A stretch of DNA of 64,000 bases, from NCBI GenBank assembly GCA_016198585.1, contig JACQII010000016.1, positions 88,932 to 152,931 of the forward strand. The letters run 5' to 3'. This stretch comes from Candidatus Aenigmatarchaeota archaeon (lineage in GTDB: Archaea > Aenigmatarchaeota > Aenigmatarchaeia > QMZP01). This document shows positions 1 to 64,000 of this stretch, in pieces. The notes under the pieces were generated by a model, which saw only the letters and a list, made by a program, of their open reading frames with translations, was not told where the DNA came from and did no database searches. Position numbers and translations under genes: made by a program. Every line of letters starts with the position of its first letter. Positions within the stretch are counted from its first letter, which is position 1.

Positions 1-862
1 CGAGGAAGAATCGCTGGACTCGTTCCCGCTGGGCCTTGCCCCAGGTTGCCCCAAGGACCTGGTACTCCTCTCCTGGCCGATAGCGATCGATCCGAGAGAA
101 GAAGAGTCTCGACACGTCCTCGAAACCGTGGTAGACCGTGACGTCCTGATCCCAGAGCACGCGGAAATAACCCCGGAAGCTGTCGGCGATTTGGCGGCTC
201 CCGATAAGGAAGGCTAGCGGTCGGTCTCCCCAGAGCACGATCGCGACGCTCTCACCGAAGACGTGCACTTCCCCTGGGGTGGAGAACTCCCGCGGAACGG
301 TCTTCACCTCGGTGAGGGGAAGCGAACGGTTCACCGAGATGAGATGACGGGCGCCTTCGTTGAGAATGATCCGGCCACGAACCCCCTTCCGTGCTCGCCG
401 CCGGCTCCACCCCTCGAGGAAGCGGCTGAACGGTTCGGCGACATCCGCGGCCACGAATACGATGTGCTCGTCCCCGGGTTGGAGTGCCCTGAGCATCATC
501 TCGAAGACCGTCCTCATCCCCTGTTCACCTTCGTAGACGGTGGCCTCGTGCCGCACCTTTGCAAGCTCCCTTTTCACTTGGAGGTGGGGAAGGAGCGAGC
601 GCAGATGATTCTCCCTCTCGCGCATCACATCAAGAAGGACTTCAGGGTCTGCAGCCTCGAAGTAACGCTTCTTTCCCTTGATGACCGAACTCGCAAGTCC
701 CTTCTCGATCAGCCGCTGGAGGAGGGCGTAGGCAGTAGCCCGGTGGAAACCTGTTTTCTTGATCACCGGACCGGCAGTCGTGGAGCCAGCCTCAAGGAGG
801 GCGAGGTAAGTCGCCGCTTCTCCCGCAGAGAGGCCGGCGTCCACCAAGGCGGACGTGTCCAT
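1..862 (-). CDS. TrmB-family transcriptional regulator, 3'-truncated by the window edge. The minus-strand ATG is at 860-862.
   Basis: My reverse-complement translation begins MDTSALVDAGLSAGEAATYLALLEAGSTTAGPVIKKTGFHRATAYALLQRLIEKGL... This is an N-terminal wHTH with the same architecture as the paralogs at 5663 and 24676. No stop is seen before position 1, which explains its absence from the ORF track. The upstream part of plus ORF 263..1939 is its antisense shadow. Confidence 0.65.
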   Translation of the reverse strand, partial: MDTSALVDAGLSAGEAATYLALLEAGSTTAGPVIKKTGFHRATAYALLQRLIEKGLASSVIKGKKRYFEAADPEVLLDVMRERENHLRSLLPHLQVKRELAKVRHEATVYEGEQGMRTVFEMMLRALQPGDEHIVFVAADVAEPFSRFLEGWSRRRARKGVRGRIILNEGARHLISVNRSLPLTEVKTVPREFSTPGEVHVFGESVAIVLWGDRPLAFLIGSRQIADSFRGYFRVLWDQDVTVYHGFEDVSRLFFSRIDRYRPGEEYQVLGATWGKAQRERVQRFFL

Positions 863-958
863 AGGGATACCTCGGGAAGCGTACTTAAATGTGTTGTCCA
901 TATCTGGACGACAAACATATTAAAGGAAGAACGTTTATGTCATCGGATAGGAGTGACA

Positions 959-1939
959 ATGAACAAGATATTCGTGGCCGTCATCGGCGTGATCCTCGTG
1001 GCGGGCCTGCTCGGCCTTTCAAGCGGTCCCGCCGCGGGACCGGAGCAGATGGTCCGCATAGGAGACCTGCCGATCGTCGACGGCCTGCCGCTCTACGTTG
1101 CCCTGGAGAAGGGCTACTTCGCCGAGGAGGGGTTGCATGTTGAACGAGTGCAATTCGAGGCGCCGAACCAGATCATCGACGCCCTGCTCCAGGATCGGAT
1201 TGACTTCGGGTCGCCGAGCATCGCGCTCGGGATCACCGGCATCGCCGACCACAAGAATCCCGGGAAGCTCAAGATCTATGCCGCCGCAGGCGGCTCCGTC
1301 GACCACCCGAAGGAGAACCTCTTGGTCGCTCCTGACAGCGACATCGTCTCGATCTCCGACCTGAGCGGCAAGAGGCTCGGGATCCTTGGCGGTATCCAAT
1401 GGCGGACGATCGCGAGGGAGCTGCTCGCCCAGCACGGCCTGGAGATGGACAAGGACGTGACCATCGTCGAGCTGTCGCCTGCCCTGCAGGTCCAGGCTCT
1501 CGCTTCCGGTCAGATCGACGCGTTGCTTGCCCTTGAGCCCATGTCCACGGTCGCCATCCAGCAGGGAGCCGGCAAGATCATGATCAGCGGCCCGGTAGAG
1601 AAGGGCATAGCAAATCCGTTCTATGGCGGCGCGGGCGTCGTACGGGCCGCGTTTGCCGAGGAATACCCGGAGCAGACGGCGAAGGTGTTGCGCGCATTCG
1701 AAAGGGCGATGGACGACATCGCGGCCGACCCCGCCGCTCACAAGCAGTATCTCCTCGGGTACACCCCTCTGAGCGAAGAGGTCGTTCAGGAGGTGCCGAT
1801 TGTCATGTTCAGGTCGTGCAGCGATTTCACGTCGGATGACATAGGGGCCATGCAGGCGTTTTACGACATCTTCACGAAATATGGGATTGTCGACGGGGAG
1901 ATCGACCCGCACACGCTCCTCTATTGCGAGACGGAGTGA
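959..1939 (+). CDS. ABC transporter substrate-binding protein of the NitT/TauT (SsuA/TauA/NMT1-like) family
   Basis: The internal ATG at 959 sits about 40 nt after a TATA-like 'ACATATTAAAGG'. The N-terminus MNKIFVAVIGVILVAGLLGL is a signal or anchor sequence. The periplasmic-binding-protein-like fold region (LPLYVALEKGYFAEEGL...) sits first in an operon followed by an ATPase and a permease. Confidence 0.75.
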   Translation: MNKIFVAVIGVILVAGLLGLSSGPAAGPEQMVRIGDLPIVDGLPLYVALEKGYFAEEGLHVERVQFEAPNQIIDALLQDRIDFGSPSIALGITGIADHKNPGKLKIYAAAGGSVDHPKENLLVAPDSDIVSISDLSGKRLGILGGIQWRTIARELLAQHGLEMDKDVTIVELSPALQVQALASGQIDALLALEPMSTVAIQQGAGKIMISGPVEKGIANPFYGGAGVVRAAFAEEYPEQTAKVLRAFERAMDDIAADPAAHKQYLLGYTPLSEEVVQEVPIVMFRSCSDFTSDDIGAMQAFYDIFTKYGIVDGEIDPHTLLYCETE

Positions 1940-1960
1940 CCTGTCGGATGGTTCTGAGAG

Positions 1961-2716
1961 TTGATTATGGGAATAACAATATCGGTCAGGGATGTGAAGA
2001 AGCGCTTCGGCCAGAAGGAGGTGTTTCAGGATGTGTCGTTCCGCGTCCGGAAGGGTGAGATCGTGGCCCTCTTCGGCCCGAACGGGTGCGGTAAATCCAC
2101 CCTACTCAACATCCTGTCACGGCTGGTAGAGAAGGACGGCGGAAAATGCGATGTGGACGGATTTTCATCCAGCCGCGTCAGCTATGTCTTCCAGAACTAC
2201 CGGGACTCCCTCCTGCCGTGGAGGAACGTCTATGACAACGTCGCCTTCCCCCTTGAACTCCAGGACATGAACGCTGACGACATACGGAAGCGGGTCCAAG
2301 AGGTGGAGAGCATCCTCGGCGTCCGCCTCGACCGTAGGAAATATCCATACGAACTGAGCGGAGGGCAGCAGCAGATGCTTGCGTTCGCGCGGGCCCTCGT
2401 CACCAGACCCCAGGTGTTCTTCATCGACGAACCGTTCTCGGCCCTGGACTACGAGAACAACCTCCTCCTGCGGAAGCGGTTGCAGGAGTACTGCGTGATC
2501 CACAGGCCAACGGTCTTGGTGGTCACCCACGACATCGAGGAAGCGGTGCATCTTGCAGGTAGGATCGTCGTCCTCTCGAAGCCGCCGGCACGGGTGGTCG
2601 ACGTCGTAGAGAATCCGTCCGCTTACCCCCGCGATCTTTCCTTCCTGGATTCGAAACAGTATCGGGACGTGAAGGGCAGGGTCTTCGCCGCGTTCCAGAA
2701 GGGGGCCGGCTTATGA
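1961..2716 (+). CDS. ABC transporter ATP-binding protein (NitT/TauT family)
   Basis: Walker A GPNGCGKST, ABC signature LSGGQQQM and Walker B FFIDEPFSALD are present. The gene overlaps the permease start at 2713 (ATGA overlap). Confidence 0.9.
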   Translation: MIMGITISVRDVKKRFGQKEVFQDVSFRVRKGEIVALFGPNGCGKSTLLNILSRLVEKDGGKCDVDGFSSSRVSYVFQNYRDSLLPWRNVYDNVAFPLELQDMNADDIRKRVQEVESILGVRLDRRKYPYELSGGQQQMLAFARALVTRPQVFFIDEPFSALDYENNLLLRKRLQEYCVIHRPTVLVVTHDIEEAVHLAGRIVVLSKPPARVVDVVENPSAYPRDLSFLDSKQYRDVKGRVFAAFQKGAGL

Positions 2717-3462
2717 AACACGGGAAGACCGTCCTCCTGGGGCCAGGACTCGCCCTCTTGGCATGGTATCTTATCGCCGAACTGCGCCTCGTCGACGCGT
2801 TCTTCCTCCCGGGTCCGATAGCGACCATCAGCGAGCTGCTCGAACTGGCCGTTGGAGGCGGCATCATCACTGATGCGCTCCTCACCCTTGAGCGGGTCTT
2901 CCTCGCGTTCGTCATCGCTGTCCTGGTCGGCATACCGGTCGGGCTGTTCCTCGGCACTTCGCGACGGGTGTATGAAAGCCTCGAGATGGTCATCGACTTC
3001 TTCAGGTCGATCCCGGCGACGGCGATCTTCCCCCTGTTTGTGGTGGTATTTGGGATTGAGGACAGCTCGAAGATCGCGGTCGCTTCGTTCGCCTCGGCGC
3101 TCATCATTCTCTTCCATACCGCCCACGGCGTCATGCACGCGAAGAAGTCGAGGACTTTGGCAGCCCGGCTCATGGGCGCTACGAAGCTCCAGGTATTCCG
3201 GTTCGTCTCCTTCTGGGAATGTTTGCCTCAGATCTTCGTCGGCCTCCGGACGGCGGTGAGCCTCTCCCTGGTCATTGTCGTTGTGACGGAGATGTTCATC
3301 GGCACCTATGCCGGCCTCGGACGCCGCCTCATCGATTTCCAGTACGTGTACAACATCGAGGGCATGTACGCGATCATCCTGCTGACGGGGATCATCGGCT
3401 ACCTGATCAACGCGGTCTTCATCCTCCTCGAGCGACGGGTCGTCCACTGGTCAGGGAAATAA
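2713..3462 (+). CDS. ABC transporter permease (binding-protein-dependent inner-membrane component)
   Basis: Multiple hydrophobic TM segments occur downstream of the ATPase and are translationally coupled to it. This is the typical TauC/SsuC-like organisation. Confidence 0.8.
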   Translation: MKHGKTVLLGPGLALLAWYLIAELRLVDAFFLPGPIATISELLELAVGGGIITDALLTLERVFLAFVIAVLVGIPVGLFLGTSRRVYESLEMVIDFFRSIPATAIFPLFVVVFGIEDSSKIAVASFASALIILFHTAHGVMHAKKSRTLAARLMGATKLQVFRFVSFWECLPQIFVGLRTAVSLSLVIVVVTEMFIGTYAGLGRRLIDFQYVYNIEGMYAIILLTGIIGYLINAVFILLERRVVHWSGK

Positions 3463-3560
3463 TATCTGATGGCAGGTGCCAGCCCCTTCACAGTCAACCG
3501 ACCCACGAGGCCGGGGCGGTCCTGACGCTGGAATTTAAGTTCTGACGGGAAAGATCTTCC

Positions 3561-4019
3561 ATGAAGGTCGCGCCGCTCTCGAAGCGACAGGAACCAGGGC
3601 TGAACCGCCTGCTGCGCGAGTACTGGGAGACCCGCGGGATGCGCTACTCTGCAGCCTACACCCGTCGCTACCTGCGGGAAGGCCATCGCATCGAGATCCT
3701 CGGCGACCGGTTCTTCGTCGCCGTTGACGGCCAGGAGGTCATCGGCTGCGCATCCGTGGTCTTCCAGGAACCTGAAGTGGCTGAGCTGCGCGACCTCTTC
3801 GTCCGGCCGGCCTGGAGGAACCGGGGAGTCGCGAACCAGCTGCTGCTGGCCAGCGTCGCCGCGTGCCGAACGCGGAAGGTTAGAAAAGTCTTCGCGCTCG
3901 TGTTTCCCGAGGTCGCGGACCTCTACCGCGCGCACGGATTCAGGGAAGAGGGGAGACTCAGGAGCCACTTCGCGCGCGGCGAGGACCTGCTCATCGTGGC
4001 GCGGTTCCTGCGGACGTAG
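3561..4019 (+). CDS. GNAT-family N-acetyltransferase
   Basis: 152 aa with the acetyl-CoA binding motif LFVRPAWRNRGVANQLL. A TATA-like 'GGAATTTAAG' lies about 25 nt upstream. Confidence 0.6.
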   Translation: MKVAPLSKRQEPGLNRLLREYWETRGMRYSAAYTRRYLREGHRIEILGDRFFVAVDGQEVIGCASVVFQEPEVAELRDLFVRPAWRNRGVANQLLLASVAACRTRKVRKVFALVFPEVADLYRAHGFREEGRLRSHFARGEDLLIVARFLRT

Positions 4020-4068
4020 CTGGACTGCAGCTTTTTATGTTTGCGCGCCCAATACAGAGTGGGTTTCG

Positions 4069-4416
4069 TTGGAACCCATCGAACGGCGCTACCGAACAGG
4101 CGACACGGTTTCTCTGCACTATGTGCATGATGTCGGTTTCCCGGCTGAGCCGCAGGCGTTCGAGCTGGTGGACATCCACGACGGTTACGTCACCGCCCAG
4201 GTGGCCGGCTGCCGGCCAACCTTCTACCCCCTCAGCGCATTCGCCGAGCTGCTGCGCACCGATGGCCACCAGCTCGTGGTCCGGGAGGACGCAGCTTTCC
4301 ACCGGTTCCTGCGGGTGCGGGGAGCCTATGCGACCGCCCAGGAGATCGCCCGGCGCTACCACGCCGCCGTGCTTGAGGCCGTCGAGGGCCTGCAGCAGCG
4401 CGAACAGCGCCGATGA
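4069..4416 (+). CDS. Hypothetical small protein. The start is uncertain: TTG at 4069 or GTG near 4123.
   Basis: The protein-like frame is ...EWVSLEPIERRYRTGDTVSLHYVHDVGFPAEPQAFELVDIHDGYVTAQVAGC...EAVEGLQQREQRR. A TATA-like 'GCTTTTTATGTT' lies at 4030-4041. The overlapping 4037 ATG frame is S/R/P-rich junk. Confidence 0.3.
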   Translation: MEPIERRYRTGDTVSLHYVHDVGFPAEPQAFELVDIHDGYVTAQVAGCRPTFYPLSAFAELLRTDGHQLVVREDAAFHRFLRVRGAYATAQEIARRYHAAVLEAVEGLQQREQRR

Positions 4417-4422
4417 GCGGCG

Positions 4423-5565
4423 CTACTTGCCGAACGTGAGGGAGAGCGCGCCCGCCTGGGTGCCGTCGGTGTAGAACGCGAGTTGCCCACCGATCCGCAT
4501 TTTTCCGAGCGTCGTGCGGATCCCCACGAGCGGACCCGACCGGGTGTCGTCGCCAAACGAGTCCATGCCCCAGCCGATACATAAACCGTCCCAACGCGAG
4601 GACTCACGATCGAACTGCCCGGGAAAGACAAGAGCGTCCCAATGCGTCGATGATGAGCCATCGGGGGAGGCGAGGCGCAGATATTGGATGTTGGCGAGAT
4701 CACCGAAAGCCCAAGGGTCAGCGACCCGATTGAAATTATACTCGTGGGTAAGCGAGGGATCGGTTGCGAACCTCGGGTCGGGATAGAGGATACCGATTGG
4801 CCCGAACAAGCGGCCGGCCCGCTTCTCGTGTCCGAAAAACCGTCCATGGTGGCCCAGCGAGAGCCCGGCCAGCGTGAACTGCGCGCCCGGCTCGTCGCCT
4901 ACCATGTTGTCTACGTGCAGCACGTCCAGGGCCGGCCGCAGCTGAAGGCTCTCGTCTAGTACAGGCAAGACTATCCCTGCCAGATAGCGAGCTTGCTCCT
5001 GCTCTCGCTGGTGGCCGACCGCGATCTCCCAGCCGCTGGACGCCCAGGTCGCGATGCCGCCCGCTCCGTAGGTGTCCGTGGTCTTACCGTCCTTCGCGAA
5101 GCCAGCAACAGCATAGGCGACCGAATCCTGTCCAGTGGTGGCCTTGTTGCGATACAGCAGCCGAGTGAAATCGAAGTCCGCGTCCCCGGGGAGCTCGACC
5201 CGGCCGCCGCCGACGCTCCACCGATCGTCCGGTTGGTAGGCTGCGGCGACGGTGTGCGCGTCCCGGCCAGCTGCCTGGTCGTCGAGGACGTGACCGGCAA
5301 CCACCACGTCGCCCTCAGCGGCCGGGAATCGGGCCATGAGGCTCACGTAGTCCAGGCGGTCATCACCGGACACGCGGCCGACGCCGGCCAGAAAATCCGG
5401 ATGGGTCACGGTGAGTTGGGTGTTCAGGTTGTCGCCAGTATGGTGTGTATATGATTCCGCAACAAGGGTGTCCCAGGGCGTCGCGGCAGCTTCCTGGACG
5501 GAAGCGGGCGCGCTGCAGGCTGTCGCCAGCGCCAGGGAACCCAGGGCATATCGGAAAGCGCGCAT
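4423..5565 (-). CDS. Secreted hypothetical protein (signal peptide, beta-rich)
   Basis: The internal ATG at 5563-5565 gives MRAFRYALGSLALATACSAPASVQEAAA..., an N-terminal signal peptide. No recognisable catalytic motif is present. It is divergent from the TrmB paralog at 5663. Confidence 0.5.
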   Translation of the reverse strand: MRAFRYALGSLALATACSAPASVQEAAATPWDTLVAESYTHHTGDNLNTQLTVTHPDFLAGVGRVSGDDRLDYVSLMARFPAAEGDVVVAGHVLDDQAAGRDAHTVAAAYQPDDRWSVGGGRVELPGDADFDFTRLLYRNKATTGQDSVAYAVAGFAKDGKTTDTYGAGGIATWASSGWEIAVGHQREQEQARYLAGIVLPVLDESLQLRPALDVLHVDNMVGDEPGAQFTLAGLSLGHHGRFFGHEKRAGRLFGPIGILYPDPRFATDPSLTHEYNFNRVADPWAFGDLANIQYLRLASPDGSSSTHWDALVFPGQFDRESSRWDGLCIGWGMDSFGDDTRSGPLVGIRTTLGKMRIGGQLAFYTDGTQAGALSLTFGK

Positions 5566-5610
5566 AGTCGCCTCGTAGGTGACCTGCCATTCCGCTCCTT
5601 TTAATAATAT

Positions 5611-5645
5611 GTGGTGCTGTACAAATACCACGCTTTTATATGCCC
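5611..5645. promoter_or_regulatory. Divergent promoter region with the palindrome GTGGT-N11-ACCAC (5611-5631) and the TATA box 'CGCTTTTATATGCCC' (5632-5645) for the TrmB gene
   Basis: The TATA box lies about 20 nt before the ATG at 5663 (leaderless). A second AT-rich box, 'TTTTAATAATAT' (5599-5610), is suitably placed for the minus-strand gene starting at 5565. The palindrome sits between the two boxes. Confidence 0.45.
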
Positions 5646-5662
5646 GAATCGCAAGAGGTCTC

Positions 5663-6403
5663 ATGGCGCTGGCGATCCTGCGGAAGATCGGGCTGTCGGA
5701 AGGCGAGGCGACCGTCTACACCGCCCTCCTCGAGGCAGGCCGCTCGCCGCTGAGCAGGATCCACGAGAGGACCGGCATCGAGCGGCGCAACATCTACGAC
5801 ATCCTGAACAAGTTGATCGAGCGCGGACTCGTCACGTACGTGACCGAGAACCGGCGGCGCTTCTTCCAAGCCGGTCACCCGAGCACGCTGGTCGGCTACC
5901 TCGATGCGAAAGGGGACGAGCTGGAGCGGACCAAGCGCGCTGTGCAGAAGGAGCTTCCCAGCCTGGTGGGGACGTTCCTCGCGAAACGGCCAGCCGTCTC
6001 GGCAGAAATCTTCCGCGGCCACGACGGGATGAAGGCGGCCTGGGAAGACATCCTCCGCGAGAAGGAAATCCGGTTCATTGGGTCGGGCCGGTACGTACCG
6101 AAGACCCTCCCGCGCTTCTTCCGCAGCTGGAACGCGCGCCGGATCGCGCGGCGCATGAAGCTCTTCAACCTGGTCCGGGCCGAGCTCCGGAAGGAGATCA
6201 GGAAGCCTTACCCGCTCGAGTACATCCGCTACCTGCCACCCGAATTCAGCGGCAACCCTGCCGTCGTCGCTATCTACGGCAACAAGACCACCCTGCTGCT
6301 CCTCGGGACTGAGTTCTTCGCCTTCGTGATCGAGAGCAAGGAGCTCGCCGACAACTATCGGGATTACTTTCGCTTTTTATGGTCAAATGTCGCAAAAAGG
6401 TAG
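5663..6403 (+). CDS. TrmB-family transcriptional regulator
   Basis: MALAILRKIGLSEGEATVYTALLEAGRSPLSRIHERTGIERRNIYDILNKLIERGLVTY is an N-terminal wHTH plus C-terminal sensor domain. It is a paralog of the regulators at 1..862 and 24676. Confidence 0.75.
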   Translation: MALAILRKIGLSEGEATVYTALLEAGRSPLSRIHERTGIERRNIYDILNKLIERGLVTYVTENRRRFFQAGHPSTLVGYLDAKGDELERTKRAVQKELPSLVGTFLAKRPAVSAEIFRGHDGMKAAWEDILREKEIRFIGSGRYVPKTLPRFFRSWNARRIARRMKLFNLVRAELRKEIRKPYPLEYIRYLPPEFSGNPAVVAIYGNKTTLLLLGTEFFAFVIESKELADNYRDYFRFLWSNVAKR

Positions 6404-6415
6404 CAGGAGCCTGAG

Positions 6416-8137
6416 GTGAGAGACATGAAGATGCGTTCCCCGATCCTGGTCGCGCTCGGCCACGTCGACCATGGGAAGACCACGCTGCTGGACAAGATTA
6501 GGGGAAGCGACGTCGCCCGGACTGAACCCGGCCTCATCACCCAATACATCTCCGCCAGCTACATCCCCACCAACACGATCCGCCAGCGATGCGGGCCGCT
6601 GCTCGACCGGTTGGGCATCACCCTCAACATCCCGGGCATCCTCTGGATGGACTCCCCAGGACACGAGGCGTTCACGACCCTCCGCAAGCGAGGCGGCGCG
6701 ATCGCCGACTTCGCCGTCCTGGTGGTCGACCTGATGGAGGGATTCCAGCCCCAGACCCGGGAGAGCGTGAACTTCCTCCGCCAGTTCAAGACCCCCTTCT
6801 GCGTCGCACTCACCAAGATCGACCGCCTGGTGGGCTGGGTGCCCCGGCCGGGGGAGCCGTTCGTGGCCTCGTTCGAGGACCAGTCCTCCCGGACAAAGGA
6901 GGCGTTCGATGACAAGTTCTACCGGATCATCGGCGAGCTCGGGAGGGAAGGGTTCTCTGCCGAGCGGTTCGACCGGGTGGAGGACTTCACCAAGCAGATC
7001 GCCATTGTCCCGCTCTCCGGCACGACCGGCGAAGGCGTCCCTGATCTGCTCGTCATCATCGCTGGCATCGCCCAGCGGTTCCTCAAGGGCAGCCTCGAAG
7101 TCCAGCCGGGGAAGGGCAAGGGCACGGTCCTGGAGGTGAAAGAGGTCGTCGGCCTGGGCTCGACCATCGACGCGATCATCTACGACGGCTCCGTGCGCAG
7201 GGGAGACTTCCTGGTGGTCGGCGGCAACGACCTGGTCCGCTCGCGCGTCAAGGCGCTGCTCGTGCCGGCTCCGCTGAAGGAGCTGCGCATGGAGAAAGGC
7301 TTCCAGCCAGCAGATGAAATCGCGGCCGCAGCCGGCGTCAGGATCGCTGGCCCGGGCCTGGAATTCGTGCTCGCGGGCTCGCCCTTCCGCGTCGTCAAGT
7401 CCGAGAAGGAGGTCACGGCCGCCGAGGATGAAGTCAGGGAAGAGGTCGAGGAGGTCGAATTCGCCTCTGCCCAGGACGGCGCCATCCTCCGGGCCGACAC
7501 CCTCGGGAGCCTCGAAGCCCTGATCAAGACCCTGCAGCCGGTCGTCCCGATCCGGAAGGCCGGGGTCGGGACCGTGACCCGGGCCGACGTACTCGAGGCC
7601 AAGACCCTGGGCCGCCCGATCTTCGCCTTCGGGACCAAGCGGCTCCCGGACATCGAGAAGTTCGCCAAGGACAACCAGGTCGCCCTGTTCGCCTCGGACA
7701 TCATCTACGCCATGGTCGAGGACTACCAGACCTGGGAGCTCGGCGCGAAAGAGCGCTCGCTGCAGCACATCCTGGATTCGGTCCCCCGGCCAGGCCAGGT
7801 GGCGGTCCTCAGGGGCTTCCTCTTCCGGCAGAAGGACCCTGCAGTGTTCGGGGTCGAGGTCGTGAAAGGCACGATCAGGCCTGGCGTCGTCCTGGTGAAC
7901 AAGGGGAAGAAGATCGGCGAGGTCAAGGAGATCCAGGACCAGGGAGAGTCCCGTCCAGAGGCCGTCAAGGGCCAACGCATCGCGATTTCCATGCCCGACG
8001 TGGTCTTCGGCAAGCAGGTCAACGAAGGCAACGTCCTCGAAGTCTTCCTTTCGGAGGCGACGCGCGAGGCCCTGGAGAAGGCCCGCAGCAAGCTGCGGCT
8101 GGACGAGCGCGAGCTGCTCGATGCGGCGGGATTTTAA
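6416..8137 (+). CDS. infB: Translation initiation factor aIF5B (IF2/eIF5B homolog)
   Basis: The GTPase G1 motif VALGHVDHGKTTLLDKIRG is present, with beta-barrel domains over about 570 aa. The start may be an ATG a few codons downstream. Confidence 0.85.
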   Translation: MRDMKMRSPILVALGHVDHGKTTLLDKIRGSDVARTEPGLITQYISASYIPTNTIRQRCGPLLDRLGITLNIPGILWMDSPGHEAFTTLRKRGGAIADFAVLVVDLMEGFQPQTRESVNFLRQFKTPFCVALTKIDRLVGWVPRPGEPFVASFEDQSSRTKEAFDDKFYRIIGELGREGFSAERFDRVEDFTKQIAIVPLSGTTGEGVPDLLVIIAGIAQRFLKGSLEVQPGKGKGTVLEVKEVVGLGSTIDAIIYDGSVRRGDFLVVGGNDLVRSRVKALLVPAPLKELRMEKGFQPADEIAAAAGVRIAGPGLEFVLAGSPFRVVKSEKEVTAAEDEVREEVEEVEFASAQDGAILRADTLGSLEALIKTLQPVVPIRKAGVGTVTRADVLEAKTLGRPIFAFGTKRLPDIEKFAKDNQVALFASDIIYAMVEDYQTWELGAKERSLQHILDSVPRPGQVAVLRGFLFRQKDPAVFGVEVVKGTIRPGVVLVNKGKKIGEVKEIQDQGESRPEAVKGQRIAISMPDVVFGKQVNEGNVLEVFLSEATREALEKARSKLRLDERELLDAAGF

Positions 8138-8159
8138 AGTGGCCGGCCCTAAAGATCTC

Positions 8160-8507
8160 ATGGGCATCCACTTCTACCAACGGACCGATCGCCACCGCGA
8201 CCAGCTCACGGGCCGCGAGCGCGAGGTCCAGCACGCAGTAGAGCGGGCCGCAGCCGGGATCGCGAAGCCGGTCGTGCGCGTCCACGCCAGCCACGTCCAC
8301 GTCTTCGCCTCGGTCCCGGAAGCGCGGGAACGGTTCTTCGCCAACCGCGTGCGGGCTGCACTGGCCGGCCTCCCTGATGTCCGGTGGGACGCCCACCACT
8401 ACCTCTTCCCGGTCGCCTCCCTGCGGCCGCGCGACCTGGACCGCCTGCTCGAGGGGATGCACCAGAACCGGTATGCGGACGCTTCTGGACTGCGGAGACG
8501 GCCATGA
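8160..8507 (+). CDS. Hypothetical protein (His-rich, 115 aa)
   Basis: A TATA-like 'GATTTTAAAGTGG' at 8130-8142 spans the infB stop codon. ATG 8160 lies about 20 nt downstream, so the transcript is leaderless. The stop overlaps the PAP2 start (ATGA at 8504). No family is recognised. Confidence 0.4.
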   Translation: MGIHFYQRTDRHRDQLTGREREVQHAVERAAAGIAKPVVRVHASHVHVFASVPEARERFFANRVRAALAGLPDVRWDAHHYLFPVASLRPRDLDRLLEGMHQNRYADASGLRRRP

Positions 8508-9004
8508 CCTTCCATCTCAACCCCTGGTTTCTCGTCACGCTCTTGGGTGAACCTGACCTCTGGCTGGTGATCGCGGTCGGGCTGGGCGTCTTCTCGCTCG
8601 TCTGGCGGCGGCTGCGGCCCAACCACCGCCTCCACGTCGTGCTCGAAGTCCTGATCCTCTCCCTCCTCATCGTCCTCGGCATCGTCTTCGCCACCAAGCA
8701 GGTGACCCAGATCGACCGGCCCTGCGGCCCGGAGAACCCGTACTGTCTCGAAGATTCTTCCTTCCCGTCGGGCCATGCGGCCAGCATCTTCGCCGCCTTC
8801 ACTGTCCTGCTGGCCTTCCTCCCGCGGCGCTGGCTGCCGTTGCTGGCCGTCCCCCTCCTGGTCGCGGCTTCCCGGGTGGCACTGGGCGTCCACACCTGGC
8901 TCGATGTGGCTGCTGGCGCTGTCCTCGGCATCCTGGTCGCCCTGGGCGTGATCGCCTCCTTCCGGAAGGCCGGCCGGCTGCAGAAATGGCCGTGGGAGCG
9001 CTAG
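8504..9004 (+). CDS. PAP2-superfamily membrane phosphatase (phosphatidic acid / undecaprenyl-PP phosphatase-like)
   Basis: TM helices are present along with the PAP2 motifs PSGH and SRVALGVHTWLDV (SRx5Hx3D). Confidence 0.7.
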   Translation: MTFHLNPWFLVTLLGEPDLWLVIAVGLGVFSLVWRRLRPNHRLHVVLEVLILSLLIVLGIVFATKQVTQIDRPCGPENPYCLEDSSFPSGHAASIFAAFTVLLAFLPRRWLPLLAVPLLVAASRVALGVHTWLDVAAGAVLGILVALGVIASFRKAGRLQKWPWER

Positions 9005-9082
9005 CTACTGCTGCTGGTTCACTTCAGAAACCGGTGGCAGTAAACATATATCCTTGAATATAGCTATTGCAGCATCGCAAGG

Positions 9083-9119
9083 TATTTAAACCTTAAATGT
9101 CACCACTTGTCAGTGATAT
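9083..9119 (+). promoter_or_regulatory. TATA box 'TATTTAAA' (9083-9090) plus the palindrome ATGTCAC-N9-GTGATAT (9097-9119), immediately upstream of ATG 9123
   Basis: The palindrome lies between the TATA box and the start codon, a classic repressor-operator position. The half-site resembles the Thermococcales glycolytic motif TATCAC-N5-GTGATA bound by TrmB-family regulators. Confidence 0.5.
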
Positions 9120-9122
9120 CCT

Positions 9123-9359
9123 ATGACGCGACGTGATGACGAGCTGGTCAATCGGGTGGTCGAGAAGGTCCTGAAGGACTTCGACTTCGAGATTGATGAC
9201 ATGCTCGAAGCCAACCAGGAGGAAGTTGTCCAGGCTATCAAGGACTCGATCCTGGAGCACCTGGATCAGGAGCCTCCGCACGTGGACTGGATCCAGCTGG
9301 TTGACCTCGACGAGGCCGAAGCGCACAAGAACAAGAACGGCGACTTCCTGGCTGCGTAA
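9123..9359 (+). CDS. Small acidic hypothetical protein (78 aa)
   Basis: MTRRDDELVNRVVEKVLKDFDFEIDDMLEANQEEVVQAIKDSILEHL... is strongly acidic. It has its own TATA box and operator, and is followed by a T-run and a hairpin. Confidence 0.5.
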   Translation: MTRRDDELVNRVVEKVLKDFDFEIDDMLEANQEEVVQAIKDSILEHLDQEPPHVDWIQLVDLDEAEAHKNKNGDFLAA

Positions 9360-9365
9360 GCACCT

Positions 9366-9419
9366 TTCCCTTTTTCCCTCGTGGGATTTCTCCTCCCCAA
9401 AGGGACGGCCGTCCCTTTG
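9366..9419 (+). terminator. T-stretch (9366-9375) and a perfect hairpin CAAAGGGACGG/CCGTCCCTTTG (9398-9419) after the 78-aa gene
   Basis: An 11-bp inverted repeat is seen directly. Archaeal terminators are often T-rich runs. A function as an attenuator or terminator is inferred. Confidence 0.35.
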
Positions 9420-9433
9420 AGGGAACCGATAAG

Positions 9434-9470
9434 TATTTAAATACTCTTATGTCACTATTAGGTAGTGACA
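9434..9470 (+). promoter_or_regulatory. Second copy of the motif: TATA 'TATTTAAA' (9434-9441) plus the perfect palindrome ATGTCAC-N9-GTGACAT (9449-9470), upstream of ATG 9475
   Basis: The architecture and spacing match the element at 9083-9119. Confidence 0.5.
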
Positions 9471-9474
9471 TACT

Positions 9475-9567
9475 ATGTCTGAAGACCTTTGGGAAAAGCT
9501 CTTGAAGAAGAACCGGGAAGACCTGTATCGGATGGAGATCGCGGACGAGGAGGTCCCGAATGATTGA
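9475..9567 (+). CDS. Tiny acidic ORF (30 aa) overlapping the start of the downstream gene
   Basis: MSEDLWEKLLKKNREDLYRMEIADEEVPND. Its stop at 9565-9567 overlaps ATG 9560 of the next gene. It shares acidic 'EI-D-EEV' character with the 78-aa protein. It may be a leader peptide or micro-protein. Confidence 0.25.
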   Translation: MSEDLWEKLLKKNREDLYRMEIADEEVPND

Positions 9568-11014
9568 TACGCTGACCGCAGCCTGGGAACAGAGGCTCTT
9601 CGAAGCAGACGGCCTCGGCCGCTACGGCATCACCCCCGAGGAGGTGGTCGCCGCGGCCGCAGAGAAGCTCGGCGCGCTGGCTAGTGGCCGGCAGCCCTAC
9701 GTCGTTGACGAGGACCTGCGCGAGCGGGAAGGCCGGGACGGCAAGTACCAGAGCCGGGTCACCTACCTCAGCGGATCGGCCCACCGGAATTCCGCCCTGC
9801 GGAACGATACGGTCACGCACGAGGCGATGCACGGCCTCTTCGAGGACCGCAACCCCGGCCAGGAAGACCATCCCGAGGCCTACATCCACCAGATGACCGG
9901 CATCGGGCTGCGCGGGAACCTCAGCCACCCAGACCCCGAGGTCCGGCGCGAGGCCGCGCGCGGCTACCGTTCCTACCGGCAGCGGTTCAGCGATCCCCGC
10001 TACCGAGAATCCCAGGGCGTCTCCGATATTGAGCACTCAGGCGGCTGGACCGACTCCTTGAACTACAGCAGAAGCTACGGGCTTGATGCCCACGACGCCA
10101 AGGACGAGAAGGGCCAAGGAAAGGGGAGGAAGGATCACGATACCGGTCACGGCGCTGCGCACGATGCCCACGGGAAGGCGGGGAACCAGGCCGCGGCTGC
10201 CGCGGCGACAGGCAGATACGAGCCGAAGAGTCTCCAAGACATCCTCATCGCGGGTGGCCGCGAGTTTGTGGGCGCGATAGCCCTCGGCGTACAGGACGGT
10301 GCCATTCGCGCGCTGCGGGAAAGCGGGAAGCCGGGCCAGTACCTGGCCGCGCTGATCGGGAACTACACCTACGCCGGCGCCCTCGACCACACCAAGCCCG
10401 ACACCATCGTCGCCGTCAAGAAGCGGGACATTCCGGGGTACTCTGTCTCGCTCGTCAAGACGCACGGCACGTACACCCTGACGGCAGATGACGTGACGGT
10501 GACCAACGGGACCATCACCCTCCCTGAAGGGCAGGGGTTCGAGCTCATTGGAGGGGACTGGGAGAAGGTCTACGACTACAACCTCTTCGAGAAGCTCGGT
10601 TCCGCCCAGACGTTCCCGGGCTTCCGCGAGATGCCGGAGCGGGAGATCCGGCGCCTGCTGGTCGAGGACACGGTGCGCTACCTCGTCAACCGGCCCTCTG
10701 ATTCGCAGCGGGTGGACGAACAAGGCCGGGTGATCCGGGTCGTGCGGCCGAAGAACTTCGACCTCGGGCTCGGCACCTACATCACCGCCCAGGGGCTCAT
10801 CGCCGAGCCGATCCTCGGCGGGTACAATCGTGCGGTCAAGATAGCGGAGAACGTGGTGACTGACGTGCTCCCCATGGTCGGGATTGCGCCGAAGCCGGTA
10901 GTCGGGAGGATGGAAGCGACCCGCGAGGCCTTCGTCAGGGAACTGACCGACCGGACGATTCGGACCGGCGCCGCGCTCTTCGACCTCGATTATCCCCTCA
11001 GGCTCGCGGCGTAG
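9560..11014 (+). CDS. Hypothetical protein with an HExxH (zincin-like) motif and a His/Ala-rich linker
   Basis: THEAMHGLFE carries the HEAMH zinc-metallopeptidase signature. A low-complexity segment HDTGHGAAHDAHGKAGNQAAAAAATG separates the N- and C-terminal domains. No named family is recognised. Confidence 0.5.
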   Translation: MIDTLTAAWEQRLFEADGLGRYGITPEEVVAAAAEKLGALASGRQPYVVDEDLREREGRDGKYQSRVTYLSGSAHRNSALRNDTVTHEAMHGLFEDRNPGQEDHPEAYIHQMTGIGLRGNLSHPDPEVRREAARGYRSYRQRFSDPRYRESQGVSDIEHSGGWTDSLNYSRSYGLDAHDAKDEKGQGKGRKDHDTGHGAAHDAHGKAGNQAAAAAATGRYEPKSLQDILIAGGREFVGAIALGVQDGAIRALRESGKPGQYLAALIGNYTYAGALDHTKPDTIVAVKKRDIPGYSVSLVKTHGTYTLTADDVTVTNGTITLPEGQGFELIGGDWEKVYDYNLFEKLGSAQTFPGFREMPEREIRRLLVEDTVRYLVNRPSDSQRVDEQGRVIRVVRPKNFDLGLGTYITAQGLIAEPILGGYNRAVKIAENVVTDVLPMVGIAPKPVVGRMEATREAFVRELTDRTIRTGAALFDLDYPLRLAA

Positions 11015-11071
11015 GCCCAGGAGCAGGCGCGCCTCGCAGCCCATTTAAGCTTCCCCCACCAAACATAGTGC

Positions 11072-11842
11072 ATGGTCGCGTTCGTGGACACGCTCATCGA
11101 CGTCCTCTGCCAGCAGAACACGGCATCGCAGTGCGGCCAGTTCGTCGCTGCCTATCCGGACGTCCCCCAGCAAGTCCTCTGGCTGGTCTTCTTCCCCTCG
11201 GTCTTCCTGATCCTCCTGATCTACCTGCTCTCGGAGACCGTCATCAAGAACATCGAGGGCGAAGGCAAGGGAAAGATCCAGTTCCTCGTGGCCATCGCCA
11301 TTTACCTGTTCATCGTCGTCCAAGGCTGGTATTACATCACGCTCAGCTTCAGCAAGGTCTGGTTCATCACCATCATCATCCTCACCGGCTTCTGGGTCCT
11401 GGTCCGCCGCATCGGCTGGACCAGCGGCTGGGGCAGCGGAAAGGGTGGCGGAGGAGGGGGAGGCGGCGGTGGCGGAGGAGGCGGGGGTAGCCACGGGTAC
11501 GCGGCCAGCCCGGGCGGCTACGTGGAAAAGCGGCTGCGAGCCAAGGCTTCAGGAACCGAGCGGTCCCTGGAGGACAAGATCCACAACCGCATCCGGACCA
11601 TGAGCTCCCTGCGGAACCGGATCAAGCACGGCGGTGACGCCCGGGGTATCGCCGCCCTGGTGCAGGAGTTCCGGGCCGAACGGAAACTGGCCGAGGACGA
11701 GATGCACGAACTCCAGGACTTGATGAACTTCGGACCGCTCAAGATCTCGTCGAAGAAGATCGACACCTGGTGGCGCGAGATCGAGCAGCTGACGCGCGAC
11801 ATTGAGACGGCTGACATCGAGCGCGAGCGCCGGGCGGCGTAG
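11072..11842 (+). CDS. Membrane protein with 3 TM helices, a 17-Gly linker and a C-terminal coiled-coil
   Basis: TM segments LWLVFFPSVFLILLIYLL, FLVAIAIYLFIVVQGWYYI and VWFITIIILTGFWVLV are followed by GKGGGGGGGGGGGGGGGGS and then a charged helical tail. Confidence 0.5.
   Translation: MVAFVDTLIDVLCQQNTASQCGQFVAAYPDVPQQVLWLVFFPSVFLILLIYLLSETVIKNIEGEGKGKIQFLVAIAIYLFIVVQGWYYITLSFSKVWFITIIILTGFWVLVRRIGWTSGWGSGKGGGGGGGGGGGGGGGSHGYAASPGGYVEKRLRAKASGTERSLEDKIHNRIRTMSSLRNRIKHGGDARGIAALVQEFRAERKLAEDEMHELQDLMNFGPLKISSKKIDTWWREIEQLTRDIETADIERERRAA
11438..11491 (+). repeat. GGN codon repeat encoding 17 consecutive glycines
   Basis: The run of GGN codons is visible directly in the sequence. The opposite strand gives a spurious Ala/Pro-rich ORF. 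Confidence 0.8.
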
Positions 11843-11844
11843 CC

Positions 11845-13989
11845 TTAGAGCGTTGCCTGTCTGTCGTGCTCGCGGTCGGCCAGGACCTGGTCTTTCACCG
11901 ACGCAGCCGCAGCCGGCCCGATGGCCCGGGCGACCGTGTCGAGCGGGGCCTGCCGCAGCGCGTGCAGGCTCCCCAGGCCAGCGGCGAACAGCCGGCGGGC
12001 ACGCACGCGGCCGACGCCCTTGAGCTTCACCAACGGCAGCAGCTCCTCCCTGATGCCGTACCGCAGGCGGAGCCGCGTCTTCCGGATCTGCCTGATCGCG
12101 TCGCGGTCGTCGCCCAGGAGGGCGAGTTCCTGGACGGCGTAGAGCAGCCAGTCCGCGATCTCCAGCCGGGCGCGCAGCTCCCCGGGCGTGACCCCGTACT
12201 GCTCGAGGAGCAGGTCTTCCCCCTTCTCCTCCATCCACTGCCCGAGCAGCAGCACGAGCTTCAGCCCGCGGAAGAAATCCTCGTACTCCAGGTCCCATTC
12301 TGCCGGCGGAGGCGTCACTAGTCCCTTTTCCTCGCCCGCGAGCAGGTCCTCGATGTCCTGGACGTCGCCCTTCCGGACTGTGAGCGGCGGCTTCATCTCC
12401 AGGCTGGAGGCGACGAGGTGCAGGACCGAGAACGGCGACTGCAGCTTCCCGAGCGAGCGGATCATGAGGTCGGCCGTCAGCGGGTCGACGTACAGTTCCG
12501 CGACGCGCTTCCCCAGTGGCGTCGCCTGCAGCAGCGCGTCCTGGTCCTCCCAGAAGTAGGCCTGGCGGAACTCGTCGTGCCGGCCGTGGTCGGTCATGGT
12601 GATGAACGCGCACCGTTCCAGGAGCCGCAGGGTCTTCTCCAGGTGGCCGCGCAGCTGGCCCAGGTCCTTGTACTGGTAAGCGTAGAACGTCCGGGAGAAG
12701 AACTCCTCGAGCCGGCGCGTGGTAGGCGCGAGGCCGCCCGCGATCAGCGCCAGGACGTGAGTCCGCAGGACCGGCTCGACCCCGAGCTTGGAGGTGATCC
12801 GCTCGGTCTCCCCGTTGATGTAGGTCTCCCAGCAGTGGTCAGCTTCCGCCTCAGTCTTCGGCAGCAGGATGGCCTCGCCCTCCGTGTCGTACGCAGGCCG
12901 TCCTGCGCGGCCGGCCATCTGCTGGATCTCCAGGGCAGGCAGGTAGTCCATCCCGCGGAACGAGGAGAAGCGCTTGAGGTCGCGGATGATCACCCGGTAA
13001 GCGGGCAAGTTCAGTCCCGCCGCCAGGGTCGGGGTCGCGCACACGACCCGGAGCAGGCCTTGCCGGAAGCCTTTCTCGACAGCCGACCGCTGGGGATGGG
13101 TCAGTCCGGCATGGTGGAACGCCGTCCCCTGGAGCACGCAGCGCGCCAGCCGGTCGCACTGGGCGGTCTTGTGCTCGAGCGCGCCCAGGACCTTGTCCGC
13201 GAGCGCGGTGAGCTTCTCGCGGTCGCCGGCCTGCACCCGCGCGCCGAGGGTCTTGCCCAGCTTCTCTGCCGCCGCTTCCGTTCCTTTCCGAGTGGAGATG
13301 AAGACGAGGGACTGCTTGTCGGTCGCGGCGAGTTCCTGCAGCGCGTCGCCGTCGACCGGGTAGCGCCGGTGGGGGGAGAAGAGGACCTCGTTCCCGTAGC
13401 AGACGCCGGTGTAGAGCTTCACCGGCCGGTAGTCGGACTTCACCGCGTCTGCACGCAGCCACCCGGCCAGCTCGTCGTGGTTCCTGATGGTCGCCGAGAG
13501 GCCGATGATGACCGGGTTGGCCTCCTGGAGGCGAGTCAGGACCATCTCCAGGGTCGGCCCGCGGCCCGGGTCGGTGAGGAGGTGGATCTCGTCGGCGATC
13601 ACCAAGCCGACCTGGTGCAACCAGGTGATCCCGTGACGCAGGAGCGAGTCCAGCTTCTCCGACGTCGTCACAATGAGGTCGTACTGGGCCAGCCAGGCGT
13701 CGGAGGCGTCGAGGTCGCCGATCGAGAGGGCGACCTTGAGACGAGGGTATTTCCTCGTGAACTCCTCGTACTTCTCCTGGGCAAGGGCCCGCAGCGGCAC
13801 GATGTAGACGGCCTTCTTCCCGCGCGCGACCGCCTTCAGGGCGGCAATTTCCGCAATCAGGGTCTTTCCCGACGCGGTCGGCGCGGCCACGACCAGGTTG
13901 CGGTCCAGCCCGCGCTCGACCGCCAGCCGCTGGACCGGGTTGAGGGCCGGGAAGCCCGATGCCTGCAGGACCTCGGCAACCTCGTCCAT
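11845..13989 (-). CDS. hel308: Hel308/Hjm-type ski2-like ATP-dependent DNA helicase
   Basis: Walker A AAPTASGKT and DEIH are present, along with helicase C, the ratchet domain and a C-terminal HhH, about 715 aa. The ATG is at 13987-13989; GTG 13995 is the ORF-track start. A TATA lies about 20 nt upstream. Confidence 0.85.
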   Translation of the reverse strand: MDEVAEVLQASGFPALNPVQRLAVERGLDRNLVVAAPTASGKTLIAEIAALKAVARGKKAVYIVPLRALAQEKYEEFTRKYPRLKVALSIGDLDASDAWLAQYDLIVTTSEKLDSLLRHGITWLHQVGLVIADEIHLLTDPGRGPTLEMVLTRLQEANPVIIGLSATIRNHDELAGWLRADAVKSDYRPVKLYTGVCYGNEVLFSPHRRYPVDGDALQELAATDKQSLVFISTRKGTEAAAEKLGKTLGARVQAGDREKLTALADKVLGALEHKTAQCDRLARCVLQGTAFHHAGLTHPQRSAVEKGFRQGLLRVVCATPTLAAGLNLPAYRVIIRDLKRFSSFRGMDYLPALEIQQMAGRAGRPAYDTEGEAILLPKTEAEADHCWETYINGETERITSKLGVEPVLRTHVLALIAGGLAPTTRRLEEFFSRTFYAYQYKDLGQLRGHLEKTLRLLERCAFITMTDHGRHDEFRQAYFWEDQDALLQATPLGKRVAELYVDPLTADLMIRSLGKLQSPFSVLHLVASSLEMKPPLTVRKGDVQDIEDLLAGEEKGLVTPPPAEWDLEYEDFFRGLKLVLLLGQWMEEKGEDLLLEQYGVTPGELRARLEIADWLLYAVQELALLGDDRDAIRQIRKTRLRLRYGIREELLPLVKLKGVGRVRARRLFAAGLGSLHALRQAPLDTVARAIGPAAAASVKDQVLADREHDRQATL

Positions 13990-14007
13990 ACACACAGATT
14001 GGGATAG

Positions 14008-14020
14008 GAATTAAAAACTA
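14008..14020. promoter_or_regulatory. Shared AT-rich box 'GGAATTAAAAACTA' between divergent hel308 and acylphosphatase
   Basis: It is positioned 20-25 nt from both start codons (13989 on minus, 14037 on plus). Confidence 0.4.
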
Positions 14021-14036
14021 ACGGTCAATCCATGGC

Positions 14037-14309
14037 ATGGATGCGCGAGCCCAGATCCTCATCTCGGGCAGGGTACAGGGAGTCTTCTTCCGTTCCTGGC
14101 TGCGCAACCACTCCAAGATCCGGAACCTCACCGGCTACGCCCGCAACACCGAAGACGGCAGCCTCGAGGCCGTCCTGGAAGGCCAGAAGGAGGCGATCCA
14201 GGAGATCATCGACCGCTGCCATGACGGACCCGGGACCGCTTCGGTCACCGAGGTGAAGGTCGAGTGGCTCGAGCCCACCAAGTCCTTCGAGAGCTTCGAG
14301 ATCCGGTGA
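14037..14309 (+). CDS. acyP: Acylphosphatase
   Basis: The signature GRVQGVFFR is present in a 90-aa protein. Confidence 0.85.
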   Translation: MDARAQILISGRVQGVFFRSWLRNHSKIRNLTGYARNTEDGSLEAVLEGQKEAIQEIIDRCHDGPGTASVTEVKVEWLEPTKSFESFEIR

Positions 14310-14311
14310 CC

Positions 14312-15352
14312 ATGGAACAGAAGCCCTTACTGCTGCGGAGCAGGTTCGGCGAACGCTTCGCCAACGACGTCTTCCACTACATCCAAGAGAAGTACGATGG
14401 CCTGTTCGAGCTCGGCGACGTCGAGATCACCGCCTTCCCCAACAAGGAGATCCTGCCCAAGATCGGGCCCAACGTCCGGCGGCGGCGGGTCTACCTGGTC
14501 CACGCCTTCGAGGGTCTCGGTCCCGTCGGCTCGCCGTACGACAACTATGACCCCAATTTCGGCTGGATGGCGCTCTACCTCATCAACGATGCTGCCCTGC
14601 GGGCATCAGCCGAGCGGGTGACCAACGTGCTGCCCCACATCCCTTACCAGCGCCAGGACCGCAAGGAGGAGGGACGGGTCCCCATCGGGGGGAAGGGAGT
14701 CGTCAAGCTCCTGGAGTGCGCAGGCGGCACCAGTTTCGAGCGCATCGTGACCGTCGAGATGCACTCCGGCCAGCAAGCCGGCTTCATCGAGCACCCGTAC
14801 GACAACCTCTACACGAACCGGCTCTTTGCCGGCTACCTGCGCAGCCTGGGCAAGGACTTCGCGGTCGTCTCGCCCGACCCGGGAGGCGGCAACCGTGCTC
14901 GGGCGTTGGCCGCGATGCTGGGAACGCACGCCGTCTACTCGGAGAAGGTCAAGCGAGGTCAGGAAAAAATCGATGTCCAGATCAAGGGATCGCTCGAGGG
15001 GAAGATCCCGGTCATCATCGACGACATGGTAGATTCAGGCAGCACGCTCGCGCTGACGGCGCGCAAGCTCCGCGAAGGCGGTGAGTTCGGCGGCGGCGGG
15101 CCTGGGGCAGAGGAGGTCTACGCCTGTGCGACCCACGCCCTGCTGAGCCCCAAGGACGGCCGGGCCGAGGACCGGCTCCGCAAGCTTATGAAGCTGGTCG
15201 TCACCGACACGATCCCCATGAGCGACGCCTATCGGGCCAGCCAGGAGGGCTGGATGACCGTCCTCCCGGTCGCGCCGCTGGTCGGCGACGCGCTCTACCA
15301 GATCGAGACCGCCGGATCGGTGAGCTCGCTCTTCACCAGCCCGGGCACATGA
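14312..15352 (+). CDS. prs: Ribose-phosphate pyrophosphokinase (PRPP synthetase), divergent
   Basis: HIPYQRQDRK corresponds to the Prs PYxxYARQDRK motif, and the PRPP-binding VIIDDMVDSGSTL is present. The internal ATG at 14312 directly follows the acyP stop. Confidence 0.75.
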   Translation: MEQKPLLLRSRFGERFANDVFHYIQEKYDGLFELGDVEITAFPNKEILPKIGPNVRRRRVYLVHAFEGLGPVGSPYDNYDPNFGWMALYLINDAALRASAERVTNVLPHIPYQRQDRKEEGRVPIGGKGVVKLLECAGGTSFERIVTVEMHSGQQAGFIEHPYDNLYTNRLFAGYLRSLGKDFAVVSPDPGGGNRARALAAMLGTHAVYSEKVKRGQEKIDVQIKGSLEGKIPVIIDDMVDSGSTLALTARKLREGGEFGGGGPGAEEVYACATHALLSPKDGRAEDRLRKLMKLVVTDTIPMSDAYRASQEGWMTVLPVAPLVGDALYQIETAGSVSSLFTSPGT

Positions 15353-15389
15353 GTTTTTATCCCCGGCAAGCCCAAAGGTGTCATACCCT

Positions 15390-18140
15390 ATGGACCTGCA
15401 CGCCGTCGAGAAGAAGTGGCAGCAGCGCTGGCAGGAAGCCCAGGCGTTCGTGCCGCTGCGGAAGGGGAAGAAGGTCTTCGTCACCGTGCCCTACCCCTAC
15501 ACCTCCGGGCCACTGCATATCGGCCACGCCCGGACCTACACCCTGGCCGACTTGTGGGCGCGCTACCAGCGCCTGCAGGGCAAGGCGACGCTCTTCCCGA
15601 TGGCCTTCCACATCTCCGGGACGCCGATCCTGTCCGTCGCCGACCGCATCCGCGAAGGCAGGAAAGAGACCCTCGACCTCTACCGCGACTACATCGGCAT
15701 CTATGAGCCCGACCAGAAGAAGGCCGAAGCGGTCCTCCGCTCGTTCACCGAACCCAAGGCGGTCGCCGACTTCTTCTCCCAGGTGATCGCGCGCGACTTC
15801 CAGTCCCTGGGCTTCTCGATCGACTGGACCCGGTCGTTCACGACCGGCGACCCGGCCTACAGGAAGTTCATCGCGTGGCAGTTCCTCCGCCTCCGCGACG
15901 CCGGCGTCATCACCCGCGGCTCCCATGCCGTGCAGTTCTGCACGCGGGACCAGAACGCCGTCGGCGAGGATGACATCCGCGACGGCGACCTGCTCGACAC
16001 CGGGATCGAGGCCTTCACCGCGGTCAAGTTCCCCTTCCGCGACGGCTTCCTGGTGGCCGCGACGCTGCGGCCGGAGACCCTCTTCGGCGCGACCAACCTC
16101 TGGATCAGGCCGGACGCGACCTACGTCAAGGCCCGGGTCGACGGCGAGATCTGGTACCTCTCCGCCGCGGGGTTCGCGACCCTCGGAGACCAGCACCACA
16201 CCGTCAAGGAGATTGAGCGCTTTCCAGGGAAGAAGCTCGCCGGCAGCGAGGCGCAGTCGCCCGTGGAGAAGCGGATACTGCCGGTCCTCCCCGCGGACTT
16301 CGTCGACCCCGCGTTCGCGACCGGCGTCGTCTTCTCGGTCCCTGCGCATGCGCCGGAGGACTACGTCGCGCTCCGCAACCTGGGCTTCCCGGTCGAGCCG
16401 ATCCCGGTCATCACCGTCCCCGGCTACGGCCCGGTTCCGGCCAAGGAGGTCTGCGACCAGCTCCACATCTCCAGTGCAGGCGACCGGGACCAGCTGAAGG
16501 AGGCGACCCGCATGCTCTACAAGGCCGAGTTCTACCAGGGCGTCCTCGCCCGGGCCGGGCCGTTCAGCGGGACGCCGGTGAAGGAGATCAAGGGCCAGGT
16601 CGCCGCCTGGCTGAAATCCAGGGGGAAGGCCCTGGACTTCTTCGTGCCCAAGACCCCGGACCTGGTCTGCCGCTGCGGCGCCCGCGTGGTGGTCAAGGTC
16701 CTGCCCGACCAGTGGTTCATCAACTACGGCGACCCGGCCTGGAAGGCCAAGACTCGGGCCTGCCTGAAGCAGATGGCCATCATCCCCGAGGGCAGCCGGG
16801 CATCGTTCGAGGCGGCGATCGAGTGGCTGCACGAGCGCGCCTGCGCGCGCCGCCGCGGCCTCGGAACTGCCCTCCCCTGGGACGAGCAGTGGACGATCGA
16901 GTCGCTGTCCGATTCGACCATCTACCCCGCGTTCTACCTGCTCGCTCACCTGGTTCGGGACCAGGACGCGGAGAAGCTGGTGCCGGCGGTCTTCGACTTC
17001 GCGCTCCTCGGGAAAGGAACAGCAGCGGCCGCGGCGAAAGCTTCCGGCCTTCCCCTGAAACTGCTGCAGTCCCTCCGGAAGGAATTCAGTTTCTGGTACC
17101 CGGTCGACCTGCGCCACACCGCGGTCCCGCACCTGACCAACCACCTGACCTTCTACCTCTTCACCCACGCGTTACTCTTCCCGGAGCAGCACTGGCCGAA
17201 GGCGATCTCCCTGAACGAGCTGCTCGTCCGGGACGGTCATAAGATGAGCAAATCCAAGGGGAACGTGATCCCTCTCGCCGACGTCTCCCGGCAGTACTCA
17301 GCCGACCTCTACCGCCTCTACATCGCCTCCGGCGCGGACATGAGCGCGGTGATCGACTGGACCCAGGAGGGCATCGAGACCGTGCGCAAGCGCCTGCTGG
17401 CGTTCATCGAGTTGGCGGAACGTGCTGGTTCGGGGAAGAGCCCGATGGACGCCTGGCTGCGGTCGCGCTTCCACACCATGCTGCAGGACCTCGGCCAGGA
17501 CATTGAGGGTTTCCGTTTCCGGTCGTACGCGCAACGGGCCTTCTTCGGGATGATGAACGACGTCGCGCACTTCTTCCGCCGCGGCGGGAAGGCAATCCCC
17601 GGCGACCTTCTGAAGGACTGGTTCATCGTGCTCTCGCCGCTGATCCCGCATGTCTGCGAAGAGCTCTGGGAGCGGCAAGACGGGAAAGGCCTGGTCTCCC
17701 TCGCGCGCTGGCCGCGGCCTGACCCGAAGGCCGTCGATCCCGCCCTGGAGGCCGGGGAAGACCTCGTCGGGCGGACGGTCCAGGACATCCGCGAGATCCT
17801 CAAGCTCGTCGATCGCAAGCCCGGGAAGGTCCACCTCTACGTCGCGCCGGACTGGAAGTACGTCATGCACCGCCGGATTGCGGACGGAGCAGACCTCAAG
17901 ACCCTGATGGCCGACCCCGCGATCCGTGCCCAGGGAAAGGCTGCCGCAGTCTTCTTCGAGCGCGCGAAGAAACTGCCTGCGGCTGCCGGCCCTGCCCAGG
18001 AGCTCGCGGCCCTGCACGGGGCGCGCACCTTCCTGGAGCGGGAGTTCGGCTGCCCGATCGAGGTGGTGAGCGCGCTGCAGGCCACCGGGGCCCGGGCGGC
18101 CAAAGCCGAGCCGGGCAAGCCGGGCATTGAAGTGGTCTGA
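15390..18140 (+). CDS. leuS: Leucyl-tRNA synthetase (archaeal type)
   Basis: HIGHARTY (HIGH) and KMSKSKGN (KMSKS) are present over about 916 aa. ATG 15390 lies about 28 nt after the TATA 'GAGTTTTTATCC'. The GTG at 15378 is the ORF-track start. Confidence 0.9.
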   Translation: MDLHAVEKKWQQRWQEAQAFVPLRKGKKVFVTVPYPYTSGPLHIGHARTYTLADLWARYQRLQGKATLFPMAFHISGTPILSVADRIREGRKETLDLYRDYIGIYEPDQKKAEAVLRSFTEPKAVADFFSQVIARDFQSLGFSIDWTRSFTTGDPAYRKFIAWQFLRLRDAGVITRGSHAVQFCTRDQNAVGEDDIRDGDLLDTGIEAFTAVKFPFRDGFLVAATLRPETLFGATNLWIRPDATYVKARVDGEIWYLSAAGFATLGDQHHTVKEIERFPGKKLAGSEAQSPVEKRILPVLPADFVDPAFATGVVFSVPAHAPEDYVALRNLGFPVEPIPVITVPGYGPVPAKEVCDQLHISSAGDRDQLKEATRMLYKAEFYQGVLARAGPFSGTPVKEIKGQVAAWLKSRGKALDFFVPKTPDLVCRCGARVVVKVLPDQWFINYGDPAWKAKTRACLKQMAIIPEGSRASFEAAIEWLHERACARRRGLGTALPWDEQWTIESLSDSTIYPAFYLLAHLVRDQDAEKLVPAVFDFALLGKGTAAAAAKASGLPLKLLQSLRKEFSFWYPVDLRHTAVPHLTNHLTFYLFTHALLFPEQHWPKAISLNELLVRDGHKMSKSKGNVIPLADVSRQYSADLYRLYIASGADMSAVIDWTQEGIETVRKRLLAFIELAERAGSGKSPMDAWLRSRFHTMLQDLGQDIEGFRFRSYAQRAFFGMMNDVAHFFRRGGKAIPGDLLKDWFIVLSPLIPHVCEELWERQDGKGLVSLARWPRPDPKAVDPALEAGEDLVGRTVQDIREILKLVDRKPGKVHLYVAPDWKYVMHRRIADGADLKTLMADPAIRAQGKAAAVFFERAKKLPAAAGPAQELAALHGARTFLEREFGCPIEVVSALQATGARAAKAEPGKPGIEVV

Positions 18141-18192
18141 TTGTGTGGGGGGAGCCACACACGTTTTTATGGCCGCCGGCCAATCCTTGCGC

Positions 18193-18507
18193 ATGATCAT
18201 CGCGATCCTGGGGATCATCGACCTCATCGCCGGCGGCGCCCTGATCCTCGGGCCGGCCCTCGCGCTGGAGGGGAGCAGCTTCCTCTTCTACTTCATGATC
18301 CTCTTCTTCCTGAAGGCCATCTATTCGATCCTGACGGCCGTCGCCGCGGGCTTCTACTTCGACCTGCTCGGCTACCTGGACTTCATCGCCGCGGTCTTCC
18401 TGCTGCTGCTCTTCTGGGGGATCTCACCGGCGTGGGTGTTCTGGATCGGCCTGCTGGTGATCATCAAGGGCATCTACTCGTTCGTGATCGGGTTCATCTC
18501 GACCTGA
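18193..18507 (+). CDS. Small hydrophobic membrane protein (about 104 aa)
   Basis: MIIAILGIIDLIAGGALILGPALA... has 3-4 TM helices. A TATA-like 'CGTTTTTATGG' lies about 20 nt upstream of ATG 18193. Confidence 0.45.
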   Translation: MIIAILGIIDLIAGGALILGPALALEGSSFLFYFMILFFLKAIYSILTAVAAGFYFDLLGYLDFIAAVFLLLLFWGISPAWVFWIGLLVIIKGIYSFVIGFIST

Positions 18508-18514
18508 ACCGGGC

Positions 18515-18697
18515 CTAGCCGAGCGACTGATCAATCTGGGCGAGAGCATCTTCGAGCTGGCCCACGTCGACCGAGACGTTCTGGAGGGTCTCCTGGGCTT
18601 CGTCGTCGGACTGGATCGCGTCCGGCGACGTGCAGCCGGAGACGGCCACGGTGAGCAGGAGCCCGACCAGCAGGACCAGGATCACGAGCGCGTGCAT
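18515..18697 (-). CDS. Small secreted/lipoprotein-like protein (60 aa) co-transcribed downstream of the Cys-rich giant
   Basis: MHALVILVLLVGLLLTVAVSGCTSPDAIQSDDEAQETLQNVSVDVGQLEDALAQIDQSLG has a lipobox-like VSGC. Its start lies 2 nt after the upstream gene's stop. Confidence 0.4.
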   Translation of the reverse strand: MHALVILVLLVGLLLTVAVSGCTSPDAIQSDDEAQETLQNVSVDVGQLEDALAQIDQSLG

Positions 18698-18698
18698 A

Positions 18699-21005
18699 TC
18701 AGAACCCTCCGCAGTCCGCGCACTCCGAGCATTCGCCCGGATCGCAGACCCCGTTGTTGAGGCAGCCCGAGCAGGCATTGCCGCCGCCGAAGCCCTCACC
18801 CTCGAACCCACCGCCCTCGCCAAAGCTGCCCGGAGGCGGTCCGAATCCGTCGTCCTCGAAACCCGGCGGGGGACCGAAGTCCTGGCCCTCTCCCTGGAAT
18901 CCCTGGTCGCCACCAGGACCGCCCGGTCCGTGGCCGCCGAAGATCTGGGCCAGCTTCTGGCAGAGCGGGAAATTCCCTGGCTTGAAGCACGCCTCGGCGC
19001 AGCTCTGCTGGTCCGTGCACCCGAGCTCCTGCATGATGGTCTGGGCCTCAGGAGGGGCGGCGCTCGCGAAGTTCCCGGTGCGGATCGCGTCGGCCATCGG
19101 GCCCACGCAGTTCCACTCGTCCATGGTTTGGGGGCCGGGGCCTTCCTCGCCCACCTGCATGCCCTTGGAGAAGTCGGCGATCTTGCACTCCATGGCGAAG
19201 TCCGGCTTCTCGGTCATCACCGCTTTCATGATGCAGCGACCCTGATCGTCGACGCCTTCGAGGCGGACTTCGACATTGTCGTCCGGCTGGAACGCGGCCG
19301 GTTCGCAGATGCGGAACGCCTTCTCGAAGGCCACGAAATCGTCGGTCTCCTCGACCCGTCCCTCCTCGAAGCTGCTGACGGCCTCCTCGCTCGAACTGAG
19401 CATGACATAGAGGATGTCCTTGAGGGTGACTTCCTTGAGGTGAGCGAGACCGCGCTTGAACTCCTCGATGTCTCCGGTGGTGAGGTCGTTCAGCTGCTGG
19501 CGGAGCCGGTCCTTGATCTGGTTGACCTCGTCCTTCGCATCGGTGAACATGGACGCGACCCGCCGGAAGCGGTTCTCGTCGGCCGAGCCGACCGAGGCAT
19601 AGTAGTCGGCGAGGGCGGTCGACTTCCGGGAGAGCTCGTCGATCTCCTTGATCAGCGCCTCCAGCTTGAAAGCGATCCCGAGCAAGGCAGAGGTCTCGGG
19701 AACCTTGTCGACCTTCTTGTATTCGACCCGGTTCGGATCGCCGCGGCGGATGCATTCGGAGAATGCCATGCACCCGCGGCCATCCTGCTGGACGACCAGT
19801 TCACCGCCTTCCTTCTCGCAGTGGGCATAGGCCTCCTCGGGCAGGGAACGCTGGCAGAACGGTTCCTCTTCGCAGCGCACGATCTTGCAGCCGCTGTCAT
19901 CATAATCAGGCCGGGGATAGCGCCCTTGGTCACTGCATTCTTTCGCCTCGGCCCGCACATCCTCGCACACTTGGCCGTGCTCGATGCACTTGCCGATCTT
20001 GCAGCCACCCTCGAAGACGATCTTCCCCTCGAGGCCGAGCTCGCTGCAGGCGTGCAGCTTGGTCTCGATGGCTTCGGGAGCCGGGCACTCGGGCTGCGGG
20101 CCGAAGAAACTGCGCTGCTCCTGGAAGGCGCATTCGACGATCTCACAGCCCTGGGAGTCGGTCCTAGCCTCGGGCCGGCCGCCTTCCTCCAGGCAGCGCT
20201 TCACCCGGTCGGCCGGCACAGCTGCACAGGATGACTTCTCGTTCTCGCAGAAGACGTGGGTGTAGCCGGACTCGTCCACCTGCTTGACACATTCGCCAGG
20301 CAGCGGACACTGACAGGAGCAGAAGTTGTCCTGCTTCTCGCAGGCCACCGTGCTGCCGTCCGGGCAGGAGATCTGGTCTGGGCACGAAAGAGTAGGAGGG
20401 GCGTCGCTGCACGGGCACGGACCTTTGCACTCGATGCCCGAGCCGGCCACGTCAGCCTCGCAACTGTTGCCGTAGGTCTGGCCGTTCTTGCCGCACACCG
20501 GCTCGTAGACCTCCGGGCAATCTCCTGGACAGTCGCTCAGGCAGGTTTCTTTCTCGCCGTCCTCGCAGATCCCATTCCCGCAGGCCGACGCGCTCGTTGT
20601 GGAGGTAGAGGGTGTGCAGTCGCTCGGGCACGTCTCCTTTTCGCTGTCGCTCGCGCAGATACCATCGCCGCAGGTGATCAGCGGCCCGGTCGAGGAGCCG
20701 CCGCCTGACCCGGTGTCGGAGCCGCCGCCGGAACCACCACCCGAGGATGGGCAGGAGGGCGTGCAGGACGAGCAGGTCCCGCCGCTGCAGGCGTTCTCGC
20801 AGGAGACAGTCGTCCCGTCCGCGCAGGTGATCGTCGTGGGCGAGCAGCTCACGCCCGCGCAGGGGTCAGTCGGACAGTCTGCGGGGCAGCTCTCCTTCTC
20901 GCCATCACCGCAGCTCCCGTCACCGCAGGTCTGGGCCGCGGCCAGAGTGGGAAGTGCCAGAATCAGGACTGCCGAGAGCAGGATCAGGCCGAGGGCGGCT
21001 CTCAT
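18699..21005 (-). CDS. Large secreted cysteine-rich protein with CGDGxC-type modules and a Kazal-type domain (768 aa)
   Basis: There is a signal peptide MRAALGLILLSAVLILALPTLAAA. Repeats CGDGSCGDGEKESCPADC, CGDGICASDSEKETCPSDC and CGNGICEDGEKETCLSDC occur. The Kazal signature is CPEVYEPVCGKNGQTYGNSCEADVAGSGIEC. There is a Gly/Pro-rich acidic C-terminus. Confidence 0.7.
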   Translation of the reverse strand: MRAALGLILLSAVLILALPTLAAAQTCGDGSCGDGEKESCPADCPTDPCAGVSCSPTTITCADGTTVSCENACSGGTCSSCTPSCPSSGGGSGGGSDTGSGGGSSTGPLITCGDGICASDSEKETCPSDCTPSTSTTSASACGNGICEDGEKETCLSDCPGDCPEVYEPVCGKNGQTYGNSCEADVAGSGIECKGPCPCSDAPPTLSCPDQISCPDGSTVACEKQDNFCSCQCPLPGECVKQVDESGYTHVFCENEKSSCAAVPADRVKRCLEEGGRPEARTDSQGCEIVECAFQEQRSFFGPQPECPAPEAIETKLHACSELGLEGKIVFEGGCKIGKCIEHGQVCEDVRAEAKECSDQGRYPRPDYDDSGCKIVRCEEEPFCQRSLPEEAYAHCEKEGGELVVQQDGRGCMAFSECIRRGDPNRVEYKKVDKVPETSALLGIAFKLEALIKEIDELSRKSTALADYYASVGSADENRFRRVASMFTDAKDEVNQIKDRLRQQLNDLTTGDIEEFKRGLAHLKEVTLKDILYVMLSSSEEAVSSFEEGRVEETDDFVAFEKAFRICEPAAFQPDDNVEVRLEGVDDQGRCIMKAVMTEKPDFAMECKIADFSKGMQVGEEGPGPQTMDEWNCVGPMADAIRTGNFASAAPPEAQTIMQELGCTDQQSCAEACFKPGNFPLCQKLAQIFGGHGPGGPGGDQGFQGEGQDFGPPPGFEDDGFGPPPGSFGEGGGFEGEGFGGGNACSGCLNNGVCDPGECSECADCGGF

Positions 21006-21019
21006 GCCATATACTATTG

Positions 21020-21087
21020 CCGCGTTTCCTTATATAGCCGGTGAGATCGACCCGCAGGGCATTTATGTCCTTCTGCCGAGTAAGCGC
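21020..21087. promoter_or_regulatory. Divergent promoter region with the palindromic TATA 'CTTATATAG' (21029-21038)
   Basis: It lies 24-33 nt upstream of the minus-strand ATG (21005) and about 50 nt upstream of the plus ATG 21088. Confidence 0.4.
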
Positions 21088-22407
21088 ATGACCCCGGCCC
21101 AGATCCTCGCGTACTATGCGCGGGAGGACGTGCAGCAGGCCCTGGTGGACGCGGGCCGCGACCGGGAGGTGGTGGGCGTCTTCAAGACCGGCGCCTTCGG
21201 CACGCGGCCGAACATGCTCCTCTACCCCGGCGACGTGCTCGCGCAGGCGCGCGCGGGCGCGATCGAGTTCCACTGCTCGCTCGAGCGCTGGGAACGGCCG
21301 ATGCTGCTCCAGACCGAGGAGCGGAAGGGCTTTGACCTGGTCTTCGACCTGGACGGCAAGGACGTCGAGCACGGGAAAGCAGCTGCGCAGGCGCTGGTCA
21401 CCGCTCTGGAGCGGCATGGCATCCGCCATGTCTCGGTGAAGTTCTCCGGGAACCGGGGGTTCCACCTTGGGATTCCCTGGGAGTCCATCCCCAAGGAGGT
21501 CGGCCTGGTGCCGACAGCCCGGCTGTTCCCCGATGCTGCCAGGAAGGTCTCCCTGTACCTCCGCGAGTCGATCCGCGACGACCTGACTGCGCGCCTCCTG
21601 AAGCGCTGGACAGTCGAGCAGCTGGAGGAGATCGCCGGCAGGCCGGTCGCCACCAAGGAGGGCATCGATCCGTTCAAGGTCGTCGACATCGACCCGATCC
21701 TCATCTCCCCGCGCCACCTCTACCGCATGCCCTACTCCTTGAACAAGAAGTCGTTCCTGGTCTCGCTCCCGTTGCGGGCGCGCGACCTCGAGGGGTTCGA
21801 GAAGTCCCAGGCCGACCCTGCAACGGTCCAGGTCAGCGCCCGCTTCCTGGAACGAGGGGAAGAGGGCGAGGCCGACGCGCTCTTCGCGGAAGGACTGGAC
21901 TGGTTCGCGAAACGGAAGCAGGAGCAGCGCAAGCCAGGAGGGAAGCGGACCGGCCTCACGAAGAAGGTCCCGGAATCCATGTTCCCGCCCTGCATGAAGA
22001 CCATCCTCCTCGGGATCCGGGACGGCAAACGCAGGTCCGTGTTCGCGCTGGTCAACTTCCTCTCGGCCATGAAGTGGAGCTGGGAGGACATCGAAGTCGG
22101 CCTCCTCGCGTGGAACCGCAAGAACACGCCGCCACTCCAGGAGACGTACCTCACCCAGCAGCTGCGCTACTACCGGGACAAGAAGAAGTTCCCGCCCCCG
22201 AACTGCACCCAGGAAGGCTGGTACGACGCCATGGGGGTCTGCGCGCCCGACAAGGTCTGCGTCGCCCGGGAGAACATCAAGAACCCGGTCAACTACCCGT
22301 TTCGCATCCTGCGCGCCCGGGCGCGCGACGCCCGCCAGGCCCCCAAGCGGCCCACCCGCGAGCCGCAGGGGCCGCGCGCCGAGCGGGACGAGCGCGAGCC
22401 GCTCTAG
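21088..22407 (+). CDS. priS: DNA primase small subunit PriS fused to a PriL-CTD-like Cys4 (Fe-S) domain
   Basis: The AEP motifs are LVFDLDGKD (DxD), FSGNRGFHL (SGxRGxH) and VVDIDPILISPRHLYRMPYSLNKKS. The C-terminal 130 aa carry MFPPCMKTILLG...PNCTQEGWYDAMGVCAPDKVC. 'FPPCM' and four Cys are reminiscent of the PriL 4Fe-4S domain. Confidence 0.7.
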   Translation: MTPAQILAYYAREDVQQALVDAGRDREVVGVFKTGAFGTRPNMLLYPGDVLAQARAGAIEFHCSLERWERPMLLQTEERKGFDLVFDLDGKDVEHGKAAAQALVTALERHGIRHVSVKFSGNRGFHLGIPWESIPKEVGLVPTARLFPDAARKVSLYLRESIRDDLTARLLKRWTVEQLEEIAGRPVATKEGIDPFKVVDIDPILISPRHLYRMPYSLNKKSFLVSLPLRARDLEGFEKSQADPATVQVSARFLERGEEGEADALFAEGLDWFAKRKQEQRKPGGKRTGLTKKVPESMFPPCMKTILLGIRDGKRRSVFALVNFLSAMKWSWEDIEVGLLAWNRKNTPPLQETYLTQQLRYYRDKKKFPPPNCTQEGWYDAMGVCAPDKVCVARENIKNPVNYPFRILRARARDARQAPKRPTREPQGPRAERDEREPL

Positions 22408-22450
22408 TCCTTCCCCGCACCCCCGGAGGGTAGGCATTGCGAAGAAGGTT

Positions 22451-23731
22451 TCAGAGATTCCCCACGACGCGAGCAGCCTCTATCTGGTCAAGTGAAAAGT
22501 CACCTACCAAGGGCAGAGACACGACGGCATGGGTTCGCGTATCGATAATCGCCATCTTCACTGGACTACTGGTGCCGTAATAATACGCGAAGAGGGATCC
22601 ATCCTTTGACAGTGCATTGTCCTGAGACCATCCCCCCGACTGGGCTTCAAGGGGGAGGGGGAAATGCATGAACGAGCAGCTTGACACGTTGACTTCATTG
22701 AAACCGAACGAGCCTTCCGCATACGCCCGTTCACCATTCGGGCTGAAGTGGAAATAGCCGAGTTGCGTGTCAGGGATGAGCGTTTGGCAGAGTGTGGCCG
22801 CACCCTTCACCACGGTTACCATGTTGTGTGTAAGGTTCTCTACCCGGGCCATGACGAGTGTGTCCGTGCGATCACGGTGAGCGAATGTTTTGAGATAGTT
22901 GCTTCCTATGTCGATATCCGTGTACGTCAGGTTGCTATACCCGCGGCGAAGGGCAATGGTGTATGGGGGATGAAAGGAGGACTGCCCGGCGAAGCCGGAG
23001 TCCGTGATGCCCCAATAGGCGCCTGTGGTGGTCGCGGTGAGCCAGCCGATGGTGTGGAGCGTCTTGTCCGGTCCGGTCGAGAGCTCAAATCCCGCCGGTA
23101 TCTGACCGAGGGACGTGAGTGTGTCCAGGTCAATCACGTGGACCGCATTTTGGATTCCTCCTGTCAGGACGTACACCGTTGTTCCGTCCGGGGAGATGGA
23201 CATCATTGCGGACCCGGGAACGGTCAACGTGGCTGCCACGGTGTTCAGCCTAAGGGCATAGAGCAGCAAAGTCGAGGGGCTCGCGAGTGCAACGAGGTAC
23301 TTCCCATCAGGGGTGACCTCAAGCCCGATGATGGTGCCGGTGGCAGGGGGCAATGTCCCGACGAGCTGGAAGGCCCGCGTATCGATGATCGCGATTTCCC
23401 CGAACCCTTGGCTCACGTAGGCGATGTCTCGGAATGGGTGTGCCTCTACTCTGCCTATTGATCCCATGCTGGTTATTCCCGACGGAATGAAAACAGCAGA
23501 GAGGTTGGGGTCAGGATACACCACAAAGAGCCCACGCTGCCCACCCATCATTCCTGACTTGATGAAATAGGTCGGCAGATCAAATGGCGTCTTCCCCGCA
23601 AGGCCGTTGTTGGGTGAGATGCTGATGGAAGGGGGGAACATTGCGAGTGCTTTTCCCACGTGAGGGAGGGTAGACGTGACAATCAGCGCCATCGCTAAGG
23701 AGATAACGATGAATGCATAGCGGGAAACCAT
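22451..23731 (-). CDS. Membrane-anchored YVTN-type beta-propeller repeat protein
   Basis: An N-terminal anchor MVSRYAFIVISLAMALIVTS is followed by repeats such as EVTPDGKYLVALAS and ISPDGTTVYVLTGGIQNAVHVIDLDT. The GC is slightly lower than the local background. Confidence 0.6.
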   Translation of the reverse strand: MVSRYAFIVISLAMALIVTSTLPHVGKALAMFPPSISISPNNGLAGKTPFDLPTYFIKSGMMGGQRGLFVVYPDPNLSAVFIPSGITSMGSIGRVEAHPFRDIAYVSQGFGEIAIIDTRAFQLVGTLPPATGTIIGLEVTPDGKYLVALASPSTLLLYALRLNTVAATLTVPGSAMMSISPDGTTVYVLTGGIQNAVHVIDLDTLTSLGQIPAGFELSTGPDKTLHTIGWLTATTTGAYWGITDSGFAGQSSFHPPYTIALRRGYSNLTYTDIDIGSNYLKTFAHRDRTDTLVMARVENLTHNMVTVVKGAATLCQTLIPDTQLGYFHFSPNGERAYAEGSFGFNEVNVSSCSFMHFPLPLEAQSGGWSQDNALSKDGSLFAYYYGTSSPVKMAIIDTRTHAVVSLPLVGDFSLDQIEAARVVGNL

Positions 23732-23861
23732 GCAGATCTATAAGATGTTAGTTTTTTAAACCTGGACTGCAGACTTCACTTTTTTCACAATTACGCGCCC
23801 TCCTGAAGACTGCGGCAAACGGTCGCACCAGACTCCCGTCTCCAGATAAAGGCTGCGCACG

Positions 23862-24617
23862 TTAGGCCTGCGCGAGCTCCCGCGCGCGCTCCTTGACGCG
23901 GAGCGGCGGCGCCGCGGGCTCGTAGAGACGGCCAAGCAGCCAGTCTGCGTATTCGGTGAATTCGTTGAGCACCTCACCGGCTCCCCGGGCCTTCAGGCCG
24001 TACTCGACCGCCGCGCGGTCCCCGTCTGTCCCCGGCCGGCCGATGCACCGGATCGCGCCGTCGACCTGCCGCAGGAGGATGAACTCTTTCTCCTTGTCGG
24101 GAGGGGGGTTCCAGCGCCATTCGCGAAGCAGCAACGAGCGGCCATGCTCGCCGTGGCCTTCCTCGTCGGCGACCATCCCCTCGGCTGCCCCAGCATATGC
24201 CCACAGAGGACAATAGGGTGGGCTTCGTGCGGTCCTCGCAACATTGCGCAGCACGAGGAGACCCGCGTAGTCGTTCAGTGCCTGGGCCAGCAGGAACTCG
24301 ATCCAGCTCCCGGGCGGCGGGATGCCGTCCGGGCCTTTCACCATGCGCTCCACGACCCCGGGCACGATGTCCATCCTGACGTGGCCGGAGATGTAGTAAT
24401 CGCGGGCATGCGCGTATTCCCAGTCGACTCGCAAGCAGCGTTCGTAGTGCTGCATCTCCTCCACCAAGACCTGCTGCACATGTGCGCGATCCTCGGGCAA
24501 CGGGGCCATCTCCAAGACGGGCCGGTAGGCTTCCGTCGCCCAGAGCTCGCGGTAGGCGTGGCTGACCAGCATCTTCCGCTGCAGGTTCGCCATGTGCGCT
24601 ATACGCTCAGGATCCAT
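23862..24617 (-). CDS. Hypothetical protein, possibly ferritin-like diiron four-helix bundle
   Basis: E...ExxH pairs occur twice (ELWATEAYR...EEMQHYE and IEFLLAQ...ADEEGHGEH). This is inference only. The gene is divergent from the TrmB paralog at 24676. Confidence 0.35.
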   Translation of the reverse strand: MDPERIAHMANLQRKMLVSHAYRELWATEAYRPVLEMAPLPEDRAHVQQVLVEEMQHYERCLRVDWEYAHARDYYISGHVRMDIVPGVVERMVKGPDGIPPPGSWIEFLLAQALNDYAGLLVLRNVARTARSPPYCPLWAYAGAAEGMVADEEGHGEHGRSLLLREWRWNPPPDKEKEFILLRQVDGAIRCIGRPGTDGDRAAVEYGLKARGAGEVLNEFTEYADWLLGRLYEPAAPPLRVKERARELAQA

Positions 24618-24675
24618 ACTGATGGGGACGCAGCATAGCTTTTATATCTTTGTCGTCAAGAAGATAACGACAATT

Positions 24676-25398
24676 ATGGAAAATGGGCTGCGCGCGGCCG
24701 GACTGACGGAGCGGGAGGCGAAGGTCTACCTCGCGCTGCTCCGGCGGGGGCCTTCCGCCGTGCACGAGATCGCGGAGGAAGCCGGGATCTACCGGACGTA
24801 CGCATACGAGGTCCTCCGTTCGCTCCGACGGAAAGGCCTGGTCTCCTCCCTCGCAAAGGATGGGAGGCGCTGTGTTGAAGCCGCTGACCCGGAGAAACTG
24901 CTGAGCGCCATGAAGGAGCGGGAAGCCCAGGTGCGGGCAGCCATGCCCGCCCTGCGGCAACTCTCCCGCTCTCTCCCCCAGAAGCCCCGCATCGCGGTCT
25001 TCGAAGGGAAGGAGGGGCTGAGAACGATCCTCGACGACATCATCCGGACCGGCCAGGACATCATGGTCATCGGTTCCACCGCGCGGCAGTTGGAGGTCCT
25101 CCACCACTCCTTCCCGGCCTTCATACGGCAGCGGGTGAAGGCCGGCCTGCAGACGAGGGTCATCACGGAGCGATCGCGCCTCACCCTCGCGAAGCAAAGG
25201 CAAGGCCGCGCCGAACTGCGGGAGGTGCGCTTCTTCCCCCGTGACACCGACTTCCCCGTCGCCGTCAACATCTACGGGAGGAAGGTGGCGATGCTTGCGA
25301 TGGGCAGGAACCCTGTCGGCATCATCATCGAGGACGAGGGGATCGCGAAGGCCCACGCATTCATGTTCAGCATGCTCTGGGGGAGCGCAGAGAGGTAG
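24676..25398 (+). CDS. TrmB-family transcriptional regulator (third paralog)
   Basis: MENGLRAAGLTEREAKVYLALLRRGPSAVHEIAEEAGIYRTYAYEVLRSLRRKGLV is a wHTH with a C-terminal sensor domain. A TATA-like 'GCTTTTATATCTTT' lies at 24638-24651, about 25 nt upstream. Confidence 0.75.
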   Translation: MENGLRAAGLTEREAKVYLALLRRGPSAVHEIAEEAGIYRTYAYEVLRSLRRKGLVSSLAKDGRRCVEAADPEKLLSAMKEREAQVRAAMPALRQLSRSLPQKPRIAVFEGKEGLRTILDDIIRTGQDIMVIGSTARQLEVLHHSFPAFIRQRVKAGLQTRVITERSRLTLAKQRQGRAELREVRFFPRDTDFPVAVNIYGRKVAMLAMGRNPVGIIIEDEGIAKAHAFMFSMLWGSAER

Positions 25399-25435
25399 CG
25401 GAACCCCTTTTAAAGCTCCGATTCAATCCCACATC

Positions 25436-25909
25436 ATGCTCACCTACGATGTGCTGCGGTCCTTCCTGGACCAGGAGAAGGCCGCGACCGGGCTGGTGCG
25501 GCTGCCGGACGATTTCTTCGACCAGGTTGCCGCATACTTCCGCGGCAAGGCCGACCTCCAGCGGGATGCAGACGCAGCAAAGCGGCTGCTGCTGGACCTG
25601 CTCGAGGTCCGCGAGCGCAAGCTGCTGACGGCGGCCGTGTTCGCCGTCCGCTCAGGAGTGGAGCCGGACGTGCTCCCCGAGGAGAAGGCCTTCCTCTCCG
25701 CGCTCCGCGAAGCTGTCCAGACCTTCGGCGACAAGAAGAAGTTCCTCCTCGCCGGCGGCCAGGTGGAGGTCCTCCAACCGGTTCCCGCCTTCCTGGGGAC
25801 GGACCTGAAGACGTACGGCCCGCTCGAGCCCGGCCAAGTCGTCGCGCTCCCGCCCCAGGTCGCGAGCCTGCTCGTGGAGAAGGGCGCAGCGAAGCCGGCC
25901 GGCGCGTAA
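25436..25909 (+). CDS. GINS complex subunit (Gins51/Gins15-like)
   Basis: A helical A-domain (LPDDFFDQVAAYF...LLLDLLEVRERKLLTAA) is followed by a beta B-domain (VEVLQPVPAFLGTDLKTYGPLEPGQVVALPPQVASLLVEKGAA). A TATA-like 'CCCCTTTTAAAGC' lies about 20 nt upstream. Confidence 0.55.
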   Translation: MLTYDVLRSFLDQEKAATGLVRLPDDFFDQVAAYFRGKADLQRDADAAKRLLLDLLEVRERKLLTAAVFAVRSGVEPDVLPEEKAFLSALREAVQTFGDKKKFLLAGGQVEVLQPVPAFLGTDLKTYGPLEPGQVVALPPQVASLLVEKGAAKPAGA

Positions 25910-25913
25910 CCCG

Positions 25914-26315
25914 CTACGTGATCTCGTCGAGCGCGCGGTTCACGAGAGCATCAGCCCGTCGGATCATCGGATGCGTGCGCACCACGTGCCGGTAGGCGAT
26001 CGACCCGAACGACCGCTCCCGTTCCTTCAGCTCGGCATGCAGCTTCTTCAGGCCCGGGTCGCGGATCCGGTACGCTCCGGTCACCTGGCGCACGACCAGC
26101 TCGCTGTCCATGGTGCAGACGACTGAACTCCCATAGCGCCGCGCGAGCTCGAGGGCCTTCAGCAGGGCCCGGTACTCGGCCTGGTTGTTCGTCGCGCGGC
26201 CGATGCGCTCCTTGTGCTCGAGGATGATGCGGTCGCCGTCGGCGATGACGACGCCGATCGCCGCTGGGCCGGGATTGCCCCGCGATCCGCCGTCCGAGTA
26301 GGAAAAGAGGGTCAC
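25914..26315 (-). CDS. rnhA: Ribonuclease HI (type 1 RNase H)
   Basis: The motifs YSDGGSRGNPGPAAIGVV, TNNQAEYRALLKALELA and DSELVVRQ are present in a 133-aa protein. Confidence 0.85.
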   Translation of the reverse strand: MTLFSYSDGGSRGNPGPAAIGVVIADGDRIILEHKERIGRATNNQAEYRALLKALELARRYGSSVVCTMDSELVVRQVTGAYRIRDPGLKKLHAELKERERSFGSIAYRHVVRTHPMIRRADALVNRALDEIT

Positions 26316-26368
26316 AGTCTTCTGTTAGTTCCGGCGGCTTTTAAGCGTCATTTTTTTCTCTGTTCTCG

Positions 26369-26833
26369 TTAGAGGTCATGAGCAATGAGGGTGTAGACGA
26401 GTATACTCTCCGCGATCGGAGGTGCCTCGCACAGGAAGCCGACATAGGGTAGGCCGCCTTCCCCGTAGATGACGCTCCGCATCGGACACTGCATTCTCTT
26501 TTCAAGGCCTTCTTCCGAGAAGGGGGTCGCCGCTTCGCCGATCACGGTTGCGGTGGTGACATAGAACGGCTCCAAGACGCGGAAGCTCGTGTTTTGCCCG
26601 TCCGGGCACCAGCCGACGTTCCCCACTCCCTCCACGAACGTGCACTCCTCTGCCGCGATGACGACGTGCAGGACCTCGGGCTGGCTATCCAGCAGCAGCT
26701 GCAGGCTCCCGATCGCGTCCCAGAGGGAGGCAAGCTGCATCCGCACCCAGCTGTCAGGGGCGGCCTGGGCCACCGAGAGCAGGCCCGCGAAGACTATGAC
26801 CACGGCGCCAAGGACGACGAAGGTCTTGTGCAT
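26369..26833 (-). CDS. Secreted hypothetical protein (signal peptide, Cys-containing)
   Basis: MHKTFVVLGAVVIVFAGLLSVAQAAP is a signal peptide. No known motifs are present. Confidence 0.4.
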   Translation of the reverse strand: MHKTFVVLGAVVIVFAGLLSVAQAAPDSWVRMQLASLWDAIGSLQLLLDSQPEVLHVVIAAEECTFVEGVGNVGWCPDGQNTSFRVLEPFYVTTATVIGEAATPFSEEGLEKRMQCPMRSVIYGEGGLPYVGFLCEAPPIAESILVYTLIAHDL

Positions 26834-26916
26834 ACTCCTCCTGGGAAACTGGATTTAAAAGCCTGGATGTCAGAGGGGAGGGGCAATGGTTTTAATTCTT
26901 TAAGCCAATTGTTGGC

Positions 26917-28179
26917 ATGGTCGTAAGTAGTAATAAGCACCTCTGGACTTTACCTATCTTGTTCTTCTTTCTAGTAATACCAACCGCACAAGGAAGTTGG
27001 GTTGGTGTTCATCCTTCTGGGAATTTTAGTGTCGATTTTCCGTTCTGGGAAGCGGTCAGAATAGTACAGTGGAAGGATGAAAGCACTCTAGACAGGACCA
27101 ATTATCAAGATTTGTTGGTTGCTGCAGAATTCGAACTACAAATTAATAGGAACTTATCAGGAGGGAAGGTAAACATAACATATTACACGTTGGAGGCTTC
27201 AAGGAATAATGACGCTACTAATTTTATATCCAAGGTCTGCAGCGACAGATATTGCAATCATACCATTTTTTCTGGGAGTTCAGTATCGATAGGCAGCAAT
27301 ATCTTTACATTTACTCTGCCTATACCTGAGCTGGAATCAGACACCGTTTTTAATGTTTTCATTGAGTACAGAATTCCTAATTTTATCGAGAAGAAAGGAA
27401 TATACTATGTAGCAAAGTTTAACGCCGTGTGCCAGACTATCGATTTCTGCCCACCTGAGCATACGATGATGCGAACATTCATAATACCATACGAAGATAC
27501 AATCATAGAGAAATTGATACCCGAGAGTATCGAGTCGGCTACCTTTCATGAGAAAGATGAGCAGTACCTGACATTTTCAGAAAGTTATAAAGAGATATGG
27601 TTTTCAAGAATCTCAGAAACCAATTTTTGGTTGCCTTTCCTTTGGCAGTTCTTGGGGGCAGTATTGGGCGCCTTTCTAGCTATTTTGGCAGCCGAAAGTT
27701 GGAAATTCGTTAGAAGAAGAGGATCAAAGATACCGCAGGAGAAAGTCGCAAGAAAGAGTACAGATATGAGAAATCCGAGGGTTAGTAGAAACGACGATAA
27801 ACGTTTTTTGATAAAAGTATATCAGAATAATAGAGATTATCACGCAACGATGGCAACTCAAGGTCTTACAATACTACTTACACTTGCAACATTAATTGTT
27901 GCCATTCTTACTCTCATCAATGTTGCTTATTCATCTGTCGTTAGCCCATGGCTAAGCACATGGTTCCCTATCATGAATCTTGTCATCGTTGCTGCCATTA
28001 TAATAACTTGGATATATGTCTACAAGGTCAGAATTTCGCCTGATAAACGGAGTGCATCGAACTTTCATCTACAGTATAAAATATTTTTATCAGAACTCTA
28101 CCCTCGTCTTTTTCAGCTGTCAGAGAATGACAACAAAAGGATATATGACAGGGAGTTGCGAAAAAAACCAAACTTCTAA
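26917..28179 (+). CDS. Low-GC (~38-40% GC) membrane/secreted hypothetical protein (420 aa)
   Basis: A signal peptide TLPILFFFLVIPTAQG is present with internal TM helices and many N-x-S/T sequons. The composition contrasts strongly with the ~63% GC background. The gene ends 62 nt from the tRNA-Gly 3' end. Confidence 0.5.
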   Translation: MVVSSNKHLWTLPILFFFLVIPTAQGSWVGVHPSGNFSVDFPFWEAVRIVQWKDESTLDRTNYQDLLVAAEFELQINRNLSGGKVNITYYTLEASRNNDATNFISKVCSDRYCNHTIFSGSSVSIGSNIFTFTLPIPELESDTVFNVFIEYRIPNFIEKKGIYYVAKFNAVCQTIDFCPPEHTMMRTFIIPYEDTIIEKLIPESIESATFHEKDEQYLTFSESYKEIWFSRISETNFWLPFLWQFLGAVLGAFLAILAAESWKFVRRRGSKIPQEKVARKSTDMRNPRVSRNDDKRFLIKVYQNNRDYHATMATQGLTILLTLATLIVAILTLINVAYSSVVSPWLSTWFPIMNLVIVAAIIITWIYVYKVRISPDKRSASNFHLQYKIFLSELYPRLFQLSENDNKRIYDRELRKKPNF

Positions 28180-28240
28180 TCCGATCATTCAAGCCGAGGA
28201 TCAATTGTTGAACTTGTCTTGATGTGGTGGTTCGAATGGA

Positions 28241-28354
28241 TGCGTCGGGCGAGAGTCGAACTCGCGTTACAGCCTATTTGCCCGGCGTTTCTGGGTGCAG
28301 CCTCTTTTGAAGAGGTGCTGGCAAGGCCGCGTACTACCACTATACTACCGACGC
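28241..28354 (-). tRNA. tRNA-Gly(GCC) with a 43-nt intron after position 37
   Basis: The acceptor stem is GCGTCGG/CCGACGC. The D-arm is GTAT-AGTGGTA-GTAC. The anticodon stem CGGCC/GGCTG has the loop TTGCCA with anticodon GCC. The T-arm is GCGAG-TTCGACT-CTCGC. The discriminator is A, and CCA is not encoded. The 43-nt insertion 3' of the anticodon matches the canonical archaeal intron position. Confidence 0.7.
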
Positions 28355-28362
28355 GTCGCGGG

Positions 28363-28482
28363 TTATTTCCCGCTGAGCTTTTTAACGTTGATCCCACGGC
28401 ACTGCGGGCACAGCCTCGTTGCGGGCTCCATGAAGAGCGGCTTCCCCTGCCAGCCGCAGCTCGTGCATTCGTAGCGGGCCAT
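28363..28482 (-). CDS. Small zinc-ribbon protein (39 aa; CxxC...CxxC), possibly RpoP-like
   Basis: MARYECTSCGWQGKPLFMEPATRLCPQCRGINVKKLSGK. A TATA 'CCTTTAAAAGG' lies about 28 nt upstream. The gene ends 8 nt before the tRNA-Gly 5' end. Confidence 0.4.
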   Translation of the reverse strand: MARYECTSCGWQGKPLFMEPATRLCPQCRGINVKKLSGK

Positions 28483-28527
28483 GGATGGTCTTTGGCGCCG
28501 GCCTTTAAAAGGGTTACCGCTCGCGAT

Positions 28528-29847
28528 CTAGCCGGTCATCCCGAACTGGCGCGCGATGTTGGCGAGCGGCCCGCGCTTCAGGCCCTTCCCGCCCTTCGCG
28601 AGCTTGACGACCTGCTTCGCCTGCTTGTAGTACTTCAGCAGCTCGCGCACGTCGGCCTCGCTCGTCCCCGATCCCTTCGCGATCCGCACTATCCGCGAGG
28701 CCTTGATGAGGTCAGGGTCAGCGCGTTCGGCCGGGGTCATGGACTGGATGGTGAACTTCCACTTCTTCATCTTCCCTTCCTGGACGTCGAGCATGCCCTT
28801 CGGGATCTTCGCCTTGCTCAGTCCCGGGATCATGTCCACCATCTTCGACAGCGATCCCATCCCTTGCATGGACTGGAGCTGGTCAAAGAAGTCGTCCAGG
28901 GTGAACGACCCCTCCAGCAGGCGCTTGCCCACCTTGTCCGCGCCGGCCTCTTTCGCTTTCTCCAGCAGGCCTTGGAGGTCGCCGTAGCCGATCAGCCGGG
29001 AGACGAACCGCTGCGGGTCGTAGGCCTCCAGGTCCTCGGGGCGCTCGCCGACCCCGATGAACTTGACCTTGGCGCCGGTCGCGTTCGTCGCGGCCAGCGC
29101 GCCGCCGCCCTTGGCGGTTCCGTCGAGTTTGGTAATGACGACGCCGGTGATCCCCACGAGGCGGTTGAACTCCTCCGCCTGCTTGCGGGCCGCCTGGCCG
29201 ATGTCCGCGGGCAGCACGAGCAAAACCTCGTCCGGCTTGATCTCCTGGCCGAGGGTCTTGAGTTCCTTGGCGAGATCAGCATCGAGCGCGTCGCGGCCCG
29301 CCGAGTCGAAGATCAGCACGTCCTCCTTCATGGCGAGTCCTGTCTTCGCCACGGCCACGGCGTCGGTCCCCTCGGCCACGACCCGGGCCTCGACTTTCTT
29401 CCCGACCTGGCGCAGCTGCTCCTGCGCAGCCGGTCGGTGGACGTCGCAGCCTACCAGCCCGACCGACAGGCCGCGGGTCTTGAACCACTTGGCGAGCTTC
29501 CCCGAGAGCGTCGTCTTCCCGGACCCGAAGAGGCCGACCAGGAGGATGCGCTGCTTCCGCAGCTGGACCTCCCCGCGCTCCGCTCCCAGGAAGGCTACCA
29601 GCTCGTCGTACAGGACCTTCAGGAAATGCTCCTTGAGCGTCATCCCCGCCGGCGGCGGGCTGCCGAGGACCTGCTTCCTGATCCGGCTGGACAGGTCAGC
29701 CACTAGGGCGACGTCCGCGTCAGCCTGGAGGAGGCTCCGCTGGAGGTCGCGGACGACCGCGTCGACCGCCTCCTTGTCCACCACGCCGAGGCCGGCAATC
29801 CGGCGAAGGGCGTCTTTCAGGCCAGAGCCCAGGTTCTCGAGGACCAT
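28528..29847 (-). CDS. srp54: Signal recognition particle protein SRP54
   Basis: An N domain, an SRP GTPase domain (GLFGSGKTT, DTAGR-like, TKLDG) and an M domain are present over 439 aa. Confidence 0.9.
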   Translation of the reverse strand: MVLENLGSGLKDALRRIAGLGVVDKEAVDAVVRDLQRSLLQADADVALVADLSSRIRKQVLGSPPPAGMTLKEHFLKVLYDELVAFLGAERGEVQLRKQRILLVGLFGSGKTTLSGKLAKWFKTRGLSVGLVGCDVHRPAAQEQLRQVGKKVEARVVAEGTDAVAVAKTGLAMKEDVLIFDSAGRDALDADLAKELKTLGQEIKPDEVLLVLPADIGQAARKQAEEFNRLVGITGVVITKLDGTAKGGGALAATNATGAKVKFIGVGERPEDLEAYDPQRFVSRLIGYGDLQGLLEKAKEAGADKVGKRLLEGSFTLDDFFDQLQSMQGMGSLSKMVDMIPGLSKAKIPKGMLDVQEGKMKKWKFTIQSMTPAERADPDLIKASRIVRIAKGSGTSEADVRELLKYYKQAKQVVKLAKGGKGLKRGPLANIARQFGMTG

Positions 29848-29941
29848 ACCTACACTTTCCCTCCCCTCTTAAGAAGGCTTCCGGGCCCCCTAGAGGCCGA
29901 TCACCGCCTTGGCGATCCTTATTAAAGCTTCCTCCTCATCA

Positions 29942-30937
29942 ATGAATGAAACAATGGCAAACACCGCACTCATCATCGGCATTGTTGTGGTCATGGTGAT
30001 CGTCGCAGCGGTCGCCATGTACACCGGCATCCTCTCCCCGGCGGGAGAATCCTACGCAGCGGCAATCAAGAAGAACACGACCCACCTCGAGTGCGTGAGC
30101 AACACGTGCACGAAAGTCAGCGGCGCGGGGACGAACAAGTGCTCGCCCCTCGGCTCGGCGTGCGGCAATCAGACACACCTGGAGTGCATCAGCAACACGT
30201 GCACCGCTGTCAGCGGCCCGGGAACCAACCAGTGCTCGCCTGCTGGAGCGGCATGCGGCAAACCCGATCTTACCATTCCCGACGTTATCTATTTCGTGAA
30301 GGACTTCGATGGAAAGAATGCTACCATCCTATTATCTGCAACCGTCAAAAACATCGGTGACGCACAGACGGGAACGCCATGGACCATCGCCACGTTTGCT
30401 CTGTCGGCTGGAGGGTCAACGAAATTGTACAACGGAACGGCCTTTGGCAGCCTTCTTCCTGGCATGAATACCAGCGCGTCGGTGATCGCTACGATTGCTG
30501 CCAGCACGACATATATTGTGATTGTTACGGCGGATAGCGCCAATGCCATCGCAGAGTCCAACGAGTCAAACAATCAGAAATCGATCATGTTTATCATAAA
30601 TAATTCCACGCTCCCCGACTTGACCGTTACGAACCTTATCTACAATGCGACTCCGTCGAATTCGACATCAAACGCAGCGCTTTCAGCGACAGTCAAGAAC
30701 ATCGGGCAAGCAGGAGCGTGGTCGTCAGGTTATGAAAACATGAAATTCCTTGTATCTCCAAACAATCTCTACTTCACCTCTACCCCTATCATTCCTGCGG
30801 GAGGGGAATTCACAATCAATGCGTACTATAATCTCACTCCAGGAGTGTACAACGCCACCGCTACTGTCGACTACCAGAAAAAGGTGAATGAAACAAACGA
30901 CGCTAACAACGAGCTTACGGTTACTTTCGTCGTCTAG
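29942..30937 (+). CDS. Membrane-anchored surface protein with duplicated Cys motifs and two CARDB-like domains
   Basis: An N-terminal TM MANTALIIGIVVVMVIVAAVAMY is present. Repeats HLECVSNTCTKVSGAGTNKCSPLGSACG and HLECISNTCTAVSGPGTNQCSPAGAACG occur. 'TVKNIG' is present twice, ending in SNESNN/TNDANNEL. There are many N-x-S/T sequons. TATA 'CCTTATTAAAGC' lies about 20 nt upstream of ATG 29942. Confidence 0.55.
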   Translation: MNETMANTALIIGIVVVMVIVAAVAMYTGILSPAGESYAAAIKKNTTHLECVSNTCTKVSGAGTNKCSPLGSACGNQTHLECISNTCTAVSGPGTNQCSPAGAACGKPDLTIPDVIYFVKDFDGKNATILLSATVKNIGDAQTGTPWTIATFALSAGGSTKLYNGTAFGSLLPGMNTSASVIATIAASTTYIVIVTADSANAIAESNESNNQKSIMFIINNSTLPDLTVTNLIYNATPSNSTSNAALSATVKNIGQAGAWSSGYENMKFLVSPNNLYFTSTPIIPAGGEFTINAYYNLTPGVYNATATVDYQKKVNETNDANNELTVTFVV

Positions 30938-30974
30938 CTCTTTGACTCATGGCGCGTTCGACGACAATATTCTT

Positions 30975-31730
30975 CTATTCCTGCAGCGTGAACGCGCCTT
31001 CGCCACCGGCCTTCTCGATGGCCTTGACCAGTGAAGCTGCTTCTTCCTCGATCGCGGCCCGGAGCTTCTTGACGTCGTTGCCCGTCGCCACGAGACGGTA
31101 GGTCGGGGCTGAGATGTACGAGACCTGGAAGCCGCGCTTCTCCACGCCGGCGAGCAGGGACTTGATGACCGCGATCCCGTCGGGCTGGTAGCACCGCAGT
31201 TCCAGGTCGCCCTTCAGGACATAGGTCTTCCCGCCAAAGCGCTTCTGGACGACCTCGGTGATCGCCTTCGCCCAGGCCGGGGGGACGCCCTTCGTCTTCA
31301 GGAGGTCGGGATTCTTGACCGCCAGGTCGAAGGCCTTGGTGAGCGACCCGAACTCCTCCTGTAACAGGAAGCCGACCTCCTGGTAGGCCTGCTCGAGGGA
31401 CTTCTTCATCGTCTTGGCGATTTGCTCGAGGATGTTCTCGGCCTTGCGCTCCCGCTTGAACTCGTTCATGGCCTTGCTGGTGTCCTCGTGGCGGACCCGC
31501 TTCATGGAGACCGAGATCGTCTCGCCCTCGACCCGGACGACCCTGCACACGACGTACTGGTTCTCCTTGAGGAACTCACGGATGTCGCGGACCCAGCGCG
31601 ACGCCACTTCAGAGACGTGCATCATCCCCGGCCGGTTGTACTCCAGCAGCTGGACCGTGGCCGAGTTGGGGAAGAGCTTGATGACTCTGCACACGACCAG
31701 CTCGTCCCGTTCCGGAAGACCGCGTTTCAT
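30975..31730 (-). CDS. eif2a: Translation initiation factor aIF2 alpha subunit
   Basis: An S1 domain (CRVIKLFPNSATVQLLEYN...MHVSEV) is present in a 251-aa protein. It sits in the conserved L44e-S27e-eIF2alpha operon. Confidence 0.85.
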   Translation of the reverse strand: MKRGLPERDELVVCRVIKLFPNSATVQLLEYNRPGMMHVSEVASRWVRDIREFLKENQYVVCRVVRVEGETISVSMKRVRHEDTSKAMNEFKRERKAENILEQIAKTMKKSLEQAYQEVGFLLQEEFGSLTKAFDLAVKNPDLLKTKGVPPAWAKAITEVVQKRFGGKTYVLKGDLELRCYQPDGIAVIKSLLAGVEKRGFQVSYISAPTYRLVATGNDVKKLRAAIEEEAASLVKAIEKAGGEGAFTLQE

Positions 31731-31732
31731 AG

Positions 31733-31900
31733 CTATTTCGCCGTGCCGATGACCTTGCCCTTGGCCTCACCTTTGCCGCCGCGCGGCACCATGAGGACCT
31801 CGTGGCAGACCAGGCAGGTGACGGCCTGGGCAGGCTTCTCGAAGACGGTCTGTTCGTTCTTGCACTTCTCGCACTTCACGGTCACGAATTTTCCTGGCAT
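31733..31900 (-). CDS. rps27e: 30S ribosomal protein S27e
   Basis: This gene was missed by the ORF track because it is under 60 aa. My translation is MPGKFVTVKCEKCKNEQTVFEKPAQAVTCLVCHEVLMVPRGGKGEAKGKVIGTAK. It is a C4 zinc finger with the typical S27e pattern. Confidence 0.85.
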   Translation of the reverse strand: MPGKFVTVKCEKCKNEQTVFEKPAQAVTCLVCHEVLMVPRGGKGEAKGKVIGTAK

Positions 31901-31904
31901 AGCA

Positions 31905-32201
31905 TCACGTCTTGAACCTCTTGAGCTCTTTCGGAGTGCGCGCCGGCGCGGACAGGGCCGCCTCGGCCATCTGCGTCAGCTGCACGGCCATCGTCCGCTC
32001 GGTGACGTACTTCCCGCTCTCGTCGTTCATCCACGAGCCATTCCCGTTGTAGCGGAACTGGACTTCTCTCGGCGGATTGGTATCGAGGGGGTAGCGGATC
32101 ACATGACCGAGGGGAATCTGGGAAGAGGCCGCCTCGCGGAAGCCGTAGACACGGGAGGCGACATCGTGGAACTTCATGCCTTCATCGTCACTCCTGGGCA
32201 T
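31905..32201 (-). CDS. Hypothetical protein inserted between rpl44e and rps27e
   Basis: 98 aa: MPRSDDEGMKFHDVASRVYGFREAASSQIPLGHVIRYPLDTNPPREVQFRYNGNGSWMNDESGKYVTERTMAVQL... It is tightly packed, with 4-5 nt gaps on both sides. It is coding-like, and no family is recognised. Confidence 0.45.
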   Translation of the reverse strand: MPRSDDEGMKFHDVASRVYGFREAASSQIPLGHVIRYPLDTNPPREVQFRYNGNGSWMNDESGKYVTERTMAVQLTQMAEAALSAPARTPKELKRFKT

Positions 32202-32205
32202 CCGC

Positions 32206-32499
32206 TCACCCCGCCACCAGTTCGAACTTCTTCACGCGGAACCCGACCTTGGTGTGCATCTTCTTGCACACCTTGCACTGCAGGCGCAGGTCGAGCTTCT
32301 GGGTGGGCTTCTTGCTCACCGCAGGCTTGGAATACTTCCCATGGCCGCCGTGGCCCCGCTTGTGGCGGTCCTTGGCCCGGTTGGCCTTCGAGTTCGGGTG
32401 GGCCGACCCGCGGGACCGCTGCTTCACGACCTTGACCGTGTGCACGGTATGCTTGCGGCAGGTCGGACACAGGGTGTTGATGGTTTTCGGAAACTTCAT
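32206..32499 (-). CDS. rpl44e: 50S ribosomal protein L44e
   Basis: MKFPKTINTLCPTCRKHTVHTVKVVKQRSRG...CKVCKKMHTK. The internal ATG is at 32497-32499. Confidence 0.85.
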   Translation of the reverse strand: MKFPKTINTLCPTCRKHTVHTVKVVKQRSRGSAHPNSKANRAKDRHKRGHGGHGKYSKPAVSKKPTQKLDLRLQCKVCKKMHTKVGFRVKKFELVAG

Positions 32500-32641
32500 A
32501 CGCCCACTATGAGCATGAGGCTTTTTAAAGCATCGCAAGCCTGCAGGCGGCTCATGCGGAAGACGGCGGCAAAGAGGAAAAGCGGCCGCCTCACGCCAGC
32601 AACCTTTATAAGGAACCGGGCCAATAAGATGCAGATATCTC

Positions 32642-33154
32642 ATGAAGGCTGCGCATGTCGTCATCGGCATCGTGATGTTCATCCTTTTCTGGGCTTACCA
32701 AGCAGGCTACGCAGCCTCGCTGGGACCGGCTGCATGGTTCGTGGCCGCACTGGTGTTTTCAGTCCTGCTCATGGCCATGGGGAAAACCTCCATGGAGAAG
32801 CCCCAGCCCGACATCAAGTCAGCCTGGCAGTTCTCCATTGCCTTCGTCCTGATCTCTACGCTGATCATCTCCTTCGCTGGTCAGTCCCTCGGGGCGGTCG
32901 TGCCTGCGGATCCCTCCGCATGGACACCGATGCTCCTGAGCTTCTGGCTCGTCGTCTTCGGCGGCGCCATGCTCGTGACCGGTTGGAAAATCGACTCGCC
33001 GCTCACCACCCTGGTGGGCATCATCTGGCTCTTCTCGGCGCTGCACTTCGTCACTGCGGTCGGCACCGGAGCGAACTCGTACCTGCACTTCGGCCTGGTG
33101 ACCGGCCTGACCACCATCCTCGCCGGCCTGTTCGGAAAAGCCCCGAAGGCGTAA
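32642..33154 (+). CDS. Hypothetical membrane protein (4-5 TM)
   Basis: The hydrophobic helices include VVIGIVMFILFWAY, WFVAALVFSVLLMAM, AFVLISTLIISFAG and LLSFWLVVFGGAMLV. Confidence 0.5.
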   Translation: MKAAHVVIGIVMFILFWAYQAGYAASLGPAAWFVAALVFSVLLMAMGKTSMEKPQPDIKSAWQFSIAFVLISTLIISFAGQSLGAVVPADPSAWTPMLLSFWLVVFGGAMLVTGWKIDSPLTTLVGIIWLFSALHFVTAVGTGANSYLHFGLVTGLTTILAGLFGKAPKA

Positions 33155-33203
33155 CTCGTTCTTGTCCATCCACAGGTAGGTAAGGGGAGCCGCTGTCTCC
33201 GGT

Positions 33204-33998
33204 TTAGCGGCTTCCCGCAAGGGCGATCTTCCTGCCTCGCCGTTCCACTAACCCGTCCCGCTCCAGACCGACAAGCACCTGATCCAGCCGCGGGTCGGTG
33301 AGCGCGCGTTCAATGCTGGGGATGGTCTGCGGGCCGGCGAGGAGCAGCCGCAGCAGCCGCCCCCGCAATTGCCGGTCAGACCCTTCAAATCGGGATTGCC
33401 TGGTCAGCGGCCGGATCCCGGTCTGCCGCGCGGTCAGGACAGCCGCGCCGTAGTCCATGAGGGCGTTGTGCCAGTCCCGACTGCGCCCCCGTGGGAGGCA
33501 GCGCTCGGCAAGCGCAATCAGCTCATGGTCAGGGACGCTCTCGGGGAGGGCGAACTCGTGAATCAAGATCCGCCGGATATTCGTATCGACCGTGACGATG
33601 TCGGCATTTGCCGCGAATATCTGGACAGCCCGGAAAGTGTACGGCCCGATGCCCGGCAGCTTCTGCTCCCGGACCGACCGCAGCACGTCCCCTCCCCCGG
33701 CGGCGATGGCCTGGGCTGCTCGGTGGAGGAACACGGCGCGCCGGTTGTAGCCGAGGCCTGACCAGGTTGCCAGGACGTCGGCGAGCCTCGCCCTCGCTAG
33801 CGCCTGGACCGTCGGCCAGCGGCTGATCCACGCCCGGTAGTAGGGGATGACCCGGTCGGCCTGGGTCTGCTGGAGCATGACCTCAGAGACGAGGATCGCG
33901 TACGGATCGGTCGTCGCGCGCCAGGGCAGCAGCCGCCGGTGGCGCTCGTCATGCGCCAGCACCTTGCGCTGGAAGGCGCGGACGCGAGCCGGATCCAT
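33204..33998 (-). CDS. HhH-GPD DNA glycosylase (MutY/Nth-like N-terminus) lacking the Fe-S Cys4 motif, with a C-terminal wHTH-like tail
   Basis: LLPWRATTDPYAILVSEVMLQQTQADRVIPYY and the HhH LPGIGPYT are present. No C-x6-C-x2-C-x5-C motif is seen. The C-terminus is LRGRLLRLLLAGPQTIPSIERALTDPRLDQVLVGLERDGLV. Confidence 0.65.
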   Translation of the reverse strand: MDPARVRAFQRKVLAHDERHRRLLPWRATTDPYAILVSEVMLQQTQADRVIPYYRAWISRWPTVQALARARLADVLATWSGLGYNRRAVFLHRAAQAIAAGGGDVLRSVREQKLPGIGPYTFRAVQIFAANADIVTVDTNIRRILIHEFALPESVPDHELIALAERCLPRGRSRDWHNALMDYGAAVLTARQTGIRPLTRQSRFEGSDRQLRGRLLRLLLAGPQTIPSIERALTDPRLDQVLVGLERDGLVERRGRKIALAGSR

Positions 33999-34081
33999 GC
34001 CAGATGAAAGGAGACAGAACATAAAAGGCTGCTCCCTCATCCGCGCCGCAGGGATTTAACCCGCGAGACCCAATACAGGAT

Positions 34082-35056
34082 ATGCACACCATCGCCGTGC
34101 TGCCAGGCGACGGCATCGGCCCCGAGGTCACTGCCGCGGCAGTCCAGGTCCTGGCTGCGGCGCAGCGCGGTTTCACGCTCGAGTTAGTCTTCGCCGACGC
34201 GGGCGCGGGCGCAATCGAGAAGCACGGCACCAATCTCCCCGCCGCCACCCAACGCATCCTCAAGCGTGCTGATGCGTGTCTCAAAGGGCCCATGACGACG
34301 CTCGAAACCCCAGGTGCGCCGGTCTCCGCGGCCGTCCGGATCCGCAGGATGTTCGACCTCTATGCCAATGTCCGCCCGTGCCGGGGAAATGGGGTGGACC
34401 TGGTCATCGTGCGCGAGAACACCGAAGGCCTCTACGCCGGCCGCGAGCGACCAGTTCCGGGAGGCGCGGTCGCGGAGCGGCTCGTCACGTCGCGGGCGTC
34501 GCGCCGGATTGCCGCCCACGCCCTCGCCCTGGCCAACCGGCGGAGGAAGAAACTTACTTATGTCCACAAGGCAAATATCCTTCGGATGACTGACGGGGTC
34601 TTTGTCCGGGCTGTCCTGTCCCAGGCGAAGCGGTATCCGCGCGTTGCCGTGGAAGGGATGCATGTGGATGCGGCGGCGATGCAGCTGGTGAAAGCGCCGC
34701 ACCAATTCGACGTGCTCGTGACGACGAACCTCTTCGGGGATATTCTTTCTGACGAGGCCGCCCAGGTCGCTGGAGGGGTTGGACTCGCGCCTTCCGCGAA
34801 CATCGGCGACCGGTATGGGATGTTCGAGCCTGTCCATGGGTCTGCTCCCAAATATGCCGGGAAGGGGATCGCCAATCCCGTGGGCATGATCCGCGCGGCT
34901 GCGCTGATGCTCGACTTCCTTGGCGAGGCCCGCGCAGCGGCGCGCATCGAGCGGGCCGTCCAGGTCGCTCTCGCCAGCGGCAAGGCACGCACGCGCGACC
35001 TCGGAGGACGCGCGTCGACTCAACAGGCCGGCAAGGCCATCGCTGAGGTCCTATGA
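34082..35056 (+). CDS. Isocitrate/isopropylmalate/homoisocitrate dehydrogenase family protein (324 aa)
   Basis: VLPGDGIGPEV, NLFGDILSDEA and GSAPKYAGKGIANP are present. It is first in an operon with citrate synthase and overlaps it (ATGA). Confidence 0.75.
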   Translation: MHTIAVLPGDGIGPEVTAAAVQVLAAAQRGFTLELVFADAGAGAIEKHGTNLPAATQRILKRADACLKGPMTTLETPGAPVSAAVRIRRMFDLYANVRPCRGNGVDLVIVRENTEGLYAGRERPVPGGAVAERLVTSRASRRIAAHALALANRRRKKLTYVHKANILRMTDGVFVRAVLSQAKRYPRVAVEGMHVDAAAMQLVKAPHQFDVLVTTNLFGDILSDEAAQVAGGVGLAPSANIGDRYGMFEPVHGSAPKYAGKGIANPVGMIRAAALMLDFLGEARAAARIERAVQVALASGKARTRDLGGRASTQQAGKAIAEVL

Positions 35057-36168
35057 TCGCCAAAGGTCTTGAAGGGGTCGTGATCGCGGACTCTGCCATT
35101 TCCCTGGTGGACGGGAAGAACGGCCGTCTCCTGTACCGCGGCTATGCCATCGGGGACCTTGCGCGCTTCTCGACGTACGAAGAGACTGCCTACCTGCTGT
35201 TGTTCGGTTCCCTCCCTTCGCGTGCGCAGCTGGCCTCCTTTTCCCGGGTCCTGCGACGCTCCCGGAGACTTTCCAAGCCGCTGCTCGAGGTCCTGGCCGG
35301 TCCCTGCAGGCACCTGTTGCCAATCGACGCGCTGCGGACCGCGGTTTCCCTTTTGGTGCAGGACGATCCGTGCCCAGGAGACCGCTCACTGGAAGCGGTT
35401 CTGGAACGGGGCATCCGCCTGATCGCGCTCTTTCCCTCCATCGCCGCGACCCACTATCGGCTCAGCCAGGGCCAGAAGCCCATCGCCCCGGACGCCACGC
35501 TCGGCCATGCGGCCAACTTCCTGTGGATGCTGACCGGCAAGAAGCCCCCTGCCGAGGAGGCCAGGCTCGTGGACCTCGACCTCATCCTCCACGCAGAGCA
35601 CAGCCTGAATGCCTCCACGTTCGCTGCCCGGGTGACGGCCTCCACGCTCTCTGACCTCTATGCGGCGGTCACCACCGCCGTGGGCACATTGAAAGGCCCA
35701 CTCCACGGGGGCGCGGCCTCTGCTGTGGTCGCCATGCTCGACCAGATCGGCAGCGAGAGCCGCGTGCGCGCCTACATCCAAGAAACGGTCAGGACCCACG
35801 GCCGGGTCATGGGTTTTGGCCACCGCGAGTACAAGGTCCTCGACCCGCGCGTGCCGGTCATGCGCGACGTCGCCAGCCGGCTCGAGAAGGGCCGCCGCTA
35901 CTACGAGATCTTGCGCGCCCTGGAACGGGAGATGGCCCCGCTGGGGAAGAAGGGGATCTTCCCGAATGTAGACCTCTATTCCGGAACGGTGTACCACAGC
36001 CTCTCCATCCCTCAGCCGCTGTTCGACCCGCTCTTCGCCCTCGGCCGGATCGCAGGCTGGGTGGCCCACGTGCATGAGCAGCTCGCCGACAACCGCCTCA
36101 TCCGGCCCCGGTCAGCCTACACCGGTCCGAAAGCCCGGCGGTACGTGCCGCTGGAGGAGCGCCCATGA
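35053..36168 (+). CDS. gltA: Citrate synthase
   Basis: GFGHREYKVLDPR is present, with fold-like motifs throughout, in a 371-aa protein. Confidence 0.85.
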   Translation: MIAKGLEGVVIADSAISLVDGKNGRLLYRGYAIGDLARFSTYEETAYLLLFGSLPSRAQLASFSRVLRRSRRLSKPLLEVLAGPCRHLLPIDALRTAVSLLVQDDPCPGDRSLEAVLERGIRLIALFPSIAATHYRLSQGQKPIAPDATLGHAANFLWMLTGKKPPAEEARLVDLDLILHAEHSLNASTFAARVTASTLSDLYAAVTTAVGTLKGPLHGGAASAVVAMLDQIGSESRVRAYIQETVRTHGRVMGFGHREYKVLDPRVPVMRDVASRLEKGRRYYEILRALEREMAPLGKKGIFPNVDLYSGTVYHSLSIPQPLFDPLFALGRIAGWVAHVHEQLADNRLIRPRSAYTGPKARRYVPLEERP

Positions 36169-37064
36169 AGATCACCGTCGTCGGCGCAGGGAAAGTCGGC
36201 TCGACCGTGACCCAGCTCCTGGCGATGGCAGCCCTCGGAGAGGTCGTCCTGGTCAACCGGACCGCGGAAAAAGCCCAGGGCATCGCGCTCGATCTCCAGG
36301 AATCCGGCGTCGACGTCCAGGTCACGGGGACCGGTCGCTACCAGCAGACCGCCGGATCGGACCTGATGATCATCACCGCCGGCCTTCCCCGCAAGGAGGG
36401 GATGAGCCGGGATGAGCTGCTCCGCGCGAATGCGGGCATCGTGACCGACGCCGCCAAGCAGCTGGCTCGTCACTCACCGGACGCGGTCATGATCGTGGTC
36501 ACCAATCCCCTCGATGTGATGGCCGCCGCGGCCTGGAAGGCCAGCCACTTCCCTCCCAAGCGCGTGGTTGGCATGGCGGGCGCCTTGGATTCATCCCGGT
36601 TCCGGTCGTTCATCGCCCAGGAGCTCGGGGTCTCAGTCCGGGACGTGCAGGCGCTCGTCCTGGGAAGCCATGGCGACCTCATGGTCCCCCTCCCCCGGCT
36701 CACCACGGTCCGGGGCATCCCGCTCCCTGACCTGCTCCCGGCGAAGAAGATCGCGCAGCTCGTACAGCGCACGGTCGATGCGGGCGCGGAGATCATTGCG
36801 CTGGAGAAAGATTCCGCATTCTACGCACCTGCAGCTGCGGTCGTCGAGATGGTCGAAGCCATACTCCTGGACCGGAAGCGGATCGTGCCGTGCTCGACCC
36901 TGCTTCGCGGCGAGTTCGGGATCAAGGGCGTCTTCCTGGGTGTGCCGGTCGTTCTGGGTCATGGCGGAGTGGAACGCATCGTCGACCCGGGCTTGACCGT
37001 CGGCGAGAAGCGGGAGCTCCAGGCCGCAGGTCGGAAGGTTGCGGCCATGGCGAAGGGGGTCTGA
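36165..37064 (+). CDS. mdh: Malate dehydrogenase (LDH-like MDH)
   Basis: MKITVVGAGKVGSTV is the NAD-binding motif. LDH/MDH family residues are present over 299 aa. Confidence 0.85.
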   Translation: MKITVVGAGKVGSTVTQLLAMAALGEVVLVNRTAEKAQGIALDLQESGVDVQVTGTGRYQQTAGSDLMIITAGLPRKEGMSRDELLRANAGIVTDAAKQLARHSPDAVMIVVTNPLDVMAAAAWKASHFPPKRVVGMAGALDSSRFRSFIAQELGVSVRDVQALVLGSHGDLMVPLPRLTTVRGIPLPDLLPAKKIAQLVQRTVDAGAEIIALEKDSAFYAPAAAVVEMVEAILLDRKRIVPCSTLLRGEFGIKGVFLGVPVVLGHGGVERIVDPGLTVGEKRELQAAGRKVAAMAKGV

Positions 37065-38773
37065 TGGCCTGCGACGTGCTGGTCATCGGGTCGGGAGGAG
37101 CTGGCCTGCGCGCGGCGATCGAGCTCGCTGATCGCGGCGTCGACGTCCTGGTGGTCGGGAAGTCCAAGAAGCGCGACGCGCACACCATCCTCGCCACCGG
37201 CGGGATCAATGCCGCCCTCGGGAACATGGACCCGCAGGATTCCTGGCCGCTCCATGCCGCCGACACGATCCGCGACGGCGGGTGGATCAACGACCCTCGC
37301 GGCGTGGAGCTGCTGTGCAAACACGCGCCCCGGGCCGTTCAGGAGCTTGCGGAGTGGGGCGCGCGGTTCCACCGCGAACCGGGGGGGAAGATCACCCAGC
37401 GGTTCTTCGGCGCGGCAACCTACCGCCGCGCCTGCTTCAGCGGCGACCACACCGGCCAGGAGATCCTGAACGTCCTCGTGGACCAGGCGGAAGCCCGCAA
37501 GATTCCCTTCCGGAGCGAAGTCTACATCTTCTCCCTGCTCCAGTCCAGGGGCCGGGCGAACGGCGCGGTCGGCCTGGACCTCCGGACCGGGAAGATCCTG
37601 ATCTTCCAGGCAAAGGCCGTGATCCTGGCGACGGGCGGTCACTCCCGGATGTTTGAGCGTAGCAGCTCGCGGTTCTGGGAGAACAACGGCGACGGCATCG
37701 CGCTCGCCCTGCAGGTCGGCGCGCGCTTCCAGGACATGGAAATGTTCCAGTTCCACCCGACGGGCATGGTCCACCCTCCCAGGGCGGCAGGCGTCCTGGT
37801 GACGGAGGCGGTCCGCGGCGAAGGGGGCATCCTCACGAACGCCCGCGGCGAGCGTTTCATGAAACGGTATGATCCGGCCCGGATGGAACTCTCCGCGCGC
37901 GACCTGGTTGCCCGGGCCATCTACACGGAAATCGAACACGGCCACGGCACCCGCCACGGAGGCGTCTGGCTGGACATCAGCCACCGCCCGCTCCCGTACA
38001 TCAAGAAGCGCCTGCCCACGATGTACCGGCAATTCCTCGCGCACGCAGGCGTTGATATCTCCCGGCAGAAGATGGAAGTCGCCCCCACGGCGCATTATTC
38101 CATGGGTGGTGTTCTGATCGACCACACGACCGGCGAAACCGGGATTCGTGGCCTCTACGCGATCGGGGAGGTGACCGCGGGCATGCACGGCGCCAACCGC
38201 CTCGGCGGCAACAGCTTGGCAGAGATCATGGTGTTCGGCCGCCTGACCGGCGCACACGTCGCCCGTCGCATCAAGAAACAGAAGCTCCACCCGCTTGACC
38301 AGCGCCAGGTGGCAGGCGCCATCGGCAGCCTTCTGGACCGTCTGGCTCCGGCAGGGAAAGACCCGCTCGCGGTGAAGCGGCAGATCCAGGAGCTGATGTG
38401 GACCCATGTCGGCGTCGCGCGCCGGGAGAAGGAGATGCAGCACGCTCTTCGCGCCCTCGGCCGTTTCCGGGCGCTGCGGTTGCAGACCGGGACCTCCCTG
38501 GCGCGGAATCAACGGCTGGTCGCTGCCCTCGACGTCTTGAACATGTTGCCGACCTGCGAGATGATCGTCCGGTCTGCCCTCCTGCGCCGTGAGTCGCGGG
38601 GAGCGCACTACCGGACTGACTTCCCCACGACCCAGAAGCAATGGAAGAAGAACATCATCTGCACGCCCACCAAGGCCGGGGTCCGCCTCTCGACCCGGCC
38701 GATCCCCCCGATCCCGAAGCGGATCCGCCTGCTGGCCGAGCGGCCCAAACCCTCTGCCCATCTGCTCGAGTAG
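37064..38773 (+). CDS. Succinate dehydrogenase/fumarate reductase flavoprotein-family protein (SdhA/FrdA/TfrA-like, or L-aspartate oxidase), orphan
   Basis: VLVIGSGGAGLRAA (FAD), FQFHPTG and RESRGAHYRTDFP are present. The ATG at 37064 overlaps the mdh stop. No SdhB/C/D genes are adjacent. Confidence 0.7.
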   Translation: MACDVLVIGSGGAGLRAAIELADRGVDVLVVGKSKKRDAHTILATGGINAALGNMDPQDSWPLHAADTIRDGGWINDPRGVELLCKHAPRAVQELAEWGARFHREPGGKITQRFFGAATYRRACFSGDHTGQEILNVLVDQAEARKIPFRSEVYIFSLLQSRGRANGAVGLDLRTGKILIFQAKAVILATGGHSRMFERSSSRFWENNGDGIALALQVGARFQDMEMFQFHPTGMVHPPRAAGVLVTEAVRGEGGILTNARGERFMKRYDPARMELSARDLVARAIYTEIEHGHGTRHGGVWLDISHRPLPYIKKRLPTMYRQFLAHAGVDISRQKMEVAPTAHYSMGGVLIDHTTGETGIRGLYAIGEVTAGMHGANRLGGNSLAEIMVFGRLTGAHVARRIKKQKLHPLDQRQVAGAIGSLLDRLAPAGKDPLAVKRQIQELMWTHVGVARREKEMQHALRALGRFRALRLQTGTSLARNQRLVAALDVLNMLPTCEMIVRSALLRRESRGAHYRTDFPTTQKQWKKNIICTPTKAGVRLSTRPIPPIPKRIRLLAERPKPSAHLLE

Positions 38774-38774
38774 T

Positions 38775-39023
38775 TCAGGATCCCCAGCGCCATCGCGGAC
38801 GCTCGCCGGTCTTCCAGCAGATGACGAGGAGAAAACCAGTAAGAACGGCCACGACAATGAAGTACCCCACGACCGCCTCCCATGACGGTTCCTGATCGGA
38901 GAGGAGGCTCAGTGATGCGGCAACCAAGCTAGCGACGTACGCGAGCGTCACCGCTGCTCCCTGCCAGGTCACCGGATACCATCCCCAGCCATAGCGCTTG
39001 GCCTTGAACCAGAGACGCTGCAT
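38775..39023 (-). CDS. Small membrane protein (82 aa)
   Basis: It is Trp-rich at the N-terminus with 2 TM helices (AAVTLAYVASLVAASLSLL and YFIVVAVLTGFLLVICW). Confidence 0.4.
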   Translation of the reverse strand: MQRLWFKAKRYGWGWYPVTWQGAAVTLAYVASLVAASLSLLSDQEPSWEAVVGYFIVVAVLTGFLLVICWKTGERPRWRWGS

Positions 39024-39045
39024 AGGTTTTTCTTGGGAGGGCCGC

Positions 39046-39567
39046 TTAAGTAGTCTTTCGCTTTCCAGGCTCCCACGGGAACTTCCCGTGCCTCTTGTGG
39101 TAGGCGGCGAGGCCGCCCGCGGCTTCGAGGTCGCGCAGGAAACCGGTCAGCGGCGCAGCCTGGAAAGTCTTCTTGGTGCGCAGGTTGGTCAGCGTACGCT
39201 TCCGGAGATCAACCGCGACAGCATCTCCTGCTTTCACCTGCTTCTGGATGCCGGGAATCTCGAGGGCTGGCAGCCCGATGACGAGGGCGTTGCGGAAGAA
39301 GATGCGCGCGAAGCTGTCCGCCACCACAGCTCCGATTCCGGCGTACTTGATCGCGACCGGCGCCTGCTCTCGCGAGGAGCCGCCGCCGAAGTTCACGCCC
39401 GCCACGATCACGTCGCCTTTGCTGACCTTCTTGGGAAACTCGCGATCGATCCCGTACATACAGTACTTCGCGAGCTCGACGGGGTCGTTCGTGCGGGCTT
39501 TGAAGCGGAAGGGGATGATCAGATCTGTGTTGACGTAGTCCCCGAAGACATGGGCCTTGCCGTTCAT
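39046..39567 (-). CDS. 3-isopropylmalate/(homo)aconitate hydratase small subunit (LeuD-like)
   Basis: The LeuD/aconitase swivel domain is present ([13 protein letters not shown]...[14 protein letters not shown]). Confidence 0.75.
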
Positions 39568-40823
39568 AGGTACTTCCTCGGGTCCGCAATCCTACCCTCC
39601 ACCGCTGAGGCGGCGACCGTCGCCGGCGAGGCGAGGTAGACCTGGGCGGAGAGCGACCCCATGCGGCCGGTGTAGTTCCGGGGGGAACAGGAGATCGCCA
39701 CTTCGTTCTCGCCCAGGACGCCCATATGCGTCCCCACGCACGCCCCGCACGTGGAGTTCGTGAAGACTGCCCCAGCCTGCATGAAGGTGTCGACCAGTCC
39801 ATCTCGAACGGCCTGCAGGAAGATGCGCTTCGATGCGGGCGTGATCACGAGCCTGGTCCCGGCCTTCACCTTGCGACCCTTGAGGATGTGCGCGGCGACC
39901 TGGAGATCCTCGAGCCGGCAGTTCGTCGACGACCCCAGGAAGCCTTCATGGATCGGGGTTCCTTCTGCCGCGGAGAGCGGCTTGACGCGGTCCACGTGCT
40001 CGGGAAGCGTGACCTGCGGCTCGAGGTCAGCAAGATCGATCGTCTTCTCTTTGATCGTTGCCTGCGCGCCTGACTGGATGTCCAGCATCGGCTTCCGGCC
40101 GCGCGCCCGGAGATACTGGACCGTGAGCTGGTCGGGTGCAAACACGGAGTTCTTGGCTCCGCACTCCACTGAATTGTTGCAGATGCATGCCCGGGAGTCG
40201 ATGCTCAACCTGGTCCCGGTCCACTCCAGGCTGGTGTAGTTGGCACCGTCCTCGCCCAGCTGCCCGATGAGATGCATGATGATGTCCCGGGCGAAGACGC
40301 CTTTGGCCAGCGTGCCCTCAAGCGTGATGCGCAGCGTCTCGGGGACGCGCAGCCAGGTCTTCCCGCTGGCCCAGACCGAGGCAATCTCGGTCGAGCCCAG
40401 ACCAGTCGCGAACGCGCCAAGGGCGCCGGCTTGGTTCGTGTGCGAGTCCGCTCCCACCAGCAGCATACCCGGGACGACCTGCTCCTCGAGCAGGTGCTGG
40501 TGCGAGATCGTGCCCTCCACCACGTTGCAGGCATGACGCGCGCAGAAATCGCGCACCATCGTGTGCAGGGTGGCCACCTTCTCGTCGGCGGCCGGATAGG
40601 TGTGGTCGAGGAAGATAAACACTTTCCGGGGATCGAAGATCTTCTTCAGTCCCATCTCCTGGAACGACCGGATCGCCAGCGGCCCGGTCGAATCCTGGGC
40701 GAGCGTCAAGTCGACGTCCACCACGGCAACGTCGCCCGCCCGGACCTCCCGGCCTGATTTGATGGAGAGGGCTTTCTCCGCGAACGAGAGCGAGGGATCG
40801 GTGAGAATCCTGCGAGCCTCCAT
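39564..40823 (-). CDS. 3-isopropylmalate/(homo)aconitate hydratase large subunit (LeuC-like, aconitase family)
   Basis: Aconitase-family Cys ligand regions are present (GADSHTNQAG; NSTCGAC; CSPRNYTGRMG). It overlaps the small-subunit gene. Confidence 0.8.
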   Translation of the reverse strand: MEARRILTDPSLSFAEKALSIKSGREVRAGDVAVVDVDLTLAQDSTGPLAIRSFQEMGLKKIFDPRKVFIFLDHTYPAADEKVATLHTMVRDFCARHACNVVEGTISHQHLLEEQVVPGMLLVGADSHTNQAGALGAFATGLGSTEIASVWASGKTWLRVPETLRITLEGTLAKGVFARDIIMHLIGQLGEDGANYTSLEWTGTRLSIDSRACICNNSVECGAKNSVFAPDQLTVQYLRARGRKPMLDIQSGAQATIKEKTIDLADLEPQVTLPEHVDRVKPLSAAEGTPIHEGFLGSSTNCRLEDLQVAAHILKGRKVKAGTRLVITPASKRIFLQAVRDGLVDTFMQAGAVFTNSTCGACVGTHMGVLGENEVAISCSPRNYTGRMGSLSAQVYLASPATVAASAVEGRIADPRKYL

Positions 40824-40885
40824 GGACTATAGTGGGCAGCACGCTATAAAAAGCACTTATTAGCGGGACCAGCCCAACATAAAGC

Positions 40886-42262
40886 ATGCGGATGAGGATC
40901 GAGCGCGATTCCCTGGGGCCGGTCCGGGTGCCTGACCAGGCCTACTACGGCGCGCAGACGGCCCGGGCGGTCGCAAACTTCCCGATCAGCGGCGTCCGCC
41001 AGCACCTGGAGCTCATCCACGCGTACGCGACCGTGAAAAAGGCAGCTGCGACCGCGAATATGCGCATCCATGCCCTGGACCGGCGGCGCGGCCAGGCCAT
41101 TGTCCGGGCCGCGGACGAGGTCGTCCGAGGACGGCACGACCGGGAGTTCGTGGTCGACGTCTTCCAAGCGGGAGCAGGGACGTCAACGAACATGAACCTC
41201 AACGAGGTGATCGCGAACCGGGCAGAAGAGTTGCTCGGCGGCAAGAAGGGCCGCTACCGGCTCGTGCACCCGAACGACCACGTGAACCGGTCGCAGTCCA
41301 CGAACGACACCTACCATGCTACGGTCCACGTCGCCAGCAGGCTCGAGACTGAGAAGCTCCTGCGGGCCCTGCGACTCCTGCAACGGACACTGGAGGCAAA
41401 GGCGCGCGAGTTCAAAAGTGTAGTGAAGATCGGCCGCACGCACCTGCAAGATGCCCTGCCGATCACCCTTGGCCAGGAGTTCTCAGGCTACGCGGCCGCG
41501 CTGGGGAAGGGGATTCGCGTCGTCGCGCAGATGAACGACCTCCTCCTCGAGCTTCCCCTCGGAGGGACGGCCATCGGGACCGGCGTGAACGCGCCAAAGG
41601 GATATGCGCAGGCCGTGGTCCGCGAGACGTGCAGGCTCACTGGCCAGCGGTTCCGCGTGGCCCGCAACTACTTCAGCTGCCACCAGAGCCCCAACGCCGA
41701 GGCCGAGCTCAGCGGGGCGTTGCGGGCGGTCGCGATTGAACTGGGCAAGATCGTCGATGACCTGATCCTGCTCTCGTCCGGGCCAAACGCCGGTCTGCGC
41801 GAGATCATTCTCCCAGCCGTGCAACCGGGTTCGTCGATCATGCCCGGGAAGGTCAACCCCGGCATCGCGGAGATGGTGAACATGGTCAGCTTCCGCGTCC
41901 TGGGGAACGACCTGGCAGTCTCGCAGGCCGCCGCAGCCGGGCAGCTGGAACTGAACGTCTACACGCCCGTCATCTCCTACAACCTCCTGGAGTCCATCAA
42001 GCTCCTTACCCATGCCAGCCTCGTGTTCGAGGAGAAGTGCCTGCGTGGTGTGCAAGTCAACTACCTGCGCATCCGGTCGTACCTGGAAAGGAACCCCATC
42101 ATCGCCACGGCCCTCACTCCCCGGATCGGCTACGAGCGGGCGGCCCAGGCCGTCCGCATCTCCTATGAGAAAGGCCTCCCGGTCCGCGACGTGGTCGTGC
42201 AGAAAGGCTGGCTCTCGCGGCGGGAGGCCGACCAGCTACTGCGCGATGCAGAGCCCCGCTAG
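40886..42262 (+). CDS. Fumarate hydratase class II / aspartate ammonia-lyase family protein
   Basis: GSSIMPGKVNP is the fumarate-lyase signature. The N-terminus is DSLGPVRVPDQAYYGAQTARAVANFPISG. Confidence 0.8.
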   Translation: MRMRIERDSLGPVRVPDQAYYGAQTARAVANFPISGVRQHLELIHAYATVKKAAATANMRIHALDRRRGQAIVRAADEVVRGRHDREFVVDVFQAGAGTSTNMNLNEVIANRAEELLGGKKGRYRLVHPNDHVNRSQSTNDTYHATVHVASRLETEKLLRALRLLQRTLEAKAREFKSVVKIGRTHLQDALPITLGQEFSGYAAALGKGIRVVAQMNDLLLELPLGGTAIGTGVNAPKGYAQAVVRETCRLTGQRFRVARNYFSCHQSPNAEAELSGALRAVAIELGKIVDDLILLSSGPNAGLREIILPAVQPGSSIMPGKVNPGIAEMVNMVSFRVLGNDLAVSQAAAAGQLELNVYTPVISYNLLESIKLLTHASLVFEEKCLRGVQVNYLRIRSYLERNPIIATALTPRIGYERAAQAVRISYEKGLPVRDVVVQKGWLSRREADQLLRDAEPR

Positions 42263-42327
42263 ACGGTGCTTCGGTATTTTCCGAAGAGAAGTGATCGGCC
42301 TTTTAAGTCCTGCCGGGAAGGGAGGTC

Positions 42328-42885
42328 ATGGACGAAACCGTGACCCTGGACCGGCAGACGTTCAAAGTCCTGGCGTCCGAGACGCGGGTGGGGATGCTCA
42401 AGCTGCTCGCCCAGCGACGGATGACGCTGACCGAACTCGCGACCAGGCTCGGTCTGGCCCCGTCGAGCGTCAAGGAGCACCTGGACGCCTTAGTCGCTTC
42501 CGGACTCATCGCCCAGGCCGACGAGGGGCACAAGTGGAAGTACTATGCGCTCACCGAAAAGGGCAAGGACATCCTCCACCCCGCGGAGAAGAGGGTCTTC
42601 ATCCTGCTCGGGCTCGGGCTCGTGATTGGGATCGCCAGCCTGGCCTCGCTCGCCGCGAACCTCCCCGCCAGCGAACGTTTTGCCGCGACCGATCTCGTCG
42701 AGATCCCGCAGGTGGCGGCCCCTGCCACCACTCTGCCGGGTGCACTCCCTGAAGATGCTCCTGATTCTGCGCCCTTCCCCACCACGACACTGAGCATCGC
42801 CCTGGCGGCGCTGATCATAGCCGGAGGATGCGCCGGCTACCTCCTGGGGATACGGCGCGGCGTGCGGTTCGGGATGTCCGCGTAA
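42328..42885 (+). CDS. ArsR-family wHTH regulator with a C-terminal membrane anchor
   Basis: The HTH is VLASETRVGMLKLLAQRRMTLTELATRLGLAPSSVKEHL. TM segments are VFILLGLGLVIGIASLASLAA and LSIALAALIIAGGCAGYLL. Confidence 0.6.
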   Translation: MDETVTLDRQTFKVLASETRVGMLKLLAQRRMTLTELATRLGLAPSSVKEHLDALVASGLIAQADEGHKWKYYALTEKGKDILHPAEKRVFILLGLGLVIGIASLASLAANLPASERFAATDLVEIPQVAAPATTLPGALPEDAPDSAPFPTTTLSIALAALIIAGGCAGYLLGIRRGVRFGMSA

Positions 42886-42904
42886 TCTCCCGGACGGGGA
42901 GGCG

Positions 42905-43912
42905 TCACCCGAACGTGAAGCTATAGGCCTGGACACCCGGGGTGAACTGAAGTTCAAGGACGTGAGGGCCAGGTACAGGGGAAGCCACGAGGCGGTAGAG
43001 GCGCTCCCCGCTGACGGCGATGTTGCCATTGATCACGTCTTCGCCGGCAACGTCTGCGTCGACGGGTTGACCATCGAGCAGGACGGCAACCGTTCCTGAC
43101 CCGCCCAGGACCATGTGGACCTTCTGGGCGCTATAGATCAGTTCCACCGCTGCGTCAGCCCCGGCGAGCATGTGGTCCGCCTTGTTCGTCCAGCTGCCCG
43201 CGAGGTAGAGCGTGTTTGGCAGCGTCGCCGGGATCGCGTCATAGGTGACGACAGCCTCGGGCTGGATGCCTTCGGCGTTCCCGAGGGGAGCGCGGATGAA
43301 TGCGTAGCCGAAATACAGCTCAGGGGTCTGGATCGAACCGAAGGTCACGTTCTCGGCCGTGACGGCTGCTCCTGGACCAGGCGCGCCAAGCAGCTGCTGG
43401 ATCACGGCCTCCGTTTCCTGGTACGCACCCTCCCCGATGTGATCGTAGCGGATGTTGCCCTCGCGGTCGATGAGGTATTTCCGAGGCCAGTAGCTGTTCC
43501 GGTAGGCGCGCCAGGTGGCGAAGTCGTTGTCCAGGACGACGGGATAGGTGATGCCGTACTTCTCGACCGCGGCCTGGACGTTTTCGTAGTCGTGCTCGAA
43601 GGCGAACTCCGGAGCATGCACGCCGACGATGACTAGGCCCTGGTCACGGTATGCCGCGTCCCACGCGACGAGGTAAGGGAGTGTCCGAATGCAGTTGATG
43701 CAGGAGTAGGTCCAGAAGTCGATGAGGACGACCTTGCCGCGCAGCTCCTCGAGGGTGAACGGCTCGGCGTTGATCCATCCGGCGATCCCTGCGAGTTCGG
43801 GGGCCGGGCCGTAGCTGGGAAGGTCGCCCGTGGCGACCGGCGGAGGCGACAGCGCGAAGAGGAGCCCGAGGAGCAGGATCGCGGCCACGGCAGCCGGGAT
43901 CACCGGACTCAT
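42905..43912 (-). CDS. TlpA/ResA-like thioredoxin-fold thiol:disulfide oxidoreductase with an N-terminal anchor and a C-terminal beta-rich domain
   Basis: An anchor MSPVIPAAVAAILLLGLLFAL is present. The redoxin motif is WTYSCINC (CxxC). ATG 43912 overlaps the ccdA stop (ATGA). Confidence 0.65.
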   Translation of the reverse strand: MSPVIPAAVAAILLLGLLFALSPPPVATGDLPSYGPAPELAGIAGWINAEPFTLEELRGKVVLIDFWTYSCINCIRTLPYLVAWDAAYRDQGLVIVGVHAPEFAFEHDYENVQAAVEKYGITYPVVLDNDFATWRAYRNSYWPRKYLIDREGNIRYDHIGEGAYQETEAVIQQLLGAPGPGAAVTAENVTFGSIQTPELYFGYAFIRAPLGNAEGIQPEAVVTYDAIPATLPNTLYLAGSWTNKADHMLAGADAAVELIYSAQKVHMVLGGSGTVAVLLDGQPVDADVAGEDVINGNIAVSGERLYRLVASPVPGPHVLELQFTPGVQAYSFTFG

Positions 43913-44619
43913 AGCATGAGGTCCACGAAGAAGAAGGTGGACAGGTAGTTGATGTAGCCGGTGAAGACCAGGATGCCGATCGCAATCAGCAGCAGGCCCA
44001 TGATGATGCGGAACGGCCGCATGAAGCGTTCGCTCCGCTTGATGAAGGTCGAGGCCTGCGAGGTGAACAGTCCGACCGCGAGGAACGGCATGCCGAGGCC
44101 GGCGGCATAGGCCAGCAGCAGGTTGAACGCCGCCCCCGGCGTGACGATGGCGAGGGTGAGGATGCTCCCCAGGACCGGGCCGACGCAGGGTGTCCAGCCA
44201 GCGGCGAACGCGACGCCGAAGACGAACGAGGTCAGATACGTCCACCGGAACTTGCGGGGCTTGAGCTTGTGCTCGCGCTCAAGGAAGCCGATCTTGAACA
44301 GCCCAAGCAGGTAGACGCCGAAGAGGACGATCACGATCCCGCCGATCCATCCCAGCCAGAGGCGGAGTCCATAGGCGACGGTCGACAGGACCGTGTTCAG
44401 CAGCACGCCGAGGAGAGCGAAGATGAGGGCGAACCCGACCACGAAGCTGACCGCGTTGAGGAAGATCGTCATCCGTGCGCGTTTCGGGCTCGCGGAGATT
44501 TCGCTCACGCTGATGCCCGAGAGGTAGGAGATGAACGCCGGGACCAGGGGAAGGATGCAGGGCGACAGGAACGAGACAATGCCCGCGATGAAGGCGATCA
44601 GGAGGGTGATGTCGGCCAT
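43909..44619 (-). CDS. ccdA: Cytochrome c-type biogenesis protein CcdA (DsbD transmembrane domain)
   Basis: Six TM helices are present with a conserved Cys in FLSPCILPLVPAF and a second Cys-containing helix. Confidence 0.8.
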   Translation of the reverse strand: MADITLLIAFIAGIVSFLSPCILPLVPAFISYLSGISVSEISASPKRARMTIFLNAVSFVVGFALIFALLGVLLNTVLSTVAYGLRLWLGWIGGIVIVLFGVYLLGLFKIGFLEREHKLKPRKFRWTYLTSFVFGVAFAAGWTPCVGPVLGSILTLAIVTPGAAFNLLLAYAAGLGMPFLAVGLFTSQASTFIKRSERFMRPFRIIMGLLLIAIGILVFTGYINYLSTFFFVDLML

Positions 44620-44622
44620 GGG

Positions 44623-45384
44623 TCACCCACCGGCTGCGATCAACCGGCTCTCGATCTCACCCGCGGGCAGGGCAGACACGGCCTTGCTCGACAGTGTTCC
44701 ATCCGGCCGGATGAAGAGGTGGGTGTGCTGGTAGGCGACACCGTAGGTCTGGGCCAGAGCAGCATCGTCCTGGTTGTTCTGGCCGTCGTTCCAATGGGAC
44801 TCGAAGCCGACAGCGTTGGTGAGCTCCAGACCGTCGAAGGTCGCCAGGATGTTGGGCCGCTCTGCCGCGCAGATGGGACACCAGGTAGCGTACACGTAGA
44901 CATAGACTGCCTTCCCGTCCGCGAGGGCCTGGTCAAAGTCAGCCTTCGTATAGCGGAGGTAGGGGGTGGTTGAACCGGCGATCAGCTCGCCGGTGTAGTC
45001 GGCCGAGGCTGCAGGCGGCGGGGTGACCGTCCCATCGGGCGCGACCATGGTGCCGTCCGGCTTCACCATCGTGCCGTCAGGCTTGACGATGGTGCCGTCC
45101 TCCTGGAGGGTGGTGCCTTCCGGCGCGACCATGGTCCCGTCGGGTAGCACCATGACGCCGTTCGGCTTCACCATCGTGCCGTCAGGCTTGATCATCGTGC
45201 CGTCCGGTTTAATCATCGTCCCGTCGGGCTTCACCATGGTCCCGTCAGGCTTGATCATCGTGCCGTCCGGCTTCAGGATCGTTCCATCGTCCTGCACGAC
45301 ATCTCCCTGGACGCCACCCGGGATGGCGGAGGTGCATCCCGCCACGGCCACGATCGCAAGGAGCGCGAAGGCGAAAAGCTTCAT
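44623..45384 (-). CDS. Lipoprotein-like secreted thioredoxin with a long 'KPDGTM[IV]' heptad-repeat linker
   Basis: MKLFAFALLAIVAVAGCTS is a signal peptide with a lipobox-like AGC. About 12 heptads (DGTMIKP/DGTMVKP) occur. The C-terminal thioredoxin fold has WCPIC. TATA 'CTTATAAACC' lies about 22 nt upstream. Confidence 0.65.
   Translation of the reverse strand: MKLFAFALLAIVAVAGCTSAIPGGVQGDVVQDDGTILKPDGTMIKPDGTMVKPDGTMIKPDGTMIKPDGTMVKPNGVMVLPDGTMVAPEGTTLQEDGTIVKPDGTMVKPDGTMVAPDGTVTPPPAASADYTGELIAGSTTPYLRYTKADFDQALADGKAVYVYVYATWCPICAAERPNILATFDGLELTNAVGFESHWNDGQNNQDDAALAQTYGVAYQHTHLFIRPDGTLSSKAVSALPAGEIESRLIAAGG
45030..45300 (-). repeat. Tandem 21-nt coding repeats (about 12 copies) encoding the KPDGTM[IV] heptads
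   Basis: Units such as CCGTCCGGCTTCACCATCGTG, CCGTCAGGCTTGATCATCGTG and similar are visible directly. Confidence 0.8.
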
Positions 45385-45502
45385 ACTACCGGTGGTCCGC
45401 GGCATCTTATAAACCTAATCCAAGATCCTTCCAGAGTGTTAGTCGCCATTTGTCCAACCGAGAGTCCTTTCTTGGTGTCGGAGCGTTAAGGTTGGTACGG
45501 GG

Positions 45503-45535
45503 CCGCACACCCCCTCGCGCCTGAAGGGGGTCTGC
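45503..45535. repeat. Hairpin-containing repeat copy 1 (CGCACACCCCCTCGCGCCTGAAGGGGGTCTG)
   Basis: It is about 80% identical to the copy at 46204-46237, and each forms a CCCC(C)...GGGG(G) hairpin. It lies 60 nt downstream of the YdeI-gene stop. Confidence 0.5.
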
Positions 45536-45593
45536 AAGGGCATATTAGGATTCATAGGCGCAATCCCTCGAAGTACGGCCACGTATTTCATAC

Positions 45594-46172
45594 TTATTTT
45601 CCTTCTTTTACGAAACCGATGCGTTTATTTTGTGCGGTCATTGTAACAAGATTCTTGAGAGCTTTTTGGTAGATCGCTATGCCATGACGTTTTCTGCTTT
45701 CAACATATGCCACCCGAATTCTTTTATACGATTCTGGCATTTTCTGAAAGTTTTTCCAAGCGTCTTTATCAGCCCTTAGTGCTTTCAAGATTCCGGGAGG
45801 AATTATAAATTCTTCTTTCTTGTCGGTCTTTGGATCATACACATGGGCGATAGCGACAAGTCCGGCTTTAGTCATTTTCTTCTGCGCAATAAGCTCGCGG
45901 ACACGCTCCTTGTTCATTTGAGACAAGACACTGTTTGACTTTCTGGGAGAGAACCGTTGGACAAAACTCTCGTTATCAAGTTTTTTGACAATACTGTCTA
46001 TCCAGCCATAACAAAGCGCTTCAAGAACGGCATCGTCGTAACTTATTCTTGGTTTGCCTGAATCCTTTCTGTAAAAAACAAGCCAAATCTCGTCAGCGGT
46101 TTTGTGGTGTGTTGATAACCAGGCGCGCCATGTCTTTCTTTCTGTGACATACAAAGTTTTACCAATATCCAT
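45594..46172 (-). CDS. YdeI/OmdA-family protein (DUF1801-like), low-GC
   Basis: The internal ATG at 46172 gives MDIGKTLYVTERKTWRAWLSTHHKTADEIWLVFYRK... The WR.WL..NH and IWL.FYKK motifs are typical of the YdeI family. GC is about 40% against the ~63% background. TATA 'CATATACAAAAGG' lies upstream. Confidence 0.55.
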   Translation of the reverse strand: MDIGKTLYVTERKTWRAWLSTHHKTADEIWLVFYRKDSGKPRISYDDAVLEALCYGWIDSIVKKLDNESFVQRFSPRKSNSVLSQMNKERVRELIAQKKMTKAGLVAIAHVYDPKTDKKEEFIIPPGILKALRADKDAWKNFQKMPESYKRIRVAYVESRKRHGIAIYQKALKNLVTMTAQNKRIGFVKEGK

Positions 46173-46203
46173 AGTTAACTTATTACACCTTTTGTATATG
46201 AGG

Positions 46204-46237
46204 TCGCACACCCCCTTGCGCTGAGAGGGGGCCTCTG
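46204..46237. repeat. Hairpin-containing repeat copy 2 (CGCACACCCCCTTGCGCTGAGAGGGGGCCTCTG)
   Basis: See copy 1. It lies upstream of the YdeI-gene promoter and downstream of the convergent small membrane-protein gene. Confidence 0.5.
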
Positions 46238-46340
46238 ACCCCGTCACTGTGTGCAGTTTATTCCAGGAATCAATAGACGAGGGCCTTTTTGGCTCCTGCA
46301 TCTTTTGCGTGTCTGGATGCAGACGGAGAGGAGCAGACCT

Positions 46341-46619
46341 TCACTCCCAGCTGATCCAGAGCAGGATGGCGAGGCCGACGGCCTTGACGGCCTGGAGCGT
46401 GAGGGCAGCCGCCTCGGCGGCGAGCGAGGTGTACATCACCATGCTGACGGCGAAGGATATGCTCATTGCGGTCTCGGCGATCATGAAACCGATGAAGAAC
46501 ACCAGGCCGGCCGTGTACTTCGACCTGAGCCGCCGGTAGTTGGCAAGGTATATCACCAGCAGCGCGACCAGCAGGAGGAGTGTCAGGCCGTGAATGCCCA
46601 GGGAGAGGAGGTCGGCCAT
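46341..46619 (-). CDS. Small membrane protein (92 aa, 3 TM)
   Basis: MADLLSLGIHGLTLLLLVALLVIYLANYRR... Its start lies 5 nt after the stop of the upstream wHTH regulator gene. Confidence 0.4.
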   Translation of the reverse strand: MADLLSLGIHGLTLLLLVALLVIYLANYRRLRSKYTAGLVFFIGFMIAETAMSISFAVSMVMYTSLAAEAAALTLQAVKAVGLAILLWISWE

Positions 46620-46623
46620 AGCT

Positions 46624-46941
46624 TCATTCACTTCCCCGGCTCTTAAAAGCCTTATCCAACATCGCGGCGATCTCGTCCAGAACGGACCGGTTCGCGTCCA
46701 GCAGCGGGGAGAGGAAATAGACGCTGCCATACCTCTTCCGTTCAGGCGCGACCAGCCCTGACTTCTCGAGGACGCGGGCGTGGTACATCATCGTCGTGTA
46801 ATCCATGCCGAGGGCCCGGGAGAGCTGGTTCAGGTTCCGCGGCCGCTCCTTGAGCAGCAGCAGGATCCGCAGGCGCGCGATCCCGCCCCGGGTCCCGCCC
46901 ACGTAGAGCCAGAGGATCCGCCGGATGTCAGGGGTGAGCAC
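46624..46941 (-). CDS. Winged-helix transcriptional regulator (ArsR/PadR-like)
   Basis: IARLRILLLLKERPRNLNQLSRALGMDYTTMMYHARVLEKSGLVAPERKRYGSVYF is a wHTH. The gene is in an operon with the small membrane protein. Confidence 0.5.
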   Translation of the reverse strand: MLTPDIRRILWLYVGGTRGGIARLRILLLLKERPRNLNQLSRALGMDYTTMMYHARVLEKSGLVAPERKRYGSVYFLSPLLDANRSVLDEIAAMLDKAFKSRGSE

Positions 46942-47024
46942 ATCACAGACTGGGACGGCGGCCTTAAGAGGCTGCCGGCCGCCGCGGAAACAACCTTTTT
47001 TAACCCGTGCGCCAAGAAAATGAC

Positions 47025-47567
47025 ATGAAGAAACCGCTCCCGCCCGCGCCGCGGAAGTTCGCGGAACCCGCGCCGATGGCCGCGCCGGAGCCCCTGCGGT
47101 TGCCGATGGCGCCGCAACGCCAACTCCCTGCCGGACCTCCCCGGACTCCGTTCCCGCGGCCGACGCCTGAAATGCGCCCGATGCACGACTCGCCAGGGGA
47201 ACTGCCTCCCCTCCCGTCCCCGCGGAGCAAGGGCCCGCCCCTCTTCATCAAGCTCGAGAAGTACCAGGACGTCGTCAACACCCTCCACAAGATGAAGACC
47301 TTCTCCCTAAGCCTGCGCGATGCCCTGGACGCGCTCGCGGACGTCGAGCGGGAACTGCGGAACGGCATCGGCGTCACCCACAAGGCCCTCGACGCCTTTA
47401 ACGCCTCAATCGCCTCGCTGGACGCCAAGATCTCGCGGCTGCCCCCCGAGGTAGAGATGGACCCGGCCCAGCGGGCGGAGATCGACGAGCTCGACGACTA
47501 CGTGAAGGGCCTGCACGACCAGGTCGAGAAGATCCGGAACGAGCTCAAGTCCGCTGCCTTGCCGTAG
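47025..47567 (+). CDS. Hypothetical protein with a Pro-rich N-terminus and a C-terminal coiled-coil
   Basis: MKKPLPPAPRKFAEPAPMAAPEPLRLPMAPQRQLPAGPP... is followed by helical heptads. TATA 'CCTTTTTTAACCC' lies about 22 nt upstream of ATG 47025. The ORF-track start at 47007 is a GTG. Confidence 0.4.
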   Translation: MKKPLPPAPRKFAEPAPMAAPEPLRLPMAPQRQLPAGPPRTPFPRPTPEMRPMHDSPGELPPLPSPRSKGPPLFIKLEKYQDVVNTLHKMKTFSLSLRDALDALADVERELRNGIGVTHKALDAFNASIASLDAKISRLPPEVEMDPAQRAEIDELDDYVKGLHDQVEKIRNELKSAALP

Positions 47568-47597
47568 CCTTTTAAGCACGCCGCCGAATAACTCCTC

Positions 47598-47736
47598 GCG
47601 GGGATACCCAAGCGGTCAACGGGGCAAGACTCAAGTTCCTGATGGGCGATCTTGTGGCTTAGTGCCTTCGCAGGTTCGAAGCACCCTTTTGGGAAAAGGC
47701 TGCACCCAAAAGCGAGCGAAAATCCTGCTCCCCGCA
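47598..47736 (+). tRNA. tRNA-Leu(CAA) with two putative introns: a 13-nt intron 3' of the anticodon and a ~42-nt intron in the T-loop (59/60)
   Basis: The acceptor stem is GCGGGGA/TCCCCGC with discriminator A. The D-arm is CCC-AAGCGGTCAAC-GGG. The anticodon stem CAAGA/TCTTG has the loop CTCAAG|intron|A, giving anticodon CAA. A long variable arm GGC-TTAGT-GCC is present. The T-stem GCAGG/CCTGC has the loop TTCGAA|intron|T. The mature length is about 84 nt, typical of class-II tRNA. A TATA-like 'CTTTTAAGC' lies about 25 nt upstream. Confidence 0.55.
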
Positions 47737-47737
47737 C

Positions 47738-47752
47738 GATATTTAAATACCA
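47738..47752 (+). promoter_or_regulatory. TATA box 'GATATTTAAATACC' for rpl18e
   Basis: It lies about 20 nt upstream of ATG 47769. The same TATTTAAATA consensus is seen at 9083, 9434 and 48969. Confidence 0.5.
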
Positions 47753-47768
47753 TGCGTGAAGAATACCT

Positions 47769-48119
47769 ATGCGTTTGCGGGACAAGAACCCGGTGGAGAA
47801 GAGGCTCCTGGTGTCGCTGGAGCGCGCCGGACGGAAGCACCAGGTCTGGAAGGCCGTGGCCCTCCAGCTGAACCGGCCGCGCCGGATCCGCGCCGAGGTC
47901 GCCGTCGCCCAACTCGACCAGTACGCGGGCAGCGGCATGCTCCTCGTCCCCGGCCGAGTCCTCGGGACAGGAGAGGTGACCAAGCCCATTACTGTCGCTG
48001 CTGTTGGATTCTCGGGAACGGCCCGGACGAAGATCGAGCAGGCCGGAGGGAAGGCGCTTAGCATCCCCGACCTGGTCACGCAGAACCCGCAGGGAAAGGG
48101 CATCAGGATCATCGGATAG
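47769..48119 (+). CDS. rpl18e: 50S ribosomal protein L18e
   Basis: The 116-aa protein carries NRPRRIRAEV...LLVPGRVLGTGEV...VAAVGFSGTARTKIEQAGG. Confidence 0.85.
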   Translation: MRLRDKNPVEKRLLVSLERAGRKHQVWKAVALQLNRPRRIRAEVAVAQLDQYAGSGMLLVPGRVLGTGEVTKPITVAAVGFSGTARTKIEQAGGKALSIPDLVTQNPQGKGIRIIG

Positions 48120-48122
48120 GTT

Positions 48123-48533
48123 ATGGACATCATATTGGACGCGGATCATTGCATCGCTGGCCGGACCGCGAGCCGGGCGGCCAAGGAGCTGCTGAAAGGG
48201 AAGACCGTGGCCATCGTGAATGCGGAGAAGGCCGTGATCTCCGGTAGCCCGCGGGCCACGATCGTGGCCTACCGGGAACGCGTCGACCGGGGAGACCCCT
48301 ACCACGGGCCGTTCTACCCGCGGACGCCGGAGCGGATACTCAAGCGTATGGTCCGCGGCATGCTGCCGTACAAAAAGACCATGGGCCGCGACGCGCTCAA
48401 GCACCTGCGCGTCTTCGTCTCGGTTCCCGCTGACCTGCAGTCGCTGCCGACGGTCAAGGCCAAGGACCTGCCCCACGGGCAGAAGGCGATCACGTTAGGC
48501 GAACTCGCCCTGCATCTGAGGATGAGAGCATGA
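48123..48533 (+). CDS. rpl13: 50S ribosomal protein L13
   Basis: DADHCIAGRTASRAAKELLKGKTVAIVNAEKAVISG is the typical archaeal L13 N-terminus. Confidence 0.9.
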   Translation: MDIILDADHCIAGRTASRAAKELLKGKTVAIVNAEKAVISGSPRATIVAYRERVDRGDPYHGPFYPRTPERILKRMVRGMLPYKKTMGRDALKHLRVFVSVPADLQSLPTVKAKDLPHGQKAITLGELALHLRMRA

Positions 48534-48937
48534 AACAGGAAGCGAAGCCGTTCACCACGGGAAAGCGCAAGCGCGCCGTCGCGCGGGCCTGGATCACCAA
48601 AGGGACCGGGATCGTGAAGGTCAACGCCGCCCCGCTGGAGACCCTGACCAACGATCTGGTCCGCATGAAGATCCGCGAGCCGCTCATCCTGGCGGGCGAC
48701 GCCACGAAGGGTTTCGACATCCACGTCTCGGTCCGCGGGGGCGGCATCATGGGCCAGGCCGACGCAGTCCGCCAGGCCATCACCCGGGCGCTCATCAGCC
48801 AGGTGCCGACGCTGAAGGAGCGCTTCATGCACTATGACCGCTTCATGGTCGTCTACGATCCCCGGCGGACAGAACCGCACAAACCCCCCAGGTCTTCCCA
48901 GGGTCCGCGGCGTCACAAGCAGAGAAGCAAGAGATAG
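48530..48937 (+). CDS. rps9: 30S ribosomal protein S9
   Basis: TGKRKRAVARAWITKGTGIVKVN is present with the basic C-terminus RRHKQRSKR. It overlaps the rpl13 stop (ATGA). Confidence 0.9.
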   Translation: MKQEAKPFTTGKRKRAVARAWITKGTGIVKVNAAPLETLTNDLVRMKIREPLILAGDATKGFDIHVSVRGGGIMGQADAVRQAITRALISQVPTLKERFMHYDRFMVVYDPRRTEPHKPPRSSQGPRRHKQRSKR

Positions 48938-49016
48938 CCTCGCCTCCAGACCGGCAGCCGCTTGCCGACTATTTAAATACTCTGGGATCAAATAGACCTT
49001 GTTCGTGGAGACGGCT

Positions 49017-49352
49017 ATGGAATACGCGCGTGTCAAGCTTGCGGGACGGAATTATGACGAGTTGCTGGGCATCTGCGAGGAGATCCGCGAGATCGCCAAG
49101 AAGCATGGCGTCTCCTGGCGCGGCCCCATCCCCCTCCCGACCAAGAAGTTGCGCGTGCGGACCCTGAAGACGCCCTGCGGCGACGGGACCGGCCACGGCA
49201 ACGCCACCTGGGACCGCTGGGAGATGCGCATCCACCGCCGGGTGATGGACATCGGCGCCAACGAGCGCGCGCTCCGCCAGGTCGTGCGGCTGAACATCCC
49301 TGAGGGCGTCAAGATCGACATTGAGCTCAAGGAAAAGTACGAGAGCAAGTGA
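49017..49352 (+). CDS. rps10: 30S ribosomal protein S10
   Basis: RVKLAGRNYDELLGICEEIREIAKKHGVSWRGPIPLPTKKLRVRTLKTP matches S10. TATA 'CTATTTAAATAC' at 48969-48980 lies about 35 nt upstream of ATG 49017. The ORF-track start at 48999 is a TTG. Confidence 0.8.
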   Translation: MEYARVKLAGRNYDELLGICEEIREIAKKHGVSWRGPIPLPTKKLRVRTLKTPCGDGTGHGNATWDRWEMRIHRRVMDIGANERALRQVVRLNIPEGVKIDIELKEKYESK

Positions 49353-49354
49353 CG

Positions 49355-49645
49355 CTATCGGTCCGGGAAATCGAACCCCAGGCTGTCCTCTTCTATCGCC
49401 TCGATCTTCTCGGCGACGTCCTGATGGTCAGGATGCTGGCGGTAGCGGTCGAGAGCGGCCTGGTCCCGAGCCACCACGACGACGCCGTGGGTGAATCCCT
49501 TGGCGTCTGGGTGGGTGTTCTGGCCGCAGAAAATGTCAATCCCGTCGCAGACGTCTTGCAGGCGCCGGACGCGCTCAAGCGCCTGGTCGACCGCCGCGTT
49601 GGGGATGTCAGGCTTCCAGCGGAACAGCGCGAGATGGATGATCAT
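49355..49645 (-). CDS. Dabb-family stress-responsive protein (dimeric alpha/beta barrel)
   Basis: The 96-aa protein begins MIIHLALFRWKPDIPNAAVDQALERVRRLQ, typical of the Dabb domain. Confidence 0.65.
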   Translation of the reverse strand: MIIHLALFRWKPDIPNAAVDQALERVRRLQDVCDGIDIFCGQNTHPDAKGFTHGVVVVARDQAALDRYRQHPDHQDVAEKIEAIEEDSLGFDFPDR

Positions 49646-49652
49646 ACCGACG

Positions 49653-50072
49653 CTACTTCTTCTCTGGCGGGTTCATCGCGGCCTGGAGTTGGCTGCCGAG
49701 CTGGTTGATGTGGCTCGCCACGGCCATCAGCTCCTGGCTCAGTTTCGCGGACTGCTGCTCGACCTCGCTCTTCTGCTTCTCCACGAGGGCCGTCGCTTCT
49801 TTCTGGGTCTTCTTCACGAGGATGCCTGCGCCGATGTCCATGAGCAGCGGCTCCTTCGCCTGGCCGGAGCCGTGCATGAAGACGCCGCTCCCGAGGGGAA
49901 GCAGGATCTCTCCTGCAGCGGCCATGGACTCGGCCGCTTCGAGAGACTGCCGCGTCGCCTCGAGTTCGGTGTACCGGTTCTGGAGGAAGGCGGCCTGCCT
50001 CTGGAGCTGCTCAAACTGGTTCTGGAGCAGCTGGTACATCACGAGGGCGTTCTGGAGGTCCTTCTCGTCCAT
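49653..50072 (-). CDS. pfdA: Prefoldin alpha subunit
   Basis: Two coiled-coils flank a beta-hairpin region (LLPLGSGVFMHGSGQ...EPLLMDIGAGILVKKT) in a 139-aa protein. Confidence 0.8.
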   Translation of the reverse strand: MDEKDLQNALVMYQLLQNQFEQLQRQAAFLQNRYTELEATRQSLEAAESMAAAGEILLPLGSGVFMHGSGQAKEPLLMDIGAGILVKKTQKEATALVEKQKSEVEQQSAKLSQELMAVASHINQLGSQLQAAMNPPEKK

Positions 50073-50118
50073 ATAGGATTAGAGAGAAGAGACGGTTTAA
50101 ATGCTTGCGGGCGCGCGG

Positions 50119-50457
50119 CTACAGGAGCTTCAGCTTCCCCGTGAGCCGGTCCGCTTCCTGGTCCGGGCAGGGCCCGATGCCGACGGCTGTCGCCGTCCCC
50201 GGAGCGGTCTGGGTGAGGCCAGCGTCGCGGATCAGGGCGCACGGCAACCCCTGGCTCCGCGCCTTCCGGTAGTGGTCGATCAGTTCAGCTTCAGAGGCGA
50301 CCGCGACGACGACCTTCTTCGACCCTTCCTCTTCCCAGGCCGTCCGAGCCGTAGCGGACGCGGCCTTGTAGGCCTGGAGCGACGCATGGGCAGATTGCGC
50401 GGCAATCTTGCCCTTGCCCATCTTGAGGTCCTTGCGGATGAGGATGACCTGCTTCAT
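50119..50457 (-). CDS. pth2: Peptidyl-tRNA hydrolase (archaeal Pth2)
   Basis: KQVILIRKDLKMGKGKIAAQSAHAS...IRDAGLTQTAPGTATAVGIGP is present in a 112-aa protein. Confidence 0.85.
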   Translation of the reverse strand: MKQVILIRKDLKMGKGKIAAQSAHASLQAYKAASATARTAWEEEGSKKVVVAVASEAELIDHYRKARSQGLPCALIRDAGLTQTAPGTATAVGIGPCPDQEADRLTGKLKLL

Positions 50458-50505
50458 GCAAGCTAGTTGGTCTCGTGTGCTTAAGAAAAGCCGCGGGCAC
50501 AGGCC

Positions 50506-50928
50506 TTAGATGACTTTCACCGTGTCGCCGCGGATGAGGTCCTGGACGCCCGGACACTCCTGGGACTGGATGGTGACTTCCTGGACCTGGGCGAGGTCGG
50601 TCCCGAAGGTGAACTGCACGATGTCCTGCTCCGGCACCAGGACGTCCCCGGCGACCTTGCTTACGGTCCCGTTGATCGCGGTGAGGAGGACCGTGAAGGA
50701 CAGGTCGACGTCGCCGAAGTTGTGGATGTTCAAGGTGAGGTCACTGTTCGCGGTCTGGTAGACGCCGCTCAGGATGAGGGCCTTCGCGCCCGTGCAGTAC
50801 TGGATGGAAGCCCGCTGCTGCTGGGTGAACTGGGTGACCATGGCCCCCAGGATGCCCGCCACCAGCAGGGTGAAAGCGATGAGCATGACAACGGCGACGA
50901 GGGGCGAAATCCCTTTGCGGTGCTTCAT
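50506..50928 (-). CDS. Archaeal type IV pilin-like protein (class III signal peptide)
   Basis: MKHRKGISPLVAVVMLIAFTLLVAGILG carries a prepilin-peptidase site after RKG plus a hydrophobic helix. Confidence 0.6.
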   Translation of the reverse strand: MKHRKGISPLVAVVMLIAFTLLVAGILGAMVTQFTQQQRASIQYCTGAKALILSGVYQTANSDLTLNIHNFGDVDLSFTVLLTAINGTVSKVAGDVLVPEQDIVQFTFGTDLAQVQEVTIQSQECPGVQDLIRGDTVKVI

Positions 50929-50981
50929 AGGCTAGTAATTAATTGGCGCCGGTCTTATAAATTAGCCTGCCCCGCAGGCGC

Positions 50982-51467
50982 CTAATAGACGGTTACCGAG
51001 TCGATCGAGGCCGAAACCGCCTCACAGGCGTCGTTGCGGACCGTCAGCTTCGTTGCGGACTTGGCCAGCCCGATCAGTTCCCCGGAGCCGGTCGAGGCAT
51101 TGGTGAAGTTGAGGGTCATGATCGCCGACTGCTCGCGCTGTAGGGCCTTGGCGGAAGTGACCTGGTTGATGATCAGCTTGCTGTCCGAGGCGATGGTCTG
51201 GATGTTCGTGACGTTGAAGAGGACGAAACTGAAGCCGTGGATTGCCTGGTCGCCCTTGTTCGTGATGCGCACCAGGAGTTCGTCCTTGCCCGAGTAGTTG
51301 AACTTGACGTCGTCGATCACATAGTTGGTCTTGATGGCGCAGGCGATGGACGAGGAGGTGGTCTGGTCCGTCACCCACTTCGTGGCGAAGTTGGTGACGA
51401 AGACGCCGATGGCGATGGCGACGGCAATCATGAGAACGACGGCGATGATGTCGGAAATCCCTCTCAT
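50982..51467 (-). CDS. Archaeal type IV pilin-like protein (class III signal peptide)
   Basis: MRGISDIIAVVLMIAVAIAIGVFVTNF is the class III signal. There are several N-x-S/T sequons. Confidence 0.6.
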   Translation of the reverse strand: MRGISDIIAVVLMIAVAIAIGVFVTNFATKWVTDQTTSSSIACAIKTNYVIDDVKFNYSGKDELLVRITNKGDQAIHGFSFVLFNVTNIQTIASDSKLIINQVTSAKALQREQSAIMTLNFTNASTGSGELIGLAKSATKLTVRNDACEAVSASIDSVTVY

Positions 51468-51551
51468 AGCAGTATCTTGTCCCCGTGGAGATATATAGCT
51501 TCCAATGGTCGCCCGGCCGTGGAGGTTGCAATCAGCTTCTCCCGGCCGGCG

Positions 51552-52391
51552 TCAGATCAGCCGGATCTCGATCTGCGAGGCGAAGGAGAAGATGGTGTAG
51601 CCGACCACGATCAGGAGGATCGAGTGCTTGAGCCCGGCGGCCAGCGACCCTTCGGCCATCTTCCCTGCCACCAGGCCGGCGAAGAAGCCCTGGACGAGGA
51701 TGAAGTTGATGAAGCTCTGGGCGAAGATGGACTGGACCGGCGTGGCCAGCCCCTGGGTCCCGGGCAGGCTGGGCAGGTTCTGCGGCAGCAGCGAGGGGAT
51801 CAGGAAGATCTGCAGGACCACCAGGATCAGGATGAAGACGAAGTAGATGAGGTACGAGGTGACCAGCTGGGAGTAGACCGAGGACGTCCGCTCTTTCTTG
51901 ATGTTCTCGATGGTGAGCAAGGTCTTGCTGATCGCGTCGAGGGTGTCGGCGATCTTGCCGCCGACCTTGTAGGTCTGCAGGATGGTCTTGACCGCGCGGC
52001 CGACCGGGACCGAATCGGTCTTGTGGGCGAAGATCTCCAGGGCCTTCGGGAACGGGATGCCCCAGTCCACCTGCGACGACAGCGAGGACACCAGGGAGGT
52101 GAGGTCGCGGTAGTCCCGCTTCGAGACGGTCTGGAGGGCGAGGGGGAGGGTCATCCCCGAGTTGATCGCCTGGGTGAGGTCGGCGATGAAGACCAGGAAC
52201 TGCTCCTCGATCGTCCGGCGGCGGCGGAAGCGGCGATAGAAGAACGTGACCGCCGGGATGACCGCCACGAGGGCGCCGACCAGGTTTAGCATGTCGCCCA
52301 GGAGCGGAACGCCGATGAGGAAGTTGAGGTTCAGGGCGATGATCAACAGGCCGATGATCGCGAAGAGCAACTCATAGAAGTACGCGAACAT
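51552..52391 (-). CDS. Type II secretion system F-domain (TadC/FlaJ-like) pilus-assembly membrane protein
   Basis: A polytopic membrane protein is found immediately upstream of two pilin genes. The T2SS-F-like topology is inferred. Confidence 0.55.
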   Translation of the reverse strand: MFAYFYELLFAIIGLLIIALNLNFLIGVPLLGDMLNLVGALVAVIPAVTFFYRRFRRRRTIEEQFLVFIADLTQAINSGMTLPLALQTVSKRDYRDLTSLVSSLSSQVDWGIPFPKALEIFAHKTDSVPVGRAVKTILQTYKVGGKIADTLDAISKTLLTIENIKKERTSSVYSQLVTSYLIYFVFILILVVLQIFLIPSLLPQNLPSLPGTQGLATPVQSIFAQSFINFILVQGFFAGLVAGKMAEGSLAAGLKHSILLIVVGYTIFSFASQIEIRLI

Positions 52392-52438
52392 ACTTTAGTA
52401 TTGGCGTCGCCCTAATAAAGCGCGGGCCATGCCAGAGG

Positions 52439-52669
52439 CTACTTGAGTTTAGGCAGCTTGATGAGGACCTTGCACTGCTCGCAGCGGACCGCCAACGGCC
52501 GTTTGAAGGCCTGGCGAACCTTCCCGCTGGACAGGCATTCCGGGCAGGTGTACTCGCCCTCGAGCAGGTCCGACCCGGTCTTCACGGCGACCTTGACCCT
52601 TCCGGTTTCCTTGCCGGCCTTGCTCAGGCAGGTGCGGTTGCTGACGTAGCGGTAGACGCTCATAGCCAT
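52439..52669 (-). CDS. Small zinc-ribbon protein (76 aa)
   Basis: CPEC...CEQC pairs are present in a basic protein. No family is assigned. Confidence 0.4.
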   Translation of the reverse strand: MAMSVYRYVSNRTCLSKAGKETGRVKVAVKTGSDLLEGEYTCPECLSSGKVRQAFKRPLAVRCEQCKVLIKLPKLK

Positions 52670-52702
52670 CCTCTACCGCGTTGAAGCGCCTCTATAAAAA
52701 GA

Positions 52703-53635
52703 TTACGGCCCCACTTTAAATAGTCCCGGCTTGACCCGGACGGTCATGAAGTCTCGGGCGGCGATGGAGTCAGGAAAGATGGCCCGGGCTTTCTTCTCCA
52801 GGTCGGTGACGTCCTGGTACCGGCGGGAGAAGTGGGTGAGGATCAGATGCTGGACACCCGCCTCTTTGGCCGCGCGGGCAGCTTCTTCAGCGCCCGCGTG
52901 CATCTTGGTCTCGTCCTCCGATTCAAAGGTCGAGTCGTGGATCACTACATCTGCCCCGTGGGCGATGGTCTGGAGGTTCGGGCAGGCCCGGGTGTCGCCG
53001 GTGTAGACGGCCTTGACGCCCTTCTTGACCACCGCGACCTCGTCGAGCCGGACGGTCTTGCCCTTGACCGTGACCGATCCCTTCTCCTTGAGCTGGCCCA
53101 CCAGCCTGCCCTGCGTCAGGCCGTAGAGCTTCTGGGCCTTCTCGATGTCCACGTTGATCTTGTCCCGCTCCTTGAAGCAGTACATCACCGCGGGGACCGA
53201 GTGCCGCGCGGGGATCGAGAGGATCTCGAAGTCCTCGGTCTGGTAGAGCGTCGTGACCTCTTCGCCCTCGAACGGGACGTCGACCGGCAGCACGCGGAAC
53301 CGCGGGGCCCAGTAGCCGAGCTCGAGGATGTTCTCGACAAACCGATCGGCTTCCGGCCCGTAGACGCGCAGCGGCTCCTTCCTGCCCTCAAGGTTCATGG
53401 TCTGGATCAGCCCGATCAGTCCGGCCCAGTGGTCAGCGTGCCAGTGGCTGATGAAGATCCGCTCGAGCTTCATGAAGCTGAGCCGGGCCTTCATCATCTG
53501 CAGCTGCGTGCCTTCGCCGCAGTCGAAGAGGAACGGTTCCGCGCGTTCGCTCGCGTAGTGCATCCAGATGGCGGCCAGGCTGCGCGTCTTGGAGGGAACG
53601 GCGCTGCCGGTCCCCAGGAACACGATCTCCAGCAT
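52703..53635 (-). CDS. rnz: Ribonuclease Z (tRNase Z)
   Basis: MLEIVFLGTGSAVP is the start. The metallo-beta-lactamase motif HWHADHW (HxHxDH) is present, with C-terminal His motifs. The internal ATG is at 53635. Confidence 0.85.
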   Translation of the reverse strand: MLEIVFLGTGSAVPSKTRSLAAIWMHYASERAEPFLFDCGEGTQLQMMKARLSFMKLERIFISHWHADHWAGLIGLIQTMNLEGRKEPLRVYGPEADRFVENILELGYWAPRFRVLPVDVPFEGEEVTTLYQTEDFEILSIPARHSVPAVMYCFKERDKINVDIEKAQKLYGLTQGRLVGQLKEKGSVTVKGKTVRLDEVAVVKKGVKAVYTGDTRACPNLQTIAHGADVVIHDSTFESEDETKMHAGAEEAARAAKEAGVQHLILTHFSRRYQDVTDLEKKARAIFPDSIAARDFMTVRVKPGLFKVGP

Positions 53636-53696
53636 ACCCTGATATGGGATCCGCGGCCTTAAAAGGGGTGGTTGGCGCCAGCGCGGGTCGGGACGC

Positions 53697-56021
53697 TCAC
53701 GCCAGCTGCACGGCAGGCTCTCCCCGCGCGACCTGCTGGACCCCGTGCGTTTCCACAAGCTCTTGCTCGATCGACGCGAACGCCGCGGGGACCGTCAGAA
53801 GCGCGACCGGCGCCTTCAGGGAGAGGCCGCGGTCTTTCTTGGCCTTCCAGATCATGCTATCCAGTTGCAGGAGCTGGTCGGTGGTGAACGGCAGTTTCCT
53901 GGCAGCGGGCGGTTTCGGGAACGGCTGCCCCGTGACCGGGCTGCCGTAGAGTTCGCGATGGAGGTAATCGGTGATGAACGGCGTGATTGGGGAGAGCAGC
54001 TGCAGCAGCGCCCGCAGGCAGGTGTGGAGGGTCTGGATCGCGGCGGCGTCGCCCCGGTAGGCCCGCACCTTGGCCAGCTCGAGGTAGTGCGGCGCGAAGA
54101 CGTTCCAGAGGAACGTGCGGATCGCGGTCGCGGGGACGAAGAAATTCAGGTCGTCGTACCCGGCCTTGCACTGCTTCACCAGGCTGGCGAGTTCGTTGAG
54201 GATCCATTGATCGAGCGGCCGGACTGCTGCAGGTTCCTTGGACTGGAAAGGCGCGATGAACCGGACCGTGTTCCAGAGCTTGGTGAGGAACTTGCCTGCG
54301 CCCACGATCCGGTCTTCAGAGCAGCGGAAGTCTGACCCGAGCGACGTTTCCTGGGCGCACCAGAAGCGGAACTGGTCAGCCCCGTACTTCTCCAGAATGG
54401 GGATCGGGTCGATGACGTTGCCCTTGGACTTGGACATCTTCTCTCCCTTCTCATCGACGCCGTAGCCCATGATCCAGGCCCGTGCGAACGCCCGCTTCCC
54501 CGTCAGCTGGTGGCACCGCAGCAGCGAGTAGAACAGCCAGGTCCGGATGATGTCCTTGGCCTGCGGCCGGACGACTGTCGCGGCGAGCTTGCGGTGCAGG
54601 CCCTTGTCGGTGAAGTAGCCGGTCACCACCAGAGGAGAGATGGAAGAGTCCATCCAGGTGTCGAACGTCCGGTCCTCGCCCACGAAGCGGTCGTTGCCGC
54701 ACTTCGTGCAGGCCGCGAACGGGGCAGTGTCCTTCCAGGGTTGGACATAGCTCCCGGGTGTGGGGAGGTGCGGATGCCGGCAGGCAGCGCAGTACCAGAT
54801 CGGGATCTCCGTCGCGTAGAAGCGGCGCCGGGAGATCGGCCAGTCCATGGTCACCGCAGCGATCCAGTCGAGCAGGATCTGGCGGTGCGCTTCCGGGTGG
54901 AAGCCCATCTCCTGCGCGTACTGTTTCAGGACCGGGAGGAACTCGACCTGCTTGAGGTAGTACTCGGGCATGGCGATGTACTCGATCTCGTGCTTCGACC
55001 GCTCGCAGACCGGCGTCTGGTGGTTGATCTGCTCTTCCTTCGCCAGGACGCCGAGCTTCCGGAGCTCGTCGCTGATGCGCTCGCGGGCCTTCCGGACCGA
55101 GAGCCCGACCAGAGGGCCGGCCTTGTCGTTCATCCTGCCTTCCTCGGTGATGCAGACATCGTAGGGGATGCCCATCTCGCGCAGGAAGCGGACGGCATTG
55201 AGGTCTCCTGCGGAGCGGGACATGTACATGAGGCCGCTCCCGAAGGCTGGGTCGGCGATCGGGTGGGAAATGATGGGAATCTCGAGGTTGTAGAACGGGA
55301 CCAGGGCAGTCTTCCCTTCCAGGGAGTGGTAGCGCTCGTCGCGGGGGTTGAAGACTACCAACGCAGCGGTGCAGAGGAGCTCAGGCCGGGTGGTGGCGAT
55401 GGTGATCTGTTGGCCGGTCTCCTTGACGCGGAACTCGACGTGGTTGAGGAAGGTCGGGATCTCCTTGTAGCCGACTTCATTGTCCGACACCGTCGTCATG
55501 CAGCCCGGACACCAGTTGTTGAGGCGGGAGTCCTCGTAGATCAAGCCGCGCTTCCAGAGGTCGATGAAGGTCGCCTGCGTCCGTGACCGGTATTCAGGGC
55601 TGTCCGTCCGATAGACGTGGGCAAAGTCGCCGGAGAGTCCCATGGTCTTCATGATCGAGAGCATCTCGGCTTCCAGGTCGTCCAAGGCTGTCCTGCATGC
55701 CGCGACGAACTGCTCGCGCGGCGTCGTGTGGAGGGAAATCCCGAGCTTCTTCTCCGTGTACATCTCGACGGGGACACCGTTCCGGTCGATGCCGATCGGG
55801 AAGCGCACATTCCACCCCAGCAACCGGGAGGCGCGGGCGATCATGTCAATCTGCGCGTAATGAGCCGCTGCGCCAATGTGCCAAGGCCGGCCGCTGGGAT
55901 ACGGAGGGGGGGTGTCGATCGTGAGGGTTTTCCCCTTTCTCTCGGGATGTGGCTCGCGCTGCCACCGCTGCAGCATTTCGGATTCGAGGGATTTGCTCCA
56001 AGCCTTCGCGGTCAACTCCAT
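53697..56021 (-). CDS. valS: Class I aminoacyl-tRNA synthetase, most likely valyl-tRNA synthetase
   Basis: PPPYPSGRPWHIGAAAHY is a HIGH-like motif and KMSKSKGNVIDP is the KMSKS motif. At 774 aa the length and domain order fit archaeal ValRS. LeuRS is already present elsewhere in the window. Confidence 0.65.
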   Translation of the reverse strand: MELTAKAWSKSLESEMLQRWQREPHPERKGKTLTIDTPPPYPSGRPWHIGAAAHYAQIDMIARASRLLGWNVRFPIGIDRNGVPVEMYTEKKLGISLHTTPREQFVAACRTALDDLEAEMLSIMKTMGLSGDFAHVYRTDSPEYRSRTQATFIDLWKRGLIYEDSRLNNWCPGCMTTVSDNEVGYKEIPTFLNHVEFRVKETGQQITIATTRPELLCTAALVVFNPRDERYHSLEGKTALVPFYNLEIPIISHPIADPAFGSGLMYMSRSAGDLNAVRFLREMGIPYDVCITEEGRMNDKAGPLVGLSVRKARERISDELRKLGVLAKEEQINHQTPVCERSKHEIEYIAMPEYYLKQVEFLPVLKQYAQEMGFHPEAHRQILLDWIAAVTMDWPISRRRFYATEIPIWYCAACRHPHLPTPGSYVQPWKDTAPFAACTKCGNDRFVGEDRTFDTWMDSSISPLVVTGYFTDKGLHRKLAATVVRPQAKDIIRTWLFYSLLRCHQLTGKRAFARAWIMGYGVDEKGEKMSKSKGNVIDPIPILEKYGADQFRFWCAQETSLGSDFRCSEDRIVGAGKFLTKLWNTVRFIAPFQSKEPAAVRPLDQWILNELASLVKQCKAGYDDLNFFVPATAIRTFLWNVFAPHYLELAKVRAYRGDAAAIQTLHTCLRALLQLLSPITPFITDYLHRELYGSPVTGQPFPKPPAARKLPFTTDQLLQLDSMIWKAKKDRGLSLKAPVALLTVPAAFASIEQELVETHGVQQVARGEPAVQLA

Positions 56022-56027
56022 GGATCC

Positions 56028-56468
56028 TCACCGCTGGGCGTACTTCTTGAGCAGGCGGTCAGCCTCATCCTTCAGGATCCCGGCGCGGACCTGGAGGCGC
56101 CGACCGATGCCGTTCTGCTCGAGAATGGAGAACGTTTCGGTCACGCCGTACTCCCGGTGCTGGGCCCCGTAGACGACCTTCCCGATCTTGGCGTAGAGCA
56201 GCGCCTGGGCGCACATGAGGCAGGGCTCGACCGTGGTGTAGAGCGTGCAGCCCGTGAGAAAGCGCGATTGCAGCCGGCGGCAGGCGTTGCGGATGGCTAT
56301 CATCTCCCCGTGCTGCGTGGGATCGTTCTCCGACAGGACCTCGGACCAGCCGCTGCCTACGATCTCGCCGTTCTTGATGATGACTGTCCCGGCGGGGTAG
56401 TTGCCTTCGGTGAGGGCTTTGCGGGCCTCTTGCATGGCGAGGCCCATGAACTCCTCATCTTGGTCCAT
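56028..56468 (-). CDS. CMP/dCMP-type (TadA/guanine deaminase-like) zinc deaminase
   Basis: The zinc-binding motifs HGEMIAI (H[AC]E) and PCLMC are present in a 146-aa protein. Confidence 0.7.
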   Translation of the reverse strand: MDQDEEFMGLAMQEARKALTEGNYPAGTVIIKNGEIVGSGWSEVLSENDPTQHGEMIAIRNACRRLQSRFLTGCTLYTTVEPCLMCAQALLYAKIGKVVYGAQHREYGVTETFSILEQNGIGRRLQVRAGILKDEADRLLKKYAQR

Positions 56469-56558
56469 GCGAATACTTCACCCATGACCTTAAGAATGTT
56501 GCTGCGGCCGTCCCGGAGATCGGCGGGCTCTTTTTAATCCCGGACGCCAATCCGATGC

Positions 56559-56963
56559 ATGGCTACCATCCGGCAGACCGTCAGCTTCAAGGCCAGCCCG
56601 CACGCCGTGTATGAAGCCCTGATGGACACCAAGCAGCACGCAGCCTTCACCGGCGCTCCGGCCAGGATCAGCCGCAAGGTCGGCGGGAAGATCTCGGCCT
56701 ACGACGGTTGGATCGAAGGCAGGAACCTGGAGCTGGTCAAGGACAAGAAGATCGTCCAGGAGTGGCGCGGCGCAGATTGGCCTTCTGGAGTGGTCTCGAC
56801 CGCTACCTTTTCATTGGCCCGCGCGCCCGGCGGCACGAGGCTGACGTTCGCCCAGACCGGCGTGCCCCGCGAGCAGGCGCAGGCCATCGCCGACGGCTGG
56901 CATGAGCACTACTGGCACCCGATGAAAGCGATGCTTGAGAGGGACGCATCCCATGGACCATAA
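56559..56963 (+). CDS. SRPBCC (AHSA1/polyketide-cyclase-like) family protein
   Basis: The 134-aa protein begins IRQTVSFKASPHAVYEALMD... and shows the fold signature. Confidence 0.55.
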   Translation: MATIRQTVSFKASPHAVYEALMDTKQHAAFTGAPARISRKVGGKISAYDGWIEGRNLELVKDKKIVQEWRGADWPSGVVSTATFSLARAPGGTRLTFAQTGVPREQAQAIADGWHEHYWHPMKAMLERDASHGP

Positions 56964-57378
56964 GCAGGCAGCGGAGAAGAGAGCGCGAACGTTGCTGCAG
57001 AACAACACGCTCTGCGTCCTGGCGACTGCCACGCTCCGCGGCAAGCCTGAGGCTGCGACGGTCCTCTATGCAGAGGGCCGGGACATGAACGTGTATATCC
57101 AGACCTCATTCGAGCATCGGAAGTATGCGCATCTGAAGGCAAATCCGCAGGCCAGCGTGGTGGTGACCGAGGCCCCGTACACGCTCCAGATGGACGGGAG
57201 CATGCAGGAACTCTCAGGACCCGCCGCCGAAAGGGCTAAGACCCTGCTCATTGCGAAGCGCGGTCCCAGCAGATTCGATGCGTCCCCGCGGGCATACTTC
57301 CGCTTCACGCCGAACTGGATCCGAGTCCTTCTGGATCCGAAAGCGTGGCCTCCCCTCTATGTCGTGATAAAGGGATAG
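56953..57378 (+). CDS. Pyridoxamine 5'-phosphate oxidase-family (FMN-binding split-barrel) protein
   Basis: LLQNNTLCVLATATLRGKPEAATVLYA is a typical PNPOx-like N-terminus. Confidence 0.55.
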   Translation: MDHKQAAEKRARTLLQNNTLCVLATATLRGKPEAATVLYAEGRDMNVYIQTSFEHRKYAHLKANPQASVVVTEAPYTLQMDGSMQELSGPAAERAKTLLIAKRGPSRFDASPRAYFRFTPNWIRVLLDPKAWPPLYVVIKG

Positions 57379-57429
57379 CTTGCCGTGCCGCGTTGAAGAA
57401 AACAAAAATAAAGAAGAAAAAAGAACCGC

Positions 57430-57810
57430 TTACTTCTTGATGGTCTCCCAGAGGCCGACCTCGTTGCCTTCCGTGTCCACGAAGCGCGCGTAGAAGCCCA
57501 TGTCGCCGACCGTCTGTTTCGGCAGCGTCACCCGGCCGCCTGCTGCCTGGACCTTCTTCAGGTAGGCGTCGACCGACTTGACGTCGATGATCACCACCGG
57601 TCGCTCGCCGCCCTGGCGCTTGAAGAACCCGCCGTTGATCGCGCCCGGTTCCTTGGGCATCCGGGTCTGCTTGTCGACGTCCACCGTCGTGGCCATCCAG
57701 TATGGCATCCCGGGAACCTCGTCCACTTTCCAGCCGAAGGTCTTCTCGTAGAACTTCTTCGCCCGCGCGGGATTGTCCACGGGAATCTCGAAATGCACAA
57801 CCTTATCCAT
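57430..57810 (-). CDS. VOC-family (glyoxalase/bleomycin-resistance) protein
   Basis: VVHFEIPVDNPARAKKFYEKTFGW is present in a 126-aa protein. Confidence 0.7.
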   Translation of the reverse strand: MDKVVHFEIPVDNPARAKKFYEKTFGWKVDEVPGMPYWMATTVDVDKQTRMPKEPGAINGGFFKRQGGERPVVIIDVKSVDAYLKKVQAAGGRVTLPKQTVGDMGFYARFVDTEGNEVGLWETIKK

Positions 57811-57876
57811 AATTCACCTCCCGTCCTTTTCTCTCCATTCCATGCTATAAAAAGATTGCGGATGCACCGGGCCGGA

Positions 57877-57893
57877 GGGGCCGCTTGCGGCCC
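57877..57893 (-). terminator. Perfect hairpin GGGCCGC-TT-GCGGCCC downstream of the Lrp-like gene
   Basis: A 7-bp inverted repeat is seen directly, 20 nt after the minus-strand gene end at 57914. A terminator role is inferred. Confidence 0.3.
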
Positions 57894-57913
57894 TTGGACC
57901 TGTCTGTGGGCTT

Positions 57914-58849
57914 TCAGAGGGGCATGAGGTCGATCGAGACGTCCTCGAAGATGGGGATGATCTCGTAGTTGTCTATGAGGTCGAACTTGTCCCGCAGGTC
58001 GATGATGAGCTGCTGCAGACTCTCATTGTCCTCTATCCGCACGTGCACCAGGAGGTTCCATACGCCGAACATCCTGACTGCCTGCGTGACCGATTCAGTC
58101 CTTTCGAGGTAGTGGATCAGCTTGTTCTCTCTTTCCTTCGCATAGTCCTTGAAGGAGAAGAGAACGAGGAAGGGCTTCCTATCTTCCGTTCTCATGAACA
58201 TCCGATAGCCGAGGATGACATTCGCCCTTTCCATCGCCTTGACCCTATTTATGATCGTCTTGTAGGATACCTGTTTTTCGCGGGAGATCTCCAAGGACGA
58301 TAATCTGCAATTCTCCTTCAGCTTGCTGAGGATGAAATGGTCGAGGCCATCGATATCTGTATGCTTATCCTGGTATCCGTAGGTCATGGTGTGGTAGTCT
58401 TTGCTGAGAAATTTGTGCCGGTAGACGTAATGATTCAAACCATAGCAACTGGTATAGTTCTTGACCAGCCCGGGAAATCGTGCATTGAACTTTTCCATGA
58501 AGTTGTCGAATGCCGCAAAGTCGAAGACGAATAGCACGACGTGCAGATCGTATGCGCCACCAGTCCGCGCGGACCAGTAGACCCCTTTCTGGCCGCCCAG
58601 GTAGTCAAAGACCTCCTTGCTGGAGTAGGTGCTCGAATTGAACGTGAAAAACACCCTGTAGTGTTCCTGCTTCAGGGCCTTGAGGTTGATGATGGCTCCT
58701 ATTTTCGTGATGCGTTTCTCGACGATCATCCTCCTTATCCGGTAGTCTGCAACCTGCTGGGAAATGCGTAACTTTCTCGCGAGCTTTGCGACCGGCGTTC
58801 GCGGATGGGAGTCCAGTTCAGCCAGAATCTTCGTATCAATTCTGTCCAT
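57914..58849 (-). CDS. Tandem-duplicated Lrp/AsnC-family transcriptional regulator (two HTH_AsnC + RAM-like modules), low-GC
   Basis: HTH 1 is MDRIDTKILAELDSHPRTPVAKLARKLRISQQVADYRIRRM. HTH 2 is LDHFILSKLKENCRLSSLEISREKQVSYKTIINRVKAMERANVILGY. There is a RAM-like C-terminus. GC is about 45%. Confidence 0.6.
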   Translation of the reverse strand: MDRIDTKILAELDSHPRTPVAKLARKLRISQQVADYRIRRMIVEKRITKIGAIINLKALKQEHYRVFFTFNSSTYSSKEVFDYLGGQKGVYWSARTGGAYDLHVVLFVFDFAAFDNFMEKFNARFPGLVKNYTSCYGLNHYVYRHKFLSKDYHTMTYGYQDKHTDIDGLDHFILSKLKENCRLSSLEISREKQVSYKTIINRVKAMERANVILGYRMFMRTEDRKPFLVLFSFKDYAKERENKLIHYLERTESVTQAVRMFGVWNLLVHVRIEDNESLQQLIIDLRDKFDLIDNYEIIPIFEDVSIDLMPL

Positions 58850-58940
58850 GCATGAGTTGGAATATTTTTCTTTAAAAAGGTTCTTATATACAAAAATAGA
58901 GACCCTACATTCCTATAAAATAGGAACGCCTATTCTGGAC

Positions 58941-59597
58941 ATGAGAATCAGGGTTCAAAACGTGGAATATGAATTGGGCGGCGGGGATGTACGATCGGGT
59001 GGGGTTGTACGACCGTTTAGGGTGAGTTTTGACACAGGAGACCGATATTTCCGTCTGAAATTATCTGCCACAGGCTCTCTCTACGTCAATAATGAAGGCC
59101 GGTTCTCAGATAAAAGAAAGGGCAAAATGCGGTACAGCGATGATCCAGGATTGAACGATGGTAGTCTCCTCTCAAACCCTTATTTGGAACTAAAGCTCTC
59201 TGATTTCTCCCCACACGAAGAGATGACCGCACACTGGAAGAGTGTTCGTTCACACTTTGTGGAAGATAAGGACTCCTCAGAACCGATACGTGGAAAGTCT
59301 CTTGACAGAAGATTCCCCTCTGAAGGATGTCTCTATGTCGATGGGCATCCATGGGAACAGCACTACAAGCATGGCAGGCATCATTATTATCTAAGAAAGG
59401 ACGGGCTACTGATCGAGGATACAAAGACGATACAGCTTCTGGAAAGAGAGCAGCCTGAGACTGTTCTGGAACTGATGAAATTCATAGCGGCGGCGAGACC
59501 TCCGCGGGAGGCTCTGGAGTCCATTCGTATGAGGAGATGGAAGATGTCGAGCGCTGAGACTTTGAGTCTAGGAGTGGGGAGCAGGCTGGTGTCGTGA
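58941..59597 (+). CDS. Hypothetical protein, paralog A of a tandem pair (218 aa)
   Basis: MRIRVQNVEYELGGGDVR...NPYLELKLSDFSPHEEMTAHW...RFPSEGCLYVDGHPWEQHYKHGRHHYYL...QPETVLELMKFIAAARPPREALES. No family is recognised. AT-rich TATA-like boxes lie upstream ('TTCTTATATACA' and 'CCTATAAAATAGG'). Confidence 0.5.
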   Translation: MRIRVQNVEYELGGGDVRSGGVVRPFRVSFDTGDRYFRLKLSATGSLYVNNEGRFSDKRKGKMRYSDDPGLNDGSLLSNPYLELKLSDFSPHEEMTAHWKSVRSHFVEDKDSSEPIRGKSLDRRFPSEGCLYVDGHPWEQHYKHGRHHYYLRKDGLLIEDTKTIQLLEREQPETVLELMKFIAAARPPREALESIRMRRWKMSSAETLSLGVGSRLVS

Positions 59598-59603
59598 TAT
59601 CCT

Positions 59604-60272
59604 ATGCAAATCAGAGTTCAGAATGTCGATTATGAATTGAGCGGCGGGATCGTAAGGCCGTCGAGGGTCCACCTTCATGTCGGTGGATTGTATCAATTCA
59701 GCATGAGTCTGACCGGAGACGGTTCACTACATGTAAACAATGGACACCTCATCCCAAAGAAGAGGAAGGGCGAGATACAGTTTGACGACCAGGACTGGAA
59801 TGACGGCAGAGGCTTCATGTGCAACCCGTACCTTGAGCTGCAGCTGTCTGACCTGCCTCCGTTTGAAGAGGTGATTGAACATTGGAGAACCGTTCGCCCA
59901 CACTTCCTAGAGCGGAGACCCTACGGCGTTCCTATGGGTGGCCATATCTCAACAACGTACACCTATCCGGACGGGAGGAGTGTCAGGCGCGACGCAAAAG
60001 GGGACCCGACGAAGCTGATCAGAGGGAGGCCATTTGACACGAGATTCCCCTCCGACGGATGCACGTACATAGAAGGCCATCCGTTTGAACAGCACTACCG
60101 GCACGGCAGGCACGATTACTATCTGGAAAAGGGATCGGTGATGGTCGAGGACGAGAGAACGATCCAAGATCTGGAAGGGGAGCAGCCGGAGGCTGTCCTG
60201 GAGCTGTTGAAGTTCATCTCGTCGGCAAAGACTCCCCGCGAGGCCCTCGAATCGTTCGTTGTTCCGCGCTAG
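59604..60272 (+). CDS. Hypothetical protein, paralog B of the tandem pair (222 aa)
   Basis: MQIRVQNVDYELSGGIVR...NPYLELQLSDLPPFEEVIEHW...RFPSDGCTYIEGHPFEQHYRHGRHDYYL...QPEAVLELLKFISSAKTPREALES. It is about 50% identical to paralog A and starts 7 nt after it. Confidence 0.5.
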   Translation: MQIRVQNVDYELSGGIVRPSRVHLHVGGLYQFSMSLTGDGSLHVNNGHLIPKKRKGEIQFDDQDWNDGRGFMCNPYLELQLSDLPPFEEVIEHWRTVRPHFLERRPYGVPMGGHISTTYTYPDGRSVRRDAKGDPTKLIRGRPFDTRFPSDGCTYIEGHPFEQHYRHGRHDYYLEKGSVMVEDERTIQDLEGEQPEAVLELLKFISSAKTPREALESFVVPR

Positions 60273-61690
60273 TACGCCTTCGCGAAGTAGACCTGGATCC
60301 CGGGCTTGCCGCAGATCACGCAGTCCTGGGAGATCGGTTCGAACGGAACCACCCGGATGTCGGCCCCGGTCTTGTCCTTGACATGGTCTTCGCATGTCCT
60401 GGACTGGCACCATCCAGCAACGAGGAAGCCCCGCTTCTCCTCGAGCGTCTTCTCGAGGTCTTTGAACGACTGGACATGGTGGGTCTGGTCGGCGAGCAGC
60501 TTCTTCGCGCGCTTCAGGAGGGCGTGCTGGATGTCCTCGAGGATTTCGGCCACCGCTGCATGGAGCGTGGCGAGCGGGACCGCGGATTTGGCGCCGGTGT
60601 CACGCCGGACCAGGACCGCTTGTCGCTTCTCCAGATCCTTGGGCCCGACCTCGATCCGCAGGGGGACGCCCTTCATTTCCCACTCGTTGAACTTCCAGCC
60701 CGGACTGTACCCGTCGCGGTCGTCGACGTGGACACGAACTGCCAGGGTCTCTGCCAGTCGCCGCGCCTCCTTGAGGACCACCGCTTTCGTGTCATCTTTG
60801 AAGATCGGCACGATGACGGCCTGGTACGGTGCCACCGCAGGCGGGAGGATGAGACCCCGGTCGTCGCCGTGCGTCATGACGACCGCGCCGATGAGCCGGG
60901 TGGAGACTCCCCATGAGGCCTGCCACGCGAACTGCCGCTGCTGGTTCTGGTCCAGGAACGCGATATCGAAGGCCTTGGAGAAGTTCTGGCCCAGGTGGTG
61001 GGAGGTCCCCATCTGCAGCGCCCGGCCGTCGGGCATCATGGCCTCGATGCACGTCGAGGTGGCCGCGCCCGCGAACTTTTCCCGCTCGGTCTTCCTTCCG
61101 AGGACGACGGGCACGGCCAGGACCTCCTCCGCGAGCTGCCGGTAGAGCTCAAGGACGGCCAGGACTTCGCGCATCGCCTCGTCCTCGGTCGCGTGGACGG
61201 TGTGGCCCTCCTGCCAGAGGAACTCGCAGGTCCGCAGGAAGAGCTTCGTACTCTTGATCTCCGCGCGGAAGACCGAGTTCCAGTAGTTGTAGAGAATGGG
61301 CAGGTCTCTCCAGGAGCGGACCCACTTTGCGTACGCGTCGTAGATCACCGTCTCGCTCGTCGGCCGGAGGACCAGCCGCTCGTCGAGCTTCCCGCTGCCC
61401 GATTCGGTCACCAGGAACATCTCCGGTGCGAAGCCCTCGACATGCTCTTTCTCCTTGCGGAGGAACCGCTCAGGAATCAGCGCAGGGGCGTAAGCGTTGA
61501 CGTGGCCGGTCCTGAAGAGCATCGCGTTGAACACGGCCTGGATCTGCTCCCAGATCCCGTAGCCGTACGGCCGGATGAACATGAACCCTTTGACCGCGGA
61601 GAAGTCAGCGAGACCGGCCTTGAGCACGGCTTCGTTGTACCACTCGGAGAGGTCGGCCTTCTTGCAGGTGATGCCCTCTTGTTCAGCCAT
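60269..61690 (-). CDS. proS: Prolyl-tRNA synthetase (archaeal/eukaryotic type)
   Basis: Class II motifs are present with a C-terminal zinc-binding domain ending ...VICGKPGIQVYFAKAY, in a 473-aa protein. Confidence 0.9.
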   Translation of the reverse strand: MAEQEGITCKKADLSEWYNEAVLKAGLADFSAVKGFMFIRPYGYGIWEQIQAVFNAMLFRTGHVNAYAPALIPERFLRKEKEHVEGFAPEMFLVTESGSGKLDERLVLRPTSETVIYDAYAKWVRSWRDLPILYNYWNSVFRAEIKSTKLFLRTCEFLWQEGHTVHATEDEAMREVLAVLELYRQLAEEVLAVPVVLGRKTEREKFAGAATSTCIEAMMPDGRALQMGTSHHLGQNFSKAFDIAFLDQNQQRQFAWQASWGVSTRLIGAVVMTHGDDRGLILPPAVAPYQAVIVPIFKDDTKAVVLKEARRLAETLAVRVHVDDRDGYSPGWKFNEWEMKGVPLRIEVGPKDLEKRQAVLVRRDTGAKSAVPLATLHAAVAEILEDIQHALLKRAKKLLADQTHHVQSFKDLEKTLEEKRGFLVAGWCQSRTCEDHVKDKTGADIRVVPFEPISQDCVICGKPGIQVYFAKAY

Positions 61691-61734
61691 AAGGGTACTG
61701 GCATCTTTTTGTACTCCGACATCTTAAATGCGGT

Positions 61735-62337
61735 ATGCAACAGCCCACCCAAGGCGCTGAAGCCGTCCTCACCGTTGAGGGCGGGGATGTGGTCAAGGAC
61801 CGGCAGCCGAAACGCTACCGGCTCCCTGCGCTGGATACGCAGCTCCGGCGCCGGCGCACCCGGGCGGAGGCCTCGATCATGGCCGACGCGGCCCGGGCAG
61901 GCGTCTTGGTGCCGCGCATCCGTGACGTCCAGGAGTCCGTGATCCGCATGGAGCGGATCGCAGGCCCGCGACTGAAGGAGGCGCTGGACGCGCTCCCCGA
62001 AGCAGCTCGGTACGAGGCCGTCCGCCAGGTAGGCGAGACCGTGGCCCAGTTGCACGCCGCAGGCATCATGCACGGCGACCTAACGACCTCCAACATGATT
62101 TATAAGGACGGACGCCTCTATCTCATAGACTTCGGACTGGCAAAGCGGACGGCGAAGGTCGAGGACCTCGCCAGCGACCTCTTCCTCCTCCATGAAGCCC
62201 TCACCGCGAGCCATGTGGCCCTCGGGGAGGCTGCCTGGGAAGGGGTTTTAAAAGCTTATAAGAGAAAATATCCGAATGCCAGCGCCGTGCTGGCCCAACT
62301 GGAGAAGATCCGCAAGCGGCGACGATATAGGGAATGA
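61735..62337 (+). CDS. bud32: Bud32/Kae1-associated kinase (KEOPS subunit, RIO-type)
   Basis: QGAEAVLT, the catalytic loop HGDLTTSNMI and LIDFGLA are present in a 200-aa protein. Confidence 0.8.
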   Translation: MQQPTQGAEAVLTVEGGDVVKDRQPKRYRLPALDTQLRRRRTRAEASIMADAARAGVLVPRIRDVQESVIRMERIAGPRLKEALDALPEAARYEAVRQVGETVAQLHAAGIMHGDLTTSNMIYKDGRLYLIDFGLAKRTAKVEDLASDLFLLHEALTASHVALGEAAWEGVLKAYKRKYPNASAVLAQLEKIRKRRRYRE

Positions 62338-62339
62338 CT

Positions 62340-63044
62340 ATGGAACGGAGACGTGGCAGAGATCGCAGGCGGGATGACCGCCGACGGGATCGCGAAGAGG
62401 TGAAGCCCTGGACCCCCAGGACTGACCTGGGCCGCGCCGTCCAGAAGGGCGAGATCACTTCGGTCGTGGATATCCTGAACAAGGGCGGGGTCATCCTCGA
62501 GCCCGAGATCATCGACGCGCTCATTCCGAACCTCAAGGAAGAGGTCATCTACATCGGCGGCTCCCCGGGAAAGGGCGGCGGCATCCGACGGACCGCGACC
62601 AAGCGGACCGTCCGCATGCACAAGTCCGGCAGGCGCTACACGCTCTCCGCGGTGGTCGCAGTCGGCGACGGCCTGGGCATCGTCGGCCTGGGCAAGGCCG
62701 CCTCGAAGGAGCACCGCACGGCCCTCGAGAAGGCGACGCTCCAAGCGAAGCTCAACGTCATCCACGTCCGGAAGGGCTGCGGTAGCTGGGAATGCGCCTG
62801 CGGCAGCAGCCACAGCATCCCGTTCCGCACTGAGGCTTCCTGCGGATCGATCCGGGTCGCACTCCTCCCGGGACCGAAAGGCCTCGGCCTGGTGGCCAAC
62901 CCCACCGTCCGCCAGATCCTCAGCCTCGCCGGCATCAAGGACATCTGGGTCAAGACCTCCGGCAACACCGGCGCGCGCGGCAACCTGGTCTACGCGGTGT
63001 TCGACGCGCTGAACAAGCTGAACGGGACCAAGGGGGATATCTGA
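62340..63044 (+). CDS. rps5: 30S ribosomal protein S5
   Basis: There is an Arg-rich N-terminus. The S5 dsRBD and C-terminal domain are present (GRRYTLSAVVAVGDGLGIVGLGKAASKE...GSIRVALLPGPKGLGLVA). Confidence 0.85.
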   Translation: MERRRGRDRRRDDRRRDREEVKPWTPRTDLGRAVQKGEITSVVDILNKGGVILEPEIIDALIPNLKEEVIYIGGSPGKGGGIRRTATKRTVRMHKSGRRYTLSAVVAVGDGLGIVGLGKAASKEHRTALEKATLQAKLNVIHVRKGCGSWECACGSSHSIPFRTEASCGSIRVALLPGPKGLGLVANPTVRQILSLAGIKDIWVKTSGNTGARGNLVYAVFDALNKLNGTKGDI

Positions 63045-63373
63045 TGTTCGCCATCGTCCGGATCCGGGCCACCGTGAACCGCAACCAGCGAATCGAAGAC
63101 ACCCTGCGGATGCTGGGCCTCCACCGGGCCAACCGCTGCGCCCTCCACCCCGACACCCCCACCGTCCGGGGGATGATCAGGAAGGTTGAGAATTGGGTGA
63201 CCTGGGGCGAGGTCGACCGCGAGCTGGAGAAGACCCTCGAAGCGCGCGGCGGCCGCAACATCCGGCTCCCGCCCCCGTCCAGGGGCTACCGCTCCATGAA
63301 GTTCATGTTCCCGAAGGGCAGCCTCGGCTACCGCGGGGAGAAGATCAACGACCTGCTCCGGAGGATGGTATGA
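63044..63373 (+). CDS. rpl30: 50S ribosomal protein L30
   Basis: MFAIVRIRATVNRNQRIEDTLRMLGLHRANRCAL is a typical L30 N-terminus. Confidence 0.85.
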   Translation: MFAIVRIRATVNRNQRIEDTLRMLGLHRANRCALHPDTPTVRGMIRKVENWVTWGEVDRELEKTLEARGGRNIRLPPPSRGYRSMKFMFPKGSLGYRGEKINDLLRRMV

Positions 63374-63834
63374 AGGACGCGACCCTGTGCTACATCATGG
63401 ACCGCGACCGCATCCTGCTGCAGAAGAAGGCCGCGGGCTTCGGCGCAGGCAAATGGAACGCCCCGGGCGGGAAGATCCGTCCAGGGGAGTCGCCTGAGCG
63501 GGCCGCCGTCCGCGAGGTCCAGGAAGAGACCGGCCTCCGCGTGGATGGAATGGAGCAGATGGGCGTCCTCAACTTCCTCGAGAAGGACGGCGACGCCATC
63601 GGCCACTTCTTCACCGTCCACGTCTTCAAGGTCGACCATTTCTCCGGCCAACCCCAGGAGAGCCGGGAAGGCCCGCTGGAGTGGTTCACACAGGACCACC
63701 TCCCCTACGACCAGATGTGGGAGGACGACCGGATCTGGCTGCCGGCTATGCTCCGCGGGGAGAAGTTCCGCGGCGATTTCCTCTTTGACAAGGGGTTCCA
63801 GAAGATGCTGGACCATCACCTGGTGAAAGTATGA
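63370..63834 (+). CDS. NUDIX hydrolase (MutT-like) embedded in the ribosomal operon
   Basis: The Nudix box is GGKIRPGESPERAAVREVQEETGL. The start overlaps the rpl30 stop and the stop overlaps the rpl15 start. Confidence 0.8.
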   Translation: MKDATLCYIMDRDRILLQKKAAGFGAGKWNAPGGKIRPGESPERAAVREVQEETGLRVDGMEQMGVLNFLEKDGDAIGHFFTVHVFKVDHFSGQPQESREGPLEWFTQDHLPYDQMWEDDRIWLPAMLRGEKFRGDFLFDKGFQKMLDHHLVKV

Positions 63835-64000
63835 GAGGCAAGCGCGAAGGCATGCGGGGACGGCGGACACACGGCCACGGCAGCCACAAGAAGTGGCGCG
63901 GCGCGGGCAGCCGCGGTGGCCACGGTTTCGCCGGGTCATTCAAGCACAAGCGCCTCTGGGTTCTCCGCCACCATCCCGAGCACCTCGAGAAGAAGAAGTT
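63831..64000 (+). CDS. rpl15: 50S ribosomal protein L15 (N-terminal part, truncated by the window end)
   Basis: MRGKREGMRGRRTHGHGSHKKWRGAGSRGGHGFAGSFKHKR... is a Gly/Arg-rich L15 N-terminus. Confidence 0.75.
   Translation, partial: MRGKREGMRGRRTHGHGSHKKWRGAGSRGGHGFAGSFKHKRLWVLRHHPEHLEKKK

Follow-up and report, generated by a model that had tools for sequence, protein, structure and literature searches.

A conserved operator-like palindrome at the promoters of an HExxH protein gene module in a Candidatus Aenigmarchaeota genome

Two consecutive promoters in a Candidatus Aenigmarchaeota MAG carry the same type of palindrome between TATA box and start codon, which raises the question of whether this element is an operator and what it controls. 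The stretch of DNA analysed (the window) is 64,000 nucleotides long; the genes and promoter signals surrounding the two palindromes lie on its forward strand, and the palindromes themselves are given without strand. A pattern scan of the window located copies of ATGTCAC-N9-GTGAYAT at 9097–9119 and 9449–9471, each flanked by a TATA box on the 5′ side and an ATG on the 3′ side. When up to two mismatches were allowed, six strand-matches at three sites were obtained, against 0.17 expected by chance. With a weight matrix trained solely on sites of other genomes, and the best score in block-shuffled sequence as the null, the downstream (P2) operator scored 33.2 bits and the upstream (P1) operator 21.5 bits, compared to a null 95th percentile of 17.1 bits. 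The palindromes are statistically real and chance is excluded. All elements of the original prediction (TATA boxes, palindromes, small ORFs, a HEAMH motif and a membrane protein) were found in the window, and its interpretation as a whole was partly supported. Its spacings were recounted: TATA box and palindrome are separated by 6 nt at P1 and 7 nt at P2 instead of 7 or 8, and of the 3 or 4 nt claimed between palindrome and ATG, 3 nt was borne out at both promoters and 4 nt was not.

The P1 TATA box (TATTTAAA, 9083–9090) was read from the sequence, and its operator ATGTCAC-cacttgtca-GTGATAT (9097–9119) was detected by both pattern scan and weight matrix. The distance from box to ATG is 30 nt, versus a modal 19–21 nt at the other promoters of the window. 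The gene that follows (NCBI HY369_05235, 9123–9359, ATG at 9123) encodes a conserved acidic protein of 78 aa with a pI of 4.2 and has a GC3 of 0.80. Nine homologues of 76–81 aa were found with 58–69% identity and 23 invariant columns, and all those with a name are from Aenigmarchaeota. Family searches with the 78-aa protein, including PHROGs, PADLOC and NCBIfam, gave no match. The orthologous P1 sites of relatives retain the TCAC-N9-GTGA core. Downstream of the gene, terminator-like signals were located at 9371–9418, consisting of a T5 tract (9371–9375) and a perfect 20-bp GC-rich palindrome, AAAGGGACGGCCGTCCCTTT (9399–9418), with a fold energy of −27.9 kcal/mol; together they would probably act as a terminator.

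At P2, the TATA box (TATTTAAA, 9434–9441, extended TATTTAAATA, 9434–9443) is preceded by an A-rich, BRE-like stretch, and the TTTA.A of the box is invariant across 12 aligned promoters of this type. The operator ATGTCAC-tattaggta-GTGACAT (9449–9471), again recovered by pattern scan and weight matrix, has extended arms TGTCACTAT and gTAGTGACA, of which TGTCACT and AGTGA are invariant in the 12 P2-type loci. With 30–31 nt between TATA box and ATG at P1 and P2, beyond the modal distance, the predicted transcription start falls in the right half-site, so that the palindrome would cover the start. From this distance and the usual archaeal spacing between TATA box and start, a leader of about 10 nt is predicted at both promoters, in place of the leaderless transcripts originally proposed.

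The first ORF behind P2 is a micro-ORF of 30 aa (uORF-B, MSEDLWEKLLKKNREDLYRMEIADEEVPND, 9475–9567, pI 4.4), which was also called by an independent gene caller and overlaps the 484-aa ORF by 8 nt, in agreement with the overlap described before. Homologues of 26–30 aa with a C-terminal [VI]PND* were found in three relatives (L004, L012 and L008), a degenerate version of 20 aa in L009 retains the LY motif alone, and about half of the relatives (L002, L013, L021 and L033) lack the micro-ORF. Both small ORFs therefore proved conserved, the 78-aa one strongly and the 30-aa one in some relatives. The conserved LY codons vary synonymously. Part of the micro-ORF conservation may nevertheless lie at the nucleotide level, since the conserved 3′ end overlaps the region in which the next gene has its Shine-Dalgarno-like motif and start: a GGAGGT (9549–9554) inside the micro-ORF precedes the start of the 484-aa gene by 5 nt, and GGAGG(T) is likewise found in L004, L012 and L008. 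Judging from its position, this motif probably functions as a Shine-Dalgarno sequence. In archaeal operons, a leaderless first cistron can be followed by an overlapping second cistron with a Shine-Dalgarno-dependent start. The arrangement here is similar in that the micro-ORF begins a few nt past the predicted transcription start without a Shine-Dalgarno sequence, while the start of the 484-aa gene follows a GGAGGT at a distance of 5 nt and forms an ATGA-type overlap with the micro-ORF. It differs in that the first cistron comprises just 20–30 codons and is dispensable in about half of the relatives, and in that its peptide is partly conserved (LY, [VI]PND).

The palindrome was followed into other genomes. 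At least 11 related contigs, ranging from 39 to 62% GC, have the consensus TGTCACTAT-N3-ATAGTGACA at the orthologous promoters; the element consists of 7-bp arms and a 9-bp spacer, can be extended to 9+3+9 and is nearly perfect over 21–23 bp. With the relatives included, the palindrome begins 6–8 bp past the TATA box, and its end is separated from the first start codon by 0–3 bp, in some cases by as many as about 25 bp. Its half-sites are invariant over 12 P2-type promoters, whereas the proteins driven are only about 20–37% identical. Between the arms, the left inner arm (TAT) is better conserved than the right one, and inner-arm changes in the 12 aligned P2-type loci are non-compensatory. In relative L013, 5 kb separate the HExxH gene from the 78-aa gene, and the palindrome still stands in front of the HExxH gene; among the relatives examined, the perfect motif occurs solely before genes for HExxH-family proteins. 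A pattern scan of metagenomes added five archaeal promoters of the same type, of which two (L021 and L033) are directly 5′ of a gene pair for an HExxH protein and its membrane-protein partner and one (L036) is just downstream of an HExxH homologue. Local duplication as the origin of the paired palindrome was ruled out because the same palindrome is present at the orthologous promoters of relatives. The proposed sharing of a cis-element thus holds well beyond this genome, with a functional-looking element, and the position between TATA box and start codon is indeed where archaeal repressors act.

The 484-aa protein encoded behind P2 (HY369_05240, 9560–11014) has the predicted HEAMH motif at residues 87–91, and HExxH is invariant in its family. 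Its N-terminal, zincin-like domain (residues 1–155, 9560–10024) was delimited by homologues, invariant residues and an AF2 model. Seven homologues were found for this domain with E-values from 1.8e-13 to 1e-4, covering residues of about 21–154. Within the family, H87, E88, H91, E106, G43 and G61 are invariant; the motif residues H87, E88 and H91 are so in both a 13-sequence and a 9-sequence alignment, the former accommodating the HENVAH of protein P0007 by a one-residue gap. The AF2 model of the domain (pLDDT 87.6, pTM 0.84) shows a backing helix, a three-stranded sheet, the active-site helix and a following helix. H87, E88 and H91 are on helix 78–97, and E106, invariant in alignment A4 and at the start of helix 106–122, is a candidate third metal ligand.

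A Foldseek search with this confident model against the PDB gave a best E of 0.45, which is not significant. Weak structural neighbours were IrrE-N-like and SprT-like phage zincins (E of at least 0.15, non-significant), the IrrE-N-like one with a probability of 0.85, a TM of 0.61 and an rmsd of 3.3 Å over 82 columns and the SprT-like one with a probability of 0.69, both non-significant. As no PDB or viral structure matched significantly, the zincin fold rests on topology and motif. Searches of Pfam, PDB, NCBIfam, PHROGs and PADLOC gave no significant match for the 484-aa protein, and of the curated peptidase families Peptidase_M91, Peptidase_M76 and DUF6782 appeared below threshold only, in one or two of 13 HExxH-family members. 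The suggestion that none of the four products belongs to a recognised family was confirmed, none of them matching a curated family. Behind the N-terminal domain, a low-complexity linker rich in His, Ala, Gly and Lys (residues about 156–232, 10025–10255; pLDDT below 50), seen in the translation and not conserved among homologues, leads to a C-terminal conserved domain (residues about 233–484, 10256–11014) with the motifs FEKxGSAQ and V.DTVR. The latter shares 27% identity over 259 columns (E 8e-12) with P0009, and its structure model is poor. In two other lineages this domain is a separate gene (P0009 in L005/L006, a separate fragment in L013). The 484-aa protein is regarded as a putative metallopeptidase from a family not yet classified, with peptidase activity suggested by motif and predicted fold.

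The small zincins of the IrrE/ImmA (M78) and SprT-like types are the sole thematically coherent structural neighbours, and resemble the N-terminal domain in its size of about 130 residues and in the HExxH on a long helix after a small sheet. The HExxH-x14-E spacing and the GxKPY, DGKY and LTG motifs are in contrast specific to the family described here, and its HExxH domain is without a Pfam, NCBIfam or PDB sequence match. IrrE/ImmA proteases belong to repressor-controlled switches. A gene for an ImmA/IrrE-type HTH repressor adjoining the module was found neither in the window nor in L002, L004, L009 and L012; in L013 alone, a gene for a 96-aa MarR/ArsR-like wHTH protein lies directly upstream of the palindrome.

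The next gene encodes a membrane protein of 256 aa (11072–11842) in which a short N-terminus with a conserved Cys pair is followed by three TM segments, then by a Gly-rich linker and finally by a charged helical tail. Its longest Gly run was counted at 15 (residues 125–139) and not 17 as claimed. Among eight orthologues, FFPxVF and QGWY are invariant and the Gly linker varies between lineages. A LiaF-TM domain remained below threshold in this protein (14.9 bits, cut-off 27), and sub-threshold matches were obtained in five of the eight orthologues (best E 7.7e-4); a LiaF-like membrane stress module was rejected, no LiaF-TM match being above threshold. The gene has its own promoter, P3, with a TATA-like box ATTTAAG (11043–11049) about 20 nt before the ATG and no palindrome, and the pattern ATTTAARC-N~9-CCAATA-N~8-ATGG is conserved in L002, L004, L008, L009 and L012. 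The module is therefore not one tightly coupled transcription unit. Of the single regulated module that had been envisaged, the conserved gene set stands and the common control does not extend to the membrane gene. The membrane protein is likely the membrane partner of the HExxH protein.

The order PAP2, 78-aa gene, HExxH gene, membrane protein gene and Hel308 is conserved in several genomes, and the locus is described here as a lineage-specific module with three promoters of the Aenigmarchaeota (DPANN archaea). For its regulation, classical archaeal promoter occlusion would be the most likely mechanism. A dimeric winged-helix repressor would bind the palindrome, either together with TBP/TFB or once these are in place, and block the recruitment of RNA polymerase, until a signal frees it. 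Derepression of P1 would then give a short-leader mRNA for the acidic 78-aa protein, and that of P2 an mRNA with the 30-aa micro-ORF as first cistron, from which GGAGGT and the 8-nt stop/start overlap would pass ribosomes to the cytoplasmic 484-aa protein, a putative metallopeptidase domain (HExxH...E, zincin-like predicted fold) fused to a second conserved domain. The protein with three TM segments, Gly linker and coiled-coil would be made from its own palindrome-free promoter. This explanation as a whole, an operator-controlled three-promoter module with a dimeric repressor and a putative protease, is considered somewhat probable. Phr, the heat-shock repressor of Pyrococcus furiosus, is a winged-helix dimer that binds a palindrome over the transcription start, blocks RNA polymerase recruitment and has a small regulon of stress-type genes. 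The palindrome here likewise overlaps the predicted transcription start, but has another sequence, the controlled genes are unrelated and no Phr homologue was identified here.

Other functions of the palindrome were weighed. It stands where other promoters of the lineage have a generic CCAATA element, next to a near-consensus and highly conserved BRE/TATA, and its left inner arm is the more conserved one, as might be expected of a specialised core-promoter or initiator element serving a TFB paralog or very strong promoters. Such a role is unlikely, given that both outer arms keep their strict dyad symmetry without exception in 12 loci, as expected for a dimeric binding protein rather than for directional core-promoter contacts, and that no more than two or three promoters of the 64-kb window have the element. 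A 5′-leader RNA hairpin governing how the small-ORF mRNAs are translated or how stable they are appears very improbable: the P2 palindrome can fold an 11-bp stem of −12.3 kcal/mol that stops 3 nt short of the AUG, but with the short leader predicted the left arm would stay untranscribed, the stems at P1 and at the third site are weak (−5.0 and −5.8 kcal/mol), the variable inner positions change without compensation and Rfam gave no match. Hardly any weight is given to a mobile, viral or defence island with the repeated promoter as a duplicated cassette. All four proteins are ORFan-like, and small acidic proteins beside an HExxH and a membrane protein superficially resemble a lysis or defence cassette. 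Against this, PHROGs gave no significant match (all E at least 0.025), PADLOC gave nothing for the window proteins and a single sub-threshold match for a relative (P0002, E 0.027), and no relatives were found in IMG/VR. The codon usage of the module genes is native (GC3 0.80–0.88), which argues against recent acquisition, and several genomes keep them at the same chromosomal place, flanked by PAP2 and Hel308.

Within the repressor explanation, the candidate proteins at hand are the three TrmB paralogs reported for the window, which are real and have TrmB-domain matches. Paralog 1 (2–862, reverse strand), a tentative candidate regulator that runs off the window and is divergent from an ABC operon, was the one scanned against Pfam and matched TrmB with E 4.2e-12 in the N-terminal TrmB domain alone. 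That one of the three is the repressor, the palindrome a variant of the Thermococcales motif and the SsuA-like ABC transporter part of the regulon is possible but doubtful as a combined proposal. A tentative third operator, TGTCAT-cggatagga-GTGACA (938–958), lies between a TATA-like box (917–926) and the ATG (959) of a gene for an SsuA-like ABC substrate-binding protein (sulfonate/nitrate-type transporter), in the same TATA-palindrome-ATG geometry; it precedes the ABC operon divergent from paralog 1, the classical TrmB arrangement (PMC4158304). TGTCA-N11-TGACA has two matches in the window against 0.03 expected, but the site by itself is not significant, its 13.0 bits being third-best in the window and under the 95% null of 17.1. 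TTGTC...GACAA palindromes have two matches versus 0.19 expected, one at the promoter of paralog 1 and one at that of paralog 3, that of paralog 3 between TATA box and ATG, suggesting that the TrmB family here reads half-sites of the TGTC/GACA type. These palindromes differ from the operator, however, and may thus be the sites that paralogs 1 and 3 themselves recognise. No module-linked TrmB gene was found in relatives, the sole flank match being a fragment in L013, where the wHTH gene takes the place upstream of the palindrome instead. A TrmB-family regulator is a plausible repressor and the leading candidate, on circumstantial grounds.

The Thermococcales glycolytic motif, to which the palindrome had been likened, is TATCAC-N5-GTGATA, and is bound by TrmB/TrmBL1 (Tgr) as a palindromic operator (PMC4158304). 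The likeness holds for the inverted repeat with its TCAC/GTGA core, for a location that coincides with the TATA box or follows it, so that a bound protein would block RNA polymerase recruitment, and for the nearby TrmB-domain proteins, one of whose genes is divergent from an ABC transporter with a candidate site in front. It does not hold for the spacer, which is 9 bp instead of 5 at every site, for the half-site (TGTCAC, not TATCAC) or for the targets, which are small proteins of no known family and an HExxH protein, not sugar metabolism. The local paralogs have only the DNA-binding domain in common with TrmB/TrmBL1 and are not orthologues, scoring 26.9 (paralog 1), 25.8 and 43.8 bits against the NCBIfam TrmBL1 equivalog model with its cut-off of 650, and overall 26–44 bits versus TrmB/TrmBL1 cut-offs of 500–650. 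Membership of the Thermococcales TrmBL1/Tgr regulon was rejected on sequence, orthologue and sugar-gene targets. The operator-linked HExxH protein represents a previously unclassified family, beside a conserved membrane protein, in an uncultivated DPANN archaeon.

The original prediction had claimed one promoter layout twice in the window, a TATA box followed by ATGTCAC-N9-GTGAYAT and an ATG, and both copies were found in this Candidatus Aenigmarchaeota MAG sequence of 64% GC. At P1, the promoter of the 78-aa gene, the TATA box TATTTAAA (9083-9090) is separated by 6 bases from the palindrome ATGTCAC-N9-GTGATAT (9097-9119), and the ATG follows 3 bases on at 9123. At P2, which serves the 30-aa micro-ORF and the 484-aa HExxH gene, TATTTAAA (9434-9441) is separated by 7 bases from ATGTCAC-N9-GTGACAT (9449-9471), with the ATG 3 bases on at 9475. 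A chance origin was rejected, as the palindrome pattern is far commoner in the window than the 0.17 matches expected. A weight matrix trained solely on sites from other genomes (95% null maximum 17.1 bits) gave 33.2 bits at 9450 and 21.5 bits at 9098, followed by 13.0 bits at 938 (site 3, below significance on its own) and 6.7 bits for the next best position.

In every synteny locus of the related genomes, the HExxH gene or the micro-ORF ahead of it was preceded by TATTTAAATA-(5-8 bases)-TGTCAC-N9-GTGACA. TGTCACT and AGTGA are invariant in all 12 aligned P2-type promoters, which lie on contigs of 39-62% GC and precede proteins sharing merely 20-37% identity or so. The consensus spacer turns the site into a 9+3+9 palindrome, TGTCACTAT-N3-ATAGTGACA. 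Among the relatives fetched, the perfect motif is exclusive to promoters of HExxH-family genes, and the palindrome is kept on contig L013, where the HExxH gene lies 5 kb from the 78-aa gene. The 78-aa gene promoter of the relatives has a weaker version with the core TCAC-N9-GTGA. A duplication confined to this genome was rejected, since the element is conserved at the relatives' loci. A literature search on the half-site in archaea returned nothing relevant.

Scanning metagenomes for the TATA-plus-palindrome pattern gave 47 matches, about the number predicted by chance, and most were rejected as chance or unrelated sequence (e.g. a human-gut repeat and bacterial terminators). Five of the 47 are archaeal promoters sharing the extended sequence of the consensus site: on L021 and L033 the palindrome sits directly before an HExxH gene with its membrane-protein partner, on L036 just downstream of an HExxH homologue, and on L016 and L035 before genes of unknown family. 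The L035 locus (2582-2992) has a perfect P2-type promoter and operator before an unrelated 120-aa protein, followed by a NifS-like cysteine desulfurase; in this other lineage the 120-aa gene may be a further member of the regulon.

At most promoters in the window the TATA octamer ends 19-21 nt ahead of the ATG, a spacing that fits leaderless mRNAs, and most genes look leaderless. At P1 and P2 the distance is 30-31 nt. With the usual archaeal spacing from TATA box to start, transcription is predicted to begin inside the right half-site, which would leave the left arm outside the RNA and make the leader some 10 nt long; strictly leaderless transcripts, as originally foreseen for P1 and P2, do not agree with this spacing. 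An RNA hairpin was rejected as the function of the palindrome, because the left arm falls outside the predicted RNA, variable inner-arm positions in the 12 promoters change without compensation, the hairpins of P1 and site 3 are weak and Rfam gave no match to the element. These observations and the position of the dyad over the predicted start point to a putative operator for a dimeric repressor. A dyad of this size covering the transcription start, by which recruitment of RNA polymerase is blocked, is an archaeal repressor arrangement described for the TrmB family (PMC4158304).

The three TrmB-domain paralogs named in the prediction are all present (paralog 1, 862-2 on the minus strand; paralog 2, 5663-6403; paralog 3, 24676-25398). 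That the palindrome, said in the prediction to resemble the Thermococcales glycolytic motif (PMC4158304), is a copy of that motif was rejected, as that motif has N5 and TATCAC whereas the window site has N9 and TGTCAC. That one of the paralogs represses P1 and P2 is somewhat doubtful. Site 3 (TGTCAT-N9-GTGACA, 938-958), the third-best site and with the same geometry as P1 and P2, heads an SsuA-like ABC transporter operon divergent from paralog 1, which speaks for a TrmB repressor, but its score is not significant alone. Also in favour are the TTGTC...GACAA palindromes, of which the window holds two against 0.19 expected, at the promoters of paralogs 1 and 3 only: TTGTCCATATCTGGACGACAA (894-914), flanked by the TATA boxes of paralog 1 and of the divergently read ABC operon, and TTGTCGT-N10-ACGACAA (24650-24673) in the TATA box-to-ATG interval of paralog 3. 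Upstream of the paralog 2 TATA box lies GTGGT-N11-ACCAC (5611-5631). The palindromes at the paralogs' own promoters are probably autoregulatory sites, and those of paralogs 1 and 3 make it plausible that the TrmB family here reads half-sites of the TGTC/GACA type. However, the paralogs match TrmB/TrmBL1 in the DNA-binding domain only, the module of the relatives has no TrmB gene linked to it, and on L013 the upstream neighbour of the palindrome is a gene for a 96-aa MarR/ArsR-like wHTH protein. Further wHTH proteins of the MAG, e.g. one of 185 aa (42328-42885), are candidate regulators as well.

Other elements were seen around the two promoters. In relatives, one to three copies of a different perfect palindrome, ATATATAACAG(T/C)GTTATATATAT, preceded by a conserved TTTTCAAAACCAGTAGCATGCAAA, lie upstream of the P1 TATA box (L002 5550-5625; three copies each on L009, ~5690-5830, and L008, ~5830-5945; L012 ~5900-5930; L013 5782-5845), with a degenerate form in the window at 9020-9065. 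It could be the site of another regulator or another kind of multi-site DNA element. Just upstream of the P2 BRE/TATA, about 20-35 nt before the TATA box, the inverted repeat TATACT-NN-AGTATAGAAAAG is conserved in L002, L004, L009, L012, L021, L033, L036 and L016; its arms are similar to those of the Pyrococcus TrmB site, TACT...AGTA. In its place the window has a perfect GC-rich 20-bp palindrome, AAAGGGACGGCCGTCCCTTT (9399-9418), after a T5 tract, which together look like a terminator of the 78-aa gene.

The gene order aIF5B ... PAP2 phosphatase / 78-aa gene / HExxH gene / membrane-protein gene / convergent Hel308 / acylphosphatase / PRPP synthetase was found in several genomes. The GC3 of the module genes (0.80-0.88) is like that of the rest of the window, indicating that they are native. 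A viral or defence island was rejected, with no significant PHROG, no PADLOC match among the window proteins and no IMG/VR relatives. On L004 (GCA_016202725.1, 1120-1848) a gene for a 242-aa SAM-methyltransferase-like protein is inserted between the 78-aa gene and P2, so that P1 and P2 are separable units. An ORF of about 110-128 aa (8121-8507) between aIF5B and PAP2 keeps its position in L002, L008, L009, L012 and L013 (E 1e-22 to 4e-30 in local searches) and had no Pfam or NCBIfam match; the PAP2 ORF listed at 8384-9004 probably starts further downstream. As predicted, no product of the module matched a known family: when every module protein and a number of relatives were searched against Pfam, PHROGs, PADLOC, NCBIfam and PDB sequences, no match passed the threshold.

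The 484-aa product (9560-11014), identical to NCBI HY369_05240, has HEAMH at residues 87-91. In exhaustive phmmer searches its N-terminal region had seven weak homologues and its C-terminal region one; a word-indexed protein search matched the protein itself alone, no curated family (Pfam, NCBIfam, PDB sequences) was matched, and the word-indexed search with an HExxH-domain profile built from 13 sequences brought up one protein only, leaving the family size unextended. Residues 1-155 form a small family with H87, E88, H91, E106, G43 and G61 invariant. This part was modelled confidently by AF2 (pLDDT 87.6, pTM 0.84) as a helix, a three-stranded sheet, the long HExxH helix and a helix starting at E106, a predicted topology that is zincin-like. 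Foldseek with this model found nothing significant in the PDB; its neighbours are weak but thematically consistent (phage proteins, IrrE-N-like and SprT-like). The full-length model was unusable past residue 155 and its Foldseek matches were noise. Residues ~233-466 share 27% identity (E 8e-12) with a homologous 277-aa protein, encoded in another lineage (L005/L006) as its own gene adjoining a membrane-protein homologue, and a fragment of this domain is encoded separately on L013; by this comparison the window protein is a fusion of two domains. A 253-aa HEVTH protein of L005 was not shown to belong to the HExxH family by hhalign (probability 0.3), and the L005 locus was counted solely for the C-terminal domain and the membrane protein. 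The 484-aa protein, the central product of the module, probably represents a small zincin of a new kind.

The 256-aa protein (11072-11842) has three hydrophobic segments, a Gly run of 15 residues (17 had been claimed) and a helical tail. Orthologues occur in all loci, with FFPxVF and QGWY invariant, an N-terminal Cys pair conserved in most and a variable Gly-rich linker; a sub-threshold LiaF-TM was the only family signal. The gene has a conserved promoter of its own, ATTTAARC ... CCAATA ... ATGG, without the palindrome. The predicted single regulated module thus stands as a conserved gene set and falls for the membrane gene, a neighbour and probable partner outside the regulated transcripts. 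Many promoters, in this genome as in its relatives, have a CCAATA-like element between TATA and ATG, some 8-10 nt from the start codon (e.g. 11056-11061; upstream of 32642, 51552 (-), 50928 (-) and 56559), which is probably a lineage-typical promoter-proximal or initiator element.

Both small ORFs proved to be conserved. The 78-aa product (pI 4.2), identical to NCBI HY369_05235, has eight other homologues, 76-81 aa long; with identities of 58-69% and 23 columns invariant, it is the best-conserved part of the module, and no family was matched. Its alignment gave 600 pattern matches in metagenomes, none confirmed, and two loci only in genome contigs. The 30-aa ORF (pI 4.4), also predicted by an independent gene caller, overlaps the 484-aa ORF by 8 nt. 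Homologues are present in L004, L012 and L008, with a degenerate version in L009, and absent from L002, L013, L021 and L033. They share an LY motif with synonymously varying codons and, except in L009, end in [VI]PND. Within its 3' end the 30-aa ORF carries GGAGGT, placed 5 nt ahead of the 484-aa start, and its conservation may therefore be owed in part to translation of the gene downstream. Some relatives have a second micro-ORF, of 32-43 aa, after the P1 palindrome and ahead of the 78-aa gene (L004 757-876; L009 5868-5999; L013 ~5897-5995), which is absent from the window; NLWKWGS is common to L004 and L009, QEV..[WY]F to L004 and L013. These comparisons are evidence that ORFs of 20-43 codons are real in this lineage.

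Elsewhere in the window, an island of 39% GC (26917-28354) in this 64% GC genome carries a 420-aa membrane-type ORF (26917-28179) adjoining a 114-nt tRNA on the minus strand (28241-28354). The tRNA was found by Rfam and missed by ARAGORN, and from this it probably contains an intron. The island may be foreign DNA integrated beside the tRNA.

On comparative grounds, this is a conserved module specific to the lineage, with a strongly conserved, putative operator of repressor type at its first two promoters; the original observation was confirmed and strengthened and its interpretation supported in part. A fuller reading, which we consider unlikely as a whole, is an Aenigmarchaeota-specific stress or envelope response, possibly to host contact, in which a repressor-switched new operator specificity, TGTCACTAT-N3-ATAGTGACA, would gate an unrecognised zincin family at the membrane. 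A divergent TrmB-like factor, or another wHTH factor, would recognise the operator, the 3-TM/coiled-coil protein would be the partner of the peptidase at the membrane, and the co-regulated 78-aa protein and the micro-ORF peptides would be modulators, e.g. an inhibitor, chaperone or anti-repressor. To our knowledge, almost nothing is known of gene regulation in the uncultivated DPANN, and if this reading is true, no regulon and operator of a DPANN archaeon would have been defined before. The operator is precisely defined and conserved across widely differing GC, giving a short list of targets and candidate regulators, and three or four protein families not represented in Pfam, NCBIfam and PDB are added: the putative zincin domain, its partner C-terminal domain, the 3-TM/coiled-coil membrane protein and the acidic 78-aa protein. 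Should the protease reading be wrong, a well-supported cis-regulatory element before conserved genes of unknown function would remain. In kind, the regulation is of a familiar design, set before unfamiliar proteins in a group of archaea of which little is known.

Follow-up and report, generated by a model that had tools for sequence, protein, structure and literature searches.

The DNA analysed here, a 64,000-nucleotide stretch of contig JACQII010000016.1 of a Candidatus Aenigmatarchaeota archaeon (hereafter the window), carries on its reverse strand a long cysteine-rich reading frame with a Kazal-like signature, directly followed by a very short second reading frame. The initial annotation described a secreted protein with a textbook Kazal-type serine protease inhibitor domain plus a co-transcribed mini-lipoprotein. 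The locus thus raises the question whether it encodes a protease inhibitor with an incidental neighbour or a different kind of two-gene system. To our knowledge, no member of the Aenigmatarchaeota has been brought into culture, and their cell surface is undescribed. Our analysis identifies a previously undescribed gene pair that is conserved across the Aenigmatarchaeota, a group of tiny DPANN archaea. Their envelope, or their machinery for contact with a host, has a concrete candidate in this conserved, tightly coupled pair. In the literature on Aenigmarchaeota cysteine-rich, S-layer or surface proteins no description of the large-protein family was found; a poxvirus entry-protein paper mentioning Aenigmarchaeota proved to be unrelated to the family.

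A large, secreted, cysteine-rich protein

The large gene spans 18699..21005 on the reverse strand (stop codon included), and its translation comprises 768 aa with 64 cysteines (8.3%). Because homologues at E = 1e-150 and lower align with it end to end, from the signal peptide to the final residue, the ORF is a genuine gene, not a shadow frame due to high GC content. The N-terminus reads as a hydrophobic signal sequence, MRAALGLILLSAVLILALPTLAAA followed by QT (aa 1-24; 20934..21005, reverse strand), in which an h-region precedes a cleavage site that we infer to lie between AAA and Q. This signal peptide is present in all complete family members and is the sole hydrophobic, transmembrane-like segment of the large protein. 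The description as a secreted, cysteine-rich protein of 768 aa is hence borne out by composition, signal sequence and end-to-end homologues alike.

The mature part is built from small cysteine-rich units (all coordinates on the reverse strand). Three modules fit the pattern CG[DN]GxC...E[KT]xC..DC, namely the four-cysteine CGDGxC module 1 at aa 27-44 (20874..20927; CGDGxC...ExC..DC), for which no Pfam model was matched, CGDGxC module 2 at aa 112-130 (20616..20672) and CGNGxC module 3 at aa 142-159 (20529..20582); modules of this type occur in many copies in the relative P0002. A further N-terminal module, DPCAGVSC...TPSCPS (aa 47-87; 20745..20867), was recognised in the family alignment, where it aligns in most members with C69, C73 and C78 nearly invariant. 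Further elements of the initial annotation are likewise present: Ser/Gly linkers, a helical stretch (aa ~436-536), a tail of Gly, Pro and acidic residues (aa 691-744) and a terminal cysteine cluster. The terminal cluster is a six-cysteine motif, CSGCLNNGVCDPGECSECADC (aa 745-765; 18711..18773), which is nearly invariant in the family where present; family members without it end earlier or run into other C-terminal sequence, and in two relatives, P0158 and P0114, a DsbA or thioredoxin domain forms the C-terminal end. When scanned as a whole with Pfam and NCBIfam, the large protein returned no meaningful match, and it contains no N-x-S/T sequon. The full-length AlphaFold model reached a pLDDT of 60 and a pTM of 0.26, with an N-terminal half too poor for use.

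Upstream, an 82-bp divergent intergenic spacer (21006..21087) is shared with a gene on the forward strand (21088..22407), which is the primase gene, as initially proposed. The spacer holds a TTATATA (21030-21036), which precedes the ATG of the large gene by about 28 nt and is plausibly a TATA element shared between both genes. L001 and L054, the closest relatives, show the same divergent arrangement with primase.

An accessory Kazal-like module

The Kazal-like module occupies aa 159-199 (20409..20531, reverse strand), with the string CPEVYEPVCGKNGQTYGNSCEADVAGSGIEC at aa 163-193. When excised, the segment aa 155-202 scored 30.1 bits against Kazal_1 (PF00050; gathering threshold 21) and 25.5 bits against Kazal_2 (PF07648; threshold 22.8), the Pfam match spanning profile positions 8-28 of 49 only. 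The whole-protein Pfam scan gave no Kazal match at E <= 1; presumably the cysteine-rich context lowers the whole-protein score, hence the match on the excised segment only. The best 60 of 71 PDB sequence matches (E <= 10) of the segment were all Kazal domains, with SPI-1 (3qtl) at the top (E = 1.6e-9) and RECK and agrin among the sequence matches. Against the leech tryptase inhibitor LDTI (1an1/1ldt; E = 8.6e-8) the alignment runs ungapped over 37 residues, with CPEVYEPVCGKNGQTYGNSC...GPC of the window protein facing ...GSC of LDTI. Four cysteines (C2, C3, C4 and C6), an aromatic residue at P2', the spacer Asn and a Pro-Val preceding C3 are common to the module and to non-classical Kazal inhibitors of MEROPS family I1 such as LDTI and SPI-1. 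In detail, C163, C171, C182 and C197 correspond to C2, C3, C4 and C6, in register with LDTI, whereas the canonical C5 position is taken by Val186 and additional cysteines stand at 193 and 199. The new Cys193 probably re-pairs with C159. The "textbook" Kazal domain therefore stands as far as Pfam thresholds of the excised segment, PDB matches and the spacing of four cysteines are concerned; it does not stand with respect to the displaced C5, the extra Cys193, the partial profile coverage and the negative whole-protein scan.

Comparison with relatives places these deviations in a series. P0002, P0032, P0035, P0045 and P0049 carry the same C5 variant as the window protein, P0086, P0156, P0134, P0114 and L012 carry a canonical six-cysteine Kazal domain, and in the Kazal modules of other relatives C1 and C5 have been lost together. 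The canonical modules sit at the same position, show the full C-x-C...C...C-x3-C...C pattern as in Kazal inhibitors and exceed the Pfam thresholds in whole-protein scans. The module in the window looks like a derived Kazal domain, judged from these relatives, and one orthologous position thus displays a natural disulfide series with six cysteines, four cysteines or a shifted fifth cysteine. A recent survey left open whether Kazal modules in DPANN archaea are annotation artefacts (PMC13607799); in the family described here they recur and evolve as a building block and are not one-off artefacts of annotation.

Does the Kazal module make the large protein a protease inhibitor? The reactive-loop scaffold (C2-x-P1-x-aromatic-x-P-V/L-C3-G) and the spacer Asn before C4 are retained in the window protein as CPEVYEPVCG...TYGNSC, which aligns with loops of the OMTKY3/LDTI type; under the established numbering of OMTKY3 and LDTI, the predicted P1 residue is Glu165. 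A glutamate in this position poorly suits targets of the subtilisin, trypsin or chymotrypsin type. Across 27 Kazal modules of the family the scaffold is conserved and P1 varies (E, D, T, A, L, R, Q). If the large protein were mainly a secreted Kazal-type serine protease inhibitor and the small lipoprotein an incidental co-transcribed gene, one could point to the significant match of the excised segment, which extends to solved Kazal inhibitors, to the conserved scaffold C-x-P1-x-Y-x-P-V-C-G with its spacer Asn, to a P1 varying as widely as in real inhibitors, and to an antistasin module, another inhibitor fold, in one relative. Weighing against this are the missing C5, the negative scan of the whole protein, a pLDDT below 50 over aa 155-205 (AlphaFold with a 13-sequence alignment) and the small number of known target proteases that suit an acidic P1. 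A Kazal module was found in only 21 of 164 family proteins, in contrast to a conserved core of 440 aa and a small partner protein (see below). Because only this minority of family members possesses it, the Kazal module is accessory and the large protein is not primarily a protease inhibitor; we regard the inhibitor scenario as unlikely.

Kazal modules of agrin, follistatin and RECK are structural and non-inhibitory. Agrin, RECK, follistatin and SPARC are likewise large secreted proteins in which linkers and further small disulfide-rich units are strung up with Kazal domains; they are eukaryotic and share no homology with the archaeal protein beyond the Kazal module. In contrast to LDTI and SPI-1, the module in the window, with its Val186 at C5, its Cys193 and a Glu as P1, is embedded in a 768-aa putative surface protein and is not a free inhibitor. 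Most likely it is an outward-facing, protease-binding or protease-shielding unit and not the raison d'être of the protein.

A conserved core without known relatives

The family is defined by a core at aa 205-645 (19071..20393, reverse strand), delimited by alignments A1 and A3 and by an AlphaFold core model with a mean pLDDT of 83 and a pTM of 0.61. It combines small Cys-knotted beta modules with four helix plus beta-hairpin repeats, which occupy aa 260-420 and have four cysteines each, and further includes a three-helix bundle as well as an alpha/beta domain. The three-helix bundle (aa 436-536; 19398..19700, reverse strand), which accounts for the helical segment of the initial annotation, comprises helices 34, 28 and 27 residues long, modelled with a pLDDT of about 90 or above, and is the most conserved region of the family, with a mean top-residue frequency of 0.67 compared to 0.44-0.54 in the other core domains (cysteines excluded). 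The core is novel: no relative was found in Pfam, NCBIfam, PDB or BFVD, the PDB fold search gave no match at E <= 1e-3, and a PDB profile search with the core alignment returned designed coiled coils only (E > 0.06). PHROGs and PADLOC yielded nothing above noise, PADLOC giving no hits at all. The protein family defined here is covered by neither a Pfam nor an NCBIfam model and is unmatched in PDB and BFVD.

An exhaustive search of representatives brought the family to at least 275 cluster representatives with E <= 1e-30; word-indexed protein searches, which were saturated with low-complexity candidates, had given 14-26 relatives only. Among GTDB species representatives the family occurs in 48 loci, most of them labelled Aenigmatarchaeota, a distribution that is a lower bound as the genome scan was pattern-based. 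The initial annotation had considered that homologues might prove widespread with a known function; they are widespread, within one archaeal phylum, and none has an annotated function. Complete large proteins share the N-terminal signal sequence and have no further transmembrane segment. Cysteine content across the family is 4-11%, and most members have few or no glycosylation sequons. The loci lie in a housekeeping context (primase, LeuRS, PCMT-like methyltransferase, TatD and ribosomal proteins). Neighbour clustering over 50 loci in search of a third conserved partner brought up housekeeping genes only; the recurrent neighbours were the PCMT-like methyltransferase (17 loci), TatD (13 loci) and an HTH regulator (9 loci).

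A small membrane-anchored partner

Directly downstream of the large gene, the small gene (18515..18697, reverse strand) encodes 60 aa starting MHALVILVLLVGLLLTVAVSGC and is conserved in this position across loci. A single nucleotide separates the TGA of the large gene from its ATG, which thus begins at the second base past the TGA; a GGAGG precedes the ATG by 10 nt. The small protein consists of a hydrophobic N-terminal helix, a lipobox (...LTVAVSG before the Cys) that satisfies the pattern [LVI][ASTVI][GAS]C at the end of the signal peptide, and a 38-aa acidic ectodomain ending in IDQSLG. Its helix shows a perfect four-heptad a/d pattern (A12, L16, V19, V23, L26, L30, I33, L37).

The coupling of both genes is tight. 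In every locus in which the 3' end of the large gene and downstream DNA are present, the small gene follows directly on the same strand; the single exception is L013, where the large gene is present and the small gene was not detected. GW2011_AR5 even possesses two tandem large/small pairs. The gap from stop to start has a median of 4 nt and measures <=20 nt in 36 of 42 cases; in 11 pairs the genes overlap. A Shine-Dalgarno-like GGAGG or GGTGA is located within the last codons of the large gene.

All small-protein orthologues keep the N-terminal hydrophobic helix, and the C-terminal helix IKSxEE..AVTNVSxDVxxVxxxLxDIDxxLG is conserved throughout. A lipobox-like [SGA]GC occurs in 32-33 of 47 distinct orthologues, about two thirds. 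Because the other 14 of the 47 have no cysteine and retain a plain transmembrane helix, the conserved trait is membrane anchoring, and lipidation seems to be lineage-specific. The small ORF proposed as a partner is therefore real, conserved and tightly coupled, whereas its characterisation as a lipoprotein holds for only part of the orthologues. Lipoproteins and the lipidation enzyme AliA (arCOG02177) have been predicted in DPANN archaea, with gaps and at the level of the superphylum (PMC12462473). A link between the loss of the lipobox and the loss of the C-terminal cysteine motif of the large protein was considered and dropped after a by-eye comparison of the lists showed no correlation.

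With a length of ~60 aa, a lipobox and a short heptad-repeat helix the small protein resembles the alanine-zipper lipoproteins Lpp (Braun's lipoprotein) and OprI, in which this architecture tethers another envelope layer. It differs from them in its archaeal context, in the one third of orthologues that have no lipobox cysteine and in a C-terminus that reads ...IDxxLG instead of ending in Lys; against the Lpp profile NF040598 of NCBIfam it scored 15.1 bits, below the cut-off of 43. The gene order, in which a lipobox protein of ~60 aa comes after a large exported one, also recalls a colicin with its bacteriocin-release protein, and the small protein has weak, sub-threshold matches to Rz-like spanins and Lpp/YgdI lipoproteins. 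Read in the style of a colicin operon, the large protein could be a secreted effector, either a toxin or bacteriocin-like, and the small lipoprotein its release, lysis or immunity factor. Yet the spanin and Lpp matches are far below cut-offs, no toxin or enzymatic domain was detected, PADLOC gave no hits, the large protein carries a Sec signal of its own, and throughout the phylum the conserved pair lies among syntenic housekeeping genes and not in islands. The spread over 48 loci and at least 275 representatives, together with the housekeeping context, argues for a core envelope role instead of an accessory toxin; we consider the toxin reading highly improbable.

A putative two-subunit surface complex

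The large protein has no anchor and its partner has one. We consider it about an even chance that the gene pair encodes a two-subunit cell-surface complex characteristic of the Aenigmatarchaeota. In such a scenario the large protein would be exported via Sec, lose its signal peptide and then be left with no membrane anchor of its own, folding extracellularly into a row of small modules stabilised by disulfides. Such extracellular oxidative folding is supported by two family members that end in DsbA or thioredoxin domains. The small protein would be made from the same transcript by translational coupling, be held in the membrane by a lipid-modified cysteine or, in some lineages, by an uncleaved transmembrane helix, and display an acidic, amphipathic helix that spans four heptads (about 30 residues). 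This helix would pack on the three-helix bundle of the large protein and thereby tether it to the cell. The bundle is the putative docking site for the small subunit, to which the lengths of its helices (34, 28 and 27 residues), matching that of the partner helix, lend support. The conserved core would accordingly lie near the membrane, and the variable N-terminal cysteine-rich modules (CGDGxC, Kazal, antistasin-like and others) would face outward.

As a sub-case of the two-subunit complex, the large protein might be the lattice-forming S-layer protein of the Aenigmatarchaeota and the small protein its stalk or anchor, functionally analogous to SlaA/SlaB of the Sulfolobales. There, too, adjoining genes specify a large outer subunit that lacks an anchor and a small coiled-coil subunit that is anchored in the membrane, an organisation that in our case is read from the genes; occurrence across the phylum in a housekeeping context and a conserved membrane-proximal part combined with a variable distal part would also fit. 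The two systems share neither sequence nor fold similarity, SlaB is anchored C-terminally and is much larger, and the Aenigmatarchaeota family is rich in cysteine. S-layer proteins are typically cysteine-poor, and high cysteine content is unusual in archaeal ones. With 4-11% cysteine, few or no sequons in most members and no similarity to known S-layer families in Pfam, NCBIfam and PDB searches, we consider a lattice rather unlikely.

DPANN archaea are commonly episymbionts, which lends some appeal to a host-contact or membrane-fusion device in which the bundle and the anchored helix rearrange like a fusogen or SNARE-type zipper and the outer cysteine-rich modules bind the host. Outer modules that vary as host-specific adhesion would predict, and a conserved helical bundle paired with a membrane-anchored heptad helix, point in this direction. 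In the family, by contrast, no fusion-peptide-like hydrophobic segment was found, nor any structural resemblance to viral proteins or to fusogens of class I, II or III, and we hold a fusion device to be quite unlikely.

A bolder extension of the two-subunit complex would make the pair the main envelope or host-interface structure of the Aenigmatarchaeota. It would form a disulfide-cross-linked, ECM-like coat of modules typical of animals (Kazal, antistasin, RET-CRD-like), with an Lpp-like coiled-coil anchor docked in a fold that has no relatives, and Kazal tips with a hypervariable P1 would neutralise surface proteases of hosts or competitors during episymbiosis. We offer this extension as speculative and, taken as a whole, rather improbable.

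The locus also illustrates an annotation trap in a GC-rich genome. Two long opposite-strand ORFs overlapping the large gene (18630-20234 and 20599-22407) had no comparable homologue support. The automatic gene call shortened the large gene to 599 aa, cutting through the Kazal module, and the same annotation over-extended the primase gene on the other strand.

Results and Discussion

Our analysis points to a two-gene cassette, putatively of the cell surface, that occurs across the phylum and whose core has no known relatives. It gives a sound starting point for work on the cell surface of a DPANN phylum, although its function is inferred.

The large gene is a minus-strand ORF (18699-21005) encoding 768 residues, 64 of them cysteines. 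Judged by its sequence, the N-terminus (MRAALGLILLSAVLILALPTLAAA, then QT) has the form of a typical Sec signal, and the rest of the protein is free of hydrophobic segments. The translation holds every feature listed in the initial annotation, i.e. three CG[DN]GxC...E[KT]xC..DC units (aa 27-44, 112-130 and 142-159), linkers of the Gly/Ser and Ser/Thr kind, a Kazal-like string (aa 159-199), an extended helical region, a tail rich in Gly, Pro and acidic residues and a Cys-containing end with the terminal motif CSGCLNNGVCDPGECSECADC. The observation as a whole is confirmed; its interpretation is supported in part. The window has a G+C content of 64%, and long shadow ORFs overlap the large gene on the opposite strand. 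Homology identifies the 768-aa frame as the true one. In the 82-bp spacer between the large gene and the primase gene a TTATATA (21030-21036) lies about 28 nt from the large-gene ATG, a distance that suggests a leaderless or near-leaderless transcript. The divergent neighbour (21088-22407, plus strand), previously named priS, is indeed a primase, but its single 439-aa product matches the PriL (DNA_primase_lrg) model besides the Prim-Pol/PriS models and looks like a fused PriS-PriL. Such fusions occur in some DPANN archaea. On a Logan contig identical to the window (SRR12113383, L054) the automatic gene call makes the large gene only 599 aa long, starting at Val170 within the Kazal module, and stretches the primase gene to 597 aa, over the true N-terminus of the large gene on the other strand (window 20497-21005). 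Because of this start the database protein P0001 lacks the signal peptide and half of the Kazal module.

Family and conserved core

Homologues of the large protein are 730-1500 aa long and derive from metagenome-assembled genomes; none bears a functional name. When 1.84 billion cluster representatives were searched exhaustively with a profile, 1159 matched at E <= 1e-3 (at least 275 at E <= 1e-30), most of them over the same central region. Among GTDB species representatives a pattern-based scan found 48 loci, a lower bound, mostly labelled Candidatus Aenigmatarchaeota; the remainder carry generic archaeon labels, save one labelled Woesearchaeota. Alignments show an N-terminal third with variable type and number of modules and a conserved part at window aa ~205-645.

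The AlphaFold model of the core (aa 205-690; 33-sequence alignment, mean pLDDT 83, pTM 0.61) comprises short Cys-knotted beta units, four helix plus beta-hairpin repeats (each C-x(9-12)-C-x(14-15)-C-x(4-5)-C), a bundle of three helices (aa 436-536; 34, 28 and 27 residues long), an alpha/beta domain built of one helix and four strands and a small helical Cys domain. Conservation, excluding Cys, is highest in the three-helix bundle (0.67 versus 0.44-0.54 in the other core domains). Pfam scans of 43 cores returned no family matching the core and a single Kazal match in one member, the PDB sequence-profile search gave coiled-coil noise only, and Foldseek found no match at E <= 1e-3 in either PDB or BFVD. 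No published description of the core family was found, and it is undescribed in all libraries searched.

About half of the members terminate in a six-Cys motif, while the rest end right after the alpha/beta domain or run on into other sequence. In two members, P0158 (locus L005) and P0114, a C-terminal DsbA or thioredoxin domain replaces this motif. Judged by their domains, both join a thiol-disulfide oxidoreductase to a disulfide-rich surface protein, which argues that the family's cysteines form disulfides outside the cell.

Kazal modules

Whole-protein Pfam and NCBIfam scans of the window protein gave nothing useful, but the excised segment aa 155-202 passes the gathering thresholds of Kazal_1 (30.1 bits, threshold 21) and Kazal_2 (25.5 bits, threshold 22.8), in a Pfam match spanning profile positions 8-28 of 49 only. 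In a PDB sequence search with the Kazal segment the best 60 of 71 matches (E <= 10) are all Kazal domains, including SPI-1 (E 1.6e-9), leech-derived tryptase inhibitor (LDTI, 8.6e-8), RECK, rhodniin, ovomucoid, PSTI and agrin. The ungapped 37-residue alignment with LDTI equates C163, C171, C182 and C197 with the canonical Kazal cysteines C2, C3, C4 and C6, places Val186 at the C5 position and leaves C193 as an additional cysteine without LDTI counterpart. AlphaFold pLDDT is <50 over this region. The module, earlier called "textbook", is a new and slightly aberrant member of the known domain family, and since relatives carry canonical and variant modules it is best read as a derived Kazal domain. 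The C-P-E-V-Y-E-P-V-C-G loop and the Asn of TYGNSC are the counterparts of two established elements of ovomucoid and LDTI, their reactive-site loop and their spacer Asn, which makes Glu165 the predicted reactive-site residue (P1).

A pattern scan of 164 family proteins detected a Kazal-like module in 21 distinct members, one of them the window protein (27 matches with five locus translations duplicating listed proteins). In the window protein it lies directly N-terminal to the core. Three disulfide variants were seen: the canonical six-Cys LDTI type, C-x-C...C...C-x3-C...C (P0086, P0156, P0134, P0114, P0020/L006, L012, L013), joint loss of C1 and C5 (P0025, P0040, P0046), and the window's subgroup, with C5 lost and a Cys gained in the next strand (P0002, P0032, P0035, P0045, P0049). 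P0046, P0086, P0156, P0075 and P0049 pass Kazal thresholds in whole-protein Pfam scans, and P0049 shares the CPEVYEPVCG loop of the window protein. An antistasin module is present in one relative, and RET-CRD-type matches occur in others. A recent archaeal-fold survey placed Kazal among DPANN-unique, mostly singleton groups, possibly gene transfer or artefacts (PMC13607799); in the large-protein family the module is clearly a recurrent element. Across the family the Kazal scaffold is fixed and P1 hypervariable (E, D, T, A, L, R, Q). One rival reading, which we rate as unlikely, makes the large protein a soluble inhibitor.

The small gene and a proposed tethering model

The small gene (18515-18697, minus strand, 60 aa) starts one nucleotide past the large-gene TGA, with GGAGG 10 nt upstream. 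With an HMM derived from six small-protein sequences, we found a homologue directly 3' of the large gene, on the same strand, wherever the region is present, except at L013. This sole locus without a detectable downstream small gene (MAG CSMAG_2771) has a canonical six-Cys Kazal in its large gene, and the same MAG holds a second, partial copy (L033) with the small gene. Archaeon GW2011_AR5 (L003/L021) has two copies of the complete cassette in tandem (967 aa + 61 aa, followed by 1012 aa + 61 aa), each with the small gene downstream; in the first there are 21-23 N-x-S/T sequons together with a PEGA domain, where other members have 0-8 sequons. The gap from large-gene stop to small-gene start has a median of 4 nt, is <=20 nt in 36 of 42 and turns into an overlap in 11 pairs, and GGAGG or GGTGA often lies within the final codons of the large gene; the arrangement is that of translationally coupled genes. 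No third consistently linked gene was found among neighbours across loci, the recurrent ones being housekeeping genes.

The small protein had been described as a mini-lipoprotein. A conserved, coupled small gene with an N-terminal hydrophobic helix in all products stands; a lipobox-like [SGA]GC is present in 32-33 of 47 distinct small proteins, but 14 of 47 have no Cys whatever, so it is membrane anchoring that is conserved. Where the Cys is present lipidation is plausible, since predictions for DPANN include lipoproteins as well as AliA (PMC12462473). A rival reading of the pair as toxin plus release lipoprotein is very unlikely. Conservation extends over the C-terminal ~35 residues (IKSxEE..AVTNVSxDVxxVxxxLxDIDxxLG), which are acidic (mean net charge -4.8) and in the small protein of the window follow a perfect a/d pattern over four heptads.

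The exported large protein has no anchor, the small one is anchored and has one amphipathic helix, the genes are coupled, and the most conserved region is a bundle with helices matching the partner helix in length. The simplest model built on these points is that the small protein's helix docks on the three-helix bundle in a four-helix packing and would thereby hold the large protein at the membrane, with the conserved core close to it and the variable Cys-rich modules farther out. We give this two-gene complex an even chance; we propose the contact between the proteins and their orientation, and any inhibitor activity is likewise inferred. In working principle the pair is similar to SlaA/SlaB and to the Lpp tether but is homologous to neither: Pfam, NCBIfam and Foldseek gave no match, and the NCBIfam Lpp model scores 15.1 bits on the small protein against a cut-off of 43. 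Further rivals to the tethered complex, both rated as less likely, are a true S-layer lattice formed by the large protein and a fusion or adhesion device formed by the pair.

Other features of the window

Convergent to the small gene, a plus-strand ORF (18127-18507) encodes a 126-aa multi-pass membrane protein without family match; an ORF of similar size occupies this position in both of the nearest relatives (L001, L054) and is absent in the wider family. Just past the primase gene, a 426-aa protein (22451-23731, minus strand), which has a hydrophobic segment at its N-terminus and matches beta-propellers weakly, is a further surface-protein candidate. A 114-nt tRNA (28241-28354, minus strand) found by Rfam (53 bits) and missed by ARAGORN is probably an intron-containing archaeal tRNA. 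G+C drops to ~50% at 26001-28000 and 58001-60000 (~64% elsewhere in the window), stretches that may be foreign islands; the 420-aa ORF 26917-28179 and the 277-aa ORF 58764-59597 have no Pfam match, and ORF 57914-58849 is a double Lrp/AsnC-type regulator.

Follow-up and report, generated by a model that had tools for sequence, protein, structure and literature searches.

A single gene within the window (by which we mean the whole 64-kb stretch of DNA that was analysed) very probably encodes the chromosomal replicative primase of its Aenigmarchaeota host, which would make it orthologous to the NEQ395 type of monomeric primase, in which PriS and PriL are fused. The encoded protein combines, on one polypeptide chain, a PriS-like AEP catalytic core, a linker composed of a long helix and a hinge, and a homologue of PriL's C-terminal domain (CTD). 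Architecture, distribution and biochemistry of the fused PriS-PriL primase are already published, and the gene is an ordinary member of this known family. The features referred to below are the following.

21088..22407, forward strand: fused priS-priL(CTD) primase gene, 439 codons plus stop, by translation
21088..21822, forward strand: AEP (PriS-like) catalytic domain, residues 1-245, delimited by Pfam, AF2, Foldseek and family profile
21334..21354, forward strand: motif I, D83-L-V-F-D87-L-D89, putative metal-binding acidic residues; D83, D87 and D89 invariant (56/56)
21445..21465, forward strand: motif II (sxH), S120-G-N-R-G-F-H126; H126 invariant in the 56-sequence alignment
21691..21726, forward strand: motif III region, D202 ... 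R209-H210 ... R213; D202, R209, H210 and R213 invariant
21874..21981, forward strand: linker, long alpha-helix (residues 263-281, DSSP on the AF2 model) and then a hinge modelled with low confidence (residues ~282-298)
21982..22338, forward strand: homologue of the PriL C-terminal domain, residues 299-417, helical, four Cys (PF04104, NCBIfam, profile)
21991..21993, forward strand: C302, FPPC block, predicted Fe-S ligand 1; invariant (56/56); counterpart of the FPPC Cys in the alignment with P. abyssi PriL
22204..22206, forward strand: C373, PPPNC block, predicted Fe-S ligand 2; 55/56; counterpart of the PPNC Cys in the alignment with P. abyssi PriL
22240..22242, forward strand: C385, GVC-x-PD, predicted Fe-S ligand 3; 55/56; paired with a Cys in the alignment with P. 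abyssi PriL
22258..22260, forward strand: C391, predicted Fe-S ligand 4; 55/56; paired with a Cys in the alignment with P. abyssi PriL
22318..22404, forward strand: C-terminal tail (residues 411-439), basic and with little conservation, K/R-rich and of variable length across the family; pLDDT 61-75
25436..25909, forward strand: gins51 (Gins15), primase partner gene, Pfam Gins51_C and Sld5; displaced by 3 kb here
25917..26315, reverse strand: RNase HI, matching RNase H/RVT_3

Gene call and family membership

All five sequence strings quoted in the original prediction, namely DLVFDLDGKD, FSGNRGFHL, DIDPILISPRHLYRMPYSLNKKS, FPPCMKTILLG and PPPNCTQEGWYDAMGVCAPDKVC, are present in the translation of 21088-22407 (+). 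The mechanically delimited open reading frame is longer and extends to an upstream GTG at 20599. The ATG at 21088 occupies the same position as the N-termini of 55 aligned homologues, and the upstream extension would run into a divergent gene starting at 21005; 21088 is supported by the 56-member family alignment as the probable start codon. A 505-aa open reading frame on the opposite strand (20920..22437, -) was rejected as a true gene as it finds no Pfam match, whereas the forward frame possesses hundreds of homologues. It is a typical high-GC shadow ORF.

The 439-aa protein is 100% identical to the MAG-derived NCBI entry 'hypothetical protein HY369_05285 [Candidatus Aenigmarchaeota archaeon]', and its closest database relatives reach an identity of only about 61%. 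Altogether, 286 database homologues were retrieved with E-values, for non-identical sequences, down to 1e-170, a signal far beyond chance. One of them (P0074) carries the source name 'non-homologous end-joining DNA ligase LigD'. Conservation of individual residues was counted over an alignment of 56 diverse family sequences.

Catalytic domain

Motifs I (hhhDhD/E), II (sxH) and III (hD/E) are intact, reading DLVFDLD, SGNRGFH and VVDID...RH, and the catalytic residues are invariant in the 56 sequences, which bears out the claim that the protein possesses all three AEP motifs. Position 90 is occupied by Gly, compared to Cys in 53 of the 56 aligned homologues. The match to the Pfam family PF01896 runs from residue 86 to residue 230, takes in positions 1-162 of a model of 163 and spans all three motifs, its score of 23.0 being just under the gathering score of 26.8. 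The best Pfam match of the catalytic half is PF21686 (LigD_Prim-Pol; E 5e-8, above the cut-off), which is restricted to residues 50-137, the motif I-II region, and to model positions 76-158. The NCBIfam models of PriS and PriL each match the expected half of the protein; those of canonical PriS score below their cut-offs (TIGR00335 with 14.9 vs 143.5, NF001641 with 22.4 vs 326), as does TIGR02778, used as a test for a LigD PolDom (27.1 vs 214.7). A PriS zinc knuckle, sought in the N-terminal 298 residues, was not found, this segment harbouring a single Cys (C63). Judged by the cut-offs and by the zinc knuckle, the protein would lie outside canonical archaeal PriS (PF01896/TIGR00335).

The AF2 model of the whole protein (pLDDT 92) displays the AEP domain, the long helix, the hinge and the helical CTD in that order. 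Its pLDDT mostly exceeds 90 across residues 1-245, while the mean drops to 63 in the block 281-290, which belongs to the linker. With the catalytic half, Foldseek retrieves Prim-PolC, LigD PolDom and the PriS of human, yeast and Pyrococcus with E-values from 5e-9 to 1e-5, the top matches being Prim-PolC of M. smegmatis and LigD polymerase domains, not PriS. Compared to PDB sequences by means of the family profile, the catalytic half matches PriS chains, and the whole-protein profile hits PriL and PriS chains only, apart from a sub-threshold match to U6 snRNA phosphodiesterase (5uqj_A, E 0.058).

C-terminal domain

The C-terminal part had been claimed to resemble the PriL-CTD on account of its four Cys and its FPPC block, and the profile searches agree with this. 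PF04104 (primase large subunit) matches residues 274-375 with 29.3 bits compared to a curated cut-off of 22.4 and recognises 49 of the 56 family members, and several NCBIfam PriL models match residues 274-423. When the CTD family profile is compared to all PDB sequences, PriL from Pyrococcus abyssi constitutes the sole match (E 2.8e-7), the match beginning at about residue 207-219 of P. abyssi PriL, past the N-terminal domain (NTD; residues 1-210) of that protein. A PriL NTD is absent from the 439-aa protein. Cys residues are present at positions 63, 302, 373, 385 and 391 of the whole protein, exactly four of them in the C-terminal domain, and all four of the latter align to Cys residues of the P. 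abyssi PriL CTD, in which a 4Fe-4S cluster has been reported (PMC11686378). The alternative that had been named as refuting the original prediction, a PriS zinc knuckle formed by the C-terminal Cys residues, is to be rejected, since these align to PriL-CTD Cys and are located some 100 residues past the end of the catalytic core. A Foldseek search of the PDB with an AF2 model of the CTD only (pLDDT 80; about 50-60 in the Cys-loop region) returned nothing significant, the Fe-S domain of yeast PriL (6di6) ranking fourth with an E-value of 7.9. This fold search having given no structural confirmation, it is the sequence profiles that support the assignment as a PriL-CTD.

Genomic context and distribution

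The original prediction had further proposed a small replication neighbourhood including GINS and RNase HI. Both genes are present, and the former part of the proposal is sustained by related loci, in 44 of 82 of which gins51 is linked to the primase gene; in 39 of the 82 it follows immediately downstream, with the same orientation and a gap whose median is 85 bp. RNase HI, however, is found beside the primase gene in 0 of the 82 related loci and was discarded as a functionally linked neighbour. The PriS-Gins15/L44E-S27E-aIF2alpha supercluster is a known archaeal linkage (PMC2643942), and gins51 is here part of this supercluster in rearranged form. Three inserted genes separate the primase gene from gins51, and the GC content falls to 57.6% at 24-28 kb of the window. 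The primase gene is placed between LeuRS and the Gins51 housekeeping cluster, and the housekeeping synteny, comprising a Hel308-like helicase, LeuRS, primase, Gins51, L44e, S27e, eIF2alpha and SRP54, is kept in distant relatives.

No second PriS-like or PriL-CTD-like ORF is present in the six-frame translation of the 64-kb window, as the family HMMs of the NTD and the CTD find nothing else at E < 0.8, in accordance with the earlier statement that the window contains no separate priL. Each retrieved locus harbours one primase copy, and the gene may be the sole primase gene of its genome. Integrase or other mobile-element genes were not detected among the adjoining ORFs scanned, and the neighbours scanned contain no ligase or Ku domain.

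No fewer than 585 GTDB species genomes contain full-length relatives, and the 80 best come from Aenigmatarchaeota, Woesearchaeota, Nanoarchaeia and Parvarchaeota; tblastn yields 38-43% identity over residues ~1-410 to genomes of Woesearchaeota, Nanoarchaeia/Nanoarchaeota and Parvarchaeota. A priS-priL fusion was reportedly noted in Nanoarchaeum by Iyer et al. in 2005. Raymann et al. (2014) extended the fusion to further nanosized archaea and found the fused primases to be related at the sequence level (PMC3914693). Dombrowski et al. (2020) described fused priS-priL as a synapomorphy of Undinarchaeota and DPANN Cluster 2, explicitly listing Aenigmarchaeota in Cluster 2, all members of which were reported to possess the fused version (PMC7414124). 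The statement in the original prediction that such fusions are known only from a few reduced archaeal lineages is contradicted by this spread, and, with the fusion both published and so widely distributed, the novelty of the gene was overestimated.

Comparison with known primases

The closest characterised counterpart is NEQ395 from N. equitans, which Schneider, Bergsch and Lipps (2023) described as an active, monomeric, [4Fe-4S]-containing primase (PMC10250227). Both proteins consist of an AEP core, a linker helix of about 20-30 residues, a flexible hinge and a four-Cys PriL-CTD, both lack the PriL-NTD, and they are of similar size (393 aa in NEQ395, 439 aa here). The linker helix (residues 251-280) and the protease-sensitive hinge (282-290) of NEQ395 are laid out as in the present protein. 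Equating residues by spacing, without direct sequence alignment, we find a counterpart for every mutated NEQ395 residue, including each of the four Cys residues and the R-x-R-x-x-F sequence that comes after the first of them. Accordingly, D87/D89 of motif I correspond to D87/D89 of NEQ395, which are essential there, S120/R123/H126 of motif II to S119/K122/H125, and D202/H210/R213 of motif III to D194/H202/R205, all of which are essential in NEQ395 (PMC10250227). The four Cys residues are spaced 71/12/6 apart, much as in NEQ395 (75/12/8), where mutating each of the four Cys residues removed the brown colour and the absorbance at 410 nm, the Cys-to-Ala mutants still being active in vitro (PMC10250227). 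The C-terminal tail is longer than that of NEQ395 and R-rich. While NEQ395 originates from a hyperthermophilic Nanoarchaeote, the present host is an Aenigmarchaeote represented by a mesophilic groundwater-type MAG of ~63% GC, both belonging to DPANN Cluster 2. Within its own family, the fused priS-priL known from DPANN Cluster 2 and from Undinarchaeota (PMC3914693, PMC7414124), the gene exhibits no substantive difference; the MAG copy is simply unannotated.

With canonical PriS-PriL (P. abyssi 9F26/9F28, human 4RR2) the protein shares homologous catalytic motifs and a homologue of the Fe-S CTD with the FPPC and PPNC...C...C blocks, and there, too, the catalytic gene is linked to gins51 (Gins15) and the L44E-S27E-aIF2alpha cluster (PMC2643942). 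Canonical PriS-PriL, however, is made up of two polypeptides compared to one here, which lacks the PriL NTD (~210 aa) that docks onto PriS. Likewise, neither the zinc knuckle nor the helical subdomain of canonical PriS is present. PolpTN2 of the Thermococcus nautili plasmid pTN2 and ORF904 of pRN1 also combine, on one chain, an AEP and a helper domain that is either PriL-CTD-like or a helix bundle, yet they are plasmid replicases of independent origin without sequence similarity to the fused DPANN primases (PMC3914693), whereas the gene investigated here is chromosomal and embedded in housekeeping synteny.

Proposed mechanism

Primase activity would, by homology to NEQ395 and heterodimeric PriSL, proceed as follows. 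The N-terminal AEP domain would bind two divalent metals via D87, D89 and D202, and the elongating NTP via H62, S120, R123, H210 and R213. A [4Fe-4S] cluster predicted to reside on C302, C373, C385 and C391 would hold the PriL-CTD-like helical domain together, whose residues K314, R316 and F319 may offer a surface for the initiating nucleotide and the 5'-end of the primer. A swing of the CTD on the linker of helix and hinge would then enable dinucleotide formation and set the primer length. Since both domains would act in cis on a single polypeptide, the PriL N-terminal docking domain would be dispensable.

Alternative interpretations

The similarity of the catalytic half to LigD and Prim-PolC might suggest a repair-type AEP, i.e. 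an NHEJ or gap-filling polymerase related to the LigD PolDom or Prim-PolC, rather than a replicative primase. PF21686 as best Pfam match, the top Foldseek matches and the LigD label of homologue P0074 point in this direction. The PF21686 match, however, covers only 83 of 254 model positions while that of PF01896 spans all three motifs, and the PDB sequences hit by the family profile include those of PriS and PriL but none of LigD. As, in addition, the protein carries a fused PriL-CTD, is arranged in an operon-like manner with gins51 in 39/82 loci and is surrounded by LeuRS, Gins51 and similar genes with no ligase or Ku domain among those scanned, a repair-type enzyme is barely plausible. Practically negligible is the probability of a primase-polymerase from an integrated mobile element which independently arrived at a PriS-PriL-like fusion, as in PolpTN2 of pTN2 or the pRN1 replicase. 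Archaeal plasmids do carry such fusions, transfer by integrative elements has been discussed as a possible origin of the primases of nanosized archaea (PMC3914693), and the three genes inserted before gins51 as well as the local GC content would fit. Against this stand the position of the gene, flanked by LeuRS on one side and the Gins51/LSIN housekeeping cluster on the other in a synteny kept in distant relatives, the single copy in the window and in each retrieved locus, the occurrence in at least 585 species genomes and the adjoining ORFs scanned, which include no integrase or element genes. Moreover, Raymann et al. found no sequence similarity between PolpTN2 and the primases of nanosized archaea (PMC3914693).

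With regard to the C-terminal domain, the four Cys residues might bind zinc, or the domain might bind no metal at all, as a helical domain of the PriX/PriCT type. The non-significant Foldseek result for the CTD-only model and the lack of the cluster in some PriL-like helper domains such as PriX (PMC10250227) are compatible with this view. We consider it highly unlikely, given that the Cys residues align with the four of the 4Fe-4S-containing P. abyssi PriL CTD, are spaced similarly to those of NEQ395, whose mutants lost the 410-nm absorbance, and recur in at least 98% of the 56 family members. An interpretation concerning the whole family, which we strongly doubt as well, would see in the DPANN fused primase no streamlined PriS plus PriL, but a primase-polymerase with an ancestry of its own, perhaps in a mobile element, which acquired a PriL-CTD and supplanted the ancestral heterodimer. 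It is suggested by the catalytic half scoring at least as well against bacterial AEPs of the LigD/Prim-PolC type as against canonical PriS and being devoid of any PriS-specific elaborations. Published split-domain phylogenies oppose it, and the similarity scores in its favour are ambiguous. If it were true, this deep-branching, GC-rich and metabolically richer Aenigmarchaeote would be a useful intermediate for testing it.

Implications

Adopting the identification as an NEQ395-type replicative primase, the 'hypothetical' NCBI record and its LigD-labelled relative should be re-annotated as fused DPANN-type DNA primase (PriS-PriL). Beyond annotation the significance is small. The fusion is a useful phylogenetic marker which places the genome in DPANN Cluster 2, and, being mesophilic and GC-rich, this orthologue could offer an alternative to NEQ395 where a minimal model primase is wanted for work on the role of the [4Fe-4S] cluster.

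Gene model and reading frame

Translation of positions 21088-22407 (+) yields 439 residues followed by a stop codon, and all peptide strings cited in the original prediction are present in this product. Mechanical calling opens the ORF further upstream, with a GTG at 20599. The N-termini of 55 aligned homologues coincide with the ATG at 21088, and a start upstream of it would overlap the divergent gene beginning at 21005. The window sequence has a GC content of 58-66% and long ORFs in many frames. An antisense ORF at 20920-22437 (-), 505 aa in length, spans the entire primase gene and could mislead gene callers. Pfam finds nothing in this antisense ORF, but 286 homologues (E ≤ 1e-3) were retrieved for the (+) frame, and we regard the former as a typical high-GC shadow ORF.

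Within the 82-bp divergent intergenic region (21006-21087) two A/T-rich boxes stand out amid GC-rich DNA: TTATATA (21030-21036), separated by about 25-31 nt from the start codon of the minus-strand gene, and TTTATG (21062-21067), about 21-26 nt ahead of the primase ATG. Such placement would be compatible with a back-to-back pair of archaeal TATA boxes driving leaderless transcripts.

Domain architecture

Pfam matches of the window protein
Residues 50-137: LigD_Prim-Pol (PF21686), E 5e-8
Residues 86-230: DNA_primase_S (PF01896), E 1e-4, model positions 1-162/163, score just under cut-off
Residues 274-375: DNA_primase_lrg (PF04104), E 7e-7, 29.3 bits (cut-off 22.4)

NCBIfam models of PriS and LigD match the N-terminal half and those of PriL residues 274-423, in each case with scores far under the equivalog cut-offs. 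Among 56 diverse family members, PF04104 and PF21686 are each matched in 49 and PF01896 in 42. A profile built from the last 165 residues of 25 family members and run against 177,635 PDB sequences finds exactly one match, P. abyssi PriL (9f26_B, E 2.8e-7). The match consists of two blocks, FPPC(I/V)KN..G and PPNC...C.PD..C...NP..Y, so that all four C-terminal cysteines align Cys-to-Cys. The matched residues, 207-256 and 334-378, belong to the PriL CTD placed beyond residue 210, which, according to the depositors, contains a 4Fe-4S cluster (PMC11686378). With the full-length family profile only PriL and PriS chains are found in the PDB, apart from a sub-threshold match to the U6 snRNA phosphodiesterase 5uqj_A (E 0.058); LigD is not matched. 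The above-cut-off PF04104 match and the aligned cysteines thus bear out the single-chain reading of a PriS core joined to a PriL-CTD-like domain.

It had also been claimed that the window holds no separate priL. HMMs of both halves reveal no second copy of either among its 879 ORFs; since the C-terminal profile recovers the canonical P. abyssi PriL from the whole PDB set, a canonical priL among these ORFs would have been seen.

Conserved residues

In the alignment of 56 sequences D83, D87, D89, H126, D202, R209, H210, R213 and C302 are invariant, while C373, C385 and C391 are each kept in 55. Position 314 is Arg or Lys throughout, R316 is invariant and F319 is Phe in 48 of 56. Cysteines occur in the window protein at positions 63, 302, 373, 385 and 391 only, so the catalytic half cannot contain a PriS zinc knuckle. 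Residue 90 (21355-21357), directly following the catalytic DxD, is Gly here and Cys in 53/56 aligned homologues (DLDC); H95 is His in 54/56. Speculatively, C90 and H95 could be what remains of the PriS zinc knuckle, which was lost in this lineage.

By spacing, we infer the following correspondence to NEQ395, the monomeric fused primase of Nanoarchaeum equitans.

Putative counterparts, NEQ395 first, window protein second
Catalytic aspartates: D87/D89; D87/D89
S119/K122/H125; S120/R123/H126
D194/H202/R205; D202/H210/R213
First cysteine with +12/+14/+17: C289, R301/R303/F306; C302, K314/R316/F319
Cysteine spacing: 75/12/8; 71/12/6
Linker helix: 251-280; 263-281

Counterparts can hence be assigned for the catalytic residues, the four cysteines, the linker helix and the R/R/F set behind the first cysteine, which reads K/R/F here.

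Genomic neighbourhood

Genes around the primase
11848-13995 (-): Hel308-like helicase, upstream
PRPP synthetase, upstream
15378-18137 (+): LeuRS, upstream
18699-21005 (-): Cys-rich 768-aa protein, upstream, divergent
22454-23731 (-): beta-propeller protein, downstream
23865-24617 (-): ORF without assigned function, downstream
TrmB regulator, downstream, before Gins51
25436-25906 (+): Gins51, downstream
25917-26315 (-): RNase HI, downstream
28531-29847 (-): SRP54, further downstream
30978-31730 (-): eIF2alpha, further downstream
31736-31900 (-): S27e, further downstream
32212-32499 (-): L44e, further downstream

Berthon et al. (2008) described a PriS-Gins15 / L44E-S27E-aIF2alpha supercluster (PMC2643942), and the region from the primase via Gins51 to L44e/S27e/eIF2alpha is this supercluster in rearranged form. 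On the 665-kb contig of a relative (L002) the genes run helicase, LeuRS, primase, Gins51, L44e, S27e, eIF2alpha, SRP54; those from LeuRS to SRP54 share a strand, and the helicase is encoded on the other one, as it is in the window. Compared with this collinear arrangement, the L44e/S27e/eIF2alpha/SRP54 block of the window is inverted, and three genes (22454-25395) split the primase from gins51. GC falls to 57.6% at 24-28 kb. Of 82 related loci, 39 have gins51 as the next gene downstream of the primase (median gap 85 bp), and none has RNase HI as a neighbour; of the replication neighbourhood originally proposed, the Gins51 linkage therefore stands and the RNase HI part does not.

The 768-aa protein, for which Pfam gives no match at E ≤ 0.01, has a signal-peptide-like N-terminus, repeated CGDG-x-C...EKE-x-CP-x-DC modules and Gly-rich stretches, and is probably secreted or surface-exposed. 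A CARDB-domain (cell-adhesion-related) protein, 29909-30934 (+), is inserted between SRP54 and eIF2alpha. A 114-nt tRNA at 28241-28354 (-), scored by Rfam with 53 bits and absent from the ARAGORN output, is suggested by its length to be an intron-containing archaeal tRNA.

Alternative assignments

The PF21686 match could point to a LigD-type repair polymerase, yet it is local and confined to the motif I-II region, and the protein is fused to a PriL-CTD and linked to gins51, with neither a ligase nor a Ku domain among the scanned neighbours. A mobile-element primase-polymerase is likewise disfavoured, both by the housekeeping synteny and because nearly the whole clade has the gene. That the four C-terminal cysteines bind zinc instead of an Fe-S cluster is unlikely because of their Cys-for-Cys alignment with PriL-CTD and the spectroscopy of NEQ395. 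The reading of the protein as a predicted primase with a predicted Fe-S domain is supported.

Other features of the window

A compact cluster of TCA-cycle-type genes, assigned by Pfam, occupies 34082-42259.

34082-35053: isocitrate/isopropylmalate dehydrogenase
35053-36165: citrate synthase
36165-37061: malate/lactate dehydrogenase
36890-38770: succinate dehydrogenase/fumarate reductase flavoprotein
39567-40823 (-): aconitase-family protein
40886-42259: class II fumarase

Core metabolism is generally said to be missing from DPANN Cluster 2 genomes, so this GC-rich Aenigmarchaeote seems to have a richer metabolism than is typical.

Distribution and relation to known fused primases

An identical sequence, encoded on a 182,967-bp contig of a Candidatus Aenigmarchaeota MAG, is deposited at NCBI as 'hypothetical protein HY369_05285', the public record of the window protein (P0001) thus carrying the label 'hypothetical'. 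The best 120 of the 286 homologues are nearly all 408-481 aa long (one has 571 aa), and the named entries among them are mostly Aenigmarchaeota. The record of one homologue (P0074) reads 'non-homologous end-joining DNA ligase LigD [Candidatus Thorarchaeota]', an annotation problem. A scan with one genome per GTDB species confirmed at least 585 relatives, the best 80 of which cover residues ~1-410 at 38-60% identity and come from Aenigmatarchaeota, Woesearchaeota, Nanoarchaeia/Nanoarchaeota and Parvarchaeota. The DPANN-type fused primase is also present in several genomes titled 'uncultured Methanosarcinales archaeon' (loci L045, L055, L057, L063, L067, L075, L076, L079 and L081), which suggests mislabelled MAG taxonomy.

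The fusion of a PriS catalytic domain with a PriL Fe-S domain was described in N. equitans by Iyer et al. (2005), as recounted by Raymann et al. (2014), who extended it to Nanohaloarchaea and Parvarchaeota and found the fused proteins mutually related in sequence, the plasmid enzyme PolpTN2 being an independent fusion (PMC3914693). Dombrowski et al. (2020) report the fused gene for Undinarchaeota and all members of DPANN Cluster 2, in which they explicitly include Aenigmarchaeota, and treat the fusion as a synapomorphy, Cluster 1 retaining canonical priS and priL (PMC7414124). NEQ395, purified by Schneider et al. (2023), is a brown monomer with an absorbance at 410 nm that is gone in C289A, C364A, C376A and C384A. 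Its priming is sequence-specific and gives primers of ~9 nt; the PriL domain (R301, R303, F306) is required for initiation, dispensable for extension and functional only in cis, and the length of the linker, which comprises helix 251-280 and a protease-sensitive hinge (282-290), affects primer length (PMC10250227).

By analogy, the mechanism of the window protein is most likely that of NEQ395: the AEP domain would catalyse phosphodiester formation, the tethered Fe-S domain would hold the initiating nucleotide and the primer 5' end, and the hinge geometry would restrict primer length. The window protein is an ordinary member of an already described family, at present annotated as 'hypothetical'.
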